A program made the translations under genes and the position numbers. A stretch of DNA of 64,000 nucleotides from Akkermansia muciniphila. Its GTDB lineage: Bacteria; Verrucomicrobiota; Verrucomicrobiia; Limisphaerales; BJHT01. The notes under the pieces are model-generated. The model ran no database searches, was not told the origin of the DNA, and was given only the letters and a program-made list of their open reading frames with translations. This document shows, in pieces, positions 1-64,000 of the stretch; position 1 is the first letter of the stretch; each line of letters begins with the position of its first letter. The stretch covers positions 11,908 to 75,907 of the forward strand of contig CAMAUZ010000012.1 in the NCBI GenBank assembly GCA_945861535.1, written 5' to 3'.

Positions 1-959
1 AGGCGCGCGAGGGGCTTGTTCTCGATGATCGGGATCTGGTGTTGCTTGGCGATTTCGCGGATGCGCAGGGCGTTCAGGCGCGAGCCTTTGGCGACGATGG
101 TGGGGGCTTTCATCTTTTTCCGGTCGTAGCGGAGGGCGATGGCGAGGTGGGTGGGATTGGTGACAATCACGTCGGCAGTGGGCACTTCCGCGAGCATTTT
201 GCGTTTGGAGGTGCCGCTGCGGCGCCGTTTGCGCGCGGCTTTCATCTGCGGATTGCCGTCGGAACTCTTGGCCTCATCTTTGACTTCTTCCTTGGTCATC
301 ATCATGTCGCGATGGGTGCGCCAGAGCTGGTAGCCGTAATCAATGGCGGCGATGACGACGAGGGCGAAGCCGACGCGGAAGATGATGCGCAGGCAGGAAC
401 TGGCGAGGAACCCGGCAATTCTTGCCAGATCGACGGTGGTGTAAAAAATCGGATCGGCAAAAACACTCCGGATTTCGTTGTGCGTGAGGGCGATGATCAG
501 GCTGAGCTTGGCGGCGGCCAGCGCGGTGGTGACGAGGGCGCTGGTGCTGAAGAGGCGCTGGAGACCGGCCACGGGATTGAGGCGCTCCCATTTGAATTCG
601 AGGGCCTCGCTGGCGGTGTGAAAGCGGCTCTGGAGCACGCCGGCCAGCAGCGCGCCGAAGACGCAGCTCCCCATCACGGGGCCGGCGCATTGAGCCAAAA
701 ACAATGCGGCGTTGATGCCGTAGCCCTGCATGGCGTTCTGCGTCACGGGCAGGTCGTGGAGGTGCGCCAAGTTGGTGGCGAGGAGCTGGGACATCAGACG
801 CCAGATCTGCGGGCCGGCGAGCATGAGTGCGACCGTGCCCGCCATGACGACGAAGACGGTCTGGATTTCGGCGCTGCGCGCGAACTGGCCTTTGCCCCAC
901 GCTTCTTCGAGGCGTCGGCCTGTGGGCTGCTCTGTCTTATCGCCTGCGTCTTCGGACAT
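1..959 (-). CDS. flhB: Flagellar type III export protein FlhB, 5' part (3' end lies beyond the left edge)
   Basis: Absent from the ORF track because no stop lies in the window. Reverse-strand ATG at 959-957 opens MSEDAGDKTEQPTGRRLEEAWGKGQFARSAEIQTVFVVMAG..., the conserved FlhB N-terminus. It follows fliR as in fla operons. Confidence 0.85.
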   Translation of the reverse strand, partial: MSEDAGDKTEQPTGRRLEEAWGKGQFARSAEIQTVFVVMAGTVALMLAGPQIWRLMSQLLATNLAHLHDLPVTQNAMQGYGINAALFLAQCAGPVMGSCVFGALLAGVLQSRFHTASEALEFKWERLNPVAGLQRLFSTSALVTTALAAAKLSLIIALTHNEIRSVFADPIFYTTVDLARIAGFLASSCLRIIFRVGFALVVIAAIDYGYQLWRTHRDMMMTKEEVKDEAKSSDGNPQMKAARKRRRSGTSKRKMLAEVPTADVIVTNPTHLAIALRYDRKKMKAPTIVAKGSRLNALRIREIAKQHQIPIIENKPLAR

Positions 960-1070
960 GCGTGGGGAGGGAGGTGGGCGGTCGGATTAAAAAGCAGATT
1001 TTAACCACGGATGGACACGGATGGGGAAGGCCGGAGCCGGGCCGGAAACTCATCCGCGAGCCGTGCATGT

Positions 1071-1256
1071 GGAGTGCGGTGACTCGTCACCGCTTTGCCG
1101 AGGCGACTGGTCGCCGTCGAGGGTCGGGACGCGGGCGGTGACGATGGGGCATTCACGGCTCGCGCCAGCGCAGGCGGGCGGGCGTGGAGGGACGCGCACG
1201 GCAGTTCGACGGCGACCAGTCGCCTGCGCGAAAGCGGTGACGAGTCACCGCACTCC
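1071..1256. repeat. Palindromic intergenic element R8 (about 50-bp arms)
   Basis: 1071-1120 (ggagtgcggtgactcgtcaccgcttt...gactggtcgccgtcga) is a near-perfect reverse complement of 1206-1256. Lies in the flhB-fliR spacer. Confidence 0.8.
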
Positions 1257-1337
1257 AAACCGCGGCGCTTGCGGTTTCGCTGCTCGTTTTCATCCGTGTC
1301 TGTCCGCGATGTCTCACTTGTCACTGCGTTTTCATTT

Positions 1338-2099
1338 TCAACTGCCGCTCAGCAGTTGCGCGACGCGCAGGAGGTCGTCGGGCAGGCGGCGGAGGTAGTT
1401 GAGCATGTGCTGCGCCATGAGCTGGAGGCTGAGGCCGAAGACGGTGAGGCCGGCGAGAATGCGGACGGCGAAGCTTTCGGAGAAGACGTTCATTTGCGGC
1501 ACGGCGCGGCCGAGCACGGCGAAGACGAGGGAGATGACGAAGGACACGGCGATGAGGGGCGCGGTCATGAGGACGGAGACGACGAGCAGTTGGCTCGAGC
1601 GGGCGATCAGGTCGTTGAGGAGGGAGGTTTGCAGGTGCGCGCCGCCGATGGGGAGGATTTGGTAGGTTTGCTGCCAGCTCGCGAGCATCCAGTGGTGGAA
1701 GTCGAGGCTGAGCCAGAGGAGGGCGGCGAGGTAGTTGAGGATGATGCCGGGCGCGCTGGCCGAGGCCTCGCCCATGGGGTTCATCACGGTGGGCAGGGTG
1801 AGGCCGATCTCGGCAGAGATGATCGCGCCGGCGGCGTCGAGCGCGTAGAAAAGCATGCGGCCGACGAAGCCGAGCAGCAGGCCGGTGGCGATCTCCATGA
1901 GCATCTGCATGACGAGCGCGAACAGGCTGCCGGTGGCCACGGCGGCGGGCGGGAGGCCGGGCGCGATGAGGTAAGCGAGCAGCGCGCCGAGGGCGATGCG
2001 GAGCTGCACGGGCATGTGCATGGTCGAGAAGACGGGGAAAATCGACAGCATCGCGCTGGCGCGCAGGAAGACCATCATCCAAGTGAGGAGGTCAAACAC
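1338..2099 (-). CDS. fliR: Flagellar export apparatus membrane protein FliR
   Basis: 253-aa polytopic ORF (MFDLLTWMMVFLRASAMLSIFPVF...) with FliR-like sequence and position between fliQ and flhB. Confidence 0.9.
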   Translation of the reverse strand: MFDLLTWMMVFLRASAMLSIFPVFSTMHMPVQLRIALGALLAYLIAPGLPPAAVATGSLFALVMQMLMEIATGLLLGFVGRMLFYALDAAGAIISAEIGLTLPTVMNPMGEASASAPGIILNYLAALLWLSLDFHHWMLASWQQTYQILPIGGAHLQTSLLNDLIARSSQLLVVSVLMTAPLIAVSFVISLVFAVLGRAVPQMNVFSESFAVRILAGLTVFGLSLQLMAQHMLNYLRRLPDDLLRVAQLLSGS

Positions 2100-2194
2100 G
2101 GGACGAGGAATTTTTAATCCGGAAGGCCGGAAGGGAGGAGAGGGGGAGGGGCGGAGGTTCGACCCGGTCGCTTGAGTAGAGCGCGGTTCTCCCG

Positions 2195-2331
2195 GTAGCG
2201 CAGGTTTCCAAACCTGCTGTGTCGCCGACTTCTAAGTCGGCGGGGCGTCGGCGAACACGGACGTCCGGAAATGTCCCGCGGGCCGCAGGTTTAGAAACCT
2301 GCGATACAGCAGGCTTGGAAGCCTGCGCTAC
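2195..2331. repeat. REP family R1, copy 1 (cluster of four short hairpins)
   Basis: gtagcgcaggtttccaaacctgctgtgtcgccgacttctaagtcggcgg...ccgcaggtttagaaacctgcgatacagcaggcttggaagcctgcgctac. Same element at 22900-23036, and inverted at 39798-39917. Confidence 0.9.
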
Positions 2332-2401
2332 GGGTGAGCGACGGGGACTCGCTTTGAAATGCGGGTTCAAGCAGCGGCGGGACATTTTTTGAACGGGGCG
2401 G

Positions 2402-2671
2402 TTAGCGGACCATCTGGGGCATTTTTTCGATCATGCCGATGGTGAACTCCATGAGGGTGCGAAGCATCCAGGGCATGAGGATGACGAGGAGGCCGACGAT
2501 GCCGAGGGCCTTGGGGACGAAGCTGAGGGTTTGTTCCTGGATGGAGGTGACGGCTTGAAAGAGGCTGATGCACAGGCCGATGACCATCGCCGTAAGGAGG
2601 ATCGGCGCGGCGAGGGTGACGCCTTGGAACATGAGGTTTTTCAGCAGCTCGACGGCGAATTCAGGGTTCAT
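2402..2671 (-). CDS. fliQ: Flagellar export apparatus protein FliQ
   Basis: 89-aa two-TM ORF MNPEFAVELLKNLMFQGVTLAAPILL...SIQEQTLSFVPK; FliQ family pattern and operon position. Confidence 0.9.
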   Translation of the reverse strand: MNPEFAVELLKNLMFQGVTLAAPILLTAMVIGLCISLFQAVTSIQEQTLSFVPKALGIVGLLVILMPWMLRTLMEFTIGMIEKMPQMVR

Positions 2672-2681
2672 GGGAAGGGTT

Positions 2682-2791
2682 CAGGAGCGCGCCCTCCGGG
2701 CCGCAGCGGCTGCGCGTGGAAGTGGGTGTTGGGAAATTTGAAGCATCCGCGCGGGGGTGGGGCTGCTGCGGGCGGGACGGCCGCGCTCCTG
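2682..2791. repeat. REP family R7, full palindromic copy
   Basis: caggagcgcgccctccgggccgcagcggc (2682-2710) pairs with ggctgctgcgggcgggacggccgcgctcctg (2761-2791). Lies in the fliQ-fliP spacer; a half copy is at 4391-4450. Confidence 0.7.
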
Positions 2792-2810
2792 ATGGGTGGG
2801 CGATTTCATA

Positions 2811-3860
2811 TCAGCCGGCGAAGCTCAGGACGACGGAGCGGACGACGAGTTCCCAGCCGTCCACGAGGACGAAGAGGAGGATTTTCAGCGGCAGGGAAAT
2901 GGTCATGGGCGGCATCATCATCATGCCCATGCTCATGAGCACGGTGGCGACGACGAGGTCGATGAGGATGAAGGGGATGAAGAGGAGGAAGCCCATTTGA
3001 AAGGCGGTGCGCAGTTCGCTGATGATGAAGCCGGGGACGACGACTTTGAGGGGGAGTTGGTCGGGTTCGGTGGGTCCCATTTTTGCCAAGCCCATGAAGA
3101 GTTCGACATCTTTGGGGCGGGTCTGGCGCATCATGAATTCGCGGATGGGACCGGAGGCGCGGTCCATGGCCTCGGTGCCGGTGATGGTTTTGGCGAGGAG
3201 CGGTTGGAGGGCGTCACGGTCGATGCGTTCCCACGTCGGAGCCATGATGAAGAAGGTGAGGAAGAGGGAGAGGCCGACGATGATTTGGTTGGGCGGAGCG
3301 CCTTGCAGCGAGAGGGCGGAGCGGATGAAGGAGAGCACGATCACGATGCGCGTGAAGCAGGTCATCAGGAGAATGATCGAGGGCGCGAGCGTGAGGATGG
3401 TGAGGGTGAAGAGGACCTTGATGGCGACATCGACATCCTGGACCTGGCCCGCGCCGTCGAGGCCGACGTTGAGGCGGAAGGGGGAGTTGACGCCGGTGGG
3501 GGCGGTGCCGGTCGCGGGGGCGGGCGAGGCGAGGGGGCCGAGGAAATCGAGCGGCGCGAACGGGGCGGCGGGGGGGACGGGGGCGAGGGGTTGGGCGGTG
3601 AGGGTGAGGGGCGCGAAGTGGGTGAGGAAGGCGAGGAGGGCGGCGACGGCGGTGGAGTGGAGCGGGCGGCGGGCCGCCGGTTCGCCTAAGCTTCCGGCGG
3701 CAAGTTGGCGCCGAGCGCGGGTGGGTAGGGCGCGTCTGTCCTCAGCGCGCCGGTGGGAGGTCCACACGCTCGCGGCGCGCTGAGGACAGACGCGCCCTAC
3801 CCACCGCAGTTCGGTCCGCTTAAAACCCCGAAGGAGCGCATTTTTCAGGCGAGCGCTCAT
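2811..3860 (-). CDS. fliP: Flagellar export apparatus protein FliP, with an unusual about 70-aa basic N-terminal extension that contains a REP element
   Basis: The C-terminal about 250 aa are unmistakably FliP (..LTILTLAPSIILLMTCFTRIVIVLSFIRSALSLQGAPPNQIIVGLSLFLTFFIMAP..). ATG at 3860-3858 overlaps the fliO TGA (ATGA). No ATG/GTG/TTG lies in frame between the REP and the conserved core. Confidence 0.85.
   Translation of the reverse strand: MSARLKNALLRGFKRTELRWVGRVCPQRAASVWTSHRRAEDRRALPTRARRQLAAGSLGEPAARRPLHSTAVAALLAFLTHFAPLTLTAQPLAPVPPAAPFAPLDFLGPLASPAPATGTAPTGVNSPFRLNVGLDGAGQVQDVDVAIKVLFTLTILTLAPSIILLMTCFTRIVIVLSFIRSALSLQGAPPNQIIVGLSLFLTFFIMAPTWERIDRDALQPLLAKTITGTEAMDRASGPIREFMMRQTRPKDVELFMGLAKMGPTEPDQLPLKVVVPGFIISELRTAFQMGFLLFIPFILIDLVVATVLMSMGMMMMPPMTISLPLKILLFVLVDGWELVVRSVVLSFAG
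3721..3804. repeat. REP family R2, copy 1 (30-bp inverted arms), inside the fliP 5' coding region
   Basis: gtgggtagggcgcgtctgtcctcagcgcgc ... gcgcgctgaggacagacgcgccctacccac. The second copy at 26947-27030 is intergenic. Confidence 0.9.
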
Positions 3861-4462
3861 GGTTTGCGTTCGCGGAGGTGCTGCCAGATTTCGCCGAAGG
3901 TGGCGGCTCGGGGCTGGGCTTCGGGCGGGGAGTCGTCGTCGGGGAGGTGGCTGAGGAGGGAGACGCCGCCGGGGGAGGTGCCGAGGAGGATGCGTTGGTG
4001 CTGGTAGCCAATGACGTAGATGGCGTGGCGTTGGCCGAGGGCGCGGACTTCGAGGACGTTGAGTTTGCTGGGCCGGCCGCGGTTGAGGGTGAGGCGCTGC
4101 CAGTTGCGGAAGATCCAGACGGCGCCAAGGAAGAGCGCGAAGACGAGGGCGAGCGCGCCGAAGACGCGGAGGACGGAGAAGCTGACGTCGGGGACGGTGG
4201 GTGACGCGGACACGGCGGAGGGGCGCGCGGGATCGGCGGCGAGGAGGGTGAAGGGGAGGGACAGGGAGACGGAGAGAAGGGAGAGAAGGCGAGACGAGTG
4301 GTCTCGAAGATGGCGAGTGGGTTGTGCGGCGCGAGGGGAGGGCGGGACAGAACACCGCAGAGAGGGGAAGGGCGCAGAGGGGCGGCGCGCGGAATTTTTC
4401 AGCACCTGCGCGGGTTCGTGGCTGCTGCGGGCGGGACGCCCGCGCTCCGGGGGCGGGTTCAT
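3857..4462 (-). CDS. fliO: Flagellar biosynthesis protein FliO/FliZ-like (start uncertain; alternative GTG at 4213)
   Basis: C-terminal part VLRVFGALALVFALFLGAVWIFRNWQRL...KLNVLEVRALGQRHAIYVIGYQHQRILLGTSPGGVSLLSHL fits FliO (TM plus conserved soluble part). ATG 4462-4460 overlaps the fliN TGA (ATGA). The N-terminal region runs through the R7 half copy. Confidence 0.55.
   Translation of the reverse strand: MNPPPERGRPARSSHEPAQVLKNSARRPSAPFPSLRCSVPPSPRAAQPTRHLRDHSSRLLSLLSVSLSLPFTLLAADPARPSAVSASPTVPDVSFSVLRVFGALALVFALFLGAVWIFRNWQRLTLNRGRPSKLNVLEVRALGQRHAIYVIGYQHQRILLGTSPGGVSLLSHLPDDDSPPEAQPRAATFGEIWQHLRERKP
4391..4450. repeat. REP family R7, half copy
   Basis: ggaatttttcagcacctgcgcgggttcgtggctgctgcgggcgggacgcccgcgctccgg aligns with 2732-2791. 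Confidence 0.6.
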
Positions 4463-4722
4463 TTCGTGGCTCCCACGAGTTCGGTGATTTTGATGCCGAA
4501 GCGGTCTTCGACGACGACGACTTCGCCGCGGGCAAAACGCTTTTGATTGATGAAAATATCGACGGGCGCATCGGCGGCGCGGTCGAGCTGGACGACGGAG
4601 CTGAGGGCGAGCTGGAGGACCTCGCGCATGGGCATCTGGCAGGAGCCGAGTTCGACGGTGAGTTTCACGGGCACGTCGAGGAGGGCTTCCAGATTGTTGG
4701 GGGTGGCGAGGGTGGATTCCAT
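4459..4722 (-). CDS. fliN: Flagellar motor switch protein FliN (SpoA domain only)
   Basis: 87 aa; LLDVPVKLTVELGSCQMPMREVLQLALSSVVQLDRAADAPVDIFINQKRFARGEVVVVEDRFGIKITEL is the FliN/SpoA signature. Confidence 0.85.
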   Translation of the reverse strand: MESTLATPNNLEALLDVPVKLTVELGSCQMPMREVLQLALSSVVQLDRAADAPVDIFINQKRFARGEVVVVEDRFGIKITELVGATK

Positions 4723-4743
4723 AGGCGGGCAGGCGGGCGTTTT

Positions 4744-5760
4744 TTAGGAGTGGACGGTTTGCTGGAGTTCGACCGCGCGGTGGTTCCCCTGGGTGCCGAG
4801 GCGGCCGACAAATTTGGTTTTCGAGGCGAGGCGGATTTGGATTTCCTGCACGCAGTCGGGGCTGAGCTGGATGAAGTCGCCGACCTTGAGTTGCGAGAGT
4901 TCGCGGGCGGTGATCACGAGGTTTTCCCATTGCGCGGTCACGGGGACGAGGACGTCGTCGAGCTGGGAGTTCCACTGCACAGGGCTGGCGGGGGCCTGCT
5001 CGGGGGGCTGGGCGGCGGTCTCGAGGCTGGCGCAGACTTTGCGAATGATCGGCTCGATGGTGAAGTACGGGAAGGCCAGGTGGATCGGGGCCTGGCAGTC
5101 GCCGAGGCGCGCGTCCATGGCGATGACGACCATCATGGTTTCATCGGCGGAGGTCTGGAGGAAGCTGCCGTTGTCCTCGTGGCCGAGGATGGCGGGGCGC
5201 AGTTCCAAGGGGTTCCAGTGTTTGCACCACTCGGTGAGGATGAGGGTGACGGCCTGGTCGATGAGGGACAGCTCGATGTCGGTGGGCGTGTGGTCGGTGT
5301 TGACGTTGATGCCGGGGCCGCCGAGGAGGCGGTCGAGCATGGTGAGGGCGATGGCGGGATTGAGGTCGAGTATGCAGATGCCGCGCAATGGCTCGGCTTT
5401 GAAAATGGTGATGCAGGAGGGCGTGGTGAGGCTCTCGGCAAATTTGCGGAAGGGTTGGGTGTGGAGCTTGGTGAGCTGGAGGGAAAAATCCATCCGCAGG
5501 TAGATCGACATGCGGGCGGCCAGGGCGCGGAGGTAGTCGTCGTGGCCAAGGCGGAGCTTGCGAAGTTCGCTGGCGGAGAGGAAGGCGGGATGGCGGAAAT
5601 CGTAGGGCTGGACGGCGTCGCGCTCGCGTTTCTCGACGGAGTGATTGGCCTTGTGGATGGCAACGGTGCTCTCGTCGGCGGCGACCTGCGCGAGCAGGGC
5701 CTCGACCTCGGCCTGGGTGAGGACGTCGCCCTGATTTTCCTGCGTGACACTCGAGTCCAT
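4744..5760 (-). CDS. fliM: Flagellar motor switch protein FliM
   Basis: 338 aa; N-terminal LTQAEVEALL (CheY-P binding-like), YDFRHP, a FliM middle domain, and a C-terminal SpoA-like part. Confidence 0.9.
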   Translation of the reverse strand: MDSSVTQENQGDVLTQAEVEALLAQVAADESTVAIHKANHSVEKRERDAVQPYDFRHPAFLSASELRKLRLGHDDYLRALAARMSIYLRMDFSLQLTKLHTQPFRKFAESLTTPSCITIFKAEPLRGICILDLNPAIALTMLDRLLGGPGINVNTDHTPTDIELSLIDQAVTLILTEWCKHWNPLELRPAILGHEDNGSFLQTSADETMMVVIAMDARLGDCQAPIHLAFPYFTIEPIIRKVCASLETAAQPPEQAPASPVQWNSQLDDVLVPVTAQWENLVITARELSQLKVGDFIQLSPDCVQEIQIRLASKTKFVGRLGTQGNHRAVELQQTVHS

Positions 5761-5775
5761 GAGTGACGGGGGCGG

Positions 5776-6462
5776 TTACTGGACCGCGAATTCGGTCAGG
5801 TAAATTTCCTGAACGGGGGTGGCTTTGAGCACGGTGTTGAAGACGGTGACCAGTTCGGCGCGAATCTGGTTGCGGACGCCCAGACGCTCGAGGTCGGTGA
5901 TGGACTTGCTGGCGAGGGTGGAAGCGGCGGCGTCCAGGAGCTGGTCTTTGTTCTCCTCGACCTTGGTTTTGAACTCCGGGGTATTGCCCACGAGGGTCAT
6001 GGAGACGATGAGGTAGCGGGCGCCGCCGGTGCCGAAGACGTTGACGAGGACTTTGGTGAGCGGGGCGAGGACCTTGGTTTTGGGGTCACCTTTTTTGGCG
6101 GCGGCGGCTTTGTCCGGCTTGTCGGTTTTCCCGTGGGAGTCGGCTTTGGCGGGTTTGTCGGTTTTGCCATGGGCATCGGCCTTCTCGGTTTTGCCGTGGC
6201 TGTCGGACTTGTCACCGTGGGCGTCGGCTTCGGCGGGGTCGGCGGCTTCTTCCGCGGCGGGTTTGGCGAGGGACTTCTGGAGCTTGGGCAGGACCAGGAA
6301 GTTCATGGTGGCCCACGCCAGCACGGGCATGAGCGTGAGCGTGACGATGAGCGGGAGCCACGCGGCGAGCGCGCTGGTTTTCGCCGGCGTGGCGGCACCG
6401 GCGGCCGCCGCACCGTTGGCGGCGGCGGCGGCGGGCGGCGGCGTGGGAGGTTTGCTGGCCAT
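5776..6462 (-). CDS. fliL: Flagellar basal-body-associated protein FliL, with an internal (A/S)HGKTDKP repeat tract
   Basis: N-terminal TM. The C-terminal LTKVLVNVFGTGGARYLIVSMTLVG...IRAELVTVFNTVL...VQEIYLTEFAVQ matches the FliL family. Confidence 0.8.
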   Translation of the reverse strand: MASKPPTPPPAAAAANGAAAAGAATPAKTSALAAWLPLIVTLTLMPVLAWATMNFLVLPKLQKSLAKPAAEEAADPAEADAHGDKSDSHGKTEKADAHGKTDKPAKADSHGKTDKPDKAAAAKKGDPKTKVLAPLTKVLVNVFGTGGARYLIVSMTLVGNTPEFKTKVEENKDQLLDAAASTLASKSITDLERLGVRNQIRAELVTVFNTVLKATPVQEIYLTEFAVQ

Positions 6463-6477
6463 GAGTCAGCCGTGCGC

Positions 6478-7323
6478 CTAGCGCTTGAGGTTGAGGGCTT
6501 CCTGCAACATTTCATCACTGGTGGTGATGATCTTGGCGTTGGCCTGATAGCCGCGCTGGGTGGTGATGAGGTTGGTGAATTCGTTGGCGATATCCACGTT
6601 GGCCAGTTCGAGCACGCCTTGCTGGAGGGTGCCGAGGCCGGCGGTCTGCGGGGGTTTGGGGATGGTGAACAGCGGGCCGGCGGCGTCCAGGTTGGAATAG
6701 TTGTTGCCGCCTTCTTTCACGAGGGCCTGGGGATCCATGAAATTCTGCAGCAGGATCTGGCCGCGGGTGAAGGTGGTGCCGTCGGAGGCGCTGACGAGGA
6801 GCTTGCCGTCGGAGCCGACCGCCCAGTTTTGCAGGTTGGCACCGACGGTCATGGTGGCCGGGGCACCGGTCAGATCGATCTTGATGTCGCCGAGGGTTGT
6901 CAGGGCCGCATCGTTGTACCCTTGGACCCGAAAGCCGCCGTTGGTGACGAGGTAGCCAGTTTGGTCCACGCGAAAGTCGCCGGCGCGGGTGGCCAGGGTG
7001 TTGTTGGTCACCGTGTTGCGGACGAGGAAAAAGCCTTCGCCCGCGACCCCCATGTCGGTTTCGAGACCGGTGCGGGCGAGGGGTCCCTGGGTGAAGACGC
7101 TGTGGATCGCGTTGGTGGTGACGCCGGAGCCGATCTGGCCGCCGTTGACGGCGGCCGCGCCGCCGGTGGCAAGGCGGAGGGACTGGCTGAAGTTGTCCGC
7201 AAAATCGGCGCGGGCGGACTTGTAGCCGATGGTGCCGGCGTTGGCGATGTTGTTGCCGATCACGTCCATGCGCTCCTGGAAGCTTTGCATCCCGCTGATG
7301 CCGGAAATAAGGGAACGAATCAT
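6478..7323 (-). CDS. flgE: Flagellar hook protein FlgE (short form, 281 aa)
   Basis: MIRSLISGISGMQSFQERMDVIGNNIANAGTIGYKS ... LQQGVLELANVDIANEFTNLITTQRGYQANAKIITTSDEMLQEALNLKR are the rod/hook N- and C-terminal signatures. Position after flgD. Confidence 0.75.
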   Translation of the reverse strand: MIRSLISGISGMQSFQERMDVIGNNIANAGTIGYKSARADFADNFSQSLRLATGGAAAVNGGQIGSGVTTNAIHSVFTQGPLARTGLETDMGVAGEGFFLVRNTVTNNTLATRAGDFRVDQTGYLVTNGGFRVQGYNDAALTTLGDIKIDLTGAPATMTVGANLQNWAVGSDGKLLVSASDGTTFTRGQILLQNFMDPQALVKEGGNNYSNLDAAGPLFTIPKPPQTAGLGTLQQGVLELANVDIANEFTNLITTQRGYQANAKIITTSDEMLQEALNLKR

Positions 7324-7368
7324 AATTATTACGAGGGGGTTGGGGTGGGGTTGAGGTGGTGAACTGAA

Positions 7369-7854
7369 CTACTGACTGACAGCGTACTGGGCGACGCGCT
7401 GCTGAGTTTCCGCCGCGGCGGCCGGGGCCTGGCTGATGCTGAGCACCTGCTGGAGCGTGTAGCGACCGTCGTCGATGAGCAGCACGGGCTTGCCCTCGAT
7501 GGAGCGGACTTCCGAGACGACGCCGGAAAGGGTTCTGGGCAGTTCCCCCTTGGTGGCATCGGGGTTGGTCTGCACCTGCACCAAGCGGCCGATCATCGAG
7601 CCCGCGCGCAGCATGGCGAACTCGTTGCTCATGCCCTTGGTCATCTCGAGGTTCGAGAAATTGGCCATCTGCGCGATGTAATCGGTGTCGGCCTTCGGGT
7701 TGAGCGGATCCTGATTGCTAAATTGGGCGACGAGCAGTTTCAGAAAGTCATCCTGGCCGAGGGTCTTGGTGGTGATGCGGCTCTCGGCCGGCTGGTAGCC
7801 GGGTTCGCCGGGGCCGGGAGTGGGCTTGGCGGTGATGTCGGAAATGGCAGGCAT
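7369..7854 (-). CDS. flgD: Flagellar hook assembly/capping protein FlgD
   Basis: 161 aa; LGQDDFLKLLVAQFSNQDPLNPKADTDYIAQMANFSNLE is the FlgD N-domain signature. Confidence 0.85.
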   Translation of the reverse strand: MPAISDITAKPTPGPGEPGYQPAESRITTKTLGQDDFLKLLVAQFSNQDPLNPKADTDYIAQMANFSNLEMTKGMSNEFAMLRAGSMIGRLVQVQTNPDATKGELPRTLSGVVSEVRSIEGKPVLLIDDGRYTLQQVLSISQAPAAAAETQQRVAQYAVSQ

Positions 7855-7860
7855 AGTTTT

Positions 7861-10800
7861 TCAGGCCCAGCGTTCGAGGCCGGATTTCGGGGTGGTGCGG
7901 GTCGCGGTGCCGCCGGAGCGGCGCGGCCCGGGCGCGGTTGACGCGGCGGCGAGCGACCGCTCCTCGCGGAACCGGGGCGGCGGTTCGGAGTGTTGCTGCG
8001 GTTGGTGGCCGGTGCCGGTGTGGGTGCCGCCGTTGCCGCTGCCAGTGCCGGTCGCGGTCCGCGCGGGGTCGGTCAGTTCTTGGGGCGCGAGCGTCGAGCG
8101 CTGCAGCGGCGCGAGGGCGACATCCTGGCCGGCGAGGGTGGATTGGAGCTGTGCCCAGTTTAGTTCGAGATGCTGGAAGTCGCCGCGCTCGCAGCGGATG
8201 AGGGCCTCGGTCCGCCCGTTGCGCTGGCTGATCTGAAGGAAGAGTTCCGTGCGGGAATCGGGCTTCAAGACGATGGCCAGCGCGTCGGCCCCGAGCTGGC
8301 GCACGAGGGTGAGTTCGCGGGAGATCAGGTTCATCACCTTGTCCACGGAAACCTGCGGATGCTCGGGCAACGGTGGCGCGGCGGCGAGGGCGGCGGCGTG
8401 CGGATCGAGGGGAACGCGGGGTGCCCACGGGGCGGTCAGGTCCGCCGGGCCGGTGAGGTCGGTGGGGAAGGGGCGGGCGGCGCGGCGGACTTTCCATTGC
8501 CCGGGGAGGGCGGGGGTTTCCGGGTTGCCCGCCAGGCCCGCCAAGCCCGCCACGAGGGGCAGATTCGGCTGTTCCCGAAGGTTGGTTTGGTTCCCTGCAT
8601 CGGCCGTGTTCATGTTGGAAATAGTGGGAGCAATGGATGTGCCAGCGTCTTCGCGGCGCGGACGGGCGGCGGGGATTGGCTCGGCGGCGGCGCGAGCGGC
8701 GAGAAATCCCATCGGCGTCGGCGGGGTGGCGGATGGGGCGTCGGTGGGGCGAAGGGCCGTGGGGACGGGGCGAACTGCGGGTTGGCGGCCGCGTTCCTCG
8801 CCGCGTTCGTCGCCGCGCGGGGATTTTTCCACGGGGGCCTCATCGCGGGACGGGTTGCGGTGCTCGGGGTTTGATCCGGCAAGGTTTTCCCCGGTGGTGC
8901 CGGTCGGGAGCGGGTCAGCGTCGGCAAAAGTGCCGGGGGTGGGGAGTTCCTGCCGGTCGTGCTGCGCCAGTTCGGCGGTGGTGGCGGTGGTCGCGAGGTT
9001 CGTGGCGTTGGCGGCGTCGGTGGCGACCGCCGGGGACGGCGTGCCGGCAGCGGACGCGACGTTGGCGAGAGAGGCGTGCCGCCAGCCGGGGAGGAGTTCG
9101 TGACCGCGGGCCTGCCAGGTTTCGGGTTGGGAGATGACGCGGCGCAGCGTGCCGTCGCGATCGCGGAAGGCGAGGAGGACGCGTTGTTCGGCCGGCGGGG
9201 CGGGGGCGGGTACGGGGGCGGCGGCGCGGGGGGCGGCGGCCGGCGGCGCGGGGGATGCGGCGGGCGTGATGGGGGTCGCAGTCCAGTGCGCGGAATCGGC
9301 GGCGGCGGTGGATTGGAGATTTGCGGTCGGCGATTGGAGGGGCGTCGCGGGGAGGAGCGCTGCGGCAGGAATGCGGGAGGCGGCGGTGGGTGTGGGTGCT
9401 GAGGCAGGCGTGGCGGGTGGGGCGGAGCGGGGGGCGGGGTTTGCGATTGCGGAATTCAGCAGCGGCGGGCGGTGGGGAGCGGCGGACGGGACGGGGGCGG
9501 CGGCGGGCGGAGCAGACGCGGAGGAACGGGGGAGCGTGGGGCCGGGGCTGGCGGGTGGGCCAGGTGGGGTGGATTTGAGATTTGAAATTGGCGATTGGCG
9601 CGGCGCGGCGGGGCCGGTGGGTTGGGAGGGATCTGGGGTTTGCGATTTCAGCGCGGTGGTGGAAGGGGCGGGCGGAACGATGGGAACGGACGGCGCATTG
9701 CGGGACGACTGGAGCGGGTGCCCGGCTGGTTCGCCCATCGCTGAGCGGGCGGGCAGAGCGGGTTCGGGAACGGGGCGGAGGGAGGCGGAATTGCCGTCGC
9801 CCGGAAGGCGAGCTGGCGGGGAAATGGAGGCATGGGAATCGGCCGGGGCATGGTCGGAGGTGCCGTTCGGCGGTTGAACGGGAGCGGGGATTGCGCGATC
9901 GGGGAGGGGGCTGATTCGCGCCGGCAAGCCGGGCGGAAACAATGTGTCTCGACCCGGAGACGCGCGGAACGGGATGACTGGCGTGGCCGGCGGTGCGGTG
10001 CGTTCGGCGTTTGCGGGGATGGTGGGCCGAGCGGGAGTGGCGGGTTCAGATTTCCCCGGCTGGGCGGGGCCGGGTCGTCCCGGCAAGGCGCGTGGAGACA
10101 ATTTGTCGCCATCCTGAGGTTCGTGGAGCGGGAGCGGTTGCGCCGACGACGGCGCGGGTGGCTCACTGTTCGTTGGGACGGTGGCGGGGGCTGGAGTTGC
10201 GAATTCAGATTTCTGCGGCAGGGCGGCGGACGGGGCGTCGGTGGGCGCGGCGGGCTTTGAGGATTTGACGGCGGCGGCGGATTCGGAGGCTTCGAGATTA
10301 ATCCATTCGACCTGGATCAGTTCGGGTTCGCTGGCAATGAAGAGGGGCGGAGTTTTCGCAAGGAGCGCGGGCGGGGCGACGGCCTCGGTCAGGCGGATGC
10401 CAGCGGCGGCAGGCGCTGGCGTTGGCGCTGGCGCGGTGATCCCGGTGATGGCCGGGCGCGGCGGAAGCGGGGTCACGGATGGGGTCGTGGCGGTGGCGGT
10501 GCCCGTGGTCGAGACGGCGGTCGCGACGGTGGCCGTGGCGGCGGGCACGGAGCGCGTGTTGACGAGGGGGAGCAGGGGGAAGGTCCGGCGCGTCGGCTCG
10601 GCGCGGCTGACGGCGACGGGCGCGGCTCCGGCCGGGCGGGGTGCGGATGCGGGGGCCGCCACGCGGCGCTCGGGAGGGGTGGGCGTCGCGGCGGTCGAGG
10701 TCGGGCTTGGGGTTGGGGTTGGGCGCGTCGCGGACGATGCGGCGGCCGGGCGCTCGGGGCTGGGGGGCGGGCTGGAAAGGGTCGGCGCCGCCGAGGTTGA

Positions 10801-13302
10801 GGCCGCTGGCGTGTTGGTCTGTGTGGCCGTCGGCGTGGGTGAATTAGGATCAGGAACTGTCGGCGGGGGCGGGGATGCCGGGGTGTTGGGAGGGGTGGCG
10901 GGGGCGGGGGCGGAATTGAGATTTGAGGTTTGAGATTTCGGAACGGTGCTGGAGGCAGCCGGCGGTGTGAGGGGCGCAAGTGCGGCTGGAGCGGGCGAGC
11001 CGGCGGCATTGGAAATTGGTGATGAGAGATCGGGGGCGGCGGGAGGCGGCGGCAGCGGAACGGCTGCGGTGGTCAGTGGAGTGACGGGGGCAGCGGGTGT
11101 CGCGGCTTCAGATTTTACCGATGCGGGTGCGTTGGGAGTGGGAGCGGGAGCTGGTGCGGCGAGGGCGGGGATGCCGGACTGCGCACGCAAGGAGTTGCGA
11201 TTTGGGATTTCAGATTGCGGATCGGCGGCGGAGGGGGAGGCGGCGGGAGTTGGGAGGGGTGCGGGTGTAGTCGGTGCGGGTGGGGGATTTGAGACTTGAG
11301 ATTTGAGATTTGGGGCGGCAGGGGACGGCGGCGGCGGGGGAACGGCAGCGGCGACCGGAGCGGCGGGGGCGGCGGGAGTTGCAGTTGCAGTTTCTGCCGG
11401 CGACACCGAATCGGAAGCGGCGGGAGGAGCGGGAGTGGCGGAAGGAACTGGAGTGGCGGGGGCGGCCGCGCGGGACTGGGCGGGCGCGGCATTGAGATTG
11501 GCGAGTTGAGAATTCCGATCGGCGGTGGGACTGGACGAATTGCGGGCGGAGATTTCCGTTTTGGGTAGTGGGATGGCGACGGCGGCAGCGGAGATGGGAG
11601 CAGGCGTGGTCGGGGCGGCCGGGGCTGGGAGAGATGAGATTTGAGATTTCAGCAGTGATGCGGAAGCGGCGGCCGTGGCGAGCGGAGCGGGACTTGGAGC
11701 GAGCGAGGCGGCGGGAGAGGCAGGTTCGGATTTTACCAATGATTCCGCAGCAGAAGCGGCAGTGGGCGTGGACGTGGCGGGCGCGGGAGATTCGGAAGGG
11801 GCGAGCGGCAAGGCGGGGTTTGAGAGTTCAAGTTTCAGCTCGGGGCCTAGGTCGGATGAGCTGCGAACTGAGATTTCAGATTTCAGACCAAACTCCGAAA
11901 TCGCCGGGGCCAAATCTCCCGCGAGAACAGGCGGCCTGACCGTTTCGCTCGGCAACTTGCCGCGCGGATGGAGGCGGGCATCCGCGCTTTTTGCCGCGTC
12001 GTTTTTTGGGTTAAGCGTTCTGGCCGTTCCGCTGGGCTGGTAGCCCGGCGGCACAGGCAGGTAGCCAGTGCCACCCGTCTCCGTTGTGGCGTTTGGGCTT
12101 GGATCGGGAGCGGCGGCGAAAGCTGGCGGGCGCGGGGTGGGCACGGACGGCGGTAAGAAAGGCCCAGCGGCCGCGGCGGACGGAACGCTGGCTGCGGCGG
12201 TGGGCAATCCGGAATTTCCATCGGAAATTTCGGAGTTGAGCGGCGGGGGCGACGGGGTGGCGGAGAGCAGTGGAATCAGGGGTGCGTGGAGGACGAGGTA
12301 GCACTGCGCGGCGAGAGTGGCGGCGGCGAGGGCGGTGGCTTCGGTGTCGCTCGCGGGGGCGCGCGGGGGCGCGGGAGGAAGGTCGTTGTCGGCGGGCGGA
12401 GCGGCGGAGTCGGTCTCAGGCGCGGACAAATCCGCGGCCGCGGGGGTGAGCGCGGGAGCGGGAAGGGGCGCCGGGGTGGTGGGGGAAAAAGTTGCGAGCG
12501 GGACGGCGGGTTCGAGTTCGCGCGGGGTGGATTGGAGATTTGAAAGTGGCGGTTTCCGCGCGGGAGCAGGAGTCGCTGCGAGGGCGGGCGGCGGCGCTGC
12601 GTGCAGAGTGGGTTCCGCGTCGGTGCGGTATTCGAGGACTGGAAAAGCGCGGGGGAAAGTTGTTTCGGTCGGGGTGGATTCCGCTGCGGCGGGCGGGGCG
12701 GGGAGCTGGGTGAAGGGGTGTTCCGGCGGCGGTGCGACCGTCGTCTCGCTCGGCTCCGGGAGCAGGAGAGACGGGGCGAGGAGAGGCTCGGCGGTGGGTG
12801 GTAAATCCGCCTCTCCCAATATCGCTGCCCAGCCTTCGTCACGCGCGGGCCATGCGGAGAGAGGGAGACCGAGGCGGGGTTCGTCCGGGCCGCTTGGGCG
12901 CGAGTTTGCGAAGCGACGGCTGGCCGGTGGGACGGGTGCGGATTCGGTTTGGTGCGGGATGGTTTCGGGAAGCGCGTCGGCTTCGAGCAAGTGAAAATCA
13001 GGCGCGGTGCTCGCGTCGTCTGGGGCGGTTTCGATTGCGTGGGGAGCGGGCTCCGGAGGGGCGGGTGCCGGTTCCGCCGGGAGGTCGGCGAGCGCGAGAT
13101 CGTAGTCGGAGGAGAGTAGCGCGCTGAAATCTTCGGGCGCGGGCGTTGGGTCGGGCACGGGCGCGGGCGCGGACCAGCGGTCGAGGAACGCGGAAAAATC
13201 CGCCACGCTTGGCGGGGCGGCGTCAGCGGCCGGGGCGGCGGCGGGGGCGGGGGCGGCGAGGAAGGGGAGGAGGTCGGTGGGCGGGGCGCTGGTGGCGGTC
13301 AT
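7861..13302 (-). CDS. fliK: Flagellar hook-length control protein FliK, giant form (1813 aa), Pro/Ala/Ser/Thr-rich
   Basis: Uninterrupted 5.4-kb ORF. ATG 13302 overlaps the upstream stop (ATGA). The C-terminal region VDKVMNLISRELTLVRQLGADALAIVLKPDSRTELFLQISQRNGRTEALIRCERGDFQHLELNWAQLQSTLAGQDVAL fits the FliK C-terminal (Flg_hook) domain. Position between the ylxF-like gene and flgD. Confidence 0.75.
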   Translation of the reverse strand: MTATSAPPTDLLPFLAAPAPAAAPAADAAPPSVADFSAFLDRWSAPAPVPDPTPAPEDFSALLSSDYDLALADLPAEPAPAPPEPAPHAIETAPDDASTAPDFHLLEADALPETIPHQTESAPVPPASRRFANSRPSGPDEPRLGLPLSAWPARDEGWAAILGEADLPPTAEPLLAPSLLLPEPSETTVAPPPEHPFTQLPAPPAAAESTPTETTFPRAFPVLEYRTDAEPTLHAAPPPALAATPAPARKPPLSNLQSTPRELEPAVPLATFSPTTPAPLPAPALTPAAADLSAPETDSAAPPADNDLPPAPPRAPASDTEATALAAATLAAQCYLVLHAPLIPLLSATPSPPPLNSEISDGNSGLPTAAASVPSAAAAGPFLPPSVPTPRPPAFAAAPDPSPNATTETGGTGYLPVPPGYQPSGTARTLNPKNDAAKSADARLHPRGKLPSETVRPPVLAGDLAPAISEFGLKSEISVRSSSDLGPELKLELSNPALPLAPSESPAPATSTPTAASAAESLVKSEPASPAASLAPSPAPLATAAASASLLKSQISSLPAPAAPTTPAPISAAAVAIPLPKTEISARNSSSPTADRNSQLANLNAAPAQSRAAAPATPVPSATPAPPAASDSVSPAETATATPAAPAAPVAAAVPPPPPSPAAPNLKSQVSNPPPAPTTPAPLPTPAASPSAADPQSEIPNRNSLRAQSGIPALAAPAPAPTPNAPASVKSEAATPAAPVTPLTTAAVPLPPPPAAPDLSSPISNAAGSPAPAALAPLTPPAASSTVPKSQTSNLNSAPAPATPPNTPASPPPPTVPDPNSPTPTATQTNTPAASTSAAPTLSSPPPSPERPAAASSATRPTPTPSPTSTAATPTPPERRVAAPASAPRPAGAAPVAVSRAEPTRRTFPLLPLVNTRSVPAATATVATAVSTTGTATATTPSVTPLPPRPAITGITAPAPTPAPAAAGIRLTEAVAPPALLAKTPPLFIASEPELIQVEWINLEASESAAAVKSSKPAAPTDAPSAALPQKSEFATPAPATVPTNSEPPAPSSAQPLPLHEPQDGDKLSPRALPGRPGPAQPGKSEPATPARPTIPANAERTAPPATPVIPFRASPGRDTLFPPGLPARISPLPDRAIPAPVQPPNGTSDHAPADSHASISPPARLPGDGNSASLRPVPEPALPARSAMGEPAGHPLQSSRNAPSVPIVPPAPSTTALKSQTPDPSQPTGPAAPRQSPISNLKSTPPGPPASPGPTLPRSSASAPPAAAPVPSAAPHRPPLLNSAIANPAPRSAPPATPASAPTPTAASRIPAAALLPATPLQSPTANLQSTAAADSAHWTATPITPAASPAPPAAAPRAAAPVPAPAPPAEQRVLLAFRDRDGTLRRVISQPETWQARGHELLPGWRHASLANVASAAGTPSPAVATDAANATNLATTATTAELAQHDRQELPTPGTFADADPLPTGTTGENLAGSNPEHRNPSRDEAPVEKSPRGDERGEERGRQPAVRPVPTALRPTDAPSATPPTPMGFLAARAAAEPIPAARPRREDAGTSIAPTISNMNTADAGNQTNLREQPNLPLVAGLAGLAGNPETPALPGQWKVRRAARPFPTDLTGPADLTAPWAPRVPLDPHAAALAAAPPLPEHPQVSVDKVMNLISRELTLVRQLGADALAIVLKPDSRTELFLQISQRNGRTEALIRCERGDFQHLELNWAQLQSTLAGQDVALAPLQRSTLAPQELTDPARTATGTGSGNGGTHTGTGHQPQQHSEPPPRFREERSLAAASTAPGPRRSGGTATRTTPKSGLERWA

Positions 13303-13997
13303 GTTTTCGGTTTGTCAGCGGCTTTGCGGGAGACGGAGAGGCGGAGGCGTTCGGAGATGAGGGCGGCGCGTTTGGCGGCCTGTTCATTGGGACGGGCGAG
13401 GGTCTCGAGGATCGGCGCGGTTTCGGTCTCCTTCATGAAGAGCATGATCTTGACGACCACGGCGTCGCCCATTTCCCGCATGATGGCGGCGGCGGAAACC
13501 GGGTCCATGACCGCGTAGGTCTTGGCCAGTTTCTTGAGATTGGCGACCTCCTCGTCCTGCACGCGGGCGATGGTTTTATCCATGTCGTCCTGGACCTTGG
13601 AGACGGTTTGGGCCAGCTCGGCCTGGGTTTTGGCGACGGTCCGGTCGAACTCGTCCTGCAACTGTTTGACCTCCTTTTTGAGGGCGTTGAGTTCGTCGCG
13701 TTCGGCGCGGAGGCGGACTTCGAGTTCGAGCATTTGTTCGCGGCGTTTGGCCAGCGCGCCTTTTTCCTCGCGCAGGTCGCGCACCAGCTCCTCGATTTCG
13801 GGATTGGTGAATCCCCACGAGGCGGCGGGCTCGCTGGACTTCGGTTCGACCGGTTCGGATGGCTCGTGCGCAACCGGCGGCGGCGCGAGGGATTTGGCGG
13901 CGCGCAGGGCCAGCCCGGCGGCGATGGCGAGGAAGACCACGCCGCCGAGCGCGGCGGCGAGCCATTTGGATTGGAGGAGCGGGAGGAGTTTTCCCAT
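13299..13997 (-). CDS. MotE/YlxF-family flagellar protein (N-terminal TM, coiled coil, MgtE_N-like C-terminus)
   Basis: 232 aa with a long heptad-like charged region, then KKLAKTYAVMDPVSAAAIMREMGDAVVVKIMLFMKETETAPILETL. Occupies the ylxF slot between fliJ and fliK. Confidence 0.6.
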   Translation of the reverse strand: MGKLLPLLQSKWLAAALGGVVFLAIAAGLALRAAKSLAPPPVAHEPSEPVEPKSSEPAASWGFTNPEIEELVRDLREEKGALAKRREQMLELEVRLRAERDELNALKKEVKQLQDEFDRTVAKTQAELAQTVSKVQDDMDKTIARVQDEEVANLKKLAKTYAVMDPVSAAAIMREMGDAVVVKIMLFMKETETAPILETLARPNEQAAKRAALISERLRLSVSRKAADKPKT

Positions 13998-13998
13998 G

Positions 13999-14472
13999 TC
14001 AGTTCCAGACCAGTTCTGGGGTTAAGGGGGTGGCGGACGGCGGGTCGGCGCGGCGGGCGAGTTCATCGAGGAGCTTCTGTTCCTCGCGGGTGCATTCGCG
14101 TTGGTAATTTTTCTGCTGCGTCTCGAGAAATTTCACGACGACTTCGCGGTTTTGCTGCGCGGTGATCAACTGGAGCAGCGCGAGGCGGGCGGCGGCTTCG
14201 GCGCGGGCGACGGCGTCGCGCTGGCGCTCGAGCCGCTCGCCGAGGCGCTGGCAATGGGCCTGGCGCTGGACGAGGTCGGCGACGGGGCAGGCCCGCGTCA
14301 TCAAGTGCCGCAGTTCGCCCCAGCCGGCGGCGAGATCGGTCTCGATGGCGGTCAGGTCGTCGAGCGCCTGTTGCTGGAGCTGAAGCCGGCGCGCGTAGAA
14401 TTCGAGGGCGGCGCGTTCCTCGCGTTCGCGGACGGTGAGGAGGGCCTGAAGGGTAAAGCGGAAGTGTTTCAT
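13999..14472 (-). CDS. fliJ: Flagellar export chaperone-escort protein FliJ
   Basis: 157-aa coiled-coil ORF MKHFRFTLQALLTVREREERAALEFYARRLQ... directly after fliI. Confidence 0.7.
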   Translation of the reverse strand: MKHFRFTLQALLTVREREERAALEFYARRLQLQQQALDDLTAIETDLAAGWGELRHLMTRACPVADLVQRQAHCQRLGERLERQRDAVARAEAAARLALLQLITAQQNREVVVKFLETQQKNYQRECTREEQKLLDELARRADPPSATPLTPELVWN

Positions 14473-14478
14473 ATCCGG

Positions 14479-15873
14479 TTAAACGGCGGATTTCAGGGAC
14501 GGCTGAAGGGGTTTGTTGGGGCGAAGTGGCGCGGGCGTCGGGTTGGCGAGCGCGGTGGCGAGCTGGGTCCAGCTCTCTGAGGCGGTGAAGCCCGCGCCGA
14601 CGGATTGGCGGGCGAAGTGTTTGAGCGGCTCGTGCAGGGAGATGGCGTGGTCGATGGCGGCGTTGCTGCCCGCGGGATAGGCGCCGATGTTGATCAGGTC
14701 CTGATTTTTCCGATGCACCGCGAGGGCCTCGCGAGCGCGGCCGGCGAGGGCGAGCTGTTCGGGCGTGAGGAGATCGCGGACGAGGCGGCTGACGGAGTCG
14801 AGGACCTCGATGGCCGGGTAATGATTCTGCGCGGCGAGGTCGCGGCTGAGGACGATGTGGCCATCAAGAATGGAGCGCACGGAATCGGCGATGGGATCGT
14901 TCATGTCGTCGGCCTCGACGAGGACGGTGAAGAAGCCGGTGATGGAGCCGGTTTCGCCCATGCCGGCGCGCTCGAGAAGCTGCGGGAGCATCGAGAAGAC
15001 TGAGGGCGTGTAGCCGCGCGTGGCGGGAGGTTCGCCGACGGCGAGGCCGATCTCGCGCTGGGCCATGGCGAAGCGCGTGACGGAATCCATCATCAGCAAA
15101 ACATTTTGGCCGCGGTCGCGGAAATATTCGGCGACGGCCATGGCGATGAAGGCGCCTTTGAGCCGCGCCAGTGCGGGCTGGTTGGAGGTGGCGACGATGA
15201 TGACGGATTTTTTGCGGCCCGCTTCGTCGAGGTCTTTTTCGAGGAACTCGCGGACTTCGCGACCGCGTTCGCCGATCAGCGCGATGACGTTGACGTCGGC
15301 TTCGGCGTGGCTGGCCATCATGCCGAGGAGCGTGGATTTGCCGACGCCGGAGCCGGCGAAGATGCCGAGGCGCTGGCCGCGGCCGCACGGGATGTAGGTA
15401 TCGACGGGCTTGATGCCGGTCTGGAAAACGTGGCGGATGCGCTGGCGCTTGAGCGGGTGCGGCGGCGGCAGCATGGCGCTGACGGTGCGCTCGGCGATGA
15501 TCGGGCCGAGGTCGTCGAGGGGCGCGCCGAGGGCGTCGATGACGCGGCCTTTGAGACATTCGCCGACGGGAACCTGGAGCGGTGCGCCGAGGGCAATGAC
15601 TTCGCTGCCGGGGTGGATGCCGTGGACTTCGCCGAGTGGCATGAGGAGGACGTGGCTGCCGCGGAAGCCGACGACTTCGGCGAGGGTCGAGCCGTCGTGG
15701 CGGGCGGATTCGATGCGGCAGACTTCGCCGACGGCGGTGAGCGGGCCTTCGGATTCGACGACGAGGCCGATGAGTTGCACGACGCGGCCGCGGTTTTCGA
15801 GCGTGCGGGTGGCGCGGATGCGGTCGAGGGCGTGGCCGAGGCGGGGGCGGGCGGGGGGAGAGGAGAGGGACAT
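14479..15873 (-). CDS. fliI: Flagellum-specific ATPase FliI
   Basis: 464 aa; Walker A GIFAGSGVGKSTLLGMM, Walker B LLMMDSVTRFA; F1/T3SS-ATPase-like throughout. Confidence 0.95.
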   Translation of the reverse strand: MSLSSPPARPRLGHALDRIRATRTLENRGRVVQLIGLVVESEGPLTAVGEVCRIESARHDGSTLAEVVGFRGSHVLLMPLGEVHGIHPGSEVIALGAPLQVPVGECLKGRVIDALGAPLDDLGPIIAERTVSAMLPPPHPLKRQRIRHVFQTGIKPVDTYIPCGRGQRLGIFAGSGVGKSTLLGMMASHAEADVNVIALIGERGREVREFLEKDLDEAGRKKSVIIVATSNQPALARLKGAFIAMAVAEYFRDRGQNVLLMMDSVTRFAMAQREIGLAVGEPPATRGYTPSVFSMLPQLLERAGMGETGSITGFFTVLVEADDMNDPIADSVRSILDGHIVLSRDLAAQNHYPAIEVLDSVSRLVRDLLTPEQLALAGRAREALAVHRKNQDLINIGAYPAGSNAAIDHAISLHEPLKHFARQSVGAGFTASESWTQLATALANPTPAPLRPNKPLQPSLKSAV

Positions 15874-15918
15874 GGGAATTTCGAGTGGGGAATTTCGAAT
15901 GGCGAATAGCCGATAGCA

Positions 15919-15953
15919 GATGGCCGATGGCCAATGGCCAGTGGCCGATGGGT
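15919..15953. repeat. Five tandem heptamers (gatggcc gatggcc aatggcc agtggcc gatgggt) in the fliH-fliI spacer
   Basis: Read directly from lines 15901-15960. Preceded by two ggaatttcga units at 15873-15898. Confidence 0.6.
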
Positions 15954-16534
15954 TAGGAAATGAGGGATTTTTGGAGGAGTTCGAGCTTGGTTTCGCGGCG
16001 GGCGTCCACGAGGCCGAAGCGGGTTTTTACGAGGCAGCCGCCGCGGGTGACGGCGGGGGAGGCTTCGAAGTGGAGGCGTTCGGTCGCGCCGTTGGGGAGG
16101 GCTTGCGGGGTGTTCAGGCGTTCGACCAGGGCGAGGTCTTCGGGGTGGAGCTGGACCCAGCATTCGCCGGCTTCCTGGGCTTGATCGAGGGCTTCGCGGA
16201 TGGTGGCGGCGATGGACTCGGCGGTGATCGGGAGGTCGGCGACGAGTTTTTGCGCGACTTCGAAGGCGAGAGTGACGAGGGAGGTTTCGCAGTCGTGGAT
16301 GGTGGTGGGCAGGGCGTCGCGCAGGGATTGGAAAATGCCGTTTTGAATTTCGATCAGCTCGGCGCGCTGCTGGAGGAGTTGCGCGCCGAGGGCGCGTTCG
16401 CCTTCGATGCGGCCGCGCTCGAAGGCGGCCTGCTCGCGGTCGGCGAGGAACTGCGGATCCATGCCGGCGGGCACGAAGCGAAGCGCGCGCAGGGGGCGTG
16501 AGAGGCGGAGGGGTTCAGGGGCGGGCGAGGTCAT
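15953..16534 (-). CDS. fliH: Flagellar assembly protein FliH
   Basis: The C-terminal ...LHFEASPAVTRGGCLVKTRFGLVDARRETKLELL is the FliH/T3SS stator signature. ATG at 16534. The TTG at 16549 given by the ORF track lies inside repeat R6. Confidence 0.75.
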   Translation of the reverse strand: MTSPAPEPLRLSRPLRALRFVPAGMDPQFLADREQAAFERGRIEGERALGAQLLQQRAELIEIQNGIFQSLRDALPTTIHDCETSLVTLAFEVAQKLVADLPITAESIAATIREALDQAQEAGECWVQLHPEDLALVERLNTPQALPNGATERLHFEASPAVTRGGCLVKTRFGLVDARRETKLELLQKSLIS

Positions 16535-16537
16535 GGG

Positions 16538-16686
16538 AAAAAGCTCCAAGGATAAAGCTCAAAGCTCAAGGGAAGGGCCAAGGAACAAGCGTTTCCAAGG
16601 GGCAAGGGGCGCAGGTTTTTTAGCGTGCTATTTGGACCTTGGCGCTTGGTGCTTCCCTTGAGCTTTGAGCTTTGAGCTTTGAGCTT
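16538..16686. repeat. MITE-like element R6, short copy
   Basis: Terminal inverted arms aaaagctccaaggataaagctcaaagctcaagggaag / cttcccttgagctttgagctttgagctttgagc. A longer copy is at 24289-24517. Confidence 0.85.
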
Positions 16687-16749
16687 CACAGCATGCCCGC
16701 GGGATTCGGGGCGGGAATCAGCGGTGAAATTTTTCACACGCATCGCGGC

Positions 16750-17817
16750 TCAATCTCCCTTTTTGCCGATGTTCACCTCGAGTTCGCCTTCGCTTTCGAG
16801 GCGGCGGACGACTTCGATGATTTTCATTTGCGAGGTTTCGATGTCGCGCAGTTTGAGCGCGCCCATGAACTGCGATTCCTCGGCGACGGTCTCGGCGGCG
16901 CGCTTGGAGATGCAGCCGAGGAGTTTGTTGCGCAGGAGATCGCTGGCGGTTTTGAGGGCGACGGCGAGGTCGCGCATTTCGACTTCGCGCAGGACTTTCT
17001 GGAGCGCGGGCACGTCGAGCGCGGAGAGGTCCTCGAAGGTGAACATCTTCTGGCGGATGGACTGGCTCAGCTCGGGGTTGCGTTCGTCGAGGGCGAAGAG
17101 GATCGATTTGGTGACGTTTTTATCGAGGCTGTTGAGCATGCGCGCGGCGGTCTTGAGGCCGCCGGTTTGATTAAGCGGGCGCGAGCATTCACCGCCGGCC
17201 TTGCGATTGAGGACGGCGACGATGGTCTCGACGACCTCGACGGGAATGGAGGACAACGTGGCGAGGCGCTCGATGACCTGCTCGCGCGTGTCGGGGCGCA
17301 TCATGGTGAAGAGGTCGGCGCTTTTTTCCGGCGAGAGGTAGCTGATGATGAGGGCGACGGTCTGCGGCTGCTCGTGCTTGGTGAGGTTGAAAATCTGGCG
17401 CGCGTCCATGTCGGCGATGTGCTGCATGGCGGCGACGGGGGTGCGCGAGGGCGAGACGCGGCTGAGGATGCTGGAGGCGCGGATGCGGCCGACGGAGCCT
17501 TCGAGGGCGGTCTGGGTGAAATCGACGCCGCCGACGATGGAGGTGCTGGCCCGGGCCGCGACGCCGGTGAACTCGCGCAGGATCTCGTCCTGCAGGTTTT
17601 TGGAAATGATGTTGCACTTGGCCATCTCGACGGAGATGGCCTCGACCTCGTCCTCGCCGAGGTGTTTGAGAATTTGCACGGCACCCTCGGTGCCGAGCAT
17701 GGTGAGGAGCGCGGCGAGCTTCTCGATGCGGGTCAGTTGCGAGGCTTCGGACACCTCGGCGGGGGCATCGGCTTCAGCTTCTACGGGCGGAGCGGGTGGG
17801 GTTTGCGTCGCAGCCAT
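16750..17817 (-). CDS. fliG: Flagellar motor switch protein FliG
   Basis: 355 aa; LTRIEKLAALLTMLGTEGAVQILKHLGEDEVEAISVEM... and the C-terminal charged-helix region are typical of FliG. Confidence 0.9.
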   Translation of the reverse strand: MAATQTPPAPPVEAEADAPAEVSEASQLTRIEKLAALLTMLGTEGAVQILKHLGEDEVEAISVEMAKCNIISKNLQDEILREFTGVAARASTSIVGGVDFTQTALEGSVGRIRASSILSRVSPSRTPVAAMQHIADMDARQIFNLTKHEQPQTVALIISYLSPEKSADLFTMMRPDTREQVIERLATLSSIPVEVVETIVAVLNRKAGGECSRPLNQTGGLKTAARMLNSLDKNVTKSILFALDERNPELSQSIRQKMFTFEDLSALDVPALQKVLREVEMRDLAVALKTASDLLRNKLLGCISKRAAETVAEESQFMGALKLRDIETSQMKIIEVVRRLESEGELEVNIGKKGD

Positions 17818-17876
17818 GGGTGATTTCGGTTTGGGGTTTGGCGGTGAACGGGCGGGCGGCCCGCCCGCGCTCGGGA

Positions 17877-19565
17877 TTATTTTTGCGGGCTGTCGCCGGA
17901 CGGCTTGGGTTGATCGTTGTTGCCGACCAGCCAGGCGCGGATGGCGTGGGTCATGTTCGCCGGGTTTTCGCGGATGAGGCGGTTGAGGGTCTCGGCGGTG
18001 ACGACATCTTCGTGCGGGGCGGGCGGGGTCTCGGGTTCCTGGCTCTTGCCGTTGCCTTTGCCATTGCCATTCCCATGACCATTCCCGTGACCATTGCCAG
18101 TGCCAGTGGCGCTGCCGTTGGGGAAGGCGAGGTTTTCATCCAGCGTGATGCCGATGGGGATGTCGTCGGTCTTGGTCTTGCGCAGGGCGTGGAGGAAGAG
18201 GCCGAGGAAAATCAAAGCCAGCGCGGGTGAACCAAAGGTCTTGAGGAGCGAAGTGATGAACTGGTACTTCTCCTGTTTCTCAATTTTTTCGTTTAGCTCG
18301 ATCACCGGCTGATCGTTGAAGACGACTTCCTCGAGGGTGACTTCGTCGGTGCGATTGGTGTCGATGCCGAGGGCGCTCTGGACGACGAGGCGGAATTTTT
18401 TCAGCTCCTCGGGCGTGCGCGGCTGGGTGACGCGGTTGGTGCCGGTGCCGGTCATGCGGGTGTTGACGAAGACGGCGGCGGAGATGCGTTTGAGCGTGCC
18501 GGCGCCCTGCGCGATCTGGCTGGTGATTTTGTTGACGTCGTAGGTGGTGGTGGCGGTTTTCTTGGCGGTCTTGGAGCCGGTGACGCCGGCGGTGGCGTTG
18601 GTTTCGGGCGTGGTGTTGGGGACGACGCCGGCCGCGCCGCCGGCGTTGTTGCCGGGCGTGGTGCTCTCGGTCTTCTCGTCGTTGATGGTGGAGTTGCGGA
18701 TGACCTGGCCCTCGGGATCGAACTTTTCCTCGGTGCGGGTGATGGTGTCCCAGTTGATGTCGGCGGAAACGCGGGCGACGCTCTGGCCGCTGCCGAGGAC
18801 GAGGGCGAGCATGGTCTCGACTTTTTCGGCGAGATATTTTTCGGCGTTGCGTTTGGCGGTGAGGAGGTTGTTGGACTGGCCGGCGACGGGGTCGTTGTCG
18901 CGGTTCTCGGTGAGCAGGGTGCCGTGGTTGTCCACCACGGAGACATTGTTGGGGGCGAGGCCCTCGACGGAATTGGCGACGAGAAAACGGATGGCGTTGA
19001 CGGTGGCGGGGGGCAGGTCGCCGAGGCCGCGGAGCTTGACCCAGATGGAGGCGGTGGGCTTTTTCTGTTTGTCCACGAGCAGGCGGTTTTCGGGGAGGGT
19101 GATCATGACGCGCGCGCCGGAGACGCCGTCGAGCTGGCCGATGGTGCGGGCGAGTTCGCCCTGGACGGCGCGGAGGAAATTGGCGCGCTGCACGAAGTCG
19201 GAGATGCCGAAGTTGGGTTTGTCGAAGAGTTCCCAGCCGGGGCCTTCGCCGCCGGGGATGCCTTTCATCGCGAGCTGCATGCGGGTTTTGTGAACCTTGT
19301 CGTCGGGGATGTAGATCGCGCCGCCGGTGCGGCTGATGCGGTAGGGAATCTTGGCTTCGTCGAGATGGTTGATGACCTTGGCGGATTCGGTGTCGTCGAG
19401 TTTGCCGTAGAGGAGGGAGAGTTCGGGGCGGCTGGACCAGAAGAGCAGGCTGGCGAGGCCGGCGACGATGGCGAGCGCGCCGATGACGATGCTGATGCGC
19501 TGGTTGAGGCCGAGCTTGGCCCAGATGGCGGAGAGCTGTTTGCCGACTTGGGAGAGGTTGTTCAT
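17877..19565 (-). CDS. fliF: Flagellar M-ring protein FliF
   Basis: 562 aa; N-terminal TM, YscJ/FliF ring domains (LYGKLDDTESAKVINHLDEAKIPYRI...), a second TM, and a C-terminal GNGHGNGHGNGNGKGNGK tract. Confidence 0.9.
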   Translation of the reverse strand: MNNLSQVGKQLSAIWAKLGLNQRISIVIGALAIVAGLASLLFWSSRPELSLLYGKLDDTESAKVINHLDEAKIPYRISRTGGAIYIPDDKVHKTRMQLAMKGIPGGEGPGWELFDKPNFGISDFVQRANFLRAVQGELARTIGQLDGVSGARVMITLPENRLLVDKQKKPTASIWVKLRGLGDLPPATVNAIRFLVANSVEGLAPNNVSVVDNHGTLLTENRDNDPVAGQSNNLLTAKRNAEKYLAEKVETMLALVLGSGQSVARVSADINWDTITRTEEKFDPEGQVIRNSTINDEKTESTTPGNNAGGAAGVVPNTTPETNATAGVTGSKTAKKTATTTYDVNKITSQIAQGAGTLKRISAAVFVNTRMTGTGTNRVTQPRTPEELKKFRLVVQSALGIDTNRTDEVTLEEVVFNDQPVIELNEKIEKQEKYQFITSLLKTFGSPALALIFLGLFLHALRKTKTDDIPIGITLDENLAFPNGSATGTGNGHGNGHGNGNGKGNGKSQEPETPPAPHEDVVTAETLNRLIRENPANMTHAIRAWLVGNNDQPKPSGDSPQK

Positions 19566-19622
19566 GCGGCGGCGGTGGTGTTATCGGCTAGACCGGAACC
19601 AAGCAGGAAGGCGGCTGCTGAT

Positions 19623-19752
19623 GAACCACAGAGACACGATGAACACAGAGAAAAGACCGATTGGTCGGCCGATTCGTGGACATCGCCCAAGGACGGATTG
19701 GAGATAATCAAGCCCGTCGTTTTCTCTGTGTTCATCGTGTCGCTGTGGTTTC
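19623..19752. repeat. MITE-like element R5, copy 1
   Basis: Arms gaaccacagagacacgatgaacacagagaaaa / ttttctctgtgttcatcgtgtcgctgtggtttc flank a about 65-bp core. Copy 2 is at 49914-50045 with a different core. Confidence 0.9.
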
Positions 19753-19780
19753 ATTCGCGGCTTCAACTGCATGGACTTGG

Positions 19781-20167
19781 CTAGATCTGCATCCGCATCA
19801 GCTCTTGGTAGGATTCGAGGAGTTTGTTGCGGACCTCGACCATGAGCTGGAAGGAAACGCCGGCTTCCTCCATGGAAATCATCGCCTGATGGAGCGACAC
19901 GTTGCCGCCGCCGGTCAGGCCGCGCACGGCGTCGCCGGCGGCGGTCTGCTTTTCGTTCACGCCTTGCACGAAGCGCGAGAGGGTGTTCTCGAAGGAACCG
20001 CCGCCGCCGGTTTGATCGACGAATCGGAGCGGGAGGTCGCCATTGACCTTCTGCAATTCAGACGCCGGGATCAGGCCGCCGGACGCGCCGGACGCGTCGA
20101 GGGCTTTGGCCGCGGGCGCGCTGAGAGTGGGCGGGATGAACTGCCGGAAGGCGGAGATGGGTTCCAT
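19781..20167 (-). CDS. fliE: Flagellar hook-basal body complex protein FliE
   Basis: 128 aa; the C-terminal SLHQAMISMEEAGVSFQLMVEVRNKLLESYQELMRMQI is the FliE signature. Confidence 0.8.
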   Translation of the reverse strand: MEPISAFRQFIPPTLSAPAAKALDASGASGGLIPASELQKVNGDLPLRFVDQTGGGGSFENTLSRFVQGVNEKQTAAGDAVRGLTGGGNVSLHQAMISMEEAGVSFQLMVEVRNKLLESYQELMRMQI

Positions 20168-20187
20168 GCGACGGGCGGTTCAGGGGT

Positions 20188-20622
20188 TTACCGTTTGCCG
20201 ATTTGCAGGGCGTGCATGGCCATGCTGCGGGCGTTTTTGACGACGGAGAGATTGGCCTCGAAGGCGCGCGAGGCGGCCATCAGGTCCACCATTTCTTCAT
20301 GAATGTTGACGTTCGGCATGGCGACCATGCCGTCGGCGTTGGCGTCGGGATGGCCGGGAATGCGGGTGAGGCGGAACGGGGTTTGGTCCTTTTCGATGCG
20401 CGCCACCTGGACGCCCTGTGGCAGGGAGCCGCCGCCGCCCAGCGCGGCCTGCTGCTGTCGGAGCAGGGTCTCGAAGACCACGGTCTGACGCCGGTAGGGC
20501 TGGCCGTCGAGGCCGCGCGTGGTGTTGGCGTTGGCGATATTTTGCGAGGTGACCTCGAGCCGGACGCGCTCGGCGTTGAGCGCGGCGGCGGTGCTTTCGA
20601 TGCCGGTGAGGAGTTGGATCAT
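20188..20622 (-). CDS. flgC: Flagellar basal-body rod protein FlgC
   Basis: 144 aa; AAALNAERVRLEVTSQNIANANTTR ... EEMVDLMAASRAFEANLSVV. Confidence 0.9.
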   Translation of the reverse strand: MIQLLTGIESTAAALNAERVRLEVTSQNIANANTTRGLDGQPYRRQTVVFETLLRQQQAALGGGGSLPQGVQVARIEKDQTPFRLTRIPGHPDANADGMVAMPNVNIHEEMVDLMAASRAFEANLSVVKNARSMAMHALQIGKR

Positions 20623-20683
20623 GGCGAAGGTTCGAGTAGCGAAAGGTTGGCGATGCGGTTGCGAGTGCCGATGGCGGCGAAAA

Positions 20684-21064
20684 TCAGGAGCGTCCGGTGA
20701 TGGCGAGGCGGAGTTTCAAGAGGGAGCCGGTGATCAACTGGGTCTCCAGGGAATGGGCGACGAAGTTTTGGTTCTGGTGCAGCAGTTCGGTCTCGAGCTG
20801 GACCGTGTTGCCGTCCAGTCGGTTGGACAGCGCCTTGGCGTCCTGGGCGAGGCGCGGCTGCAGCGAGCGCAGTTGGTGGGCGTCGCCGCCGTTGACGGCC
20901 TGCTGGAGCTGGGCCTCGAAGGCCGGGGCCAGGTCGAGGCGCTTGTAGCCGGGCGTCTCGAGGTTCGCGATGTTGCTGGCGATGGCGTCCTGCCGGACCG
21001 CCGTGGCGTCCAGCATCTTCTTCGCGGCCAGGTAGCCGTTTTGGTTGAACAAGGCGTCGATCAT
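20684..21064 (-). CDS. flgB: Flagellar basal-body rod protein FlgB
   Basis: Internal ATG at 21064 gives MIDALFNQNGYLAAKKMLDATAVRQDAIASNIANLETPGYKR..., the FlgB N-terminus. The longer ORF-track start (21199) runs through the promoter region. Confidence 0.85.
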   Translation of the reverse strand: MIDALFNQNGYLAAKKMLDATAVRQDAIASNIANLETPGYKRLDLAPAFEAQLQQAVNGGDAHQLRSLQPRLAQDAKALSNRLDGNTVQLETELLHQNQNFVAHSLETQLITGSLLKLRLAITGRS

Positions 21065-21091
21065 AACAAAGGACTCGTAGCCGGAAGCGGA

Positions 21092-21106
21092 GCAACGCAT
21101 GTGCCA
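21092..21106 (-). promoter_or_regulatory. Sigma-54 (RpoN) -24/-12 promoter element upstream of flgB
   Basis: The reverse strand reads TGGCAC-ATGCG-TTGC, an exact match to the TGGCAC-N5-TTGC core. TTGC ends 27 nt upstream of the flgB ATG. Confidence 0.65.
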
Positions 21107-21252
21107 CGGAGCGGGGTGGGCGGTTCGCCAATGATTTCGGGGCTTCCGGGGCGGCGGCATTTTTGGCGTGGGAAAATGTTGCCCGGAGGAGCGCGGCATT
21201 TATGCCGCTTGAGCGTGGGAGGTGCGGGCGCGTGCGAACACGCCGGGACGAT

Positions 21253-21362
21253 TGGGTACCGCAGGCGTCCACGCCTGCGCGTTCTCGGGGCGTCTCGCCC
21301 CGAGTCGGTACGCGCGGCGAGACGCCGCCCGAACTCGCAGGCGAGGACGCCTGCGGTACCCA
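21253..21362. repeat. Palindromic element R9
   Basis: tgggtaccgcaggcgtcc (21253-21270) pairs with ggacgcctgcggtaccca (21345-21362). Inner arms are ggggcgtctcgcc / ggcgagacgcc. Confidence 0.75.
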
Positions 21363-21526
21363 GGCTTCAGTCCGTCCGCGCGCCAGGTTCCGCGAAGGAA
21401 CGTCGGCTCATTCCGCGCCGTCTCGGCGCTCGGTTTCTGCCGCGGTCCCCCCGCCACCTCGTGTCACCATTTCCGTCGTCGGTGCGGGACGCCGAATCGA
21501 TAAAAGCCTCGTCAACCGGCGGATTT

Positions 21527-21560
21527 ACAAAACTTTGTCGTATATGCGACAAAGTTTTGT
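21527..21560. promoter_or_regulatory. Perfect AT-rich 14-6-14 palindrome (candidate operator/UAS)
   Basis: acaaaactttgtcg-tatatg-cgacaaagttttgt. Lies in the divergent flgB / rhomboid intergenic region, about 420-470 bp upstream of the sigma-54 element. Confidence 0.4.
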
Positions 21561-21780
21561 AGTGGTTTGGAACCGGGTTTTTCAGTGTTGCTCCTGCCCC
21601 ATCCCGCAGCGCTCGGGGCAAGGGGCGGAGTTGGCCATCGTCTGCCGCTTCGCCTTCTGAGCACGCTGGCACCATGCTGCGCCGTTTCGGTGCTCGGGTT
21701 CGCCTCACGTTGGCGGCTACAGTGGTCGGACGAAAGCGTCGTGGCTCACATGATTCTGAAACCCAATCCCCGAACCGGAT

Positions 21781-21860
21781 TTGGCAAAGGAATGGAGGCA
21801 AAGGAATGAAGACAAAAAGTCTCCCCGTCCCCATTCCTTTGCCTCCATTCCTTTGCCCAA
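21781..21860. repeat. REP family R4, copy 1
   Basis: ttggcaaaggaatggaggcaaaggaatgaagacaaaaagtctccccgtccccattcctttgcctccattcctttgcccaa. An inverted copy is at 42152-42233. Confidence 0.9.
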
Positions 21861-21997
21861 AATTCCCCTGCCCCACTCCCGTGCGTCCATCGGCACCGCG
21901 GCTCTCGGGTTTGCCTCTCTTCGTCTTCTGCCACGCGCGGGATCGGGTTTGGAAAAGGGCGGGGCGCGGATTAGCGTCGCGGCGCGTGATAACTGAG

Positions 21998-22870
21998 ATG
22001 GCGGTCATTCCCGTGCGCAGCCAGAAACAAGCCTTGGATTGGAGCCTCGTGCTCGTGAGCCAGGACATCGGCTGTCGCATCGTGGCACCGGAGACGGATG
22101 GCGATTGGGGGCTGGAGATTGCGCGGGCGGATCTGGCGCGGGCCATCGAGTCGCTGCGGCTGTACAAGGCGGAGAATCGCGGCTGGCGTTGGAGGCAGGA
22201 GATGCCGTGGCCGGGGCTGACGTTTCACTGGGGCGGCGCGGTGTTCGGTTTTTTTCTCCTGCTCCTGCACGCGGCCACGGATCTGGCGTGGCCGGGGTTG
22301 CAGCGCGCGGGGGTGATGGACAGCCAGTTGTTTCGCGCGGGTGAATGGTGGCGGGCGGTGACGGCGGTGACGTTGCACGGGGACACGGCGCATCTGGTGT
22401 CGAATCTAGCGACGGGTTTTTTGCTGCTGGGCTTGGCAATGGCGCGGTTCGGCGCGGGCGCGGGTTTGCTGGCGGCGTTGCTGACGGGGGTGGCGGGAAA
22501 TGTGTTGGGCTTCTGGCTGTACCCGAATCCGTTTCGCGGTCTCGGGGCGTCGGGGATGATCCTGGGTGCGCTGGGGTTGTTGATTTTTCCATCGGCGCGA
22601 ACGGTGGTGGATGGCTGGCCGGCGGCGAAGCGGTTGCTCGGCGGGGCGCTGGCGGGGGTGATGTTGTTCCTGCTGTTTGGCTCGAATCCCAACGCCGATT
22701 GGGTGGCGCATCTGGGCGGGTTTGTCGCCGGGTGCGCGCTGGGCGCGGTGTTGGGCTGGGTGCCGGCGGAACGGCTGCTGGACCGGCGGGTGTCGCGGGC
22801 GTGTCTGGGGGTGTTTGTCGTGCTGGTGGTGGTGGTGTGGGGGGTGGCGCTGAGCGGGCGGGGTGAGTGA
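21998..22870 (+). CDS. Rhomboid-family intramembrane serine protease
   Basis: Start at ATG 21998 (MAVIPVRSQKQ...), because the upstream part of the ORF-track ORF crosses repeat R4. Motifs GEWWRAVTAVTLHGDTAHLVSN, GLGASGMILGALG (Ser) and AHLGGFVAG (His). Confidence 0.85.
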   Translation: MAVIPVRSQKQALDWSLVLVSQDIGCRIVAPETDGDWGLEIARADLARAIESLRLYKAENRGWRWRQEMPWPGLTFHWGGAVFGFFLLLLHAATDLAWPGLQRAGVMDSQLFRAGEWWRAVTAVTLHGDTAHLVSNLATGFLLLGLAMARFGAGAGLLAALLTGVAGNVLGFWLYPNPFRGLGASGMILGALGLLIFPSARTVVDGWPAAKRLLGGALAGVMLFLLFGSNPNADWVAHLGGFVAGCALGAVLGWVPAERLLDRRVSRACLGVFVVLVVVVWGVALSGRGE

Positions 22871-22899
22871 CGGGTGACGGGTGGCGGGAAGCGATCTCG

Positions 22900-23036
22900 G
22901 TAGCGCAGGTTTCCAAACCTGCTGTGTCGCCGACTTCTAAGTCGGCGGCGCGTTGGCCAATTCAGGCGTCCAGAAAAGTCCCGCCGGCCGCAGGTTTAGA
23001 AACCTGCGACACAGCAGGCTTGGAAGCCTGCGCTAC
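22900..23036. repeat. REP family R1, copy 2
   Basis: Near-identical to 2195-2331. Confidence 0.9.
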
Positions 23037-23055
23037 ATGGGGCAGCAGAGCGGCT

Positions 23056-24204
23056 TCAGCGCAGGTTGGCGTCGAGGAGATCGTACGCGCGAAAGCGGAC
23101 TTCGCTGGGGAAATCGTGGGGGCAGTCGGGGTGTTCGACCAGGAGGTTCAGCGGCCGGTTGTAGAGGGAGTAAATTTCGAAGGCGGCGTGGGCGATGTTA
23201 TCCACGCTCTTCCATTTGAAATTGTTGTCGCCGAGCGGGGCGCTGATGAAGCAAACGCGCGGCGCGAGGGCGCCGATCATTTCGTGGAAGTCGAACGGGA
23301 TTTCGGCAAGCCGGCCGTGGTAGTCCGCGAGATACGGCATGTAGCGGGTCTGGCACCAGCCCTTCTCGAGGTCCCACACTTTCGGGTCGCCGCCCATGTA
23401 ATCGAGGTAGGAGTCGAGGCCGCAGCTCGAGACGATGACTTTGATGCGGTCGTCAAAAACGGCGGTGTACACGGCGTTGTGGCCGCCGAGGGAATGGCCG
23501 ACGGCGCCGAAGCCCCGGCGCTTGTCCACGTAGGGCAGCGACTCGAGGAGGTCGAGGCCGCGGACATTGTCCCAGATGGCTTTCATGGTGCCGCTCTGGT
23601 AGCCGAGGGCCTTGATGTCGGGCTGGTATTTGGCGAGCAGCGGGTAGGAGGGCGAGAGGGTGACGTAGCCGCGCAGGGCGAGTTCGTGGGCGTAGGCGCG
23701 GTTTTGTTTGCCGCCGAGGCCGACAACGACCTGGTGGCCGATGTTATTGTCGGTCGGGTGGAGGCACAGGGCGGCGGGAGCCTTGTGCTTGCCGTCGGCG
23801 ACGGACTTGGGGATGCACAGGTAGGCGGGCACGCGCGAGCCAGGCTCGGCGGCGTAGGTGATGAGGAGGCGGAAGTATTCGCCGCAATCGACGCGTTCGT
23901 GAACTTGGGCGTCGAGCGGGACGCGTTTGGCGGAGCCGGGCAGCGGCCCCATGACTTCCTGCATGCCGTTGATGATTTCGCCGCGGCGTTTCTGCCAGTC
24001 GGAGACGCTGCGCACCGGTTTGACCTGGCCGCCGAAACCGTGATAGGTGAGCAGCATTTCGCGATCAAGGCGCGGCAGTTTTGGTGGCGCGGGCTGCTGG
24101 GCGGTGACGGCGGGTTTCGACGAACCGGCGCAGCCGACCCAGAACAGCGAGAGGGTCAGCGTGGAGACGAGGCAGAAATTGCGGACGAGGAATTTCATTT
24201 GCAT
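23056..24204 (-). CDS. Alpha/beta-hydrolase lipoprotein (dienelactone-hydrolase / acetyl-esterase-like)
   Basis: ATG 24204: MQMKFLVRNFCLVSTLTLSLFWVGCAGS (lipobox). Nucleophile elbow GAVGHSLGGHNA. Confidence 0.7.
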   Translation of the reverse strand: MQMKFLVRNFCLVSTLTLSLFWVGCAGSSKPAVTAQQPAPPKLPRLDREMLLTYHGFGGQVKPVRSVSDWQKRRGEIINGMQEVMGPLPGSAKRVPLDAQVHERVDCGEYFRLLITYAAEPGSRVPAYLCIPKSVADGKHKAPAALCLHPTDNNIGHQVVVGLGGKQNRAYAHELALRGYVTLSPSYPLLAKYQPDIKALGYQSGTMKAIWDNVRGLDLLESLPYVDKRRGFGAVGHSLGGHNAVYTAVFDDRIKVIVSSCGLDSYLDYMGGDPKVWDLEKGWCQTRYMPYLADYHGRLAEIPFDFHEMIGALAPRVCFISAPLGDNNFKWKSVDNIAHAAFEIYSLYNRPLNLLVEHPDCPHDFPSEVRFRAYDLLDANLR

Positions 24205-24288
24205 GGGCGGAGACTTGCCCGTGGGCGGAGTGAAATCAACGCGGGAAAGACGCGAAATGCGGCGGCCGCGGTGGTGGGGTGGAAGTTG

Positions 24289-24517
24289 AAAAAGCTCCAA
24301 GGATAAAGCTCAAAGCTCGAGGGAAGCACCAGGGATCAAGGTCCAGTCCGGGCGGGCCGAGGGCGCGTCACTTCGAGTCGTGGCACTGCTCGCGGCGTTT
24401 GTTCGCAACCGTCCGCACCCGCACGGGCAGATTGTCTGGGGAAATGTGCCGACGGTGAAACGGGACGCACCCGAACTGGCGCTTGGAACTTCCCTTAAGC
24501 TTTAAGCTTTGAGCTTT
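24289..24517. repeat. MITE-like element R6, long copy
   Basis: Same terminal arms as 16538-16686 (aaaaagctccaaggataaagctcaaagctcgagggaag ... cttcccttaagctttaagctttgagcttt), with a about 150-bp unrelated core. Confidence 0.85.
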
Positions 24518-24559
24518 GCTCCCCCCCTCGTGCCCGCTGCGGCTGACACTGTCGGCGCG

Positions 24560-25015
24560 TTACTTGAATTTCACCCGGTCCACCTGGCCGCTCGGCGAGA
24601 AGAGGCCCGGCGGCGCGGCCGAGTTGCTGAGGGTCGCGGCGTTATCGAGCGGGAGTTGGAGTGCGATGCGGTTGCTGGATTGACCCGTTTCACCCGCGGC
24701 GACGGTCGCAGGGGTGTTGTCGCCAGTGGCCTCGGGATCGGAATCTTTTTGGAGTCCCGGAGCCAGCAGGATTCCCGTGGTGAGCGCGCCGAGTGCGAGG
24801 AAGCTGAAGGCGATGGCCCAGGCGGGTTTGGTGTGGAAACTGGCGAGCAGTTGCCGCCACCACGGCTCGGGCGCGGCGGCCTGTTCGGCGCGGAGTCGCG
24901 CGGTGATCTGCCCGGGCAGGCGGTCGAGGTAGCCCGGCGGCGGTTGCTCGTGGCGCTTGACGGCGAGGAGCTTCTGCAACCGGGTGAAATCTGGCGGGGC
25001 GGGTTTCATGCTCAC
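24560..25015 (-). CDS. Putative anti-sigma factor (single TM)
   Basis: 151 aa, immediately downstream of the ECF sigma gene. Central TM WAIAFSFLALGALTTGILLAP. Alternative ATG at 25009. Confidence 0.5.
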   Translation of the reverse strand: MSMKPAPPDFTRLQKLLAVKRHEQPPPGYLDRLPGQITARLRAEQAAAPEPWWRQLLASFHTKPAWAIAFSFLALGALTTGILLAPGLQKDSDPEATGDNTPATVAAGETGQSSNRIALQLPLDNAATLSNSAAPPGLFSPSGQVDRVKFK

Positions 25016-25031
25016 GAATGCTCACCAATAC

Positions 25032-25727
25032 TCACTTCAAATAATCTGCCAGCAGGCCCTGCAACAATTGCCGGGCGTAAAACAGCCGGGTTCGCACGGT
25101 GGCGACGTTACACCCGAGGATCTGCGCGATCTCATCATACGACAGGCCTTGTATGTCGTGCATGGTCACCACCAGCCGATGCTTTTCTGACAACTTGAGG
25201 AGCGCCCCGTTCAATTTTTCCTGCAACTCGGCCAGCGCGGCGGCGCGGCGCGGGGTTTGGTCGCCGATCAACTCCTGCAGTTGCGTCTCCGATTCGCCGG
25301 GAAAATCGAGATCGTTCAGGCTCAGGTGCGGCGTGCGGTTGCGCAATTGCTTGCGAAAATTCAGCGCGCGATTGACGGCGACGCGGTAAATCCAGGTGAA
25401 AAAGGAGGAGCCGCCCCGGAAGGATGGGAGCGCGTTGAACCCGCGGATGAACGCCTCCTGCGTGAGATCGTTGGCGTCCTCGTGGTTGGCGGTCATGTGA
25501 TAGAGCAGCCCGTAAATGCGGGACTGATGTCGCCGGATGAGTTCGTCGTAGGCGCTGAGGTCGCCGTCTTGGGCGCGACGGACCAACTCGGCATCCGGCG
25601 GCGTGGGCGGGGCGGTGGTTTCCGCGGCAACGGTGGGCGCCGAGTCAGTCGAAGCAGCCGGGGTGGCGGCGGGTGAAGGCGGAGAATCCGGACCCGGAGG
25701 CTGGGGAGCGGCGGCTGGCAGGCCCAT
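25032..25727 (-). CDS. ECF-type RNA polymerase sigma-70 family factor
   Basis: Region 2 (LIRRHQSRIYGLLYHMTANHEDANDLTQEAFIRGF) and region 4 (LSYDEIAQILGCNVATVRTRLFYARQLL), preceded by a Pro/Ala-rich N-terminal tail. Confidence 0.9.
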   Translation of the reverse strand: MGLPAAAPQPPGPDSPPSPAATPAASTDSAPTVAAETTAPPTPPDAELVRRAQDGDLSAYDELIRRHQSRIYGLLYHMTANHEDANDLTQEAFIRGFNALPSFRGGSSFFTWIYRVAVNRALNFRKQLRNRTPHLSLNDLDFPGESETQLQELIGDQTPRRAAALAELQEKLNGALLKLSEKHRLVVTMHDIQGLSYDEIAQILGCNVATVRTRLFYARQLLQGLLADYLK

Positions 25728-25738
25728 AAGCTGGGGCT

Positions 25739-26791
25739 TCAGGCGACCGCGCCGAGGGAGTCGGTCTGTTGCGCCAGCAGGTCGGCGAGGCCCGCCAGGG
25801 CGGCGCGGCCGGCGTTGTCCGGCAGGGCCTGCAGGGCGGTGCGCGCGGCGGCGAGATACTGGTGGATCACGGCGCGCGAGGCGGCGAGGGCGTCGTGTTT
25901 TTGCAACAGCGCGACGGTGCGATCGTGAAATTCCGGCTGCCAGGCCTTGATCAATTCCTTCAGGCGCGTCTGCTCGGCGGGGGTGGCGCGTTCGAGAAAA
26001 ATCAGCACGGGCAGAGTCAGCTTGCCGCTGGCCAGATCGGTGCCGAGCGATTTGCCGGCGACTTTTTCCGAGCCGAACAGATCAAGGCAATCGTCGTGAA
26101 TCTGGTAGGCGGTGCCGAGTTTCATCCCGAATTCGCGCAGCACCGCGCGGCGGACGTCCGTGGCGCCGCTGAGCCACGCACTGAGGTCGCACGACAGCGC
26201 GAACAACTCGGCCGTCTTCATCGCGATCACTTTGAAATAATCCGCGCGGGGCAGGGCGAAATCGTGCCGGCGGTTGGTCTGCAAGATTTCGCCCGAACAC
26301 ACGGTCTTGGTGGCGGAGGCGACGGCCTGGCAGACCGCGGTGGTGGGAAATCCCGCGGCCAGCTTTAGGGCGTGGGCGAAGAGGCAGTCGCCGAGCAGCA
26401 CGGAAATCTGATTGCCCCAGTGCGCGGCGAGCGTGGGGCGTTGGCGGCGGATGCGCGCCTCGTCCATGATGTCGTCGTGAACCAGCGTAGCCAGATGGAT
26501 CATCTCGATGATGACCGCCACGGTGACATGGTCGTCGCCGAGGGTGCCGACGGCGTTGGCGCTCAACCCGATGAGCGCGGGGCGAAGCTGCTTGCCCTGG
26601 CTGGAAACGGCGTATCGCGCGTAGGCGGCGATCTCGGGATCGAAGGTGTGGACTTGGTCGCCAAGGTTGACGGAAACGGCCGCGAGAAAAGGGTCCACCG
26701 GCTCCACGATGCGCCGCCAGGGCGAATCGGGAACCGTGACGGAAAGGGCAGTTTCAGGGGGTCCCGCCGCTTTGACTTCAGCAGCCAACAT
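25739..26791 (-). CDS. Trans-polyprenyl diphosphate synthase (IspB-like)
   Basis: First DDxxD LATLVHDDIMDE; second motif YQIHDDCLDLFG; overall polyprenyl_synt pattern. Confidence 0.85.
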   Translation of the reverse strand: MLAAEVKAAGPPETALSVTVPDSPWRRIVEPVDPFLAAVSVNLGDQVHTFDPEIAAYARYAVSSQGKQLRPALIGLSANAVGTLGDDHVTVAVIIEMIHLATLVHDDIMDEARIRRQRPTLAAHWGNQISVLLGDCLFAHALKLAAGFPTTAVCQAVASATKTVCSGEILQTNRRHDFALPRADYFKVIAMKTAELFALSCDLSAWLSGATDVRRAVLREFGMKLGTAYQIHDDCLDLFGSEKVAGKSLGTDLASGKLTLPVLIFLERATPAEQTRLKELIKAWQPEFHDRTVALLQKHDALAASRAVIHQYLAAARTALQALPDNAGRAALAGLADLLAQQTDSLGAVA

Positions 26792-26946
26792 GGTCGGGGA
26801 CAGTAGGTAGCGGTTTCGGGCAAGTCAAACGTTTGGAAAATCTTGGAAATCTCCGCCATGGCGCGAGTGAGACTGAGGAAGTTTTAAGTGTGGAGTGTTC
26901 AGTTTGAAGGGGGAACAAATGCGGAGCGGGCGGGGGCACGGGGTTG

Positions 26947-27030
26947 GTGGGTAGGGCGCGTCTGTCCTCAGCGCGCCGGTGGGATGTCCGCACCTCCGCG
27001 GCGCGCTGAGGACAGACGCGCCCTACCCAC
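26947..27030. repeat. REP family R2, copy 2 (intergenic)
   Basis: gtgggtagggcgcgtctgtcctcagcgcgc ... gcgcgctgaggacagacgcgccctacccac, as at 3721-3804. Confidence 0.9.
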
Positions 27031-27068
27031 CGCAGTTCAGCCGACTCAAACCAGGCGGGGAACCGCAA

Positions 27069-27833
27069 TCACGGAAGCGGGCGACCGGTCAACCGCTCGC
27101 GCACCCACGCCACCAGATTGCGCAAGCTGCGGGAGCGGTAGCGCGCCGTGAGGCGCATCAGCTCGAACGGCGAGTCGGCGGCGGTGTTGACGCCGGGATT
27201 GGTGGTGCAGGCCGTGCGGTAGCCGGCTTCGATCACGAGGTCGCGCACGGCCGGATTCCAGTCGCCGTACGGATAGCAGAAGTGCTCGATTTCCCGGCCG
27301 AAGAGGTCTTCCAGCTTCTTCTTGCTCGCACAGATTTCCTCGCGCGCAGCATCCACCGGCAACCGCGTGAGGAACGGATGCGACCGTGTGTGCGAGCCGA
27401 TGTCGTGGCCCGCCGCCAGCCATTCACGGACCTGCACGGCGTCCATGAGCGGTTCGGTGCGCTCGCCCGCCGCCGCCTCCCATTCGTTCGTTTTGCCCAG
27501 CAAATCGACCACCAGAAACTGCATCGCGGTGAAGCCGTTGCTTCGCAGCGGCGCGAGCGCGTGCTCGAGCACATTCACAAACCCATCATCAAACGTCAGC
27601 ACGACGCGCCCCGCTGCTTGCGGTCCCGCAGCCTCCGTCAGCGCGCCGCTGCGATACCCGGCGGCGCGCAATTCCCCAAGCTGCCGCGCGAACAATGCCG
27701 GACTGACATACAGCCCCTTCAACCGCGCCCCGCGCGGCCGCGGCCCGACCTTGTGATACGTGAGCACCGGATTGCCCGTGGCAAACAGGGTCCGAAATTC
27801 CCCGAGCGAAGTGTAGTAATGCGGCGTCGCCAT
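27069..27833 (-). CDS. Polysaccharide deacetylase (NodB homology domain)
   Basis: LTFDDGFVNVLEHALAPL..., GHDIGSHTRSHPFL. Confidence 0.85.
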   Translation of the reverse strand: MATPHYYTSLGEFRTLFATGNPVLTYHKVGPRPRGARLKGLYVSPALFARQLGELRAAGYRSGALTEAAGPQAAGRVVLTFDDGFVNVLEHALAPLRSNGFTAMQFLVVDLLGKTNEWEAAAGERTEPLMDAVQVREWLAAGHDIGSHTRSHPFLTRLPVDAAREEICASKKKLEDLFGREIEHFCYPYGDWNPAVRDLVIEAGYRTACTTNPGVNTAADSPFELMRLTARYRSRSLRNLVAWVRERLTGRPLP

Positions 27834-27845
27834 GTGACCGGCAGA

Positions 27846-28859
27846 CTATCCCCGCCCCGCCCCGCCCGTCTCCACCAAAGCCGCCTCGCAAGCCGCGACT
27901 ACCGTCCCCAGTTCAATCGCCTCGATCGGCCCCGCCAGCGGCCCGATCATCCAGTCGCGATGTTGATACGGACAACCCATCTCCTGTGCGGCATAGCCCG
28001 ACACCATCACCACGCGCCGCCCCATCGCCACCGCCAGATGCAACAACCCCGTCACTCCACCCACCGTCACGCGACACAACTGCATCAGCCCCGCCGTCAC
28101 CAGCAACGACGCCCCCGCCGACACGACAAAACCCTCCTGCCGCGCGCCCGTCAGCAAGCCCGCCTCCGCCGGCCCGCCGCCGAAAATCACCTGCCGCCCG
28201 CGACTCCGCCACTCCCGCGCCAGCGCCAGATACCGCTCCAGCGGCCAGTTCTTCGGGGGTGAACTCGTGAAGGGCTGGATGAACAACGTCGGCCTCCCCG
28301 GCTCCAGTTTTTCCCGCTGAAAAAAACTGCGCGCCGTCTCGAGTTCCGCTTCCGGCAGCCGAAACTCATTGCGCACCGGCGTTGCCCGCAGCCCCGCCTC
28401 GAGGCCCAGCGCCAGATTGCTGTCCGCGAGATGTATCCCGTAATTACGAGCAATCGGCTTCGTAAACGCCCACCGCCGGCTCGCGCGATTGATCAGCCCC
28501 CAGCGCTCCGCCGCGCCCGTCACCCAGCTCAGGATCGCCGTCTCGCCGTACCCCTGAAAATCCAGCACATGCGACAACCCCGCGCGCCGGCAGCGCCCGA
28601 CCAGTTGCAAAATATTGCGCACCCCCGCCAGCCACCGCCCCTGCCGGAACGCCTGCCGATCCAGCAACAGCACCTCATCCACCATCGCAAACCCCCGCAG
28701 CAACGGCGCATTCTCCGTCGCCGTGAGAAACAAAATCCGGTGCTCTGGAAAATTCTCCCGCACCAGCGCCGCCGCCGGCAACGTCAGCACGACATCCCCG
28801 ATGGATTTGAGCCGGATAATCAAAATCGAAGGCGCGGTCATCATTGCGGCATTATGCAA
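27846..28859 (-). CDS. Glycosyltransferase family 9 (LPS heptosyltransferase-like)
   Basis: ILIIRLKSIGDVVLTLPAAALVRENFPEHRILFLT is typical of the GT9 N-terminus. Confidence 0.8.
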   Translation of the reverse strand: MHNAAMMTAPSILIIRLKSIGDVVLTLPAAALVRENFPEHRILFLTATENAPLLRGFAMVDEVLLLDRQAFRQGRWLAGVRNILQLVGRCRRAGLSHVLDFQGYGETAILSWVTGAAERWGLINRASRRWAFTKPIARNYGIHLADSNLALGLEAGLRATPVRNEFRLPEAELETARSFFQREKLEPGRPTLFIQPFTSSPPKNWPLERYLALAREWRSRGRQVIFGGGPAEAGLLTGARQEGFVVSAGASLLVTAGLMQLCRVTVGGVTGLLHLAVAMGRRVVMVSGYAAQEMGCPYQHRDWMIGPLAGPIEAIELGTVVAACEAALVETGGAGRG

Positions 28860-28918
28860 TCAGGAGTGCACAACGCACCTCAGTGTTCACCCTAGCGAGC
28901 TCCGGCATCCGATTCCGG

Positions 28919-30163
28919 CTACCTTGACGGTGACGGGACAACTCTTGGTCTGGAAGATACCTCATAAAGAATACCAGCCAGTCTCCGGGTCTGCTCCCTT
29001 CTGGAATACCGGGCCACCTCGTGCTCCTTACGGGTGTGAAGTAACTCGTTACCAGCCTTCCAATCCCGGAACCACGCCGTCAGTTGTGCGGCAATTTCCT
29101 CGGGATGGGTTGCGGCAACACCGGCCCCCGTCCGATCCAGCAAGGCCTTCACTTCACCATGGTCGTCTGGCACAGACAGAATCGCCCGCCCGGCGCCCAA
29201 GTAATCAAAAATCTTGGCCGGCAGGACCCCCCGTTCAGTGACATGGGAGAGCACCAGCAACACAGGAGTCGCCTGCAGTATGCGGATCATAGAACTATGC
29301 GGGATGCGGGCAAGTATCCTGACCGGCAGATGCTCGCAAATCCCGGGGCGGGCCCGTAAGTATTCCCGAAGGTCGGCCCCGTAGAAGCAAACTTCGATTT
29401 CGCCCGCCGGGATAGCGCCGCGCCGCAAACACAAATCCAAAGCCTGGAAGAACGGAGTCGGATCCTGCCGGGGCCACGCCAATGTCCCCGAAAACACCAC
29501 CCGAAATATCTGCTCCCGCTGCACGACGGGCTGGTTTTCAAATAGCGCCGGATCAAACCCATTATTGATCACCTCCACCGACCGGTGACATCGCCCTTGG
29601 ATCGCCTCTGCGAGACCATCCGACACAGTGGTTACGTGACTCGCAGCGCGGCACAAGGTGCCCTCCCGATAGGCCAACCCCGGCCGTTTATACCAGGAGC
29701 TGAAGTGTTGCGCGTTGTAGCTGTCCCGGATGTCCGCCACCCAACCCACGCCCAGACGGCGCGCCGCCACCTGAGCCAATCCCAACGGCGCCAACGGGTC
29801 GGAGGTGCCCCAAACCGCGTCAAATGACTGCTTTTTAAGCAGCGACATAATCTCTCCCAGTGCCCGCCGCCACCAATGTATGGGTGCCCGTTCCGGTTGG
29901 AAGTAAGGGAATAACTTCCGTTCCACCACCCGCGCGTAAAAACCCCGGATCACCGGGTTGGGCACCCGGATCACTGTTACTCCATCGGGTAACTTCCCGA
30001 CAAAATCGGGGTCGTAGTTTGGGCTGCCCACCGGCCAGTCCTGACAGATGACCGTCGGCATCCAGCCGTTTTCCACCAGATATTTCGCAAAGCATCCAGT
30101 CCGATAGCTGGCAATACAGTTGCGGGGAACAAAATAGAACGAACAGAGCAAAACCTGCTTCAT
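28919..30163 (-). CDS. Glycosyltransferase, GT-B fold (GT4-like)
   Basis: ATG 30163: MKQVLLCSFYFVPRNCIASYRTGCFAKYLVENGW... Lower GC than the flanks. Confidence 0.65.
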   Translation of the reverse strand: MKQVLLCSFYFVPRNCIASYRTGCFAKYLVENGWMPTVICQDWPVGSPNYDPDFVGKLPDGVTVIRVPNPVIRGFYARVVERKLFPYFQPERAPIHWWRRALGEIMSLLKKQSFDAVWGTSDPLAPLGLAQVAARRLGVGWVADIRDSYNAQHFSSWYKRPGLAYREGTLCRAASHVTTVSDGLAEAIQGRCHRSVEVINNGFDPALFENQPVVQREQIFRVVFSGTLAWPRQDPTPFFQALDLCLRRGAIPAGEIEVCFYGADLREYLRARPGICEHLPVRILARIPHSSMIRILQATPVLLVLSHVTERGVLPAKIFDYLGAGRAILSVPDDHGEVKALLDRTGAGVAATHPEEIAAQLTAWFRDWKAGNELLHTRKEHEVARYSRREQTRRLAGILYEVSSRPRVVPSPSR

Positions 30164-30308
30164 AATTTTGCCATCGCCGTTAAGGAAAACCGGTGGGTCG
30201 CCGGTCACTCCCCGAATTCCGCGCCGAGCCGCAGCCCGGGAGACCTGGCCATCCGTTGGTCAATGAAGTTAGCATTGTCTTTATCCGCGAGTAGCTCGCC
30301 CGGTTGTC

Positions 30309-32294
30309 TCAAACCTTGACTCCAAATCGCTTCACCCATCTGCCAAAACAAATCATGCGCCAGCACGCAGTATCGTAAGGCAGTTCCCCGCGGATAATAC
30401 GTTCCAGATAGTCCGGCGCGCCAGAAGTGAGAATCCCCCGGCTCACTGCCACCGCCTCTGCCAGTTCAGCGCGAAAGGTGTCTGCATGAGTCTCCCGGGC
30501 CCAAATCTCCTCCGGAGTCACAAACGCCATCTTGTCACGTCGCAGCCGAACCGGCTCCGGCATTAGATCCCTCATCCCGGATCGGACGACGGCCTTGGAC
30601 CAACCGTCCCGGATTTTGTGCTGGTCTGGCAGACTCAGCGCAAACTCCGCCAGCCGGTAATCCAGAAACGGTAGTCGGGCCTCGATGGCGTGCGCCATGG
30701 AGTTGCGATCCTCCCAATGCAAAAGCTTCTGCAAGTGCTGACCGGTCATCATTTCGAGCGATAACTCCCGCGCGTTTTGGAAACGCTCAAACCGGCTCGC
30801 CAGCCGGCCGGGATTCTCCGCGTTCAGACGCCGCGGATGCAGCCAACCCGGCAATCTCGATCTTCGCCGATGCGCCCGGAAGGCGCTTTGCACCGGAAGT
30901 GGTGTCCAAGCGTCCCGGAGTGCCCGCAACCTGCCTTTGCCACCGCCAGCTTCGCGGAAGGCCGCACGCCACTTGCCAGTCCGAACCAAGTTCGCCAGGA
31001 AGGGACGGCGGAAAGACTGATAGCCATAGAACAGTTCGTCAGCCCCCTGCCCGTCTAACATCACTTTAACTCCCTTCGCCGCCGCCGCCGCAAATACCGT
31101 CCACTGGGCGTAGATGCTTGTGGAGCCGAAAGGCTCATCCTGGTGCCAGATCAATTCATCCAGAGCGGCGAACAGTCCGGCGGCGGACGGAAACACATGA
31201 CTCGCTTGGGCACCCACCATTGCCACTACTTTTTCGGAGTACTCTCGCTCATCGAAGCGCGGAAGTTCAGAGCATGCCGTGAAGGTTTTCTGAGGGATCA
31301 CCTCACCCTGGCCGATCAGTTGCTCGCGGACGGTGCAAACAATGGCCGAAGAATCCAAGCCCCCAGACAGACAGGAAGCGATCGGGGCATCCGACCGCAG
31401 CCGCAAGGCTACGGCATCGCGAAACAATTCCAGGAACCGGGCCGCCGCCGCGTCAAAGTCGCCGTCAAAGCAGGCAGGCGGGAGGGCATACCACCGCCGG
31501 ACCTTAAAGGCGGCCGATCTTTCGGCGTCGGCCGCACCCAACCATCGCCGACAATCGAGAATCGCATAGGTGCCCGGTTCGAGCTGCTGTACCCCCGCAA
31601 ACATGGTTTCGGAACTGTGATCCTGAAGACCATGAAGAAGGAAGTCCTGGACCGCCTGTTCGTTGGCCCGCGCCTCCCAGTCGGGCACGGCGGTGAACGC
31701 CTTGATTTCGGAGGCGAAAGCGAAAGTTGCCTGAGCCATGCGATAGTAGAGCGGCTTGACCCCAAACCGATCACGCGCCAAGAACAGTTCCTGTTTCTCC
31801 GCGTCGTAGATAGCCAGCGCCCACATCCCGTTAAATCGGTCAAGGCACGCGGCTCCCCAGCGCGAATAGGCGGCGAGGATTACTTCGGTATCACTGTGGG
31901 ATAGGAACGTGGAACCCGCCGCCTCGAGTTCTGCTCGTAGCTCCCGATAGTTATAGACCTCGCCGTTGTAAACGATCCAATACCGACCGGCATGACTCAT
32001 AGGCTGATGGCCCAGGGGAGAGAGATCCACAATGGACAGCCGCCGATGAGCCAGAGCTATGCGGATCGCACCGCCTTCGGCGGCTGGCCCGACCATCCCG
32101 GCCGGGCGCCACGGGGAATCAGTTGCCCATACCGCGCTCGCTGTGTCGCGCCCCCCCAGCGAAACGGGTCCACCCGGTCCTATGGACAGGTAGCCTTCGT
32201 CGTCCGGCCCCCGGTGCCGCATCAGTCGGTTCATTCCCGAGATGACATCCAGTGTCTCAAGCTTCGCAGAGATCAATCCGGCAATCGCACACAT
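30309..32294 (-). CDS. Asparagine synthase (glutamine-hydrolysing)-family amidotransferase
   Basis: MCAIAGLI (Ntn Cys2), LSIVDLSPLGHQPM, SGGLDSS PP-loop; 661 aa. Confidence 0.9.
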   Translation of the reverse strand: MCAIAGLISAKLETLDVISGMNRLMRHRGPDDEGYLSIGPGGPVSLGGRDTASAVWATDSPWRPAGMVGPAAEGGAIRIALAHRRLSIVDLSPLGHQPMSHAGRYWIVYNGEVYNYRELRAELEAAGSTFLSHSDTEVILAAYSRWGAACLDRFNGMWALAIYDAEKQELFLARDRFGVKPLYYRMAQATFAFASEIKAFTAVPDWEARANEQAVQDFLLHGLQDHSSETMFAGVQQLEPGTYAILDCRRWLGAADAERSAAFKVRRWYALPPACFDGDFDAAAARFLELFRDAVALRLRSDAPIASCLSGGLDSSAIVCTVREQLIGQGEVIPQKTFTACSELPRFDEREYSEKVVAMVGAQASHVFPSAAGLFAALDELIWHQDEPFGSTSIYAQWTVFAAAAAKGVKVMLDGQGADELFYGYQSFRRPFLANLVRTGKWRAAFREAGGGKGRLRALRDAWTPLPVQSAFRAHRRRSRLPGWLHPRRLNAENPGRLASRFERFQNARELSLEMMTGQHLQKLLHWEDRNSMAHAIEARLPFLDYRLAEFALSLPDQHKIRDGWSKAVVRSGMRDLMPEPVRLRRDKMAFVTPEEIWARETHADTFRAELAEAVAVSRGILTSGAPDYLERIIRGELPYDTACWRMICFGRWVKRFGVKV

Positions 32295-32582
32295 GTAATT
32301 AGTTCTACCGGCGCCTATCTAACTTCAAAGACCTATTTCGCCACTAGCTCTGATCTGCCATAAACTACCATCCCTCACCCCGCCTCGGGTCATCAGTCCG
32401 TCCTCCCGGAGTAACCTGGGTGATGAGATTCACCACAGCGCAACTCGGATGGCAAAAGGCTGACAGGTGCCAAACACGGCGTAAAGGATTTCCCCGGGGA
32501 CTCATGCGGTGCGTCCCGTGGAAGCTGGGTGACCCGTCGTTGGCCGGACTTGAGCGAATGGCCCGACCCCGAAAGGGCTGGG

Positions 32583-33962
32583 CTACGAGCCGGCGGCAAA
32601 CTGCACCATCAGGCTTTCGAGCTGCGGCTTATCCTGTAGCTGCAGGCTGGAGGTGCCCCCGAGTTTCAATAACGCCGCCACCTGTTGCCGGACCCTTGCC
32701 TCGCTCATCCCGTAACCGTGCAAGTAAGTAGTCTTTTTTGGGTCACACTTCCACGCCTCCGGGCACTCCGTCGTCAGCACTTCAATCATTCGTTGTGCCA
32801 CCGCCTGGTGGTTCCAGACCGTAGTCACAAACTCCCGTGCCCGGTGCCCTAACTTGATCCGGTATTCGTGATCGACCACCAAGGTTTGAATGGCCTCGGC
32901 GATCCGGTCAGGATGGCACACCTCGGAGGGCGGACGAAACTCCCGAGGTATCTCCCTGGCGAACAGTTCGGCCGCATAACTGCCCACCACGGCAGGCTTG
33001 CCCCATCCCGCCGCCTCCGCGGCCAGTCCCGCCATGGGGGTGTCCGAAAAAACCTGGTCCACTACCAGATCACATTGGCGCAGGGCATCCTGCACCACCC
33101 GGTTCGGCTGGTTGATTATTTCCGTGTAATCCAAAGCCAATCCCTTGGCGCGCAACTGGGCAATGGCGGCCCGAATTCGTTCGGTTCCCTTGGATTCGGG
33201 ATGCGACGGACAATGAAGTATCCGCATTGCGCGCCCGGAATCAGGGGGCGTTCCGGCCGCGGGATTGCCGCTGCCGATCACCGGGAATCCGAGGGCAAAA
33301 AAGGACAGAAACTCCCGCCGGTGCAGTTGGGCCGAGTAAGGGTTGGCGACAATCAAGTCGGAGTGGGCCTCAATCGTCGCGAGTTCCTGCTGTTGCCGCC
33401 GCGTCAAGCTGATGCATTCCGCCGGGGAGACATTGTGCTCCTGGCGCAGACACGAGCCATCCATATAGGGCGGCCGGGAATCGCTGCCCATGAAGATGCA
33501 AACCACCCGTTTGCCGCGGCGCCGCAACCAAGCCAGGTCCCCGAACGATTTGGAAAAGGTACTCTTGTAACCGAAAATGAAAACGTCGTGGTGCCGCGCC
33601 GCCCAGCGCAACAGGCGCCACCGCAACAGCTTTTCCCGCGTGCTGGCCGCCAACCGGCGAAGCCCTAGGAAACCCGGCTGCTGCCGCGCCCGCCGGGCGG
33701 CGCGAATCGCCTGCACATAGGGAACCTGCTCGTCGCACCCGTATCCAAAGGGATGCTCGGTCAGGCAGGCATAGGAACACCGGACCCCGTACGAGCGGAG
33801 TCCCTGCCACAGGCCGTTATAGTAGCCGGCGGTTTCCGAGAGTCCGATAAAGATGCGCGGATGTGTCGGCGCACCCGCGAGGGGCGGTGGGGGCTGGGGG
33901 TCACAGTCAGGCATTGGCGGCGGGGTAGGTTGGGTTTTCATCGCACTCGAAGCTTGCTCCAA
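32583..33962 (-). CDS. Hypothetical protein, possibly a GT-B-type glycosyltransferase
   Basis: 459-aa ORF in the glycan cluster. The C-terminal half (ILHCPSHPESKGTERI...DLVVDQVF..) resembles a GT1/4 C-domain. TTG 33962 or ATG 33940 start. Confidence 0.4.
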   Translation of the reverse strand: MEQASSAMKTQPTPPPMPDCDPQPPPPLAGAPTHPRIFIGLSETAGYYNGLWQGLRSYGVRCSYACLTEHPFGYGCDEQVPYVQAIRAARRARQQPGFLGLRRLAASTREKLLRWRLLRWAARHHDVFIFGYKSTFSKSFGDLAWLRRRGKRVVCIFMGSDSRPPYMDGSCLRQEHNVSPAECISLTRRQQQELATIEAHSDLIVANPYSAQLHRREFLSFFALGFPVIGSGNPAAGTPPDSGRAMRILHCPSHPESKGTERIRAAIAQLRAKGLALDYTEIINQPNRVVQDALRQCDLVVDQVFSDTPMAGLAAEAAGWGKPAVVGSYAAELFAREIPREFRPPSEVCHPDRIAEAIQTLVVDHEYRIKLGHRAREFVTTVWNHQAVAQRMIEVLTTECPEAWKCDPKKTTYLHGYGMSEARVRQQVAALLKLGGTSSLQLQDKPQLESLMVQFAAGS

Positions 33963-34273
33963 GAAAACCGCAGTTGAGACGAGGCACCGAAGACACGAAA
34001 CACGAAAATTGGCTGAGCGTGAGTTTTCCGGCCCCGAAAAGACTTCCCCCCGCGTGGTGAAGCAGGAGCTTGCGGTAACGCGTTGGATTCTCGTGTTTTT
34101 CGGGGTCGCAAGTGCTTTTTCTGGGTCGATGTTTCGGAAGGCAGCCGTGCGCCATCAGCGCGCCGTGACTTCCCCAAGTTGCGGGCCGGCTGCGGCAGCA
34201 TACCCGCCTGCGCCATGTTCCTCGCAAACCCGGTGCCCGAAGAGCCTGCGCGGGACCGGCTGCCGGAGTTTGT

Positions 34274-34915
34274 TCAGCCGCGCTGCCAAAAGCTGTTGGG
34301 CTCGATGAAGCCCGCCGGTTGGTAACCGTGGTGGCGGAGCCACTCGTGCTTTTGCGCGTTCGGCGCGCCATCGCCGTCTTCGGTCACGATGCAGCGCGGT
34401 CGGTGCCGGGTCGTGTCCAGGCTCTGCAGCACCTGAAAATCCCAGCCCTCGGTGTCGATCGAGAGAATCCCCAGGTCGGCAAAACCTTCGGCGTCGAGGA
34501 TTTCGCTCAGCGGCCGGACCTGCACCCGCACGCTTGTCGCCGCCGCCCGGCCCGTGTTGAAGTGCGGATGCGCGCCCGGCGTGAGCGTGGATTGCGAGGA
34601 GTCGGCAGGATCTATATGCAGCTCCATCTCGCCCGCCGCCGGACCACACGCGACGTTGAGGCATTTTACATTCGTCCGGCCCGCGTGCCGGGCGGTGAGC
34701 TGGGTGAAGGCACCGGGATGCGGCTCGATGAGCAATGAGCGCCAGCCCCGCGCGACAAAGGGAAACGAGTTTGAGCCGTAGAACCCATCGTTCGCGCCGA
34801 CATCGACAAACGTGCGCGGGGCATCGGGTCCGGCGAGCCGCTCCATCAGGCGGAACTCGCCGTGGAAGGTCGTGTCTTTGAACAACAGGTATTTGAAAAG
34901 CTGACGGGCATTCAT
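34274..34915 (-). CDS. FkbM-family methyltransferase
   Basis: FVDVGANDGFYGSNSFPFVARGWRSLLIEPHP. ATG overlaps the upstream TGA (ATGA). Confidence 0.8.
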   Translation of the reverse strand: MNARQLFKYLLFKDTTFHGEFRLMERLAGPDAPRTFVDVGANDGFYGSNSFPFVARGWRSLLIEPHPGAFTQLTARHAGRTNVKCLNVACGPAAGEMELHIDPADSSQSTLTPGAHPHFNTGRAAATSVRVQVRPLSEILDAEGFADLGILSIDTEGWDFQVLQSLDTTRHRPRCIVTEDGDGAPNAQKHEWLRHHGYQPAGFIEPNSFWQRG

Positions 34916-36129
34916 GAATTGGGCGGTCGCGCTGAGTTCAGGAGGCGACGGTAGAGTTCCAGCGATTTTTCTGCGAGCACAGAGAGTGAGGCGCGGGCGG
35001 CGACATGGTCGTGGAGAATGCGGCGGTGCGAAGCATCCAAACGCGGCGCGTGAAATTCAGCGAGCATGGCGGCGGCGAGTTCGGGGACGGATTCGGGCGC
35101 GACGAGACGCCCTTGTCCGCCGATGGCGAACGCTTCGGGAATTCCATCCAGCGCGGACGCAATCACGGGCCGGCCGCACGCGTGCGCCTCGCACACCACG
35201 AGGCCAAACGCTTCCGTGCCGACCTGCGGATGCACGAGGCAATCAATCGCGTTCATTGCGGCGGGCATGTCGCCGCACCACGGCGCGAGCGTCGTACACC
35301 CGCGCAGCCCGAGGCGTTCAATGTCCTCCAGGAGCGTGTCACGCAGGCTGCCGCCACCGACCATGAGAAAACGCGCCAGCGGCAGTTTGTCCCGCAGCGT
35401 GGCGGCGGCTTGCAGGAATTCGCGCTGCCCCTTGCCGCGCGGGAGTTCGTAGCCGCCCATGACCGCAAATGCAAAATGCTCGGGCGACAGACCCCATGAC
35501 TGCCGCAGCGCGAGCACGGTGGAATCGTCGGCGGGACGCGGTTGAAACCGCGCGGTGTCGAGGCCGCCATGAATCACGACAATTTTGGCATGGTCGCCGA
35601 GCAGGGGCGGGCGCCGGCGGCGCTCGGGTTCGGGTGAACGCGGTTCGTTGACGCCTTCGCGCAGCACCCGCGCGGTGAATTCGGAGACGGCCACCAGCGC
35701 GTCACACTGCCCGAGGAGGAAGCGTCGGCTCGGCCACGAGCTTGGGCTTTTCGCCATGTGTCGGGTGAGCACGATGCGCGGGCGCCGCCCGGAAAGCAGC
35801 GCCGCCAGAATGGTCGGCCAGAGGTCGCGCCCGTGGTGGCCGTGGATGATTTGGATGGCGTGCCGCCGGATGAGCCGCGCGCAGCGAACAATGAAGCCGA
35901 GCTTGAGCGGTCCCGCCGCGCCCGTGTCGGACAGGGGCATCCCGTCCGCGCGCGCGCGCCGGCCCAGTGCGCGCTCCGCCGGCCCGGCGAGCCAGACCGA
36001 CTGGCCCAGCGCCAGCAAGCCCTGCACGAGCTTGACGCACTGGTCGTCGGTGCCGCCGCCCGTCAGCATGGAGTTGACGTGCAGCACACGGACCGGTGGA
36101 CCATCGGCGGAGTAAACAGGCGGCGGCAT
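34912..36129 (-). CDS. Glycosyltransferase family 4 (group 1)
   Basis: VLHVNSMLTGGGTDDQ..., and the EX7E region GTEAFGLVVCEAHACGRPVIAS. Confidence 0.85.
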   Translation of the reverse strand: MPPPVYSADGPPVRVLHVNSMLTGGGTDDQCVKLVQGLLALGQSVWLAGPAERALGRRARADGMPLSDTGAAGPLKLGFIVRCARLIRRHAIQIIHGHHGRDLWPTILAALLSGRRPRIVLTRHMAKSPSSWPSRRFLLGQCDALVAVSEFTARVLREGVNEPRSPEPERRRRPPLLGDHAKIVVIHGGLDTARFQPRPADDSTVLALRQSWGLSPEHFAFAVMGGYELPRGKGQREFLQAAATLRDKLPLARFLMVGGGSLRDTLLEDIERLGLRGCTTLAPWCGDMPAAMNAIDCLVHPQVGTEAFGLVVCEAHACGRPVIASALDGIPEAFAIGGQGRLVAPESVPELAAAMLAEFHAPRLDASHRRILHDHVAARASLSVLAEKSLELYRRLLNSARPPNS

Positions 36130-36236
36130 TTGGGTCAGCGACGGGCCGCGGTGTTGGCGGCGAGGCGGGGCAGAAATTCAGTGAAACCGGCGGGGAGCGA
36201 AAAATCGGAAAGCATGGCTGGCGCGGACCGTGGATT

Positions 36237-36923
36237 TCAGTGTTTGCGCAGCCAGGCTTTGAACCGGCGCACCGGGGTTCCCGGCCAGAGTTTGCGCCAC
36301 AGTTTGAAGCGCTCGGCAACGGTGGTGAACGGAAACGTGGTGCCGTCCGGCACGTACCAGTTGTTGAGCTGGGTGCGTTTGACGAGCTGGTAGCCGCGCC
36401 GGCGCAGATGGAAATGCGTGTCCCAGTTGAGCAGGTGATCCTCGACGAACAGCAGCGCGGGGCGGTGGCGGGCGAGGTCGAAGCCTTTCAAAACCTCGAG
36501 TTGGAGACCTTCGACGTCGATGCTGACGAAATCGAGGTGCGGACACCCGGCCTCGGCGAGCAGTTCGTCGAGCGTCATCAAGCGCACCGTTTCCTTCTGC
36601 AAGTAACGGGTGCCGGCATCGACGACGTTGGGTTGGAGCGAGGAGTGTTCGGAGTTCTCGCCGACATAGAGGTCGGCCGTGGGCGGATGGCCGGGCGCGC
36701 CACAGGCGACCTGGAAAACTCGCGAGCGCGGGCGGGCGGCTTCGAGGGCTTTGGTGAAACGCGCGAGCGGCTCGACGAGAATGCCGCGCCAGCCCTGCGA
36801 TTCGAGGAACCAGCTTTGCGAACTGTTCTTGGGATCGTTCGCGCCGACCTCGACGAAGAAGCCATCGGTCCGGCGGCCGAAGTATTCCCAGACCAGTTCC
36901 CCTTCGTTGCGGCCGGGTTTCAT
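36237..36923 (-). CDS. FkbM-family methyltransferase (second copy)
   Basis: ATG 36923: MKPGRNEGELVWEYFGRRTDGFFVEVGANDPKNSSQSWFLESQGWRGILVEP. The longer ORF-track N-terminus overlaps the upstream gene. Confidence 0.8.
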   Translation of the reverse strand: MKPGRNEGELVWEYFGRRTDGFFVEVGANDPKNSSQSWFLESQGWRGILVEPLARFTKALEAARPRSRVFQVACGAPGHPPTADLYVGENSEHSSLQPNVVDAGTRYLQKETVRLMTLDELLAEAGCPHLDFVSIDVEGLQLEVLKGFDLARHRPALLFVEDHLLNWDTHFHLRRRGYQLVKRTQLNNWYVPDGTTFPFTTVAERFKLWRKLWPGTPVRRFKAWLRKH

Positions 36924-37720
36924 CGCGGGGGCAGATGGGAATCGAGGCCGCGGGCGCAGCGGAGCTTGCACGTGCGGATGGTTTCCTCGAGGCGGGCAAG
37001 GCTCTGGGCGACATGCGCCTTGGGGGCCTCGGGGTGATTCAGGTGATAGACCACGGCATGAGCGTACACAAATTTGCGGGGCCGGCCAAGCTGGTAGAGC
37101 CGGGTGCCCATGTCCGAGTCCTCGCCAATGCCCCAGCCGGCATATTCCTCGTCGAAGCCATTGATGGCGACGAGGTCGTCCCGCCACGCGGCGAGGTTGC
37201 AGCCAATGATGCCGCGCTGTTTCGTGTCTCGGCGCACGATGGGAAACGGCAGCCGCAGGGCTTTGGCGATGCCGGTGATGCGGCCGATGAGCAGCCACGC
37301 GAACACCGGCGTGGTCGCGAGGTCAAAGGCGGGCACATGTTTTTCGACCACGAAACAGCGGCGGCCCTGCACCCAGAAACCGCGTTGCGCGAGCGTGGCG
37401 TGATCCTCGACGTAGCGGCGGTGCGGCACGCAGTCGCCGTCAATGAAGACAAGGTAATCGCCCGCCGCCGCGGCGACGGACTGGTTCAGGATCACCGTTT
37501 TCCGGAAGCCGTCATCGGGATGCCAGACGTGCCGCACGGGGAAGGGCGCCTGCCGCGCGAACTCGGCGACGAGCGCCCGCGTCGGTTCGCCGGAGCCGTC
37601 GTCGGAGACCAGCACTTCGGCGGGCGCCTGGCTCTGGCGGGCGACGCCGGCGAACACTTTGGCGAGCGCGTCGGGGCGGTTGTAGGTGCTGATGATCAGC
37701 GAGACGCGGGGGGCGGACAT
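36920..37720 (-). CDS. Glycosyltransferase family 2
   Basis: ATG 37720: MSAPRVSLIISTYNRPDALAKVFAGVARQ...VLVSDDGS...FIDGDC. ATGA overlap with the next gene. Confidence 0.85.
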   Translation of the reverse strand: MSAPRVSLIISTYNRPDALAKVFAGVARQSQAPAEVLVSDDGSGEPTRALVAEFARQAPFPVRHVWHPDDGFRKTVILNQSVAAAAGDYLVFIDGDCVPHRRYVEDHATLAQRGFWVQGRRCFVVEKHVPAFDLATTPVFAWLLIGRITGIAKALRLPFPIVRRDTKQRGIIGCNLAAWRDDLVAINGFDEEYAGWGIGEDSDMGTRLYQLGRPRKFVYAHAVVYHLNHPEAPKAHVAQSLARLEETIRTCKLRCARGLDSHLPPR

Positions 37721-38490
37721 GGCGGGGCGGAGCCGTGCAGGTGCTCGTAGAGGCGCGTGTGGCGAAAGAGCGTGGCGTACGCGGTCGAAACCGCGATGAA
37801 AAAGCCGGGGTAACCGTCGAGAAATCCGCGCCGGAAAAAATAGGCGCGAACGAACCGCCAGGCGGCCCGGACGATCACGGGGGCTGCGGACCAACGCTTG
37901 CCGGCATCGAGCTGGCGCTGAAGGTAGAGGTCCGCGTAGTAGGGGAATTTTTTCAACAGGTCCGCGATGCTCGGGCTGCTGTAGTGATGCAGGTCGCTGC
38001 GGAGGCGCTTTTCCGCGCCGCGCAATTCCACGGCGCAATGTTCGGTGCTGCCGCCCCATTTTCCCGCGTCCCGGCGATACAGGCGCAGTACGCGGTCGGG
38101 GTACCAGTCGCCGTGGGTGATCCAGCGGCCAAGGAACCAGACCTTGCGCGGACAGGACGCGCCCGCGAAGCGCTCGTGTTCGCCGGTGAAAAACTGCTCC
38201 AACTCGCGGCGGAGCGCGGGCGAAACCTCCTCGTCGGCATCGAGTTGGAGAATCCACGGCTGGGTCGCGTAGGTCTGCACCAGGTTTTTCTGCCCGCGAA
38301 AGCCCTGCCAGGCGTGGCGGTGGACGCGACCGTCGTGTTTCCGGATGAGTTCCTCGGTACCATCACGCACCTCCTCGTTGATCACGGCGACGATCTCAGC
38401 GGTCCAGCCGGCCACGCTCTCGAGGGCGCGGCCGATGCGCCGCACTTCGGCGCCGGAGATGAAGCAGACGGAGATCGGGAGGGGATTCAT
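37696..38490 (-). CDS. Glycosyltransferase family 2 (LPS-core WaaE/KdtX-like)
   Basis: ATG 38490: MNPLPISVCFISGAEVRRIGRALESV...ILQLDADEEV. Confidence 0.7.
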   Translation of the reverse strand: MNPLPISVCFISGAEVRRIGRALESVAGWTAEIVAVINEEVRDGTEELIRKHDGRVHRHAWQGFRGQKNLVQTYATQPWILQLDADEEVSPALRRELEQFFTGEHERFAGASCPRKVWFLGRWITHGDWYPDRVLRLYRRDAGKWGGSTEHCAVELRGAEKRLRSDLHHYSSPSIADLLKKFPYYADLYLQRQLDAGKRWSAAPVIVRAAWRFVRAYFFRRGFLDGYPGFFIAVSTAYATLFRHTRLYEHLHGSAPPCPPPASR

Positions 38491-38703
38491 GCGCCGACGC
38501 CGCAGCGCCCACGCGGGTCGCTGAAAGTCAGCCTCCCACCGCCGTCCGGCAGAATTCCGAGGGTCGAACTGGTGCGGCTCATGTCGCGCAGTCAACCGGC
38601 AAAGCCGACCTGTGGACAGCAAAAATTTCCCGCCGCGGCGCACCGCCCGCGGCCGCTTTTTTCATCGCCAGGCCGGGGATAGTGGACTACCAGCTTCGCG
38701 ACG

Positions 38704-39774
38704 ATGCCTGCCCAGCTCGCCAGCCTGTACCACACCACCCGCTCCGCCCGCAAAATCGTGGTGGTGGACCTGGGTTTCCTCGGCGACTCGGTGCATCTGA
38801 TACCCGCGCTCGTGGAGCTCAAGCGCCATTATCCCCAGGCGGAACTGCATACCCTGTCCGCGCCGGTGGGCCGCGATGTGTTGCAGCTCGCGCCGTGCGT
38901 GGACCGCGCGTGGGAGTTTCCGCTCGGGGCGCCGAGTCCGCCGTGGTGGCGGCATTGGTCCATCCTCCGCGAATTGCGGCGCGCGCGCTTCGATCTCGCG
39001 TTCAATTTCAGCGGGGCGGACCGGACGATTTTTCTCACGGCACTTACCGGTGCCCGCTGGCGCATTGCGCATGCCGGGGGCCGGGATCATTTCTGGAAAA
39101 GGTGGCTGATCCGCAACTGGGTGCCGCGGCAAAACCGGGACGTGCCGGTGTTCGAGCAGCGCCGGGGGGTGTTGGCGGCGTGTGGATTGGAATTGGAACC
39201 GGCGCGGTTTGAACTCGCGGTTCCGGCGGCGGCGCGGGCGTGGGCGGAGCAAAACGTCCCGTCCGGGGCGGTGCATCTGTCGGTCAACGCCGCCAGCACG
39301 CCGCTCAATGAGTGGCCGCTGCGACACTCGGTGGCTGTGGTAAAACAACTGCTGGCCGCGCAGCCGGAGCGCCCCGTAATCGCCTCCGCCAGCGCCAAGC
39401 CGCGCGAGCAAACCCGCATGGCCGCGCTCCGTGCCGAGGTCGGTGATCCGCGGCTGCGAGTGTTGCCGGCTGGTTTGACCATCGCGCAACTGGCCGCCGC
39501 CTTGCAGCGTTGCCGCGTACACGTCGGGCCGGACTCCGGCGTCATCCACCTGGCGATGGCGCTGGGCGTGCCGACGGTGTCGTTATTCCGCGAGTCCGTC
39601 GGCCGCGCCCAGTGGCAGCCGCGAGGCCCCGGGCATCGCAACGAGACCCGCGCCTGTGCCTGCATCGGCATGAAAAATCCGCCGTGTGCGGCGGCCGGCG
39701 AGGCGCGTTGTCTGGCGGAGATTTCGCCGGCGCTGGTCGGCCGGCTGGTCGAGGAGTTGCTTGTGCGGGGTTAG
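38704..39774 (+). CDS. Glycosyltransferase family 9 (heptosyltransferase-like)
   Basis: KIVVVDLGFLGDSVHLIPALVELKRHYPQAELHTL. Divergent from the GT2 genes. Confidence 0.8.
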   Translation: MPAQLASLYHTTRSARKIVVVDLGFLGDSVHLIPALVELKRHYPQAELHTLSAPVGRDVLQLAPCVDRAWEFPLGAPSPPWWRHWSILRELRRARFDLAFNFSGADRTIFLTALTGARWRIAHAGGRDHFWKRWLIRNWVPRQNRDVPVFEQRRGVLAACGLELEPARFELAVPAAARAWAEQNVPSGAVHLSVNAASTPLNEWPLRHSVAVVKQLLAAQPERPVIASASAKPREQTRMAALRAEVGDPRLRVLPAGLTIAQLAAALQRCRVHVGPDSGVIHLAMALGVPTVSLFRESVGRAQWQPRGPGHRNETRACACIGMKNPPCAAAGEARCLAEISPALVGRLVEELLVRG

Positions 39775-39797
39775 CCTGAATATCTCATGCTCATTTT

Positions 39798-39917
39798 GTA
39801 GCGCAGGCTTCCAAGCCTGCTGTATCGCGGGTTTCTAAACCCGCGGCGCGCCCGGCGAGGCCGACACCCTGCCGACTTGGAAGTCGGCGACACAGCAGGT
39901 TTGGAAACCTGCGCTAC
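39798..39917. repeat. REP family R1, copy 3 (inverted orientation)
   Basis: gtagcgcaggcttccaagcctgctgtatcgcgggtttctaaacccgcgg...cgacttggaagtcggcgacacagcaggtttggaaacctgcgctac. Confidence 0.9.
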
Positions 39918-40030
39918 AAGGATGGGCGGCCTGCGGCTGCGATGGGACTATGAAATATCCGGGTTAGCGGTCGTGCCCCGGCCCGCGTTGGGGCGCAGCT
40001 CAGTTTCGTGCCCGCGGCTTGGCGTCCGCG

Positions 40031-40178
40031 CCAGCCGGGTGGGGCAGGCATCCTTGCCTGCCAGTGGGCGGGGCATCCCTGCCCCGTGTTCCCGGTTCCG
40101 CGCGGGTGCTCGGCCAATGGAACCGGGCGGCAGGGCTGCCGCCCGAGCTGGCAGGCAAGGATGCCCGCCCCACCCGGC
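40031..40178. repeat. REP family R3, copy 1
   Basis: ggtggggcaggcatccttgcctgccag...ggggcatccctgccccgtgttccc ... gggcggcagggctgccgccc..ctggcaggcaaggatgcccgccccac. Copy 2 is at 44555-44700. Confidence 0.9.
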
Positions 40179-40321
40179 ACGCGCGCGTACCGCCGCAAGT
40201 TTCCTCGAGCACGGCACCCGTGCCTGCCGAAGGTTGCAGGAAACCGCGATGCGCCCCCTCCCGCGTTGCCGCCGGGGAAATTGGACTCGCAAGCCCCGGA
40301 CGGGAGCCGCAGTTTCCCGCG

Positions 40322-42133
40322 ATGCTTGTGTTCCTTTCCCGCCTGCTCCAATTGATCCAGCCGTATCGGTTCCGGCTGCTCGCCGGGGTGTCGCTCGGTG
40401 TGCTGGCGGGGATGGTGGAACCACTGCTCATGGTCAGCGCCAAGGTGGTGGTGGATGCGCTCTTTCCGACGGTGGGCAGCGCCACGGCGCTGCATCTGCC
40501 CGCCTGGGCGCCGGACCTGCTGCGTGACTGGGCGACCCAGCTTAACGGGCATCTGGCCAACGCCCGGAGCGGCGAGTCAACGAAGTGGGTGGTGGCGTTG
40601 ATCCCCGCGGTGATGTTCGTGCGCGGCCTGCTGGGCTACTTCAATAATTACTTTCTCCAGTGGGTCTCCATCCGCGCGGTCACCGACCTGCGCGTGAAAC
40701 TGTTCACGCATTTGTTCACGCTGCCGCTGAGCTTTTTTCACAAAACTAGCACGGGCGAACTCATGTCCCGGGTGGTGCATGACGTCGTGGCGCTGCAGGG
40801 GACGCTCAGTTCCACCACGGTCACCATCATCAAGGATCCGGTGACCCTGATCAGTTTGCTGGCGTTTCTGCTGTGGCAGAACCCGCAGGTGACGCTGGTG
40901 TTGCTGCTGACGGTGCCGATTTGCGTGATTCCCATCGCCACGTTCAGCCGCCGGGTGCGCCGCAGCTCGGCCGCGATCAACGACGAGTTTGTCGAGATTG
41001 CCAAGGTGATGCAGGAATCCTTCAGCGGCGCCCGCATCGTGAAGGCCTACAATCTCGAGCCGCATGTTGCGGGCCAGTTCGCGTCGTCGTCCCGCCGGTT
41101 TGTCAGTCACTACATGCGGCTGATCCGCTCGACGGAAACTCCGGGGCCGCTGATCGAGTTCATGGGGTCCGTGGGGGTCGCGGGGTTTCTGCTCTATGCC
41201 GCGGGGCGGACCGGCGCGGTGGGGTCGCCGGGCGAGATGCTGATGATCGTGGGCAGCATTTTCTCGATGTATCGCCCGATCAAGTCGCTCACGCGCCTGC
41301 ACAGCAATCTCGAGCAGGCCCGCGCGGCCAGCGAACGGGTGTTCCAGTTGCTCGAGATTCGCTCCGACCTGGTCGAACCGGCGCAGCCCCGGCCGCTGGT
41401 GGCCGCCGGAGCAGCCGTCGAGTTTGACCGGATTTCTTTCGCGTATGGGGATCGGCCGACGGTGTCCGACGTGAATCTCACGGTGCCGGCGGGCCGGTTG
41501 GTGGCGCTGGTCGGAGCGAGCGGATCGGGCAAGACGACGCTGACGAATCTGTTGCTGCGTTTCTACGACCCGCAGCAGGGCGCGGTGCGCATCGGTGGCA
41601 CGGACATCCGCGACGTTCACTCGCGGGACTTGCGCAACCAGATCGCGGTGGTCACCCAGGAGACGATTTTGTTCAACGACACGATGCGGAACAACATCGC
41701 GCTCGGGCGACCGGGGGCGACGGAGGCGGAGATCGTGGCGGCGGCCCGGCACGCGCACGCGCACGAGTTCATCGTCGAAAAGCCGCAGGGCTACGACACG
41801 ATGATTGGCGAAAAGGGCGTGGCGCTGTCGGGCGGGCAACGGCAACGGCTGGCAATCGCGCGGGCGATCTTGAAAGACGCGCCGATCCTCGTGCTCGACG
41901 AGGCGACCAGCGCGCTGGACACCGAGTCCGAACGGGCGGTGCAGGCGGCGCTGGAGGATTTGATGGTGGGGCGGACGACGATCTGCATCGCGCACCGGTT
42001 GTCCACGATTCAAAAGGCGGACCTGATCGTGGTTATGGAGCAGGGGCGGATCGTCGAGACAGGGACGCACGCGGAGTTGCTCGCGCACGGCCGGGTGTAC
42101 CGCAAGCTGCACGATCTCCAGTTCAACGTGTGA
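40322..42133 (+). CDS. msbA: Lipid A/lipid export ABC transporter, fused permease-ATPase (MsbA-like)
   Basis: ATG 40322 (MLVFLSRLLQLIQPYRFRLL...), because upstream ORF-track residues cross R3. Six-TM domain, Walker A GASGSGKTT, signature LSGGQRQR, Walker B ILVLDEATS. Confidence 0.85.
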   Translation: MLVFLSRLLQLIQPYRFRLLAGVSLGVLAGMVEPLLMVSAKVVVDALFPTVGSATALHLPAWAPDLLRDWATQLNGHLANARSGESTKWVVALIPAVMFVRGLLGYFNNYFLQWVSIRAVTDLRVKLFTHLFTLPLSFFHKTSTGELMSRVVHDVVALQGTLSSTTVTIIKDPVTLISLLAFLLWQNPQVTLVLLLTVPICVIPIATFSRRVRRSSAAINDEFVEIAKVMQESFSGARIVKAYNLEPHVAGQFASSSRRFVSHYMRLIRSTETPGPLIEFMGSVGVAGFLLYAAGRTGAVGSPGEMLMIVGSIFSMYRPIKSLTRLHSNLEQARAASERVFQLLEIRSDLVEPAQPRPLVAAGAAVEFDRISFAYGDRPTVSDVNLTVPAGRLVALVGASGSGKTTLTNLLLRFYDPQQGAVRIGGTDIRDVHSRDLRNQIAVVTQETILFNDTMRNNIALGRPGATEAEIVAAARHAHAHEFIVEKPQGYDTMIGEKGVALSGGQRQRLAIARAILKDAPILVLDEATSALDTESERAVQAALEDLMVGRTTICIAHRLSTIQKADLIVVMEQGRIVETGTHAELLAHGRVYRKLHDLQFNV

Positions 42134-42151
42134 CGAGGGAGGGAGGGGAGT

Positions 42152-42233
42152 TTGGGGCAAAGGAATGGAGGCACAGGAATGGGGACGGGGAAACTTGTTG
42201 TCTTCATTCCTTTGCCGCCATTCCTTTGCCAAA
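42152..42233. repeat. REP family R4, copy 2 (inverted)
   Basis: ttggggcaaaggaatggaggcacaggaatggggacggggaaacttgttgtcttcattcctttgccgccattcctttgccaaa. Confidence 0.9.
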
Positions 42234-42370
42234 TCAGTTTCGGCGAGTGGGTTCAAAACTTTGCCGGTCAGCGCCTGGCTGCGCCGCGAGATTGGATTCG
42301 GAGTTCAGGGCGAAAATAAAAACGCCGCCGCCAGGGGAATGGCGGCGGCGTGGTGAGCGGGGACACTCGC

Positions 42371-42685
42371 CTACTTCTTTTTCTTCTTCGAGAGACCGTC
42401 GGGTCGCTTGAGCGTGTCCTGCATCGCGGAGCGTTCGCCCTCGTCGATCTTGCCGTCGCTGTTCTTGTCGAACTTCGCCATCAGGGCGGCGTTCTTCTCG
42501 ATCAGCGCGATTTCGTTGGGTTCCAGGATGCCGTTCTTGTTCAGATCGAGCTTGGCGACCGGGCTGAAGCTCTGGACTTCTTCGGCGGGTTTTTTCTTGG
42601 CGGCCTTGTCAGCGGCGAAGACGTCGCCGCCGGTCAGCAGCGTCGCGAGGGCTAGTCCGAGGGAGAGGGAAAATGCGGATTTCAT
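42371..42685 (-). CDS. Small secreted EF-hand calcium-binding protein
   Basis: Signal peptide MKSAFSLSLGLALATLLTGGDVFA. EF loops DLNKNGILEPNE and DKNSDGKIDEGE. Lys-rich tail. Confidence 0.75.
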   Translation of the reverse strand: MKSAFSLSLGLALATLLTGGDVFAADKAAKKKPAEEVQSFSPVAKLDLNKNGILEPNEIALIEKNAALMAKFDKNSDGKIDEGERSAMQDTLKRPDGLSKKKKK

Positions 42686-42791
42686 GGGAGTCGAAGTGTG
42701 CGGGGTGAAACCGGGAGGTGGAAAAAGCGAACACCCCGCCGCCGCACAAATCGTGTCGGCGACAGGGTGTTCATGAGGGCGGCGAAGCAGC

Positions 42792-43052
42792 TTACTTCTT
42801 CTCTTTCTTCTTCGCGGCGGCGGCGAAACCGGGGAGCTTGGCTTCCTGGGCCTTCTTCTGGTCGTCGGCGCTGATGGCCTTCTTCTCTTCGGGGCTCAGC
42901 TTGCCGTCCTTGTTGCTGTCGTACTTCTCGGTCAGTTCCTTCATCAGGGTCTTCTGCTCGGCGGTGAGTTCGGCGGCCTTCTTCTTGTCGGCGGCGTTGA
43001 CGGTGAGGGCCGCGGCGCACAGGAGGCCGAGGATGGTGGCGGTGAGTTTCAT
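42792..43052 (-). CDS. Small secreted EF-hand protein (paralogue)
   Basis: ATG 43052: MKLTATILGLLCAAALTVNA. EF loop DSNKDGKLSPEE. Lys-rich tail KKKEKK. Confidence 0.65.
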   Translation of the reverse strand: MKLTATILGLLCAAALTVNAADKKKAAELTAEQKTLMKELTEKYDSNKDGKLSPEEKKAISADDQKKAQEAKLPGFAAAAKKKEKK

Positions 43053-43372
43053 AATGGTAACGATGAGTTGTTTTTGTTTAAGCCGGGTTATCCCGGTAAT
43101 CGTGGCAGACGCAGGCGCGGCAACGGAGGTTACAAAGACTTTTCGCCGGCGAAAACGGGGGCACCGGGACTGGCTGGCGTCCGCATCGCCGCGCGCTCCC
43201 GCGCTCCCGCGCTCCGCCGCCAGCTCCCCCCGGCCGCCGGAGTGACTGGCCGCGTGTCTGCCGGCTCCCAATATCCACGAACGCTTCATTTCCCACTCAT
43301 CACGGATCACTGGTCACAGATTACCAATTACTTTCCTCCCCGCCCGCCGGTCAGTGAGCTATAACCAAAATC

Positions 43373-44482
43373 ATGTACGAATTACCACCGGGTTTGGAGA
43401 CAGTTGGGCGCACGGATGTCCGTTGGCACGGGCGCACGGTGGCCTACTTCGGGGGGTGCGATTATTTCCGGCTGGCGGGTGATCCGGAGGTGGTGGAGGC
43501 GGCGTGCGGGGCGGCGCGGCGGTTTGGACTGGGCGTGGCGGCGTCGCGGCGGACGACGGGGAATCACGCGCTGTATGAGGAACTGGAGGCGGCGCTGGCG
43601 ACGTTTTTTGGCGCGGAAGGGGCGTTGCTCGTGGGTTGTGGTTACGCGACGGGGATGGCGGTGGCGCAGGCGTGTCGCGAGGGGTTTGACGAGGTGCTGG
43701 TGGATGAGCGGTCGCATGGGTGCATCGCGGATGCCGCGCCGCTGTTTGGCGGGCGGGTGCGGGAGTTTGGTCATCGGAATGCCGAGAGTCTGGCGGGCAT
43801 GGTCGCGCTGGAGGGGCGGGAGGAACGGGTGTTGGTGGTGACGGATGGGATGTTTGCGCATGACGGTTCGGTGGCGCCGCTCGGGGAGTATCGGCGGGTG
43901 TTGCCGAAGGGGGCGTGGCTGTTGGTGGATGATGCGCATGGCGCGGGGGTGCTGGGGGCGCGGGGGCGCGGCACGCCGGAACTGACGGGGGTGGGGCGGC
44001 GGCATCTGATTCAGTTGGTGACGTTGAGCAAAGCGTTCGGGGCGAGCGGGGGCGCGGTGCTGGGGCCGCGGGCGTTGTTGCGGGAGATTGTGAAACAGAG
44101 CGCGGTGTTTGTGGGGAGCACGCCGCCGCCGTTGCCGATGGCCGCGGCGGCGCTGGCGTCGTTGCGGCGGTTGGGGAGCGAGCCGGAGTTGCGGGCGCGG
44201 CTGGTGGCGAACAGCGCGTTGCTGAAGCGCGGCTTGCGGGACGCGGGCTGGCCGGTGGAGGCGACGCCGGGACCGGTGGCGGCGGTGTTGCCGCAGTCGG
44301 CGCGCGCGGCGGCGACGTTGCAGCGGCAGTTGCTGGCGCACGACGTTTTCCCGCCGTTCATCCGGTATCCGGGCGGGCCGGACCGCGGGTATTTCCGCTG
44401 CGCGGTGTCGAGCGAACACACGCGCGAACAGATCGAGCGGCTGGTGGAAGGGATGCGGTTGGGAAAAGAGCACCCGGGTTGA
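43373..44482 (+). CDS. Alpha-oxoamine synthase family PLP enzyme (8-amino-7-oxononanoate synthase/BioF-like)
   Basis: 369 aa; ...LLVDDAHGAGVLG..., PLP-lysine context VTLSKAFGASGGAVLG. Confidence 0.75.
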   Translation: MYELPPGLETVGRTDVRWHGRTVAYFGGCDYFRLAGDPEVVEAACGAARRFGLGVAASRRTTGNHALYEELEAALATFFGAEGALLVGCGYATGMAVAQACREGFDEVLVDERSHGCIADAAPLFGGRVREFGHRNAESLAGMVALEGREERVLVVTDGMFAHDGSVAPLGEYRRVLPKGAWLLVDDAHGAGVLGARGRGTPELTGVGRRHLIQLVTLSKAFGASGGAVLGPRALLREIVKQSAVFVGSTPPPLPMAAAALASLRRLGSEPELRARLVANSALLKRGLRDAGWPVEATPGPVAAVLPQSARAAATLQRQLLAHDVFPPFIRYPGGPDRGYFRCAVSSEHTREQIERLVEGMRLGKEHPG

Positions 44483-44554
44483 TCCGAATCCCGAAGTTGG
44501 GGAGCGCACCCGACCCGGGTGTGGCGGGCTGCGCCCGCGGGTGTGGCCTCCGCG

Positions 44555-44700
44555 CCAGGCAGGTGGGGCAGGCATCCTTGCCTGCCAGTTCACGGGGCAT
44601 CCCTGCCCCGTGTTCCCGCTGCCGCCGTGGCCTGTCCGCCATGGAAACGGGCGGCAGGGATGCCGCCCGAACTGGCAGGCAAGGATGCCTGCCCCACAGC
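44555..44700. repeat. REP family R3, copy 2
   Basis: Aligns along its length with 40031-40178. Confidence 0.9.
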
Positions 44701-44774
44701 CCCGGTGGGCGCGCCTCCGCGTGTTTCCTCCACAACCGCGCGCTTGCCTGCTGATGCCTGCAAGAAACTGAGCT

Positions 44775-46001
44775 GTGCCCGCAGTCTCATCGACGCCCGG
44801 AAAATGCTGTTGTCCGGCCGGGGTGTCCCGCTACGCTCCACGCGCTTTGAGCCGGGTTTTCATCAGTTACCGTCGGGAGGATGATGCGCACTGTGCGCGC
44901 GTGCGTGACTTGGCCACGCGTCTGGAGCGGACCGGCGTGCAGGTGGTGCTGGACGAGTTCGCGCAGTCCCGCGAGTTCCACGGTGGCGGTCCGAACGAAG
45001 GCTGGCCGCGCTTGAGCAAGCAACAGGCGGGCGATTCCACGCACAAGATTCTCATCATCGCCAGCGCCAGTTGGTTTCGCTGTTACGAGGGCAAGGAGCT
45101 TCCGGGAACCGGCCTCGGCGCGGCGGCGGAGGCGGGCGTGATCGAGCAGCGACTTTACAACGCCGCCGGCATCAGCGCCGACATTCGCATCGTCACCCTG
45201 GCGGCGCTCGATCCCTCCGCCGTGCCGCTCGACCTCCAGCGCTACCAGCGCTTTGCCGATCCCGAGAGATTCTCCGATCTCGTCCACTGGCTCACCGGCA
45301 CGGCCCCCGTCATGGCGGCCCCCGCCGTGATCGCCGAGTGGCCCGACACGCCGCCGCCGCTGCACTGGCCGGTGGCGGATCACACCGCGGTGCGCACGGC
45401 GTTTGCGTGCCTGCTGACCCGTCCCGCACCGTGTCGCTTCCTGCTGCTGCGCGGTTCGAGCGAGGCGGGCAAGAGCCATCTCACGCGGCAGATGTTCGGC
45501 AATGCCCTGCGCCTGCCGGGGCTGGCGTGTGGCCGCTACGACTTCAAGGGAACCACCGGCGGCGACCGGGAATTGTCCGCCTTCGTGCAGAATCTCGAGG
45601 TGCCGCTCCCGGCGGGCGGTCGCGCCCTCGCCGACGGTTTCAGCCACATCCTGGCGGCGCTCAAGCAGCGGGCGCAGCCGGCCCTGCTGATTTTCGACAC
45701 GTACGAACTGGCCGGCGGCGAGGCTCGCGACTGGGTCGAGAAACAACTGCTCCCCTCCCTCCTCCGCGCTCCGTGGCTGCGCGTGGTGATTGCCGGCCAG
45801 CAGGTGCCGGATTGTGCCGCCGCCGCCTGGGCCTTCCCGGCACCCACCCCGCTGCAACTGGTCGCGCCGCCGCCGGAGGATTGGCTGGCGTTTGGTGAAG
45901 CTCACAAACCGGGCCTGACCTTGGATTTCGTCCGGCAGGCGCACGCGTTCTGCGGTGGCAGGGCCAGCCTGCTGGCGCAACTCCTCGGCCCCGCCACGTA
46001 G
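44775..46001 (+). CDS. SEFIR/TIR-like domain fused to a STAND (NB-ARC-like) P-loop NTPase; N-terminal half of a split NLR-like protein
   Basis: VFISYRREDDAHCARVRDLATRLERTGVQVVLDEF..GWPRL..KILIIASASWFRCYE (SEFIR/TIR pattern). Walker A LLLRGSSEAGKSH (nt 45453-45476), Walker B-like ALLIFDTYE, RVVIAGQQ, and a terminal FCGGRASLLAQLLG. In-frame start options are GTG 44775, GTG 44823 and TTG 44847 (MSRVFISY). Confidence 0.7.
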   Translation: MPAVSSTPGKCCCPAGVSRYAPRALSRVFISYRREDDAHCARVRDLATRLERTGVQVVLDEFAQSREFHGGGPNEGWPRLSKQQAGDSTHKILIIASASWFRCYEGKELPGTGLGAAAEAGVIEQRLYNAAGISADIRIVTLAALDPSAVPLDLQRYQRFADPERFSDLVHWLTGTAPVMAAPAVIAEWPDTPPPLHWPVADHTAVRTAFACLLTRPAPCRFLLLRGSSEAGKSHLTRQMFGNALRLPGLACGRYDFKGTTGGDRELSAFVQNLEVPLPAGGRALADGFSHILAALKQRAQPALLIFDTYELAGGEARDWVEKQLLPSLLRAPWLRVVIAGQQVPDCAAAAWAFPAPTPLQLVAPPPEDWLAFGEAHKPGLTLDFVRQAHAFCGGRASLLAQLLGPAT

Positions 46002-46008
46002 CAACGAC

Positions 46009-53300: not shown

Positions 53301-55671
53301 CGGCAAGATCGTCCGCGACCTCCCGCTGCCCAAGGCCGGCAATCCCACCGGCGGCGGCGCGCTCGGCAACGCGCTCGCCGCCAACACGCGCGGCGATCTC
53401 TTCGCCCTCTCCGCCGGCAAGCTCGTGAAAGTGGACCTCGCGAACGGCCAGCATCAGGTGCTCGCCACCGACCTCGGCAAACCCACCGCGCTCGCCTGCG
53501 ACGCCGCGGGCAACTGCTTCGTCTTCGATGCCGCCAAGGACCGGAAGAACATCCGCGTCTATGATCGCTCCGGAAAATTCCTCCGCGAAATCGGCGAACC
53601 CGGCGGCTACCAGCGCGGCCCGTGGAATCCGAATCGCATGGAAAACATCACCGCCCTCGCCGTGGACGCCCGCGGGCAAGTCTGGGCCGTCGATTGGAAT
53701 TACTGGCCCAAGCGCGTGAGCCTCTGGAGCGCCGACGGAAAATTTCAGAAGGAATTTCTCGGCCCCACGGAATACGGCGGCGCGGGCCAGCTTGATCCCG
53801 GCGACAAACGCCGGCTCTTTTACGGCCCGCTCGAATTCGAGCTCGACTGGGCCACCGGCAAATCGCGCCTGAAAAACCTGCTCTCGCTCGACGGCCATGG
53901 CGCGAGCGATTCGCCCATCTACGTCGGCAAGCAGCTCTACCTCGTGAACACGCGCCCCGGCGGCCACGGCCCGTCGCAGAACTGCGGCGTCGTTTACCGC
54001 CACGACGGCGACCGCGCCAAACTCGTCGCCGCCGTCGGTATCGCCGGCCAGTTCAAGCCGCTGCTCGACCCGCGCCTCGTGAAAGCCTTCGGCGGCAAAG
54101 TGCTCATGGATTACCTCTGCGCCTGGAGCGATTTGAACGGCGACGAACAAGTGCAGCCCGAGGAAGTCCAGCTCTGGCCCAAACCCAAGCAGGCCCGCGT
54201 CGTCTTCGATTCCCAGCTCGGCGTGCAGATGGGCACGATTGGTTTTCGCGTGAAGGAAATGCGCGCCGACGGCGTGCCCGTTTATCAGCGCGCCGACCTC
54301 CCCGGCCTTTGGGACGGCGTCGCGTTGCGCCTCGACAACGGCAACTTTTATCACTTCGAGGACGAATCCGCGCAGCGCAACGCCTGCGCCGTGCAGCGCC
54401 CCGACGGCACCGTGCTCTGGACCTACCAGACCGAAGGCGCGGGCGTCCACGCGCTCACCCGCGCCAAGCCCTGGCACCCGGCGCAGATCGTCTGCCAGTT
54501 CGGATTCGCCGGCCACGCCACCGCGCACGCCGGCGACCTCGGCGAATTCCTCGTCTTCAACTCCAACGTTGGCATCTGGGACATCATCACCGCAGACGGC
54601 CTCTTCGCCGGGCAAATCTTCCGCGACATCCGCGACCCCAAGGCGCTGCCGTGGAGCGGCACCAACAACGCCCGCGGGATGCGCATGGACGACATCACAC
54701 CCGGCCAGGAACATTTTCAGGGCTACTTCACCCGCACCGCCGACAACAAATATTACGCCGTCGCCGGCCACAACCACGCCAGCGTCGTCGAAGTCGCCGG
54801 CCTCGACCGCTTCAAACGTTTCCGCGGCGAACTCACCATCGGCGCGCCCGACCTCGCCGCCACGCAGACGTGGGAACGCAATCGCGAAGCCCGCGTCATC
54901 TACGCCCGCTCGCCCGTCCTCGACGCCTACCGCATGTCGCCGCCGAAGCTCGACGGCAAACTCAGCGACTGGGGCGCTGCCACTGCCGAGCTGGACCGCG
55001 ACGCGAAATTCCGCATCGGCTACGACGACCAAAACCTCTACCTCGCCTACGAAGTCAACCGCCGCGGCCCTCTGAAAAACCAAGGCCAGCAATGGGATCG
55101 CCTCTTCAAAACCGGCGCGAGCGTGGACCTCCAGATCGCCGCCGACCCCGCCGCGCCCGCCGACCGCAAAGCCCCCGCGCCCGGCGACCAGCGCCTCCTC
55201 CTCACCTTCACCGGCAAACAACCCGCCGCCATCCTCTACCAGGCCGTCGTCCCCGGCACGCCGCCCGACAAAGCCTGGCAAGTCGTCAGCCCCGTCCACT
55301 CCGTCACCTTCGACCGCGTGACCAAACTCGAATCCGCGCAACTCGCCGTCAGCGACAACGACAACGGCTACACCCTCGAAGCCGCCATCCCCCTCGCCGC
55401 CCTCGGCCTGAAAATCACCCCCGGCCTCCGCCTCAAACTCGACTGGGGCATCCTCATCAGTGGCCCCGACGGCACCGAAGTCCTGCGTCGCGAATATTGG
55501 TCCAACAAGGCCACCCACATCACCGCCGACGCCCCCAGCGAAGCCGAGCTCCACCCCGAACTCTGGGGCCACATCCGCTTCCACGCCGAACCCGCCGCCA
55601 CCCACCTCGACCCCACCGCCAAAAAAGGCAAAGACAAAGGCGTGGATGAGGTGCTGAACGATTTGAAATAA
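50371..55671 (+). CDS. Giant secreted multidomain protein (1766 aa): discoidin-like x2, FlgD-Ig-like, NHL/beta-propeller-like, CBM9/DOMON-like C-terminus
   Basis: ATG 50371 gives the signal peptide MIRTLSLPLSVTLSLLLLVALAPARA. Segments GKVTLVVDRPDGTRVRNLIANTPQPAGKNTVAWDLKDEAGNYVSPGNYKW (FlgD-Ig-like), ALACDAAGNCFVFDA..IRVYDRSGKFL..ALAVDARGQVWAVD (NHL-like), and LDGKLSDWGAA...NLYLAYEV...GYTLEAAIPL (CBM9-like). Domain names are by-eye guesses. Confidence 0.7.
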   Translation: MIRTLSLPLSVTLSLLLLVALAPARAAVLDPAITTAALDLPACRVLHADGAEPADPAAIRELLGLDGSNAPAPARRGAASRKPTSSLQYLLVFKQPVALGTVLGSVGELRVLKPAAPLPPEPARADDWLAIEVQPSQSAPRFAPLPPGTQTRALLVSAPVPRDSRQSPFLRLLAPRLANHTPAAVANADTEHTATSQFSPPYTHDAGHVTRGHGEWVNAGKDNQGFITRPPVTELQPAWFVLSWPDARRVNGVLLQENFSAFELQIFHGPPGINAAAATEQEWKTLRQFKQTQDGPRRWLTFDPVSTRALRLLITKTGEGPIARLAGFHVITDLGDQPAPAVAKPTPTEPPLQLTYELAQAGKVTLVVDRPDGTRVRNLIANTPQPAGKNTVAWDLKDEAGNYVSPGNYKWKAITHPPLELRYEMTAYPNISSYFPERAAWLTGASGSGGWLADHTPPHSACAAGDRVFLGAPVAESGVSLIECDLEGRKHWGHHSFEGFTGSWMLATDGKTVFNMASADNFAKAGMDKKTEAIWAVDIETKKVRTVAMLQPTAERKRGLQGFAAHDNQIFLAIHATDNWLNNAAGAVDIDLLNCLPAYGIPRKPRAANEQVPDPRTDFLRLLRLKDTPPGQGGNHGLTWLESTKNPDRRQHIVIAFTKPVSIGSLVFPPPPDEEKVQFQLSVLKPTAPYPPRVNERADWQPVPLTDKSAWAVVALPAGTSTRALRMTFTKGGTDATDDLLADVEDKKGAPSLDLADVNAKKPKRNLADADGDLWMRRIEGMKMLNRRFENLFPAASVRVNSGKVAPDGSWDAQRTEPLSPAEPAIYALEWKQPQTVRGLALKEIDGAVTEVDVFTGPIGAPVDIAATAGWEQVATYHQALRHYYQPDPLHNSNARYLDGYVDFGREVSTRAVRLRVVKQWDTKAHYPSGVRQDQGGQTLDLKRCRVYGVAPLKYLGGEPPVDTLVTERLEILDAATGKIVRDLPLPKAGNPTGGGALGNALAANTRGDLFALSAGKLVKVDLANGQHQVLATDLGKPTALACDAAGNCFVFDAAKDRKNIRVYDRSGKFLREIGEPGGYQRGPWNPNRMENITALAVDARGQVWAVDWNYWPKRVSLWSADGKFQKEFLGPTEYGGAGQLDPGDKRRLFYGPLEFELDWATGKSRLKNLLSLDGHGASDSPIYVGKQLYLVNTRPGGHGPSQNCGVVYRHDGDRAKLVAAVGIAGQFKPLLDPRLVKAFGGKVLMDYLCAWSDLNGDEQVQPEEVQLWPKPKQARVVFDSQLGVQMGTIGFRVKEMRADGVPVYQRADLPGLWDGVALRLDNGNFYHFEDESAQRNACAVQRPDGTVLWTYQTEGAGVHALTRAKPWHPAQIVCQFGFAGHATAHAGDLGEFLVFNSNVGIWDIITADGLFAGQIFRDIRDPKALPWSGTNNARGMRMDDITPGQEHFQGYFTRTADNKYYAVAGHNHASVVEVAGLDRFKRFRGELTIGAPDLAATQTWERNREARVIYARSPVLDAYRMSPPKLDGKLSDWGAATAELDRDAKFRIGYDDQNLYLAYEVNRRGPLKNQGQQWDRLFKTGASVDLQIAADPAAPADRKAPAPGDQRLLLTFTGKQPAAILYQAVVPGTPPDKAWQVVSPVHSVTFDRVTKLESAQLAVSDNDNGYTLEAAIPLAALGLKITPGLRLKLDWGILISGPDGTEVLRREYWSNKATHITADAPSEAELHPELWGHIRFHAEPAATHLDPTAKKGKDKGVDEVLNDLK

Positions 55672-55791
55672 TGTTTGACCGAACTCCGACGGTTTGAGAT
55701 TCGCCGTCGATACGCCTGACCTAAGGAGTGGTCATTGAGCCGAACTTCCGCGGCAACTGAACTCAACGCGTCTGGTCCACGCTGATTCGTA

Positions 55792-55962
55792 ATGGCCAAC
55801 GCACCAAGGAGCAGCCATTCTTCCGGGATGAAAAACACTGTAGATGTCCACCTCTGCGTTGCGAAAATGGGCGTGGGAGGTGAGATCACCTTCAACCGCA
55901 TCATGGAATCGGAGTTAATCAAAGCGGGAGAAAGAGGTGCGCTGATCGACCGGAACGCGTGA
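55792..55962 (+). CDS. Possible 56-aa ORF at the left end of the low-GC islet
   Basis: MANAPRSSHSSGMKNTVDVHLCVAKMGVGGEITFNRIMESELIKAGERGALIDRNA. Its TGA overlaps a GTG (55959) in frame with the ATPase gene (GTGA). No recognisable motif. Confidence 0.15.
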   Translation: MANAPRSSHSSGMKNTVDVHLCVAKMGVGGEITFNRIMESELIKAGERGALIDRNA

Positions 55963-55988
55963 GTCGGCCAACGACAGGAACCACTTAT

Positions 55989-57293
55989 ATGAATCCGAAA
56001 CTTGAAGAAGTGTTTGGCGTCCGGGCGGAGCCTGTGTTGAGCTACATTGAACGTCCTACAGTGGACGACCGATTTGTTGCCGGGCTAAGAAGCGACAAGC
56101 AGGTTGTTGTCTATGGGGCATCAAAGCAGGGAAAGACTTCTCTCGTAGCTAAGCACCTGCCATACGACAAGAATGTGGTGGTCCGGGTTGCACCCAAAAC
56201 CGAGGTTATCGACATCTACGCAAGCGTTCTCAGACAGCTTGGCGTGAAGATCATCTCCGAAACCGGCGAATCAACGCAGCATGAATCAAGTCTTTCGATC
56301 GGAGCGAAGGTAAAGGCCCTGATCCCTTTGTTCGGTGGCGGGGAAGCTAGCACAAACGGACAGGTTAAGGCGGGCGTGGGAGATACTACCAAATACGAAG
56401 AAGTCCGTTTCAACCTGAACTTGCCACAAGATGTTTCCGAACTTCTCCAAAAGACAGCCGCTGGAAAAGCAATCATCCTTGAGAATTTCCACTACCTTGA
56501 TGACGAACGGCAGAAACAGTTTGCTTTTGACTTGAGGACTTTCCAAGAGCTTGGGGTGCGATTCGTCATCCTCGGCGTATGGCGCGAAAAGAACCGTCTC
56601 GCGCAGTTTAACGGAGATCTCCTCGACAGAATTGCTGAAGTGCCGGTTGAACCATGGGAAAAGCAAGATTTTCATAAAGTGGCAGGCGAAGGTGGGCGTC
56701 ACCTGAAAGTTGAATTCGCCGATTACATCCTCAATTCTGCCATCGAGGCTTCGTTCAGCAGTATTGGGGTATTCCAAGAGCTATTGAAAGAAACGTGTCT
56801 GGCCGCCGGCATTACCGAGGCACGGCCAACTGTAGTACGAATTGAGAATCAACATCATCTTGATGCTGCAGTGAAGAAAAAGGCCGACGACTATGCTTCT
56901 CGACATCAGCGCGCCCTCGAAGCCATAGCAGCGGGAAATCTTAGTACGAGTGGCAAAGATGGGCTTCAACCGCTATTCCTACCTCACTATCTTGTTAAGG
57001 TGCTTTTGTCCGGGGGTTGCGATGCTGTCGCTAACGGTATGAGGCGGGCGACCATCCAAGAACGCATTCAGGCGTTACACCATCGTTCATCTGACGTTCG
57101 AGCCTCGGACATGAGCAATCTCCTTTACAACTTAGCAACGCTGCAGAGCAACAAGGGGATTTCTCCGCCTATTTTCGATTACGACAAGACGACCAAGCAA
57201 CTTCAAGTAGTCGACTCGACGTTTTACTTTTTCCTCAAGAACGCTGACTTGTCTCAAATCTCGGCGGAAATTCCCAACCCAATTGAGGGCTAA
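55989..57293 (+). CDS. P-loop NTPase (Arch_ATPase/ORC-like AAA clade) with an alpha-helical C-terminal domain
   Basis: Walker A VVVYGASKQGKTSL (nt 56115-56138), Walker B AIILENFHYLDD, VILGVW. ATG 55989 (MNPKLEEVFGV...), with an alternative GTG at 55959. Low GC. Confidence 0.75.
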   Translation: MNPKLEEVFGVRAEPVLSYIERPTVDDRFVAGLRSDKQVVVYGASKQGKTSLVAKHLPYDKNVVVRVAPKTEVIDIYASVLRQLGVKIISETGESTQHESSLSIGAKVKALIPLFGGGEASTNGQVKAGVGDTTKYEEVRFNLNLPQDVSELLQKTAAGKAIILENFHYLDDERQKQFAFDLRTFQELGVRFVILGVWREKNRLAQFNGDLLDRIAEVPVEPWEKQDFHKVAGEGGRHLKVEFADYILNSAIEASFSSIGVFQELLKETCLAAGITEARPTVVRIENQHHLDAAVKKKADDYASRHQRALEAIAAGNLSTSGKDGLQPLFLPHYLVKVLLSGGCDAVANGMRRATIQERIQALHHRSSDVRASDMSNLLYNLATLQSNKGISPPIFDYDKTTKQLQVVDSTFYFFLKNADLSQISAEIPNPIEG

Positions 57294-57442
57294 CGTTGTG
57301 ATGAGAACCTTCCATTGTCAAAGGCTGTACTGCTTGCCCAAGGCGCAGAGCAATTCCGACTTATGGTTCCGGTGCGGGCAATTCAGATCAGAGTTTATCG
57401 AGCGCGGTTGAGCTAGGATCTTAGATTGAAGATAAGGACGAT

Positions 57443-58096
57443 ATGTCGAAACCACTCACCGTCGAAGACCTTCAAAAGGAGGCTTCCAGCTTTGCAAAGG
57501 CGCAATCGAATCACGCGGAACCACGCCTGTTTGGAGTCACGGACGGCAAAGCCGTCGGCACTTACCTAGAACACAAGTTCCAAACGCATCTTCAAAGTTG
57601 CTACACCTACGGCCGGGGCAACTCCGCCAAAGGAATTGATTTCCCCGAGTTGGGTGTGGACATGAAGGTCACCAGCATCCGGCAGCCGCAGTCGTCGTGC
57701 CCCTTCAAGAGCGCCCGCCAGAAGATTTACGGACTCGGCTATTCGCTGCTTGTGTTTGTTTACGACAAGCGGGACGACGAGAAAGCGCGCACCGGTCGGC
57801 TGGAAATCCTACACACCATCTTCGTCGAGAAGGAGCGAACGGCGGACTATCAAACGACCTCGGGTCTGCTCCGATTGATCGAGAACAAGGCCAACCGAGA
57901 CGACATTCTGGCCTTTTTCCAGGAACGGATGCTGCCGGTGGACGAGGTGGAAGCCGAAACTCTCGCCGATGAAGTTCTCCGCAGCCCGCCGGAAGTTGGC
58001 TACCTGACCGTCTCCAACGCGCTCCAGTGGCGACTGCAGTATGGTCGTGTCATCGAACAGGCGGGGAAAGTTGGCGGCATCATCCGACTCGTATGA
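57443..58096 (+). CDS. PD-(D/E)XK-type restriction endonuclease-like protein
   Basis: 217 aa; GIDFPELGVDMKVTS supplies D...D-x-K. The stop overlaps the methyltransferase ATG (ATGA at 58093-58096). Confidence 0.6.
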   Translation: MSKPLTVEDLQKEASSFAKAQSNHAEPRLFGVTDGKAVGTYLEHKFQTHLQSCYTYGRGNSAKGIDFPELGVDMKVTSIRQPQSSCPFKSARQKIYGLGYSLLVFVYDKRDDEKARTGRLEILHTIFVEKERTADYQTTSGLLRLIENKANRDDILAFFQERMLPVDEVEAETLADEVLRSPPEVGYLTVSNALQWRLQYGRVIEQAGKVGGIIRLV

Positions 58097-59628
58097 GGAC
58101 GCGCGCCAAAATTGAGTTCGGGGATTTCCAGACGCCTTTGGAGTTGGCACGCGAGGTTTGCGCTTTGCTGGTTCGCCAGACGGGCGAGGTGGATTCAGTG
58201 GTTGAGCCCACCTGCGGGGTGGGTGCATTTATCGTCGCTGCTGCCGAGGCGTTTCCGAAAGCCCGGCTGCAAGGCTGGGACATTAATTGTGACTATGTTG
58301 AACAGACGGTGAATGCCCTGGCCGAAGCGGGAGCAGGCTCGCGGGCGACCATCGGCCAGCAAGACTTCTTTTCCCATAATTGGGAGAAGGAACTGTCTGG
58401 AATTCCGGGACGCCTGCTCATCCTCGGCAATCTGCCGTGGGTGACCAACGCCACCGTCTCGGGGATGAACGGCGGAAACCTCCCGGCGAAGGAGAATTTC
58501 CAAGGGTTCAGAGGCATTGAGGCCCTGACTGGAAAATCCAACTTCGACATTTCCGAATGGATGCTCATCCAGCTTGTGAAAGCTCTCCGTGGCCGGACCG
58601 CCACCATCGCCATGCTTTGCAAAACGGGCACGGCGCGGAAGCTGTTGCGTTTTGGCTGGCAGAACGATGGTCGCATTGCCGCAGCGTCGCTGCATCGCAT
58701 CGATGCGAAAAGGCATTTCGGTGCAGCGGTTGACGCCTGTTTGTTGGTGGCCTCAACCGGAGAGTCCGGTCCCGTCGAAGCGAAGGTTTTCCAGGACCTT
58801 ACCGCCAGACGAGCATCCACGACACTTGGTCTGGCCGGGCAGGACCTGGTTTACGACATCCGCACGTATCGCCGGCTCAAGCATCTCGAAGGACTCTGCC
58901 CCTATCAGTGGCGTTCCGGCGTGAAACACGACTGCGCCGCGATCATGGAGCTACGCCGAATCGACGGCAAAGGACTCCAGAACAAGCTGGGCGAACTCGT
59001 CAGCATCGAGCCGGACTACTTGTTTCCGCTCTTGAAATGCTCCGACCTCGCCAACGGACGCCTTGAACCGGAGCGATTCATGGTGGTACCGCAGCGCCGA
59101 GTCGGAGACGACACGGCCGTTATCGCAAGAAAAGCTCCCCGCACCTGGCGCTATCTGGATTCTCACCGTTCCCTCTTTGAAGCGCGAAAGAGTTCCATTT
59201 ACAACAGTCGAATGCCCTTCGCTCTCTTTGGCATTGGTGACTACACGTTTGCTCCGTGGAAAGTAGCCGTGTCCGGCCTGCACCGTACCGCGCGCTTCTG
59301 CCTGATTGGGCCGGTCAACGGACAGCCCGTCTTGTTCGATGACACCTGCTACTTGCTTTCGTTTGAAGACGAGGCGGAGGCCCGGATAGTGACTGCGATT
59401 CTCAATTCGCCGCCATGTCAGGAATTCGTATCGTCGCTCGTCTTTACCGACTCAAAACGCCCGATCACCGTCGAACTACTCCAGCGGCTAAACCTTCATG
59501 CCATTGCTGTAGCAGCCGGAATGGCCGCTGAGTGGTCCGATGCTAGGGGTCAACGGGTTCGCTACCACGAATCGGATGCAGCGCTCCAGGCCGAGTTCGT
59601 GATGGAACGACCATTGAAACCAGTTTGA
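58093..59628 (+). CDS. Gamma-class N6-adenine DNA methyltransferase (Eco57I/TaqI-like, with TaqI_C-like specificity domain)
   Basis: FGDFQTPLELAREV, motif I VVEPTCGVGAFIV (58201-58230), motif IV LILGNLPW (N-L-P-W variant). C-terminal ...LLSFEDEAEARIVTAILNSPPCQEFV. Confidence 0.8.
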   Translation: MRTRAKIEFGDFQTPLELAREVCALLVRQTGEVDSVVEPTCGVGAFIVAAAEAFPKARLQGWDINCDYVEQTVNALAEAGAGSRATIGQQDFFSHNWEKELSGIPGRLLILGNLPWVTNATVSGMNGGNLPAKENFQGFRGIEALTGKSNFDISEWMLIQLVKALRGRTATIAMLCKTGTARKLLRFGWQNDGRIAAASLHRIDAKRHFGAAVDACLLVASTGESGPVEAKVFQDLTARRASTTLGLAGQDLVYDIRTYRRLKHLEGLCPYQWRSGVKHDCAAIMELRRIDGKGLQNKLGELVSIEPDYLFPLLKCSDLANGRLEPERFMVVPQRRVGDDTAVIARKAPRTWRYLDSHRSLFEARKSSIYNSRMPFALFGIGDYTFAPWKVAVSGLHRTARFCLIGPVNGQPVLFDDTCYLLSFEDEAEARIVTAILNSPPCQEFVSSLVFTDSKRPITVELLQRLNLHAIAVAAGMAAEWSDARGQRVRYHESDAALQAEFVMERPLKPV

Positions 59629-59861
59629 ACTCCGCCTTGGGAAAGACCGGCAAGTTGCTGCGCCGGACGAAGGGCGAAGCGGTGTTGGCGTTCCCGTTGC
59701 GCCCGGCGTTGGAGCGGTTGAGTTCCGCGCCGATACTCAAAGCCATCATCACCGCCCTGGCTAAATTGAACTGCGACCGTTGGGCCATGAGTCGGTTCTC
59801 GGGACAGGTGGGGCTCGCTTCCCAGGCGCAGGCCGAGCAGAGTGCGGAGGCGAAGCGATGA
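59625..59861 (+). CDS. Possible 78-aa ORF between the two methyltransferase genes
   Basis: TTG 59625 overlaps the gamma-MTase TGA, and its own TGA overlaps the next ATG (ATGA 59858-59861). No recognisable domain. Confidence 0.2.
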   Translation: MNSALGKTGKLLRRTKGEAVLAFPLRPALERLSSAPILKAIITALAKLNCDRWAMSRFSGQVGLASQAQAEQSAEAKR

Positions 59862-59968
59862 GCACGAACCTGGAACAAACGTTGAGTTACCAAATTACGG
59901 ATGTGGAGAACTTGCTCGGTATCCTGCGGGATCTGGCGGCAGAAAGGAGGGCGCAGCATGTCAAGTGA
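59858..59968 (+). CDS. Possible 36-aa leader ORF overlapping the beta-methyltransferase start
   Basis: MSTNLEQTLSYQITDVENLLGILRDLAAERRAQHVK. GGAGG lies 9 nt upstream. The ORF ends 11 nt inside the next gene. Confidence 0.2.
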   Translation: MSTNLEQTLSYQITDVENLLGILRDLAAERRAQHVK

Positions 59969-61166
59969 AGTCCGTCATGGTGATTGTCTGGAGGTCGTGC
60001 GCGGTCTGGCCGCCGAGACGGTGGACTTGGTCTATGTTGACCCGCCTTTCTTCACGCAGAAGACACATTCGCTCGGCACCCGTGATCGGGCCACGACGTT
60101 TCAATTCAGCGACGAGTGGAAGTCCCGTGCCGAATACCTCGAGTTCCTACGTGTACGCTTGAAAGAATTCCAGCGTGTCCTGAAGAGCACCGGCTCACTC
60201 TTCTTCCAGTGTGACACGAATGCTTCACACCACATCCGCTGCCTGCTGGATGAGGTGTTTGGCGAAGCGATGTTCCGATCGGAGATCATCTGGCACTACC
60301 GTCGCTGGTCGAATTCTCAGCGCAATCCATTGCCGTCACACCAGACCATCTTCTTTTACAGCAAAACCGACTCCTACCAATACCATCAGCTCTTCGATGA
60401 CTACTCTCCCGCAACGAACGTGGACCAGATTCTCCAACGTCGGCAGCGCGACCACCACGGCAAATCCGTTTATGCCCGCGACGGGAGCGGCGATGTCGTC
60501 CACGATGGCTACAAAAGGGGCGTCCCGATTGCCGACGTTTGGGATATTCCGCTCCTAAATCCGAAGGCGAAGGAGCGCGTTGGCTACCCGACACAAAAGC
60601 CAATTCTGTTGCTGGAGCGCATCATCGGGTTGGTTACATCACCCGGCGACCTGATCCTTGATCCCTTCTCTGGTAGCGGCACGACCCTAGTTGCTGCTGA
60701 GTTGTTAGGTCGTGACTCGCTGGGCATCGACATTTCCGTCGAAGCGGTAGAGTTGGCACGCCAACGATTGGCGCAACCGGTAAGAACGTCTTCGGAACTA
60801 ATGCGAAAAGGCCGGGATTCCTACCTTCAGTCCGACGATGAATCGCTGGCCATTCTCTGCGGCCTGCCGGTGGTTCCCGTTCAACGCAATCGCGGCATCG
60901 ACGCCATTCTCAACACCCAGCCGGGCGAGAACCCGATTCTCATTCGAGTACAGCGTCGCGGAGAAAGTCTTTCCGACGCGGCGGAGTTGCTCCACCACGC
61001 CGGTCGCAGCAAGCAACCGGCGACACTGGTATTGATCGTAACCGATTCCCAACAACCGGCTGGCTTGTTCAATCTGCTCCCTCCAGATGTGTTGGTGGTT
61101 AATTCGACCTCGACCGAGTTGCTGGAGCGGCTGGCCGATCGGGGAATCGGAATAGTCCGCCGCTGA
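59958..61166 (+). CDS. Beta-class N4C/N6A DNA methyltransferase fused to a C-terminal Mrr-like PD-(D/E)XK domain
   Basis: AAGGAGG lies 7 nt upstream of ATG 59958. Motif IV VYVDPPF (60039-60050) precedes motif I DPFSGSGTT (about 60658-60684; FSGSGTT = 60664-60684). The C-terminal about 120 aa are RGIDAIL...PILIRVQRRGESLSDAAELLHHAGRS..LVLIVTDS...VLVVNSTSTELLERL. Confidence 0.8.
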   Translation: MSSEVRHGDCLEVVRGLAAETVDLVYVDPPFFTQKTHSLGTRDRATTFQFSDEWKSRAEYLEFLRVRLKEFQRVLKSTGSLFFQCDTNASHHIRCLLDEVFGEAMFRSEIIWHYRRWSNSQRNPLPSHQTIFFYSKTDSYQYHQLFDDYSPATNVDQILQRRQRDHHGKSVYARDGSGDVVHDGYKRGVPIADVWDIPLLNPKAKERVGYPTQKPILLLERIIGLVTSPGDLILDPFSGSGTTLVAAELLGRDSLGIDISVEAVELARQRLAQPVRTSSELMRKGRDSYLQSDDESLAILCGLPVVPVQRNRGIDAILNTQPGENPILIRVQRRGESLSDAAELLHHAGRSKQPATLVLIVTDSQQPAGLFNLLPPDVLVVNSTSTELLERLADRGIGIVRR

Positions 61167-61325
61167 TTCACACCGACAGGGTTTCAAACGCCAGTCGCAT
61201 GATCGTGGTCGTGGGCGGCGTGCTGCGGTTGGTGCTCGGCACACAGCCGCGCTTCAGACGTTCCGGAGCCGCCCGCGTGTTCGCTGTGTTCTTTTTTTCC
61301 GGCCTCTGCTTTAGTCGCCGTCGCC

Positions 61326-62702
61326 ATGTCTGGGAAACCCATGCTGTTGATTGTGGATGACGAGAAGCCGACGCGCGACGGGCTGCGCGCGGCGCTCGAG
61401 GAGCATTATGATGTCTATGTGGCGGAGGACGCGGTGACGGCGATGGGGCTGCTGGAGCGCGAGAATTTCGCGGTGTTGCTGACGGACCTGCGGCTGCCCA
61501 AGGAGGACGGCATGAAGCTGATCGCCCGCGCCAAATCGCTGACGCAGCCGCCGGTGTGCATTTTGATGACGGCGTATGGCTCGGAGGATGTGGCGGTGGA
61601 GGCGATGAAAAATGGGGCGGATGATTACATTTCGAAGGGCCGGTTGCAGATCGATGAGCTGGAGTTGCGGATCGCGCGGGCGGTGCGGCGGCAGGCGTTG
61701 GAAGAGGAGAATCAATCGCTGCATCAGCGACTGGACCGGAAGTTTCGGCTGGAAAGCGTGATCGGAGAATCGGCGGCGATGCGGGAGGTGCTCGAGATCG
61801 TGCAGCAGGTCGCGCCGACCCGGGCGACGGTTTTAATCACGGGCGAGAGCGGCACGGGGAAGGAATTGATCGCGAAGGGGATTCACCAGAGCAGTCCGCG
61901 GGCGCGGTTTCCGATGGTGACGGTGCATTGCGCGGCGCTGGCGCCCACGCTGCTCGAGAGCGAACTGTTCGGGCATGAGAAGGGGGCGTTCACGGGCGCG
62001 CACGAGCGGCGCATCGGGCGCTTCGAGCAGGCGCAGGGCGGAACGTTGTTCCTCGATGAGATCGGCGAGATCGACGCGACGATCCAGGTGAAGCTGCTGC
62101 GGTTTCTGGGCGAGCGGACGTTCGAGCGCGTCGGCTCGAACAAGACGCTGACGGCGGATGTGCGGCTCGTGGCGGCGACGAACAAGAATCTCGAGGCGTT
62201 GGTGAAGGAGGGGAAGTTTCGCGAGGATTTATTTTTTCGGCTGCGCGTGGTGGAGATTCATCTGCCGCCATTGCGGCAGCGGCCCGAGGATATTTCGCTG
62301 CTGACGCGGCGGTTTCTCGAGGAGTTCGCGGCGGAGAATCAGAAGCCGGTGTTCGGCCTCGCCCCCGAGGCGGTGGAGTTGTTGCAGCAATATCGGTGGC
62401 CGGGAAATGTCCGCGAGCTGCGCACGGCGATCGAGCACGCGGTGGTGTTGTGTCGCGGGAGCGTGATCGGGGCGCGAGATTTGCCGGCCAACGTCCGCAG
62501 CGGGCAAGCGCCGCAGTTGGAGCCGACGGCGACGGAGACCATCGCGCACGGCGGGCTGACGGTGAAGGAGGCCGAGCGGGAACTGGTGGTGCAGGCGTTG
62601 AAGGAGTGCAACGGGAACCGTTCGCTGGCAGCGAAGAAGCTGGGGATGAGCCGCCGCACGCTGCATCGCAAGTTGCACCTGTATCATCTGGAGGGCTTTT
62701 AA
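61326..62702 (+). CDS. Sigma-54-dependent response regulator (NtrC/AtoC family enhancer-binding protein)
   Basis: Receiver LLIVDDEKPTRDGL...LLTDLRLPKEDG. AAA+ VLITGESGTGKELIA, GAFTGA (ELFGHEKGAFTGA). C-terminal Fis-type HTH NRSLAAKKLGMSRRTLHRKL. Confidence 0.95.
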   Translation: MSGKPMLLIVDDEKPTRDGLRAALEEHYDVYVAEDAVTAMGLLERENFAVLLTDLRLPKEDGMKLIARAKSLTQPPVCILMTAYGSEDVAVEAMKNGADDYISKGRLQIDELELRIARAVRRQALEEENQSLHQRLDRKFRLESVIGESAAMREVLEIVQQVAPTRATVLITGESGTGKELIAKGIHQSSPRARFPMVTVHCAALAPTLLESELFGHEKGAFTGAHERRIGRFEQAQGGTLFLDEIGEIDATIQVKLLRFLGERTFERVGSNKTLTADVRLVAATNKNLEALVKEGKFREDLFFRLRVVEIHLPPLRQRPEDISLLTRRFLEEFAAENQKPVFGLAPEAVELLQQYRWPGNVRELRTAIEHAVVLCRGSVIGARDLPANVRSGQAPQLEPTATETIAHGGLTVKEAERELVVQALKECNGNRSLAAKKLGMSRRTLHRKLHLYHLEGF

Positions 62703-62720
62703 GTGTCACGGCTGCAGACG

Positions 62721-64000
62721 ATGATTCACACGCTCGAGGAGGGCGCGGGCGTGGCTGTGATCAAGGGCCTGCTGCTCGTGCTCGTGGTCGCGGGGCTGGC
62801 GATCACGTACAACCTGCGCGAGTTCCGCAATTTCTCGAATCCCGAGGCGATGGATCAGGCGCAGCTCGCGCGCAACGTGGCGGAGGGCCGCGGATTTGTG
62901 ACGGGGTTCGTCCGGCCGCTGAGCCTGCACCAGGTCGCGCGGCAAAAGGGGACGGGCGATTTCGGATTGGGTGCGCCGCATCCGGATGTGGCGAACGCGC
63001 CGTTGTACCCGCTGGCGCTGGCGGGGTTGATGAAGGCGGCGCCGTTCGAGTTCGGGATTCGGAATCCGGCGGAGTTTCGGAGTTATCAGCCCGAGCTGCT
63101 GATCGCGTGGTTTAATCAGGGGCTGCTGCTGCTGGCGTTGGGGCTGACGTATCGGCTGGGGAAACGCTTGTTTGACGGGCTGGTGGCGTGGACGGCGGTG
63201 GCGCTGCTGGTGGGCACGGAGTTGTTCTGGCGGTTCAGCATCTCGGGGTTGTCCACGATGCTGGTGCTCGTGCTGGTGTTGGCGCTGGCGAACACGCTGG
63301 CGTCGCTCGAGAGCGGCGCGCGCGCGCAGCCGGCGCAGCCCGGGCAGCCCCCGCAGCCGCCGCGGGGCGTGGCGGAGGTGTTATTCCTGGCGCTGCTCGC
63401 GGGCGCGCTGGTGGCGCTGGCGGGACTGACGCGGTATTCGCTGGCGCTGCTGATCGTGCCGGTCGTGGTGTTTCTGGCGTTGAGCCTGACGGGCGGACGG
63501 CGCGTCGCCGCGATCGTGGTGGCGCTCGTGGCGTTTGCGGGCGTGCTCACGCCGTGGTTGGTGCGCAATTATCAACTCAGCGGCGTGCCCTTTGGCGTGG
63601 CGGGCTTCGCCGCGTCCGAGGAGACGGAGCGTTTTCCCGGACAAAAACTCCCGCGCTCGCTGCACCCGCGCGATGCGGCGACGCCGGCGGATTTGGACAA
63701 AGTGGCCGTCGGCGAATACTTCGACAAACTCGGCGTGAACCTCGGGCGGGTGATTCAGGACGATCTGCCGAAGCTCGGCGGCAACTGGGTGACGGGGCTG
63801 TTCCTCGCCGCGCTGCTCGTGCGTTTCCGCAATCCGGGGTTGGTGCGGATGCGCGGCTTTCTGGTGGTGGCGCTGCTGGTGTTGGCGGCGGCGCAGGCGC
63901 TGGGGCGGACGCACCTCAGCACGACGTCGCCCGAGGTCAACGGGGAGAATCTGCTCGTCGCGCTGGCACCGCTGGTCTTTGTGTTTGGCGCGGGATTTTT
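62721..64000 (+). CDS. Polytopic membrane protein, probably a GT-C glycosyltransferase (ArnT/PMT-like); 3' end beyond the right edge
   Basis: Absent from the ORF track (no stop). I translated the frame from ATG 62721 to 64000 with no stop: MIHTLEEGAGVAVIKGLLLVLVVAGLAITYNLREFRNFSNPEAMDQAQLARNVAEGRGFVTG... It has many hydrophobic helices. Confidence 0.6.
   Translation, partial: MIHTLEEGAGVAVIKGLLLVLVVAGLAITYNLREFRNFSNPEAMDQAQLARNVAEGRGFVTGFVRPLSLHQVARQKGTGDFGLGAPHPDVANAPLYPLALAGLMKAAPFEFGIRNPAEFRSYQPELLIAWFNQGLLLLALGLTYRLGKRLFDGLVAWTAVALLVGTELFWRFSISGLSTMLVLVLVLALANTLASLESGARAQPAQPGQPPQPPRGVAEVLFLALLAGALVALAGLTRYSLALLIVPVVVFLALSLTGGRRVAAIVVALVAFAGVLTPWLVRNYQLSGVPFGVAGFAASEETERFPGQKLPRSLHPRDAATPADLDKVAVGEYFDKLGVNLGRVIQDDLPKLGGNWVTGLFLAALLVRFRNPGLVRMRGFLVVALLVLAAAQALGRTHLSTTSPEVNGENLLVALAPLVFVFGAGF

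Follow-up and report, generated by a model that had tools for sequence, protein, structure and literature searches.

The question raised by this locus is whether a palindromic repeat lying in the 5' end of fliP, a gene of the flagellar export gate, is read as part of the protein, and if so whether it has been recruited to a function there or is merely carried along. We have analyzed a window of 64,000 nucleotides from the MAG of an uncultured freshwater Verrucomicrobiota, the minus strand of which carries fliM, fliN, fliO, fliP, fliQ and fliR. The features that bear on the question are the following.

2811..3860, minus strand: fliP coding sequence, 349 aa from the fliO-coupled ATG
3857..3860, minus strand: ATGA overlap of the fliP start with the fliO stop, reading AAACC-ATGA-GCG; translational coupling
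3857..4462, minus strand: fliO, with an ATGA overlap with fliN; its 5' end holds the in-frame dispersed repeat 4391-4448
3720..3805: REPIN-like palindrome REP-A, 86 nt; a loop of 20 nt (3753-3772) between perfect 33-nt arms at 3720-3752 and 3773-3805
26946..27050: intergenic second REP-A copy whose loop differs; identity of 90% over 105 nt

The palindrome, its gene and its family

The identity of the gene follows from its domain and its operon. Pfam places the FliP domain (PF00813) at residues 153-342 of the 349-aa product (E 8e-80) and finds FliO just upstream, and relatives show the order fliM-fliN-fliO-fliP-fliQ-fliR. The product also matches solved FliP structures (E 3e-69), aligned from residue 130 on. 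Its ATG (3860-3858) overlaps the TGA of fliO. REP-A occupies codons 19-47 and is read as W20..T47. The perfect 33-nt core is enclosed in a wider inverted repeat with 42-nt arms that are 90% complementary (3711-3752 and 3773-3814). The window contains four occurrences of the arm sequence, two arms in each of two copies, whereas 100 shuffles gave none. The second copy is located between a deacetylase-like and a polyprenyl-synthase-like gene, both on the minus strand, and the likeness between the two copies reaches 3824. Most of what the original prediction said of this structure stands: the ATG on the fliO stop (the minus strand reads ATGA at 3860-3857), the palindrome inside the 5' end of fliP, the intergenic position of the other copy, and the translations given for the element (ELRWVGRVCPQRAASVWTSHRRAEDRRALP) and for the hydrophobic segment downstream (AVAALLAFLTHFAPLTLTA). 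The inverted repeat it described is real, but the length of 84 bp becomes 86 nt for the palindrome, and the subfamily extends over about 105 nt.

As RNA the palindrome is very stable. For the 78-nt core the fold energy is -72 kcal/mol, a single arm forms a GGCGCG...CGCGCC stem of its own at -16.3 kcal/mol, and the 191-nt region around REP-A has a fold z of -8.9 against shuffles. No T-tail follows the hairpin and a terminator scan found no site at that position, which rules out an intrinsic terminator there.

Other repeats are present in the window. Dispersed GC-rich repeats are found at the fliQ-fliR (2190-2331), fliP-fliQ (2732-2789) and fliN/fliO (4391-4448) junctions, with further copies at 22895-23036 and 39797-39922. 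The first ~20 codons of fliO (MNPPPERGRPARSS...) run through the repeat at 4391-4448, the other copy of which (2732-2789) lies in the spacer from fliP to fliQ; the fliO start MNPPPERGRPAR is common to the related loci L001, L002 and L006, and the window adds about 28 residues after MNPPPERGRPAR. Elsewhere, a tandem array at 46712-47142 has three copies of a unit of 143-144 nt, with 86-89% identity between them, and a composite element of ~260 nt with nested GGGGCAGGCATCCTTGCCTGCC-type palindromes occurs in two copies 4.5 kb apart (40020-40281 and 44544-44805).

The spread of REP-A was followed in metagenomes and in reference genomes. For the former, contigs from four metagenome runs of lakes and fresh water were mapped on the fliO-fliP locus. 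In the source lake run (X1) the summed contig depth of the REP-A arms is 215-406 times the locus baseline. Hundreds of contig pieces in the metagenome runs terminate in the arms, and it is the loop that contains the variable positions. The fliP-REP-A junction is supported by runs X1 and X2, where the unique flank on the fliP side and that on the fliO side both lead into an arm at the depth of the organism itself. Run X9 contains a strain that lacks REP-A at this locus. An exact-pattern scan of the metagenome contigs for further alleles of the fliO-fliP junction gave no matches. The exact 26-nt arm pattern occurs in at least 62 stretches of reference genomes, and nearly all of these, among the matches listed, come from Limisphaerales, Pedosphaera or other Verrucomicrobiota MAGs; single MAGs hold at least 14-16 separate loci. 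A comparison of 21 paired copies shows conserved 29-nt arms (GGTAGGGCGCGTCTGTCCTCAGCGCGCCG), loops of 19-25 nt and unrelated flanks. Flanks that are coding-like in one frame were found around none of 19 copies in other genomes, by a crude GC3 test that is weak in lower-GC genomes. Neither the two window copies nor those in other genomes are flanked by a direct target-site duplication, and an empty site with the same flanks was not found.

Exact arm copies, some at many loci, are also present in MAGs labelled Proteobacteria, uncultured Klebsiella, Akkermansia muciniphila and Polaromonas. These oddly labelled bins (L016-L068, RFSE01; L023/L052/L066, CAYZJP01; L030, L046 and L047) are probably mislabelled or contaminated.

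In Proteobacteria, REP doublets form hairpins and are mobilised by RAYT transposases, which are IS200/IS605-like Y1 transposases encoded by genes flanked by REPs; REPs are extragenic by name. As judged from its sequence, the anatomy of REP-A resembles that of a REPIN, in which two small palindromic REP repeats are paired in inverted orientation. As in Proteobacterial REP/REPIN elements, each arm is a short imperfect palindrome, two inverted arms separated by a short variable spacer form a long hairpin, and many dispersed copies per genome have conserved arms and unrelated flanks and lie usually between genes. REP-A differs from them in its Verrucomicrobiota host and in the position of the fliP copy, which is intragenic and, as argued below, very probably translated.

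The fliO-fliP junction in relatives

We compared 89 FliP loci: this window, 8 loci obtained via protein look-ups and 80 from a protein-seeded metagenome scan. A 4-nt overlap start, in frame with the FliP core and following an ORF of fliO length, is present in 69 of them (64 ATGA, 4 GTGA and 1 TTGA). Between this start and the PSIILLMT anchor lie 30 to 171 codons (median 83); in the window the figure is 159. The other 20 loci comprise six that run off the contig, six that lack the anchor motif, seven with short ordinary leaders, and L147, where a stop lies one codon ahead of the anchor. Among these 20 loci without a confirmed overlap, no non-coding fliO-fliP spacer holding a palindrome was found.

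REP-A itself is present in L001, the FliP of which is 90% identical to that of the window and which comes from another sample and another assembly; it occupies the same site in the same frame. This is the outcome of the junction comparison that the original prediction had called for, and no empty-site allele emerged from it: the closest relatives without REP-A (L002-L004) have a different leader with its own palindrome. Unrelated in-frame palindromes lie in the same leader segment of L002-L004, L005/L006, L071, L079, L080, L088 and L120. With REP-A there are at least 8 independent palindromes, all behind an in-frame, stop-free coupled ATG. If the frame were not under selection, the chance of meeting this condition would be 1/3 per element, or about (1/3)^7 for seven cases. 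About 60 of the 69 overlap loci have no large palindrome at the site.

Two of these relatives show peculiarities of their own. In L002 (2947-3085) the public gene call starts fliP at a second ATG, inside the 5' arm of the palindrome. The conserved ATGA lies 18 codons further upstream, in the same open frame, so relatives differ in where automatic annotation starts the gene at this junction. In L079 (827-1110) part of the hydrophobic core of the FliP signal peptide (GFLACWPAGLLAF) is encoded by the 3' arm of another palindrome, of the GCCAGCAGGCC type, and repeat sequence may supply functional signal-peptide residues in that locus.

REP-A is free of stops in only one of three frames per strand, and the fliP copy uses that frame. 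The fliP frame is also open for 237 codons upstream of the ATG; because long open frames arise by chance in GC-rich DNA, openness alone is weak evidence. The RNA runs contained only conserved FliP-core fragments of relatives and REP copies from other loci, none of them spanning the junction. We accept the leader as translated because of the open frame in combination with the L001 copy, the conserved start and the in-frame palindromes of the relatives. On these grounds the leader, including REP-A, is very probably translated, and we infer that initiation takes place at the coupled ATG. The proposal that the element belongs to the translated 5' end of fliP is therefore supported by the coupled start in 69 of 89 loci, by the use of the only stop-free frame, by the identical placement in L001 and by the lack of any start-like codon downstream of the element.

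Constraint on the leader and the predicted signal peptide

The original prediction went further and described the element as domesticated. Its fate was examined by comparing the window with L001 codon by codon.

FliP core, 223 codons: 3 non-synonymous and 24 synonymous-only; third positions account for 23 of the 28 nucleotide differences
Two leader flanks, 40 codons: 10 non-synonymous and 6 synonymous-only; first and third positions differ equally often
REP-A element, 28 codons: 1 non-synonymous and 2 synonymous-only; 96% nucleotide identity

As judged by this comparison, the leader flanks evolve without amino-acid constraint. Their nucleotide identity is 77-87%, against 96% in REP-A, and their GC3 values of 0.61 and 0.73 are not coding-like, against 0.86-0.96 in neighbouring coding sequence. 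The arms of REP-A stay identical across different genomes, and the 96% identity of the element fits this pattern; REP-A is thus conserved as DNA and not as peptide. Domestication of REP-A in fliP is not supported by these substitutions, with 10 non-synonymous against 6 synonymous-only codons in the flanks and 3 against 24 in the core.

The position of the element offers a reason why it would be tolerated. Ahead of the FliP core the product has the elements of a putative signal peptide.

3657..3860, minus strand: signal-peptide n-region, residues 1-68, with 17 K+R and 4 D+E
3594..3656, minus strand: hydrophobic core, residues 69-89 (TAVAALLAFLTHFAPLTLTA), from a hydrophobicity scan

The positive-inside rule favours a positively charged cytoplasmic n-region, and the stretch encoded by REP-A contributes 7 K+R versus 2 D+E to the charge of this one. 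An n-region of 68 residues is unusual for a Sec signal peptide; in 106 homologues the median is about 18 residues, with a tail to 106. The predicted signal-peptidase site is A89|Q90. Its residues, L-T-A|Q, fit the (-3,-1) rule of small residues at such sites, and Q90 is invariant in 15 aligned homologues. About 28-35 of the 89 presequence residues come from the repeat.

The signal peptide of Salmonella FliP is cleaved (PMC5542437). It shares with the predicted one a basic n-region, a hydrophobic core and, at the predicted cut, a small residue and then Gln, after which mature FliP begins, but it has a length of only ~21-22 residues (PMC5542437), against a predicted presequence of 89 here. Homology of A89|Q90 to the Salmonella cleavage site is not upheld, the structural alignment beginning only at residue 130, and the assignment consequently rests on conservation within the clade and on the (-3,-1) rule. 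On that basis the presequence is probably removed at A89|Q90.

These observations suggest the following course of events. A copy of REP-A would have landed in the 5' leader of fliP, between the coupled ATG and the hydrophobic core, and stayed. Ribosomes ending fliO at UGA would restart at the overlapping AUG and read the hairpin in its sole stop-free frame into an Arg-rich peptide of ~28 residues (WVGRVCPQRAASVWTSHRRAEDRRALPT). This peptide would lengthen the cytoplasmic n-region, for which a net positive charge and the absence of a stop suffice. The n-region would then leave with the signal peptide at A89|Q90, so that mature FliP is unchanged. The selective filter would act on the survivors by keeping them in frame, without a stop, basic and not hydrophobic, and it would demand no new function. 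We therefore favour, as the likely reading, that REP-A is a tolerated, essentially neutral passenger in the fliP leader and not a domesticated part of the export gate. A point against this reading is the hairpin itself, which begins ~46-55 nt past the fliP start codon and, at -72 to -91 kcal/mol, might impede translation.

Persistence of the palindromes may also be something other than purely neutral. The n-region would then be a recurrent landing pad for palindromes in Verrucomicrobiota, where the hairpin, lying just past the coupled restart, could tune the amount of FliP relative to its assembly chaperone FliO and where an arm such as that of L079 may supply signal-peptide residues; we regard this version as unlikely. 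A related proposal, compatible with the passenger reading, is that the RNA hairpin is useful in itself, either throttling elongation after the coupled restart and so setting the FliP:FliO level, or shielding the fliLMNO message. Intergenic REPs in E. coli operons do protect upstream message from 3' exonucleases. The best argument for such a role is that at least 7 unrelated palindrome families occupy the same position in relatives; the great stability of the fold and the better conservation of REP-A than of its flanks between the window and L001 point the same way. However, about 60 of the 69 related loci do without a large palindrome there, the conservation of the arms is a general property of the family, the arms of which are identical across genomes with unrelated flanks, and no terminator-like tail lies 3' of the hairpin. 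Moreover, every junction of this operon has dispersed repeats, so the recurrence of palindromes is most simply explained by available unconstrained sequence. We consider a useful hairpin unlikely.

Alternative starts and comparison with known insertions

The passenger reading takes the whole element to be translated, and the start codons available within the leader bear on this directly. The statement that no ATG, GTG or TTG precedes the FliP core holds from the end of the element to the hydrophobic segment, but one such codon is present within the element.

3765..3767, minus strand: in-frame GTG, codon 32, in the hairpin loop; the sole alternative canonical start

If fliP started wholly or partly at this GTG (3767-3765), translation would cover the 3' arm alone (VWTSHRRAEDRRALPT...), leaving the 5' arm as untranslated spacer and the start codon displayed in the loop of the hairpin. 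The codon is in frame, lies in a single-stranded loop, where a start codon can be accessible, and is conserved in L001. Its conservation is nevertheless expected, since the whole element is kept, and the 20 nt upstream of it (GTCCTCAGCGCGCCGCGAGC) contain no Shine-Dalgarno-like sequence. The other palindrome families offer no comparable start in a loop, yet they keep the ATGA in frame and the leader open. We consider initiation at the loop GTG improbable, and even then half of REP-A would be translated.

An entirely untranslated leader would require a non-canonical start just before the hydrophobic segment, with REP-A in a non-coding spacer. The GC3 of the flanks and the lack of amino-acid constraint would suit such a spacer, but a composition of this kind is also expected of recently inserted, unconstrained sequence. 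Between REP-A and the hydrophobic segment there is no in-frame ATG, GTG, TTG, CTG, ATT, ATC or ATA. The frame of the ATGA is intact and without stops in each of the independent leaders with a palindrome that we examined, at the chance level given above, and the loci without the overlap have short, ordinary leaders. This alternative is highly improbable. A repeat-induced misjoin that placed the palindrome in fliP can be dismissed as extremely improbable: short-read assemblers do break at this repeat and Logan contigs end inside the arms, but in two runs unique flanks on both sides enter the arms at the organism's depth, the independent L001 assembly has the same structure despite ~13-23% nucleotide divergence in the flanks, and the frame is intact.

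Insertion of palindromic repeats in frame into genes is an established phenomenon, and a review (PMC10969869) describes it both for the palindromic elements of Rickettsia (RPEs; Ogata et al. 2000) and for ERIC, BOX and MITE sequences within genes (Delihas 2007 and others). As they are described there, RPEs and REP-A are both short palindromic mobile repeats found in frame in genes, housekeeping genes included, and both are read as extra peptide where the protein tolerates it. RPEs measure ~100-150 bp, are AT-rich, occur only in Rickettsia and often lie on the surface of mature folded domains, whereas REP-A is 78-105 bp long, GC-rich and situated in the n-region of a signal peptide, a part that is probably removed by cleavage. 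The two are unrelated in sequence, and only their behaviour is alike; exact matches to the REP-A arm came overwhelmingly from Verrucomicrobiota MAGs. The ERIC, BOX and MITE fusions of the same account share with REP-A a small non-autonomous repeat with an open frame that is fused to a host ORF. These elements have terminal inverted repeats, as which the arms of REP-A could count, and often target-site duplications, none of which is visible at REP-A. REP-A behaves like RPE, ERIC, BOX and MITE insertions, yet it appears to be a sequence member of none of these families.

The finding leaves knowledge of the export-gate mechanism unchanged. For annotation it carries a warning, as the public call for L002 illustrates: automatic gene calls choose different starts at this junction. 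The occurrence of at least 8 palindromes at the same fliP site provides a comparative way to call true starts in GC-rich, repeat-rich MAGs. What is mildly new is the niche, the n-region of a signal peptide behind a coupled start, which has been colonised repeatedly across a phylum. An n-region that is cleaved off asks only for positive charge, an intact frame and no stop, and REP-A in fliP would be a natural example of where selfish palindromic DNA survives inside an essential gene.

Follow-up and report, generated by a model that had tools for sequence, protein, structure and literature searches.

An open reading frame (ORF) of 1813 residues, located in a 64-kb window (the whole stretch of DNA that was analysed) from an uncultured freshwater Limisphaerales (Verrucomicrobiota) bacterium for which the source data are exclusively lake metagenomes, is likely to be a genuine FliK orthologue that is translated as one polypeptide and is organized on the three-part plan of FliK. 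FliK is the textbook molecular ruler of the flagellum, being exported through the type III apparatus of the flagellum, and its loss results in polyhooks.

Genomic locus of the fliK ORF

The ORF occupies 7861..13302 on the minus strand (1813 codons plus the stop; ATG start) and was free of internal stops, whereas the two remaining frames of the same strand contained 22 and 17 and those of the opposite strand 13–30. In 500 dinucleotide-preserving shuffles, a run of 1813 open codons was never reached (mean 625, maximum 1438). The encoded protein is 20% Ala, 20% Pro, 9% Ser, and 9% Thr, these four residues making up 59% of it. The coding strand opens with ATGACC, and the ATG overlaps the TGA stop (13299–13301) of the upstream gene to form an ATGA overlap at 13299..13302 (minus strand), in agreement with the first-pass annotation, which had described an uninterrupted minus-strand ORF with such a start. 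The overlap suggests that translation of fliK may be coupled to that of the upstream ylxF/FlbB-like gene and fits a start at 13302.

The upstream gene (13299..13997, minus strand), which is kept in all relatives, is in the ylxF position and encodes a coiled-coil protein of 232 aa with weak FlbB-like similarity (collar_FlbB, E 2.9e-6, below the cut-off); a Pfam scan of this protein revealed no family above its cut-off. On the other side, flgD for the hook cap (7369..7854, minus strand; PF03963) starts 6 nt past the fliK stop, followed by a gene for a short flgE-type hook protein of 281 aa (6478..7323, minus strand; Flg_bb_rod, LlgE_F_G_D1, and Flg_bbr_C). The gene order, fliI-fliJ (PF02050)-232-aa gene-fliK-flgD-flgE-fliL-fliM, was conserved in 64 related loci, in which the fliK slot was filled by a single ORF in nearly every case, and the fliJ-ylxF-fliK-flgD-flgE slot proposed in the first-pass annotation was thereby borne out. 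In its layout, this operon belongs to the Bacillus/spirochaete type (fliJ-ylxF/flbB-fliK-flgD-flgE), unlike that of Salmonella. The wider neighbours are all flagellar (FliF/G/H/I/J, FlgD/E, FliL/M/N/O/P/Q/R, FlhB, and FlhA). The contrast that had been drawn between the giant FliK and its short FlgE carries no weight, as ~280 aa is the usual length in operons of this type throughout the relatives; the 281-aa FlgE matched the 263-position Bacillus-type model end to end.

C-terminal T3S4 switch domain

The type III secretion substrate-specificity switch (T3S4) domain, corresponding to the FliK-C core, was located at 8083..8349 (minus strand; aa ~1652–1740). The first-pass annotation had placed a recognisable switch domain near 8100–8400, and the position was correct, although the domain was below the Pfam threshold on its sequence alone. 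The comparison of the C-terminal end (last 299 aa) with the Flg_hook profile (PF02120), which had been put forward as a check, gave only 12.1 bits (E=0.17), and the isolated 121-aa domain gave 14.5 bits (E=0.031), against a gathering cut-off of 29.8 bits, which is a database threshold and not a biological feature. In Pfam scans, the full protein had no match and pieces of 300–500 aa had none above the threshold, and neither end of FliK had a match in NCBIfam. Because the T3S4 domain is thus unrecognisable by a simple Pfam scan, profile and structure evidence was needed.

By such means, aa 1652–1740 were found to share homology with the C-terminal domain in 61 FliKs of the clade, with up to 55% identity. 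The clade profile that includes the window sequence had Salmonella FliK-C (2RRL) as its top match in the PDB (E 3.8e-4), aligning to the core over about 97 residues, and Pfam Flg_hook was matched by 26 of the 27 clade domains (best E 1.4e-7), with precomputed PF02120 annotation on three database homologues. The AlphaFold model of the T3S4 domain, built from the alignment in place of a single-sequence model that was too poor (pLDDT 51), had a pLDDT of about 90 and an alpha-beta-beta-beta-alpha-beta order, in agreement with the fold of 2RRL. A Foldseek search with this model returned PscP 5CUK (TM 0.69 target-normalised, 2.5 A) and FliK 2RRL as the top two, both with a probability of 1.00. The dN/dS of the domain was 0.11–0.25, for which the neighbouring genes gave 0.06–0.29. 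The profile and model comparisons indicate that this is a divergent T3S4 domain homologous to FliK-C.

The T3S4 domain is also common to the injectisome rulers YscP and PscP, and PscP 5CUK was the best fold match. These proteins are, however, encoded in injectisome clusters and are far shorter, whereas the ORF lies among flagellar genes only. The C-terminal tail, which with the stop codon occupies 7861..8082 (minus strand; aa 1741–1813), ends in ...ERWA, the consensus terminus of the clade FliKs being RGWExWA. Its identity was 77–83% and its dN/dS 0.34–0.38, and its first ~31 residues (aa 1741–1771), with which the model ends, had a pLDDT below 50.

N-terminal region

The conserved N-terminal region at 13108..13302 (minus strand; aa 1–65) contains the motif FSAFL at aa 36 and again as FSALL at aa 59, and no further copy was found in the long ORF. 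The motif was present at aa 32–41 in 48 of the 63 clade FliKs, compared with 3.3 expected by chance. The region was 73–83% identical to that of the relative L081, and the GC3 over the first 100 codons was 0.84. The N-terminal region of FliK is known to carry a hook-type export signal and to bind FlgD and FlgE, and the region here may resemble the N-terminus of Salmonella FliK. Residues 1–65 are presumed from the sequence to be the export and hook-cap-interacting end.

Length of FliK and the spacer

Salmonella enterica FliK has 405 aa and consists of FliK-N (1–207), a linker (208–267), and FliK-C (268–405) with its core at 268–352 and a disordered tail (PMC6972891). The window FliK shares with it the Pro-rich linker, the alpha/beta T3S4 core, the tail, and a position beside flgD and flgE, and its N-terminal part is the putative export/ruler end, but the sequence similarity is marginal (Pfam 12–14.5 bits), and the core is preceded by about 1650 residues instead of 267, in a protein 4.5 times longer. 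Thus, the description of this FliK as several-fold longer than characterised ones held, and it was also the longest among its relatives. The comparison across related genomes, likewise proposed earlier, gave lengths of 345–1094 aa (median 539) at the 64 loci of the Limisphaerales/Pedosphaera group, and the longest among the best 150 of 1370 representatives had ≤1086 aa. The window FliK is 1.7 times as long as the longest intact one of the other Limisphaerales, which likewise occupy the same slot and have the T3S4 domain, the motif at the same N-terminal position, and the terminal ...WA. These lengths were taken from genomic loci and an exhaustive search of representatives, as domain and profile searches gave mostly fragments and truncated gene calls; a first homology search with the C-terminal third (484 aa) gave 5 matches and was swamped by low-complexity candidates. 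FliK length is, hence, very labile in this order (345–1813 aa). A literature search for very long FliKs in Verrucomicrobiota found no paper on them.

The Pro/Ala/Ser/Thr-rich spacer (~1600 residues) evolves almost freely, with a dN/dS of 0.4–1.06, and strong purifying selection (dN/dS 0.1–0.25) was confined to the T3S4 domain and a small number of islands. From its N-terminal side, all on the minus strand, the spacer comprises the hypervariable Pro/Ala-rich tract 1 at 12403..12945 (aa ~120–300; 37–67% identity to L081; dN/dS 0.81), a conserved island at 12238..12402 (aa ~301–355; 73–77% identity to L081), a repeat-rich tract at 10753..12237 (aa ~356–850; GC3 about 0.60) with degenerate K-S-(E/Q)-I-S-(N) modules, a conserved island including LFIASEPELIQVEWINLEASES at 10243..10605 (aa ~900–1020; 60–77% identity to L081 and L082), the hypervariable Pro-rich tract 3 at 9181..10242 (aa ~1021–1374; dN/dS 0.69–1.06), the strongly conserved island EQRVLLAFRDRDGTLRRVISQPETWQARGHELLPGWRHA at 9073..9180 (aa ~1375–1410; 93% identity to L081 and L082; GC3 0.89), and a conserved pre-domain region at 8353..8982 (aa ~1441–1650; 60–97% identity; dN/dS 0.61–0.70), the position of which is equivalent to that of the FliK linker. 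The GC3 was 0.86–0.90 at aa 851–1000, which overlap the start of the island at aa ~900–1020.

The earlier description of an about 1500-residue disordered region rich in Pro, Ala, Ser, and Thr was confirmed for length and composition, but uniform disorder was not, as the spacer contains conserved islands and is conserved at aa ~1440–1650. Because of its composition and weak sequence constraint, the spacer is presumably disordered, and the spacer and tail together presumably represent the flexible Pro-rich linker and the disordered tail of the FliK plan, as judged from sequence and model.

Heptamer repeats in the spacer

The KS(E/Q)IS(N) modules are encoded by AAA TCT SAA ATC TCA AAT, in which the 7-nt unit TCAAATC (coding strand) is repeated. 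FliK contains 12 copies of the K-S-(E/Q)-I-S motif, compared with 0.3 expected, and further heptamer-encoded copies are present in tract 3 at 9572–10212. The TCAAATC repeat specifies an identical peptide (cyclic SNLKSQI) in all frames and, in the sense orientation, has no stops; all 10 heptamer-dimer matches were in this stop-free orientation. With the same peptide in three frames and one orientation without stops, the repeat could insert or expand in a coding spacer regardless of phase; if true, the protein would have been lengthened by an unusual mechanism that does not depend on the frame. The repeat-rich tract holds the heptamer family and a 62-nt repeat family, as well as rare codons.

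Among the clade FliKs, the heptamer-encoded KSEIS modules were confined to the sub-lineage of the window (the window and L081–L084), and Salmonella FliK has no counterpart to them or to the conserved islands. In the injectisome, the copy number of YscP repeats (14, 25, and 46 aa) gives proteins of 452–538 aa, with which needle length is linear (PMC3469391). The repeats of YscP and PscP are, however, defined peptide units, whereas those of the window FliK are translated 7-nt DNA repeats. Related 7-nt repeats also occur in the intergenic spacers of the lineage, including immediately upstream of the fliI start, and through the modules a class of non-coding repeats in these genomes is connected with the evolution of a protein. 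The idea that the in-ORF heptamers derive from a repeat dispersed throughout the genome was supported only in part, as all 10 matches to the in-ORF unit within the window were inside fliK. An Rfam scan of 6–18 kb gave only a sub-threshold match of a plant microRNA to a heptamer spacer, which was dismissed.

Possible consequences for hook length

As we infer from the Salmonella protein (PMC6972891, PMC6126814), FliK would pass N-terminus first through the type III apparatus of the flagellum and be secreted while the hook is growing, and when the hook is long enough, the chain would still be in the channel as the C-terminal domain arrives at the export gate. The giant size could have arisen by repeated in-frame duplication and slippage in the little-constrained spacer, which evolves by in-frame indels and contains modules built on TCAAATC. 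To our knowledge, engineered Salmonella proteins of 363–785 residues are the only ones in which the length dependence of FliK has been put to the test. Those of up to 785 aa were still secreted and still switched the export apparatus, and each added residue lengthened the hook by 0.2 nm, over a range of 42 to 135 nm (PMC6126814). The window FliK is 2.3 times as long as the longest of these proteins, in which the inserts were artificial and alpha-helical (from YscP), whereas its spacer is Pro/Ala-rich. By extrapolation, 0.2 nm per added residue would give a hook of about 340 nm, and the Salmonella value of ~0.3 nm per pre-domain residue would give a rod plus hook of about 0.5 µm. Such a hook of several hundred nm would be far beyond any characterised hook. 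A proportionally long hook is a tentative expectation, to which we give somewhat less than an even chance.

The five-fold range of length within one order disfavours a tight coupling to a selected hook length. It may be that the full-length switch protein is made but that most of the spacer is not a ruler, the hook being of ordinary length as set by secretion kinetics or by an effective segment that is shorter, such as the one reaching from the island at aa ~900–1020 or at aa ~1375–1410 to the T3S4 domain, with the extra length nearly neutral. To this possibility we give about the same chance as to a proportionally long hook, somewhat below even. The high dN/dS and frequent indels of the spacer, its interruption by conserved islands, and the occurrence of FliKs of 345–1813 aa among species with FliI 73–97% identical are all in its favour, and the similar heptamers in non-coding spacers suggest a mutational rather than an adaptive origin. 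Salmonella swimming is, moreover, impaired by long hooks, already by those above about 75 nm (PMC6126814). On the other hand, scaling was linear in both tested systems, FliK (363–785 aa) and YscP; the N-terminal motif lies right where the giant protein begins, away from the islands; and a length of ~1650–1815 aa has been retained despite 25–50% divergence of the spacer. The wider proposition that links a hook of several hundred nm, or else a naturally non-linear ruler, with growth by co-opting an intergenic 7-nt repeat is rather unlikely to be correct in full. The natural 1813-residue FliK and its orthologues of 345 to ~1100 residues with the same flanks provide a series for testing ruler scaling, that is, whether hook length tracks the ruler or a long disordered spacer can be carried with no effect.

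Integrity of the full-length frame

Returning to the full-length reading, the frame was open in L083, in L081 (three pieces), in L082 (1042 codons, as far as its contig reaches), and in L003 (at least 975 codons), and the giant length of ~1650–1815 codons was kept across the lineages with such diverged spacers. Indels relative to close relatives were 18, 6, 12, 3, and 6 nt, and nearly all indels were multiples of three. These comparisons indicate that selection in several lineages maintains an open frame between the two ends, and they argue against expression from an internal start alone.

Such expression, in which only the 3′ portion is translated and the upstream 3.5–4.7 kb is non-coding and open by chance, is very unlikely. 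It would explain that database gene calls begin at internal codons, as the 625-aa call does at the ATG of codon 1189 (9736–9738, in tract 3), and that heptamers like those just upstream of the fliI start are found inside the ORF. Codon usage at aa ~450–800 is also atypical (GC3 about 0.60 vs 0.85 in ordinary genes), with substitutions spread evenly over the codon positions, as non-coding DNA would also show. However, the called starts lie at differing, non-homologous places in each relative, the number of open codons exceeds that in all shuffles, the frame is open in diverged lineages with indels in multiples of three, and the ATGA overlap fits a coupled start at 13302. Furthermore, a product without the motif at residues 36 and 59 would be devoid of the export end, which FliK requires (PMC6972891). 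Metatranscriptomes X23–X25 gave just 30–55-nt matches to low-complexity or heptamer sequence, which have no bearing on expression either way. Gene callers dropped the 5′ part of fliK in four assemblies, cutting the giant to 625, 455, 423, or 250 aa, and the calls for these fliK genes have only 130–625 codons and are accompanied by spurious opposite-strand genes. This systematic truncation implies that FliK is under-annotated in metagenome-assembled genomes of Verrucomicrobiota.

It is still less probable that the ORF is a decaying gene, or a pseudogene of bacteria on the way to losing motility, with its length reflecting uncontrolled repeat expansion. Most of the ORF is under relaxed constraint, and the close strain L084 carries a 14-nt frameshifting tandem duplication at codon ~1357 of fliK together with a premature stop in fliM. 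In the window, by contrast, fliK and all neighbouring genes are intact, strong purifying selection acts on these neighbours and on the T3S4 domain, and the frame is intact in the populations of contigs X1–X3 and in L083, L081, and L082. The two-gene arrangement called in L084 (1565 + 250 aa) was rejected, as it results from the duplication, which is absent from the window, L083, and X1–X3.

An inflation of fliK by mis-assembly of low-complexity or repeat sequence is hardly credible, for although the repeat region at 11.37–11.72 kb interrupts short-read contigs and those of relatives often end or have N gaps inside the gene, the overlapping contigs X1–X3 from three independent lake metagenome runs tile the whole ORF without indels, and the assemblies of L083 (99.4% identical), L084 (slot of 5447 nt), and L081 (slot of about 4950 nt) agree on its size. 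Apparent joints at which contigs seemed to skip kilobases were taken to be spurious, as their sides were G/C-rich stretches of 20 nt. An 18-nt in-frame polymorphism was observed near 11459.

Results

The fliK ORF lies at 7861..13302 on the minus strand and comprises 1813 codons from an ATG which, in a coding strand opening with ATGACC, overlaps the TGA of the upstream 232-aa gene ending at 13299, as the first-pass annotation had described. No stop interrupts this frame, compared with 22 and 17 in the other two frames of the same strand and 13-30 on the opposite strand. The region has a G+C content of 66-76% and a very C-rich coding strand, as a result of which spurious long ORFs are common around fliK, and its real genes are overlapped by many ORFs of 150-400 aa. 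Over 500 dinucleotide-preserving shuffles, open runs reached at most 1438 codons, the longest per shuffle having a mean of 625; the 1813 open codons exceed what composition explains. The product, here called the giant, consists of 20% Ala, 20% Pro, 9% Ser, and 9% Thr.

The genes for FliI, FliJ, a 232-aa coiled-coil protein in the ylxF position, the giant, FlgD, a 281-aa FlgE-type protein, FliL, and FliM follow in that order on the same strand, with the flgD start 6 nt past the stop of the giant ORF. The fliJ-ylxF-fliK-flgD-flgE slot proposed earlier is thus borne out in the window, and the order fliI-fliJ-ylxF-like-[slot]-flgD-flgE is conserved in the 64 species-level relatives with both flanking genes, which served for the comparison of lengths. 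The contrast drawn with a short FlgE adds nothing, as 281 aa is the usual size in this operon type and throughout the relatives. The 232-aa gene (13299-13997) passes no Pfam family threshold and is kept in all 80-odd relatives; its product weakly resembles the spirochaete periplasmic-flagellum collar protein FlbB (E 2.9e-6, below the cut-off).

The switch domain that had been placed near 8100-8400 was located at residues 1652-1740 (8083-8349, minus strand), where the giant aligns, with up to 55% identity, to a domain near the C-terminus in 61 of the 64 relatives. The rest of the giant aligns to none of them, except for two whose match extends to the C-terminus. The assignment as a type III secretion substrate-specificity switch (T3S4) domain holds by profile and fold but not by Pfam Flg_hook on the giant's own sequence, which scored 12-14.5 bits, far under the cut-off of 29.8. 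Among the clade domains, 26 of 27 matched Flg_hook and no other family recurred, and the best solved-structure match of the clade-domain profile was the Salmonella FliK C-terminal domain (2RRL, E 3.8e-4, about 97 residues). An AlphaFold model built from 62 sequences had a core pLDDT of about 90 and an alpha-beta-beta-beta-alpha-beta topology; its top Foldseek match in the PDB was the switch domain of PscP (5CUK, target-normalised TM 0.69, 2.5 A, probability 1.00), followed by FliK 2RRL (probability 1.00).

At the other end, 48 of 63 clade proteins share the motif F-x-x-[VLIFM]-[MLIV] at residues 32-41, where chance would give 3.3. In the giant it occurs only twice, as FSAFL at residue 36 and again at residue 59. 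These sequence features, the motif at residue 36 and the C-terminal T3S4 domain, identify both termini of the giant as those of a FliK, with the ATG at 13302 as the clade-typical start. Domain, position, and termini place the giant in the FliK family rather than among the injectisome rulers, although its best fold match is PscP.

The giant ORF is not an assembly artefact. Three independent metagenome runs from lake water (X1-X3) yielded overlapping contigs that tiled 7700-13500 with no indels, and the sole indel across the runs was a 1-nt deletion within a G/C run in a fourth data set, at a depth of 2 of 7. A locus of the same sub-lineage from a different assembly (L083) covers 3.9 kb at 99.4% identity, with four substitutions and one in-frame 18-nt indel, and another (L084) was 96.9% identical, with a fliK slot of 5447 nt. 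In the repeat tract at 11424-11619, a cluster of substitutions without indels separates the strains in runs X1-X4, and short-read contigs break there in every run. In L084 (96-97% identical to the window), fliM (12873-13889) has a premature stop at codon 169 and fliK has a 14-nt frameshifting tandem duplication around 9377; this may be a decaying or non-motile population variant, or these may be errors in the assembly consensus.

Selection on the T3S4 domain resembled that on the neighbouring flagellar genes. The dN/dS against L084 (3% divergent) was 0.11 for the domain and 0.06-0.19 for the neighbours, and that against two sub-lineage loci with 16-32% DNA divergence (L081 and L082) was 0.21-0.25 and 0.12-0.29, respectively. 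The values were 0.45 and 0.34-0.38 for the C-terminal tail and 0.43-0.97 and 0.26-1.06 for all of fliK upstream of the domain. A 30-residue identity scan delineated conserved islands at aa 1-60, about 300-360, about 900-1020, about 1375-1410 (93% identity), and about 1440-1813, separated by three hypervariable Pro/Ala/Ser/Thr-rich tracts.

The giant also contains 12 copies of the module [K/N]-[S/T]-[E/Q]-x-[S/A/P/T], most often LKSQISN or LKSEIS, where chance predicts 0.3. The codons are almost invariably AAA TCT (G/C)AA ATC TCA AAT, that is, a 7-nt coding-strand repeat, TCAAATC. Ordinary genes here use TCT once and TCA twice among 126 Ser codons; the same rare codons occur in the modules of L081 (12 copies) and L082 (4 copies), despite heavily diverged surroundings. 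Since 7 shares no factor with 3, (TCAAATC)n encodes cyclic S-N-L-K-S-Q-I in every frame, with a stop in none, whereas its complement, (GATTTGA)n, has TGA in every frame. Within the 64-kb window, all 10 heptamer matches fall in fliK, each in the stop-free orientation. The rare codons, frame-independence, and orientation point to a DNA-level repeat. The motif was absent from 64 other clade FliKs and from a further related locus with a long fliK (L003), and it is hence a feature of the sub-lineage not required by long FliKs. Intergenic spacers of these genomes are likewise filled with tandem repeats of period 7: the GAAATCT/CAAATCT unit translated inside fliK lies immediately upstream of the fliI start in the fliH-fliI spacer of a related locus (L001, 9930-10000), and its counterpart in the window is a CCATYGG array right up to the fliI ATG. 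The simplest reading of these sequences is that a lineage-native class of DNA repeat has expanded in a tolerant fliK spacer, with frame as the sole constraint.

Repeats with a period of 7 or 14 nt fill several stretches among 15874-15951, 16536-16686, 17828-17841, 21783-21857, 24305-24318, 24495-24517, and 42156-42182; the first three are intergenic spacers, two of which end at or just before a start codon. Two GGTTTGG units sit 11 nt ahead of fliG, and the fliG-fliH spacer has (AGCTCAA)4 followed about 90 nt downstream by its complement (TTGAGCT-type), which could pair as a long hairpin. One possibility is that the spacer arrays are a 5'-UTR element.

In the comparison of lengths that had been proposed, the 1813-aa giant exceeded the FliKs of all 64 loci, where the slot is a single ORF in nearly every case (345-1094 aa, median 539) and the longest intact FliK has 1094 aa. 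When 1.84 billion representative proteins were searched exhaustively by HMM, the domain was recovered in 1370, the best 150 of which range from 182 to 1086 aa, with the domain always C-terminal. Sister lineages of the window retain about 1650-1815 codons (L081 and L084) or at least 1000 up to the contig edge (L082 and L003). The 4.4-kb slot of another relative (L014, 12404-16763) is spanned by two ORFs, of 670 and 926 aa, that overlap and lie in different frames, and it may encode a FliK of about 1450 aa disrupted by a single frameshift. The composition is unlike that of the giant and the heptamer motif is missing, which suggests a very long FliK of independent origin. Salmonella FliK has 405 aa (PMC6972891), and the longest engineered functional FliK tested has 785 aa (PMC6126814). 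Our literature search found no report of FliKs of the giant's size.

As to whether the whole frame is translated, three metatranscriptomes from one source study gave only low-complexity matches of 30-55 nt to fliK. The database copy of the giant has 625 aa, from an internal ATG at codon 1189, and the called fliK genes of relatives have only 455, 423, or 250 codons, with spurious minus-strand genes called upstream. GC3 falls from about 0.85 in ordinary genes here to about 0.60 in fliK codons 450-800, and gene callers therefore drop the 5' part. The evolutionary evidence points rather to a single long product. Every related copy has an open frame: all three pieces of L081 between scaffold gaps (826, 2405, and 1519 nt), 1042 codons to the contig edge in L082, and at least 975 to the contig edge in L003, against 7-18 stops in the other frames of the longer pieces. 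Indels against close relatives are of 18, 6, 12, 3, and 6 nt, the 14-nt duplication in L084 being the exception, and the callers' internal starts are non-homologous among relatives. FliK export requires the N-terminal end (PMC6972891), so a product lacking it would be without its export end.

Under-calling of fliK is systematic in the clade (called genes L081 4235-5893, L082 301-1041, and L083 819-1415; also P0037, P0052, P0055, and P0070): even where contigs reach 26-184 kb, the calls cover no more than the final 130-625 codons, and opposite-strand spurious genes are placed over the 5' part. FliK lengths from protein databases are consequently unreliable for these bacteria.

Discussion

The giant is a real, conserved, and exceptionally long variant of a known protein. 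It has the architecture of FliK, is under selection at both ends, has maintained its frame, and has grown by in-frame indels and repeats. By analogy with Salmonella, it would be exported N-terminus first during hook growth, and the T3S4 domain would switch FlhB if the chain were still retained in the channel when the domain reaches the gate. In Salmonella, each residue added to FliK between 363 and 785 aa lengthens the hook by 0.2 nm, taking it from 42 to 135 nm, and swimming is impaired once hooks exceed about 75 nm (PMC6126814). Extrapolation at 0.2 nm per residue would give a hook of about 340 nm, and about 0.3 nm per pre-domain residue, by our own arithmetic from Salmonella dimensions, would give a rod and hook of about 0.5 µm. 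Such a proportionally long hook and a spacer decoupled from hook length appear about equally likely. Strict proportionality is disfavoured by the five-fold range of FliK length within one order and by the near-neutral evolution of the spacer; however, the giant length is retained across lineages whose spacers differ by 25-50%, suggesting that it has some value.

The type III ruler YscP offers a precedent, in that its length varies through repeat copy number (452-538 aa; PMC3469391); what is new in the giant is the scale and that its modules are translated 7-nt repeats. PscP shares the switch fold, whereas the giant itself is of the FliK family.

The host is a freshwater Verrucomicrobiota of the Limisphaerales/Pedosphaera group. 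Among ten MAG records (L004, L005, L010, L017, L021, L028, L044, L054, L056, and L062), several are labelled Klebsiella, Bifidobacterium, Saccharibacteria, Pseudomonadales, or Baltobacteraceae; their FliI is 75-82% identical to that of the window, and all carry a Verrucomicrobiota-type flagellar operon except L017 (a 1.4-kb contig with fliI only). The taxonomic assignments given to these third-party assemblies appear to be incorrect.

Follow-up and report, generated by a model that had tools for sequence, protein, structure and literature searches.

The low-GC islet at positions 55672-61325 of the window (the whole 64,000-nt stretch analysed here) is very probably the current cargo of a defence hotspot, exchanged as an allele by homologous recombination and composed of three functionally independent modules with predicted activities: an NspV-family restriction-modification pair, an orphan beta-class methyltransferase, and a stand-alone ATPase of the PDC-S59 family. 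The initial annotation had described these genes as a single restriction-modification-like cassette with an unclassifiable layout; sister strains, plasmid-borne pairs and the loci of ATPase homologues resolve it into three separable modules instead. Its gene list was essentially right and the islet is real, though the size of the GC drop, one of its tiny ORFs and an Mrr label needed correction.

A low-GC cargo in a conserved slot

We calculated a GC content of 55.9% for the islet and 66.0% for positions 1-55671 of the window. The islet lies 4.3 SD below the other 5.65-kb windows of the stretch, the lowest of which has 60.4%, and the contrast thus persists on proper calculation. An abrupt drop between 55671 and 61326 had been described as 43-53% against 68-80%; the drop and its borders are correct, but those figures overstated its size. 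The median GC of 60-nt lines is 55% in the islet versus 68% in the giant secreted-protein gene. Gene by gene, GC is lowest in the ATPase (50.3%), with 57.0% in the endonuclease, 58.2% in the gamma-class methyltransferase and 57.0% in the beta-class methyltransferase; GC3 is 0.53-0.70 in islet genes versus 0.85-0.86 in both flanking genes. All islet genes are on the + strand, as annotated (Table 1).

Table 1. Features of the islet and of its left recombination arm, in window coordinates
Feature	Position	Strand	Evidence or remark
Left recombination arm, 3' 1.85 kb of giant secreted-protein gene	53820..55671	+	5.0% divergent from L005
Left intergenic part of cargo	55672..55988	+	small ORF and shared 16-mer
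Stand-alone AAA+ ATPase, 434 aa, PADLOC candidate family PDC-S59	55989..57293	+	profile, fold, motifs
NspV-family Type IIP endonuclease (predicted), 217 aa	57443..58096	+	NCBIfam equivalog, PADLOC, Pfam
Gamma-class DNA methyltransferase, 511 aa, predicted cognate partner of the endonuclease	58093..59628	+	PADLOC, motifs, overlap
268-nt spacer, right end of swapped-in cargo	59629..59896	+	covers most of a 78-aa ORF
3' remnant of ApaLI-family endonuclease gene, last ~20 recognisable codons, ending LLGILRDLAAERRAQHVK and stop	59897..59968	+	homology to L005/L172
Beta-class (N6_N4) DNA methyltransferase, 402 aa, predicted orphan	59958..61166	+	PF01555, PADLOC, motifs DPPF and FSGSG
Right border intergenic region	61167..61325	+	islet-free relatives align with window from 61204-61274

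Between and beside the genes we found few recognisable elements. A 44/56-aa ORF (55792/55828-55962) in the left intergenic part had no family match, and a 16-mer nearby, GATTCGTAATGGCCAA (55784-55799), is common to the window and the alternative cargo of sister strains. The 268-nt spacer covers most of a 78-aa ORF (59625-59861) with neither a homologue nor a family match. One copy of a dispersed repeat of ~35 nt lies in the right border region (61218-61252), and the islet gave no Rfam matches.

The window differs from L005, a sister strain, only in a tract running from 53820 in the giant gene to 60413 in the beta methyltransferase gene. The left arm of this tract has 92 mismatches in 1852 nt, and the 3989 nt upstream of it have 0. 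The right arm, which takes in the first 455 nt of the beta methyltransferase gene, has 54 mismatches in 517 nt (10.4%) up to 60413 and is followed by 3587 nt with 0 mismatches. Homology of the window to both L005 and a second sister strain, L172, breaks off precisely with the stop codon of the giant gene (55671). On this pattern we read the tract as an allelic replacement by homologous recombination, in which either of the two alleles may have been the donor and the crossovers would have fallen at ~53820 within the giant gene and at ~60413 within the gene for the beta methyltransferase. Consistent with the initial annotation, family scans of the islet returned no integrase or transposase, a tRNA scan found no tRNA, and searches for terminal direct or inverted repeats at the islet ends found none. 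The missing mobility genes are explained by exchange of the cargo through homologous recombination, for which no integrase, transposase, tRNA or repeats are needed, and are not a sign that the element itself is unusual.

The sequences compared were metagenome assemblies throughout, and each cargo variant was seen in several independent ones. L005 holds an NsnA-like DUF262 protein with an ApaLI-family pair, L172 holds Septu PtuA/PtuB with an ApaLI-family pair, and L165 holds a TIR protein with PD-Lambda-1. A search for an empty site, as had been proposed, yielded islet-free relatives at the same position: L166, L170 and L175 have no defence genes in the slot. From these gene contents, the slot flanked by the genes for the giant secreted protein and the sigma-54 regulator is a predicted defence hotspot of an uncultured Verrucomicrobiota bacterium. 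The view of the islet as horizontally acquired defence DNA is supported.

The Type II genes

PADLOC, one of the checks proposed earlier, returned known families for the endonuclease (REase_II, 5.5e-97) and for both methyltransferases (MTase_II), and for the ATPase PDC-S59, which is a candidate family only. The endonuclease also matched the NCBIfam equivalog NF052465 over positions 1-209 of 209 with 348.6 bits (cutoff 290) and, in precomputed annotation, Pfam PF27258 (NspV). The NspV family is listed in the PD-(D/E)XK superfamily (PMC2441816). The motif GID66-F-P...D73-M-K75 is kept in most of 18 diverse homologues as a putative catalytic core, and a sequence search found no PDB relative. The gamma methyltransferase matched MTase_II over its full length (1.1e-150) and has motif I EPTCGVGAF, motif IV NLPW and a C-terminal target-recognition domain. 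Both assignments, a PD-(D/E)XK endonuclease and a gamma-class methyltransferase, agree with the annotated ones, as does the ATGA overlap of the endonuclease stop with the methyltransferase start (58093-58096).

The Nostoc flagelliforme plasmid pNFSY05 carries the same pair in overlapping frames, with 65% identity for the endonuclease and 42% for the methyltransferase, as does an Aeromonas plasmid of 6.8 kb; the gamma methyltransferase is 42% identical to the methyltransferases of both plasmid pairs, and neither plasmid carries the ATPase. By these matches the two genes are a complete, canonical NspV-family Type IIP pair, in which the endonuclease would cut unmethylated palindromic sites in incoming DNA and the translationally coupled methyltransferase would protect the host. 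The nearest annotated endonuclease, that of the Nostoc plasmid, is only 65% identical, so the specificity is putative. The NspV site is TTCGAA, and by family name this is possibly the site here as well; as a weak hint, TTCGAA occurs 5 times in the window versus 13.1 expected and 0 times in the islet.

The beta methyltransferase matched PF01555 at 2.4e-55, in line with its annotated class, and PADLOC MTase_II at 4.8e-156 over 388 of 399 profile positions. In sister strains whose sigma-54 regulator is identical, the same methyltransferase is overlapped by an RE_ApaLI gene (PF09499; 215 aa, 3.1e-91). This endonuclease gene is intact in L005 and L172, at 215 and 208 aa, where the methyltransferase is 97% and 93% identical, respectively; in all variants the overlap of the methyltransferase with the endonuclease stop is 11 nt long. 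Homology with the sister strains resumes at 59897 of the window, and therefore only the C-terminus of the ApaLI-family endonuclease is left; an intact RE_ApaLI gene is absent from the window. One of two tiny overlapping ORFs in the initial annotation is this 3' remnant rather than a plain small ORF. By this homology the methyltransferase is an orphan of an ApaLI-family Type II pair. The cargo replacement would have spared no more than the last ~20 codons of the endonuclease gene, and the orphaning looks recent because divergence from L005 is small. The methyltransferase itself had to survive the exchange, since a cell that loses M ahead of R dies. Its gene is intact and keeps every family-invariant residue; its pN/pS is 0.15, a signal that mostly accumulated before orphaning. 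From its intact motifs and this ratio, the enzyme is presumably still active on its site, and the cell would thereby stay immune to the intact endonuclease of sister strains. GTGCAC is strongly under-represented in the window, with 1 copy versus 8.6 expected.

The annotated fusion of this methyltransferase to an Mrr-like domain could not be reproduced: residues 295-402 matched no nuclease Pfam family at E <= 10, and PDB sequence matches stop at residue ~278, covering the methyltransferase core only. The structure model is poor overall (pLDDT 45) and reaches 67-86 for residues 305-395; from it, weak C-terminal local Foldseek matches (E 0.006-0.4) were mostly to PD-(D/E)XK nucleases (DdmD, HindIII, Ecl18kI, FokI, Hjc). 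The corresponding motif reads GID315...VQ332-R-R, without the lysine. A nuclease-like fold of this ~100-aa C-terminal domain is possible.

The PDC-S59 ATPase and competing readings

The most likely start codon of the ATPase is the ATG at 55989, which agrees with its whole family. It matched the PADLOC PDC-S59 profile at E 8e-74 (247 bits, profile positions 1-402 of 428), and no other PADLOC family matched at E <= 0.1. No Pfam Arch_ATPase, Cdc6 or AAA family reached the gathering score; the only Pfam matches were sub-threshold ones to AAA_22 (19.8 bits, cutoff 27), AAA_16 and TniB, and NCBIfam gave no match. The protein has a Walker A (GASKQGKT) and a Walker B-like (ILENFHYLD) motif, with invariant Walker residues. 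In the structure model (pLDDT 81.5), the putative AAA+ fold is closest by Foldseek to P. abyssi PABY2304 and Orc1/Cdc6, with query/target TM-scores of 0.50/0.60 to 2qen and 0.45/0.52 to 2qby_A as the best global matches (E ~1e-5). Motifs and modelled fold are in line with the annotation of an ORC-like P-loop ATPase.

The family is very widespread, at 42-88% identity across phyla, with homologues in nearly all phyla of bacteria and in at least one archaeon, and also on plasmids and in prophages. We found no recurrent partner gene across 80 genomic loci: any one Pfam or PADLOC family accounts for at most 3-4 of the 144 first neighbours and at most 2 of the 109 second neighbours (80 genomes). In 73 of 75 loci the gene is poorer in GC than the DNA on either side. 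From these neighbourhoods, PDC-S59 is predicted to be a single gene without an obligatory partner. PDC-S59 is one of 145 PDC defence candidates, which the preprint that proposed them itself calls untested, and was first detected inside restriction-modification, BREX or DISARM loci (Payne et al., bioRxiv 10.1101/2024.01.29.577857). Its predicted defence role rests on guilt by embedding and is that of a candidate family. We found no experimental test of it in the literature searched, and it is not among the candidates tested in PMC12881386. The protein has no recognisable effector domain, and such a lone ORC/Cdc6-like ATPase may by itself sense or block DNA that is invading or replicating, in an NTP-dependent way. 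We tentatively suggest that it could be a true anti-phage system of a single gene, working by a new mechanism, in which an ORC/Cdc6-like AAA+ protein without a nuclease or other recognisable effector would recognise such DNA, or else a phage replication protein, and block it by ATP-driven oligomerisation, perhaps in synergy with the neighbouring restriction-modification genes.

A selfish or maintenance function of mobile DNA, hitch-hiking in the hotspot, is an unlikely role for this ATPase. It could then load onto DNA or select targets in the manner of ORC/Cdc6, TniB/TnsC or IstB, or serve the replication or partition of a plasmid or prophage. Its fold matches take in the TnsC filament as well as Orc1/Cdc6, there is a weak TniB match (E 0.016), homologues lie on 8 plasmids and 32 IMG/VR contigs beside repressor, integrase and UmuD genes, and rve integrases are immediate neighbours in 3 of 144 cases. 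However, no transposase, replication or partition gene recurs beside it, the closest homologues stand alone amid housekeeping genes in several genomes, and 50,697 sequenced phage genomes gave no match. Its slot is filled by NsnA-like, Septu and PD-Lambda-1 defence genes in sister strains, and its immediate neighbours elsewhere include GajA/Old, AriA, LmuB and MADS genes.

It is improbable that the beta methyltransferase, instead of being a passive relic of a decayed pair, has a regulatory (epigenetic) role as an orphan or was recruited to give the NspV-type endonuclease a second protective methylase: the intact gene, its invariant residues and its pN/pS would fit, as would its best solved relatives, which are orphan beta-class methylases such as CcrM, but at least two other cargo variants have the gene overlapping a complete endonuclease gene of the ApaLI family, a remnant of that endonuclease gene still abuts it here, NspV-type pairs elsewhere do without a second methylase, and the small divergence from L005 makes the orphaning look recent. 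Still harder to credit, and already largely refuted, is one integrated, novel multi-component restriction-modification-like system of the ATPase, both methyltransferases and both nuclease-fold modules. The genes share one orientation and lie close together in a single low-GC block, and PDC-S59 came to light within multi-gene defence loci; nevertheless, plasmids carry the endonuclease and gamma methyltransferase by themselves, the beta methyltransferase has another endonuclease as its partner in sister strains and lies outside the swapped segment, NspV-type genes were found in 0 of 85 ATPase loci, and the ATPase (50% GC, GC3 0.53) differs in composition from the R+M pair (57-58%, 0.67-0.70).

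Relation to known systems

Read as the exchanged cargo of a hotspot, the locus is a well-documented example of a known phenomenon. Comparison of sister strains dissolves the puzzle of its unclassifiable architecture and cautions that co-linear defence genes need not be one system. It is a clean natural example of cassette turnover in an uncultured Verrucomicrobiota population, showing exact recombination end points and the birth of an orphan methyltransferase via a truncated endonuclease gene. The practical lead is the ATPase, as a candidate family that is very widespread, highly conserved and lower in GC than its flanks.

In core-genome defence hotspots, alternative systems occupy one conserved site and are swapped by flanking homologous recombination. 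Here too the flanking genes are conserved, at least four alternative cargos are known along with empty sites, mobility genes are absent, and the recombination tract ends inside flanking genes. Unlike in the usual hotspots, the right-hand crossover appears to lie inside a defence gene, the shared methyltransferase, and the exchange also destroyed the neighbouring endonuclease gene.

Among Type II systems, the endonuclease resembles the NspV family in length (217 aa versus a 209-position model), in a score above the curated cutoff and in its GID...DxK motif, and the pair shares the R-then-M order and overlapping frames; its gamma methyltransferase has NLPW in place of the usual NPPY/F/W motif IV. 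Relative to the ApaLI-family pair of sister strains (PF09499 and PF01555), the window keeps the methyltransferase and is down to ~20 codons of the endonuclease gene. Classical M.ApaLI is a C5 methylase, whereas the pair here uses an amino-methyltransferase, and for that reason its site may differ.

The ATPase matches PDC-S59 nearly end to end and, like that family, is a single gene, sometimes beside defence genes and spread across phyla; it adjoins a Type II pair here, in contrast to the Type I restriction-modification, BREX and DISARM loci in which PDC-S59 was embedded. With Orc1/Cdc6 and archaeal Arch_ATPase proteins (2qby, 1w5s, 2v1u, 2qen) its model appears to share an AAA+ core, a lid and a putative C-terminal helical or winged-helix-like region. 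It differs from them in its 12% sequence identity without a Pfam Arch_ATPase or Cdc6 match, in the absence of a replication-origin link, and in a 40-residue low-confidence insert (92-133).

Composition and gene content of the islet

The islet (55672-61325) has a GC content of 55.9%, against 66.0% elsewhere in the window, and lies 4.3 SD under the distribution of the other 5.65-kb windows of this sequence; the initial annotation had correctly noted a drop at these borders but exaggerated its size (43-53% versus 68-80%). The median GC per 60-nt line was 55% in the islet and 68% in the giant secreted-protein gene to its left, and GC3 was 0.53-0.70 in the islet genes versus 0.85-0.86 in the two flanking genes. 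Another, shallower fall in GC was found mid-window (28000-34000; 59-62% versus 65-67%). Housekeeping proteins encoded in the window fell into clusters (90% identity or above) together with proteins labelled "Verrucomicrobiota bacterium".

Every islet ORF lies on one strand, as first described, and the ATGA overlap between the endonuclease and gamma methyltransferase genes was confirmed. GTG 55959 was dropped as the ATPase start in favor of the family start. The reported absence of mobility and border signals also held, as scans of the islet revealed no tRNA, terminal repeat, integrase or transposase. We found no family match in an Rfam scan and nothing informative in a promoter/terminator scan. 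The intergenic pieces 55672-55988, 57294-57442 and 59629-59896 had no homologue in any fetched comparison locus, except for a 16-mer and an ApaLI-family remnant.

Coordinates of islet genes, repeats and related features in the window and in comparison loci (L numbers)
Feature	Sequence	Position	Strand	Remark
ATPase	window	55989-57293	+	ATG 55989 is the family-consistent start
Endonuclease	window	57443-58096	+	
Gamma-class methyltransferase	window	58093-59628	+	
Two small ORFs	window	between gamma and beta methyltransferases	+	
Beta-class methyltransferase	window	59958-61166	+	
16-mer	window	55784-55799		
16-mer	L005	5908-5923		
~35-nt repeat	window	26992-27027		
~35-nt repeat	window	47912-47946	-	
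~35-nt repeat	window	61218-61252	+	
~35-nt repeat	L175	10303-10338		
~35-nt repeat	L175	10447-10480		
~35-nt repeat	L005	19206-19240		
PtuA fragment	L172	1541-2119		
Type ISP/IIG fusion	L172	12051-15347		
DUF4926 and HNH-domain genes	L004, L005	19582-20746		past the window's end

Restriction-modification modules

The 217-aa endonuclease matches the curated Type II endonuclease equivalog NCBIfam NF052465 over its full length (348.6 bits versus a cutoff of 290), with a PADLOC REase_II match (5.5e-97) and a precomputed Pfam assignment to NspV. Its motif GID-x-P...(D/E)-x-K is kept across diverse homologues, and the NspV and ApaLI families were both placed in the PD-(D/E)XK superfamily by Orlowski & Bujnicki (PMC2441816). 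For the 511-aa methyltransferase, the match to a single PADLOC Type II methyltransferase model ran from end to end (1e-150), and motif I comes before motif IV, which is the gamma arrangement. The same module, an endonuclease gene followed by an overlapping methyltransferase gene, is carried by a Nostoc flagelliforme plasmid, pNFSY05 (65% and 42% identity), and by an Aeromonas plasmid of 6.8 kb, with no ATPase on either. This argues that the two genes probably form a self-sufficient, canonical Type IIP pair. Sequence searches against the PDB yielded nothing useful for the endonuclease, the gamma methyltransferase or the ATPase.

The 402-aa beta methyltransferase (PF01555, 2.4e-55) matched a 399-position PADLOC Type II methyltransferase model along its entire length, and the C-terminal domain is part of the match; this 400-403-aa architecture is common to more than 120 clusters (≥80% identity), those named being from Limisphaerales, Chthoniobacter, Verrucomicrobiota and Chloroflexi. 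The second small ORF of the window ends in ...LLGILRDLAAERRAQHVK before its stop codon, and the ApaLI-family endonuclease in ...LLGILRDLAAERRAQHGQ. Because this ORF end corresponds to the endonuclease C-terminus, and because the same methyltransferase sits beside RE_ApaLI in sister strains (variant B), the beta methyltransferase appears to be the cognate methylase of an ApaLI-family pair whose endonuclease was lost in the window. The window's arrangement (variant A), with a cut-down endonuclease gene beside an intact methylase, must then descend from an arrangement with the complete pair. By established restriction-modification biology, such a pair can decay viably only by losing the endonuclease while the methyltransferase is kept. 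The beta methyltransferase of the window is itself intact: it retains every family-invariant residue and has a pN/pS of 0.15 versus L005, a sister strain with variant B.

Residues 295-402 of the beta methyltransferase, the part labelled Mrr-like in the initial annotation, gave no nuclease profile match even at E ≤ 10. Its full-length model was poor (pLDDT 45) because the alignment was too shallow; within it, residues 305-395 were modelled at pLDDT 67-86 as a beta-beta-beta-alpha-beta-alpha-beta-alpha unit, for which local Foldseek matches were mostly PD-(D/E)XK nucleases (the DdmD nuclease domain, HindIII, Ecl18kI, FokI and Hjc) at E values of only 0.006-0.4. A nuclease-like fold is plausible for this C-terminal domain. 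Its candidate motif, GID315...VQ332RR, is without lysine, and the catalytic competence of the predicted domain is doubtful. Cutting in the sister strains was assigned to the separate ApaLI-family endonuclease.

GTGCAC, suggested by the ApaLI family name, was strongly depleted in the window (1 observed versus 8.6 Markov-expected), and TTCGAA, suggested by NspV, mildly so (5 versus 13.1). Avoidance of these sites is only circumstantial since many other palindromes were depleted as well, including CAGCTG (0 versus 17.8), GTCGAC (1 versus 20.1), GGGCCC (2 versus 14.8) and GAGCTC (5 versus 22.8). Such strong avoidance of several 6-bp palindromes suggests that the lineage has lived with a number of restriction-modification specificities over a long time.

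Alternative cargos and their probable exchange

To compare sister strains, we collected contigs encoding exactly the same sigma-54 regulator, which yielded variant A in at least three assemblies and variant B in at least four, including NCBI GCA_947444175.1. In variant B, the giant gene is followed by a 57-aa ORF, a 414-aa DUF262 protein (NsnA-like in PADLOC, 1.7e-55), a 215-aa RE_ApaLI (PF09499, 3.1e-91), the same 402-aa methyltransferase and the sigma-54 regulator. Homology between the variants ends exactly at the giant gene's stop (55671) and restarts at 59897. A third, "ATPase-disrupted" variant (L002, L007 and L012) was rejected as a gene-calling difference only, its DNA being 100% identical to the window over 54000-63000.

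Relatives with a sigma-54 regulator at least 90% identical revealed further states of this slot. In L172, the giant gene's stop is followed by a 259-aa gene, Septu PtuA (a fragment) and PtuB, RE_ApaLI, the methyltransferase and the regulator. L165 lacks an ApaLI-family pair; the genes immediately before its regulator encode a TIR protein and PD-Lambda-1. The regulator is preceded by rpsB, tsf, pyrH and a 257-aa gene in L166 and L167, and by HEAT and DUF6807 genes in L170 and L175. In islet-free relatives, homology to the window starts at 61204-61274. A metagenome scan with the giant protein's C-terminus recovered orthologues (81-87% identity) with native high-GC3 genes 12-56 nt after them and no sigma-54 regulator next; we rejected these as true empty sites because the regulator is missing. 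The scan nevertheless shows the giant gene's 3' end to be a synteny breakpoint, and the alternative cargos together with the islet-free relatives argue that the site is a hypervariable defence hotspot there. The ApaLI-family pair is an older layer, and the segment from the giant gene to the pair is the fastest-changing slot.

The window and variant B had 0 mismatches over 49831-53819 (3989 nt) and 60414-64000 (3587 nt), versus 92 mismatches (5.0%) over 53820-55671 and 54 (10.4%) over 59897-60413; divergence is confined to the latter two tracts and the non-homologous cargo. We interpret the divergent tract as the likely trace of homologous recombination that replaced one allele with another. 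The two crossovers would have fallen within the 3' part of the giant gene and within the methyltransferase gene, and the imported DNA would have come from a lineage 5-10% divergent. Such swapping of cargo would account for the lack of a mobility gene, tRNA or repeat.

Several smaller features were observed around this site. The L172 PtuA is only 192 aa long and matches the C-terminal half of PtuA profiles alone (positions 255-431 of 446), and this Septu cargo may itself be decaying. After a 1161-aa Laminin_G/Cadherin gene, at a position corresponding to beyond the window's end, L172 encodes a restriction-methyltransferase fusion of Type ISP/IIG (1098 aa; ISP_coupler, N6_Mtase, Type_ISP_C; PADLOC 1e-211) in place of the PSCyt1/PSCyt2/PSD1 gene of window-type contigs; the position resembles a second variable defence site, ~6 kb downstream. 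Between PSCyt and DUF1501 genes, L004 and L005 carry a DUF4926 gene and a 252-aa HNH-domain gene, possibly a small pair with a toxin/nuclease or defence role.

An identical 16-mer, GATTCGTAATGGCCAA, lies 113 nt (A) and 67 nt (B) downstream of the giant gene's stop, in otherwise unrelated left intergenic regions, and spans the ATG of a small ORF in each (56 and 57 aa, not homologous). It occurs once in the window versus 0.02 expected, is absent from L172, and could be a shared regulatory or recombination signal. Copies of a GC-rich dispersed repeat of ~35 nt, GCGTGCTGCGGTTGGTGCTCGGCACACAGCCGCGC, with a GTGC...GCAC hairpin, lie both on the right border of the islet and upstream of the FTHFS gene. 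Relatives at 92-93% identity have the FTHFS region in inverted orientation and at another place, beside copies of this repeat, which therefore marks synteny breakpoints.

The stand-alone ATPase and the locus as a whole

The ATPase matched the PADLOC candidate PDC-S59 nearly end to end (8e-74), with only sub-threshold Pfam matches (AAA_22, AAA_16 and TniB) and no NCBIfam match. PDC-S59 is one of 145 candidates predicted by "guilt-by-embedding" (Payne et al., bioRxiv 10.1101/2024.01.29.577857), and literature searches on PDC-S59 and on characterised defence ATPases resembling Cdc6 turned up no test of the family. In the AlphaFold model of the ATPase (pLDDT 81.5), an AAA+ core containing a disordered insert of 40 residues is joined by a lid and by a helical C-terminal region with a closing beta-hairpin. 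Global Foldseek comparison placed P. abyssi PABY2304 (2qen; query/target TM-scores 0.50/0.60) and Orc1/Cdc6 (2qby, 1w5s, 2v1u) first, ahead of clamp-loader, RuvBL and TnsC subunits. The Walker A motif, GxSKQGKT, is invariant, as is the Walker B-like ENFHYL.

Database clusters with a match (E ≤ 1e-3) numbered at least 1569, and the top 120 are all 58-88% identical. A scan of species-representative genomes gave 80 loci (42-64% identity) spanning Verrucomicrobiota, Acidobacteriota, Cyanobacteria, Proteobacteria, Firmicutes, Bacteroidota, Planctomycetota, Nitrospirota, Bdellovibrionota and one Methanomassiliicoccales archaeon. In 73 of 75 loci, the ATPase gene was lower in GC than its flanks; the mean difference was 10 points. 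Its neighbors were heterogeneous, with no family in more than 3-4 of 144 first or 2 of 109 second neighbors; among them were housekeeping genes, rve integrases in a few cases, and defence genes, namely MADS mad3 (4), AriA (3), GajA/Old (2) and LmuB (2). An NspV-type endonuclease or methyltransferase was present in 0 of 85 ATPase loci, and the closest homologues with context (71-78% identity) stand alone beside thiC and other housekeeping genes. Further homologues lie on 8 plasmids and 32 IMG/VR contigs, beside CI-like repressor, UmuD, integrase and Ren-like genes, with none in 50,697 sequenced phage genomes. A defence role for the PDC-S59 ATPase, and with it any mechanism, is something that we infer.

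Some neighbors recur in related genomes: thiC adjoins the ATPase gene in two metagenome contigs (L013 and L015), and the same 529-aa gene does so in three picocyanobacterial MAGs (L046, L047 and L048), where ATPase GC is 18 points under the flanks. This points to lineage-specific stable insertions.

The proposal of one novel restriction-modification-like system was not borne out and we rejected it, since the endonuclease and gamma methyltransferase occur alone on plasmids and the partner of the beta methyltransferase is an ApaLI-family endonuclease. Instead, the locus is a mosaic of separate modules (a canonical Type IIP pair, a methyltransferase that has been orphaned, and a candidate defence ATPase standing alone) and is hotspot cargo exchanged by homologous recombination. 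It is of value as a clean natural example and points to a very widespread candidate ATPase family. Every component comes from families that are already catalogued.
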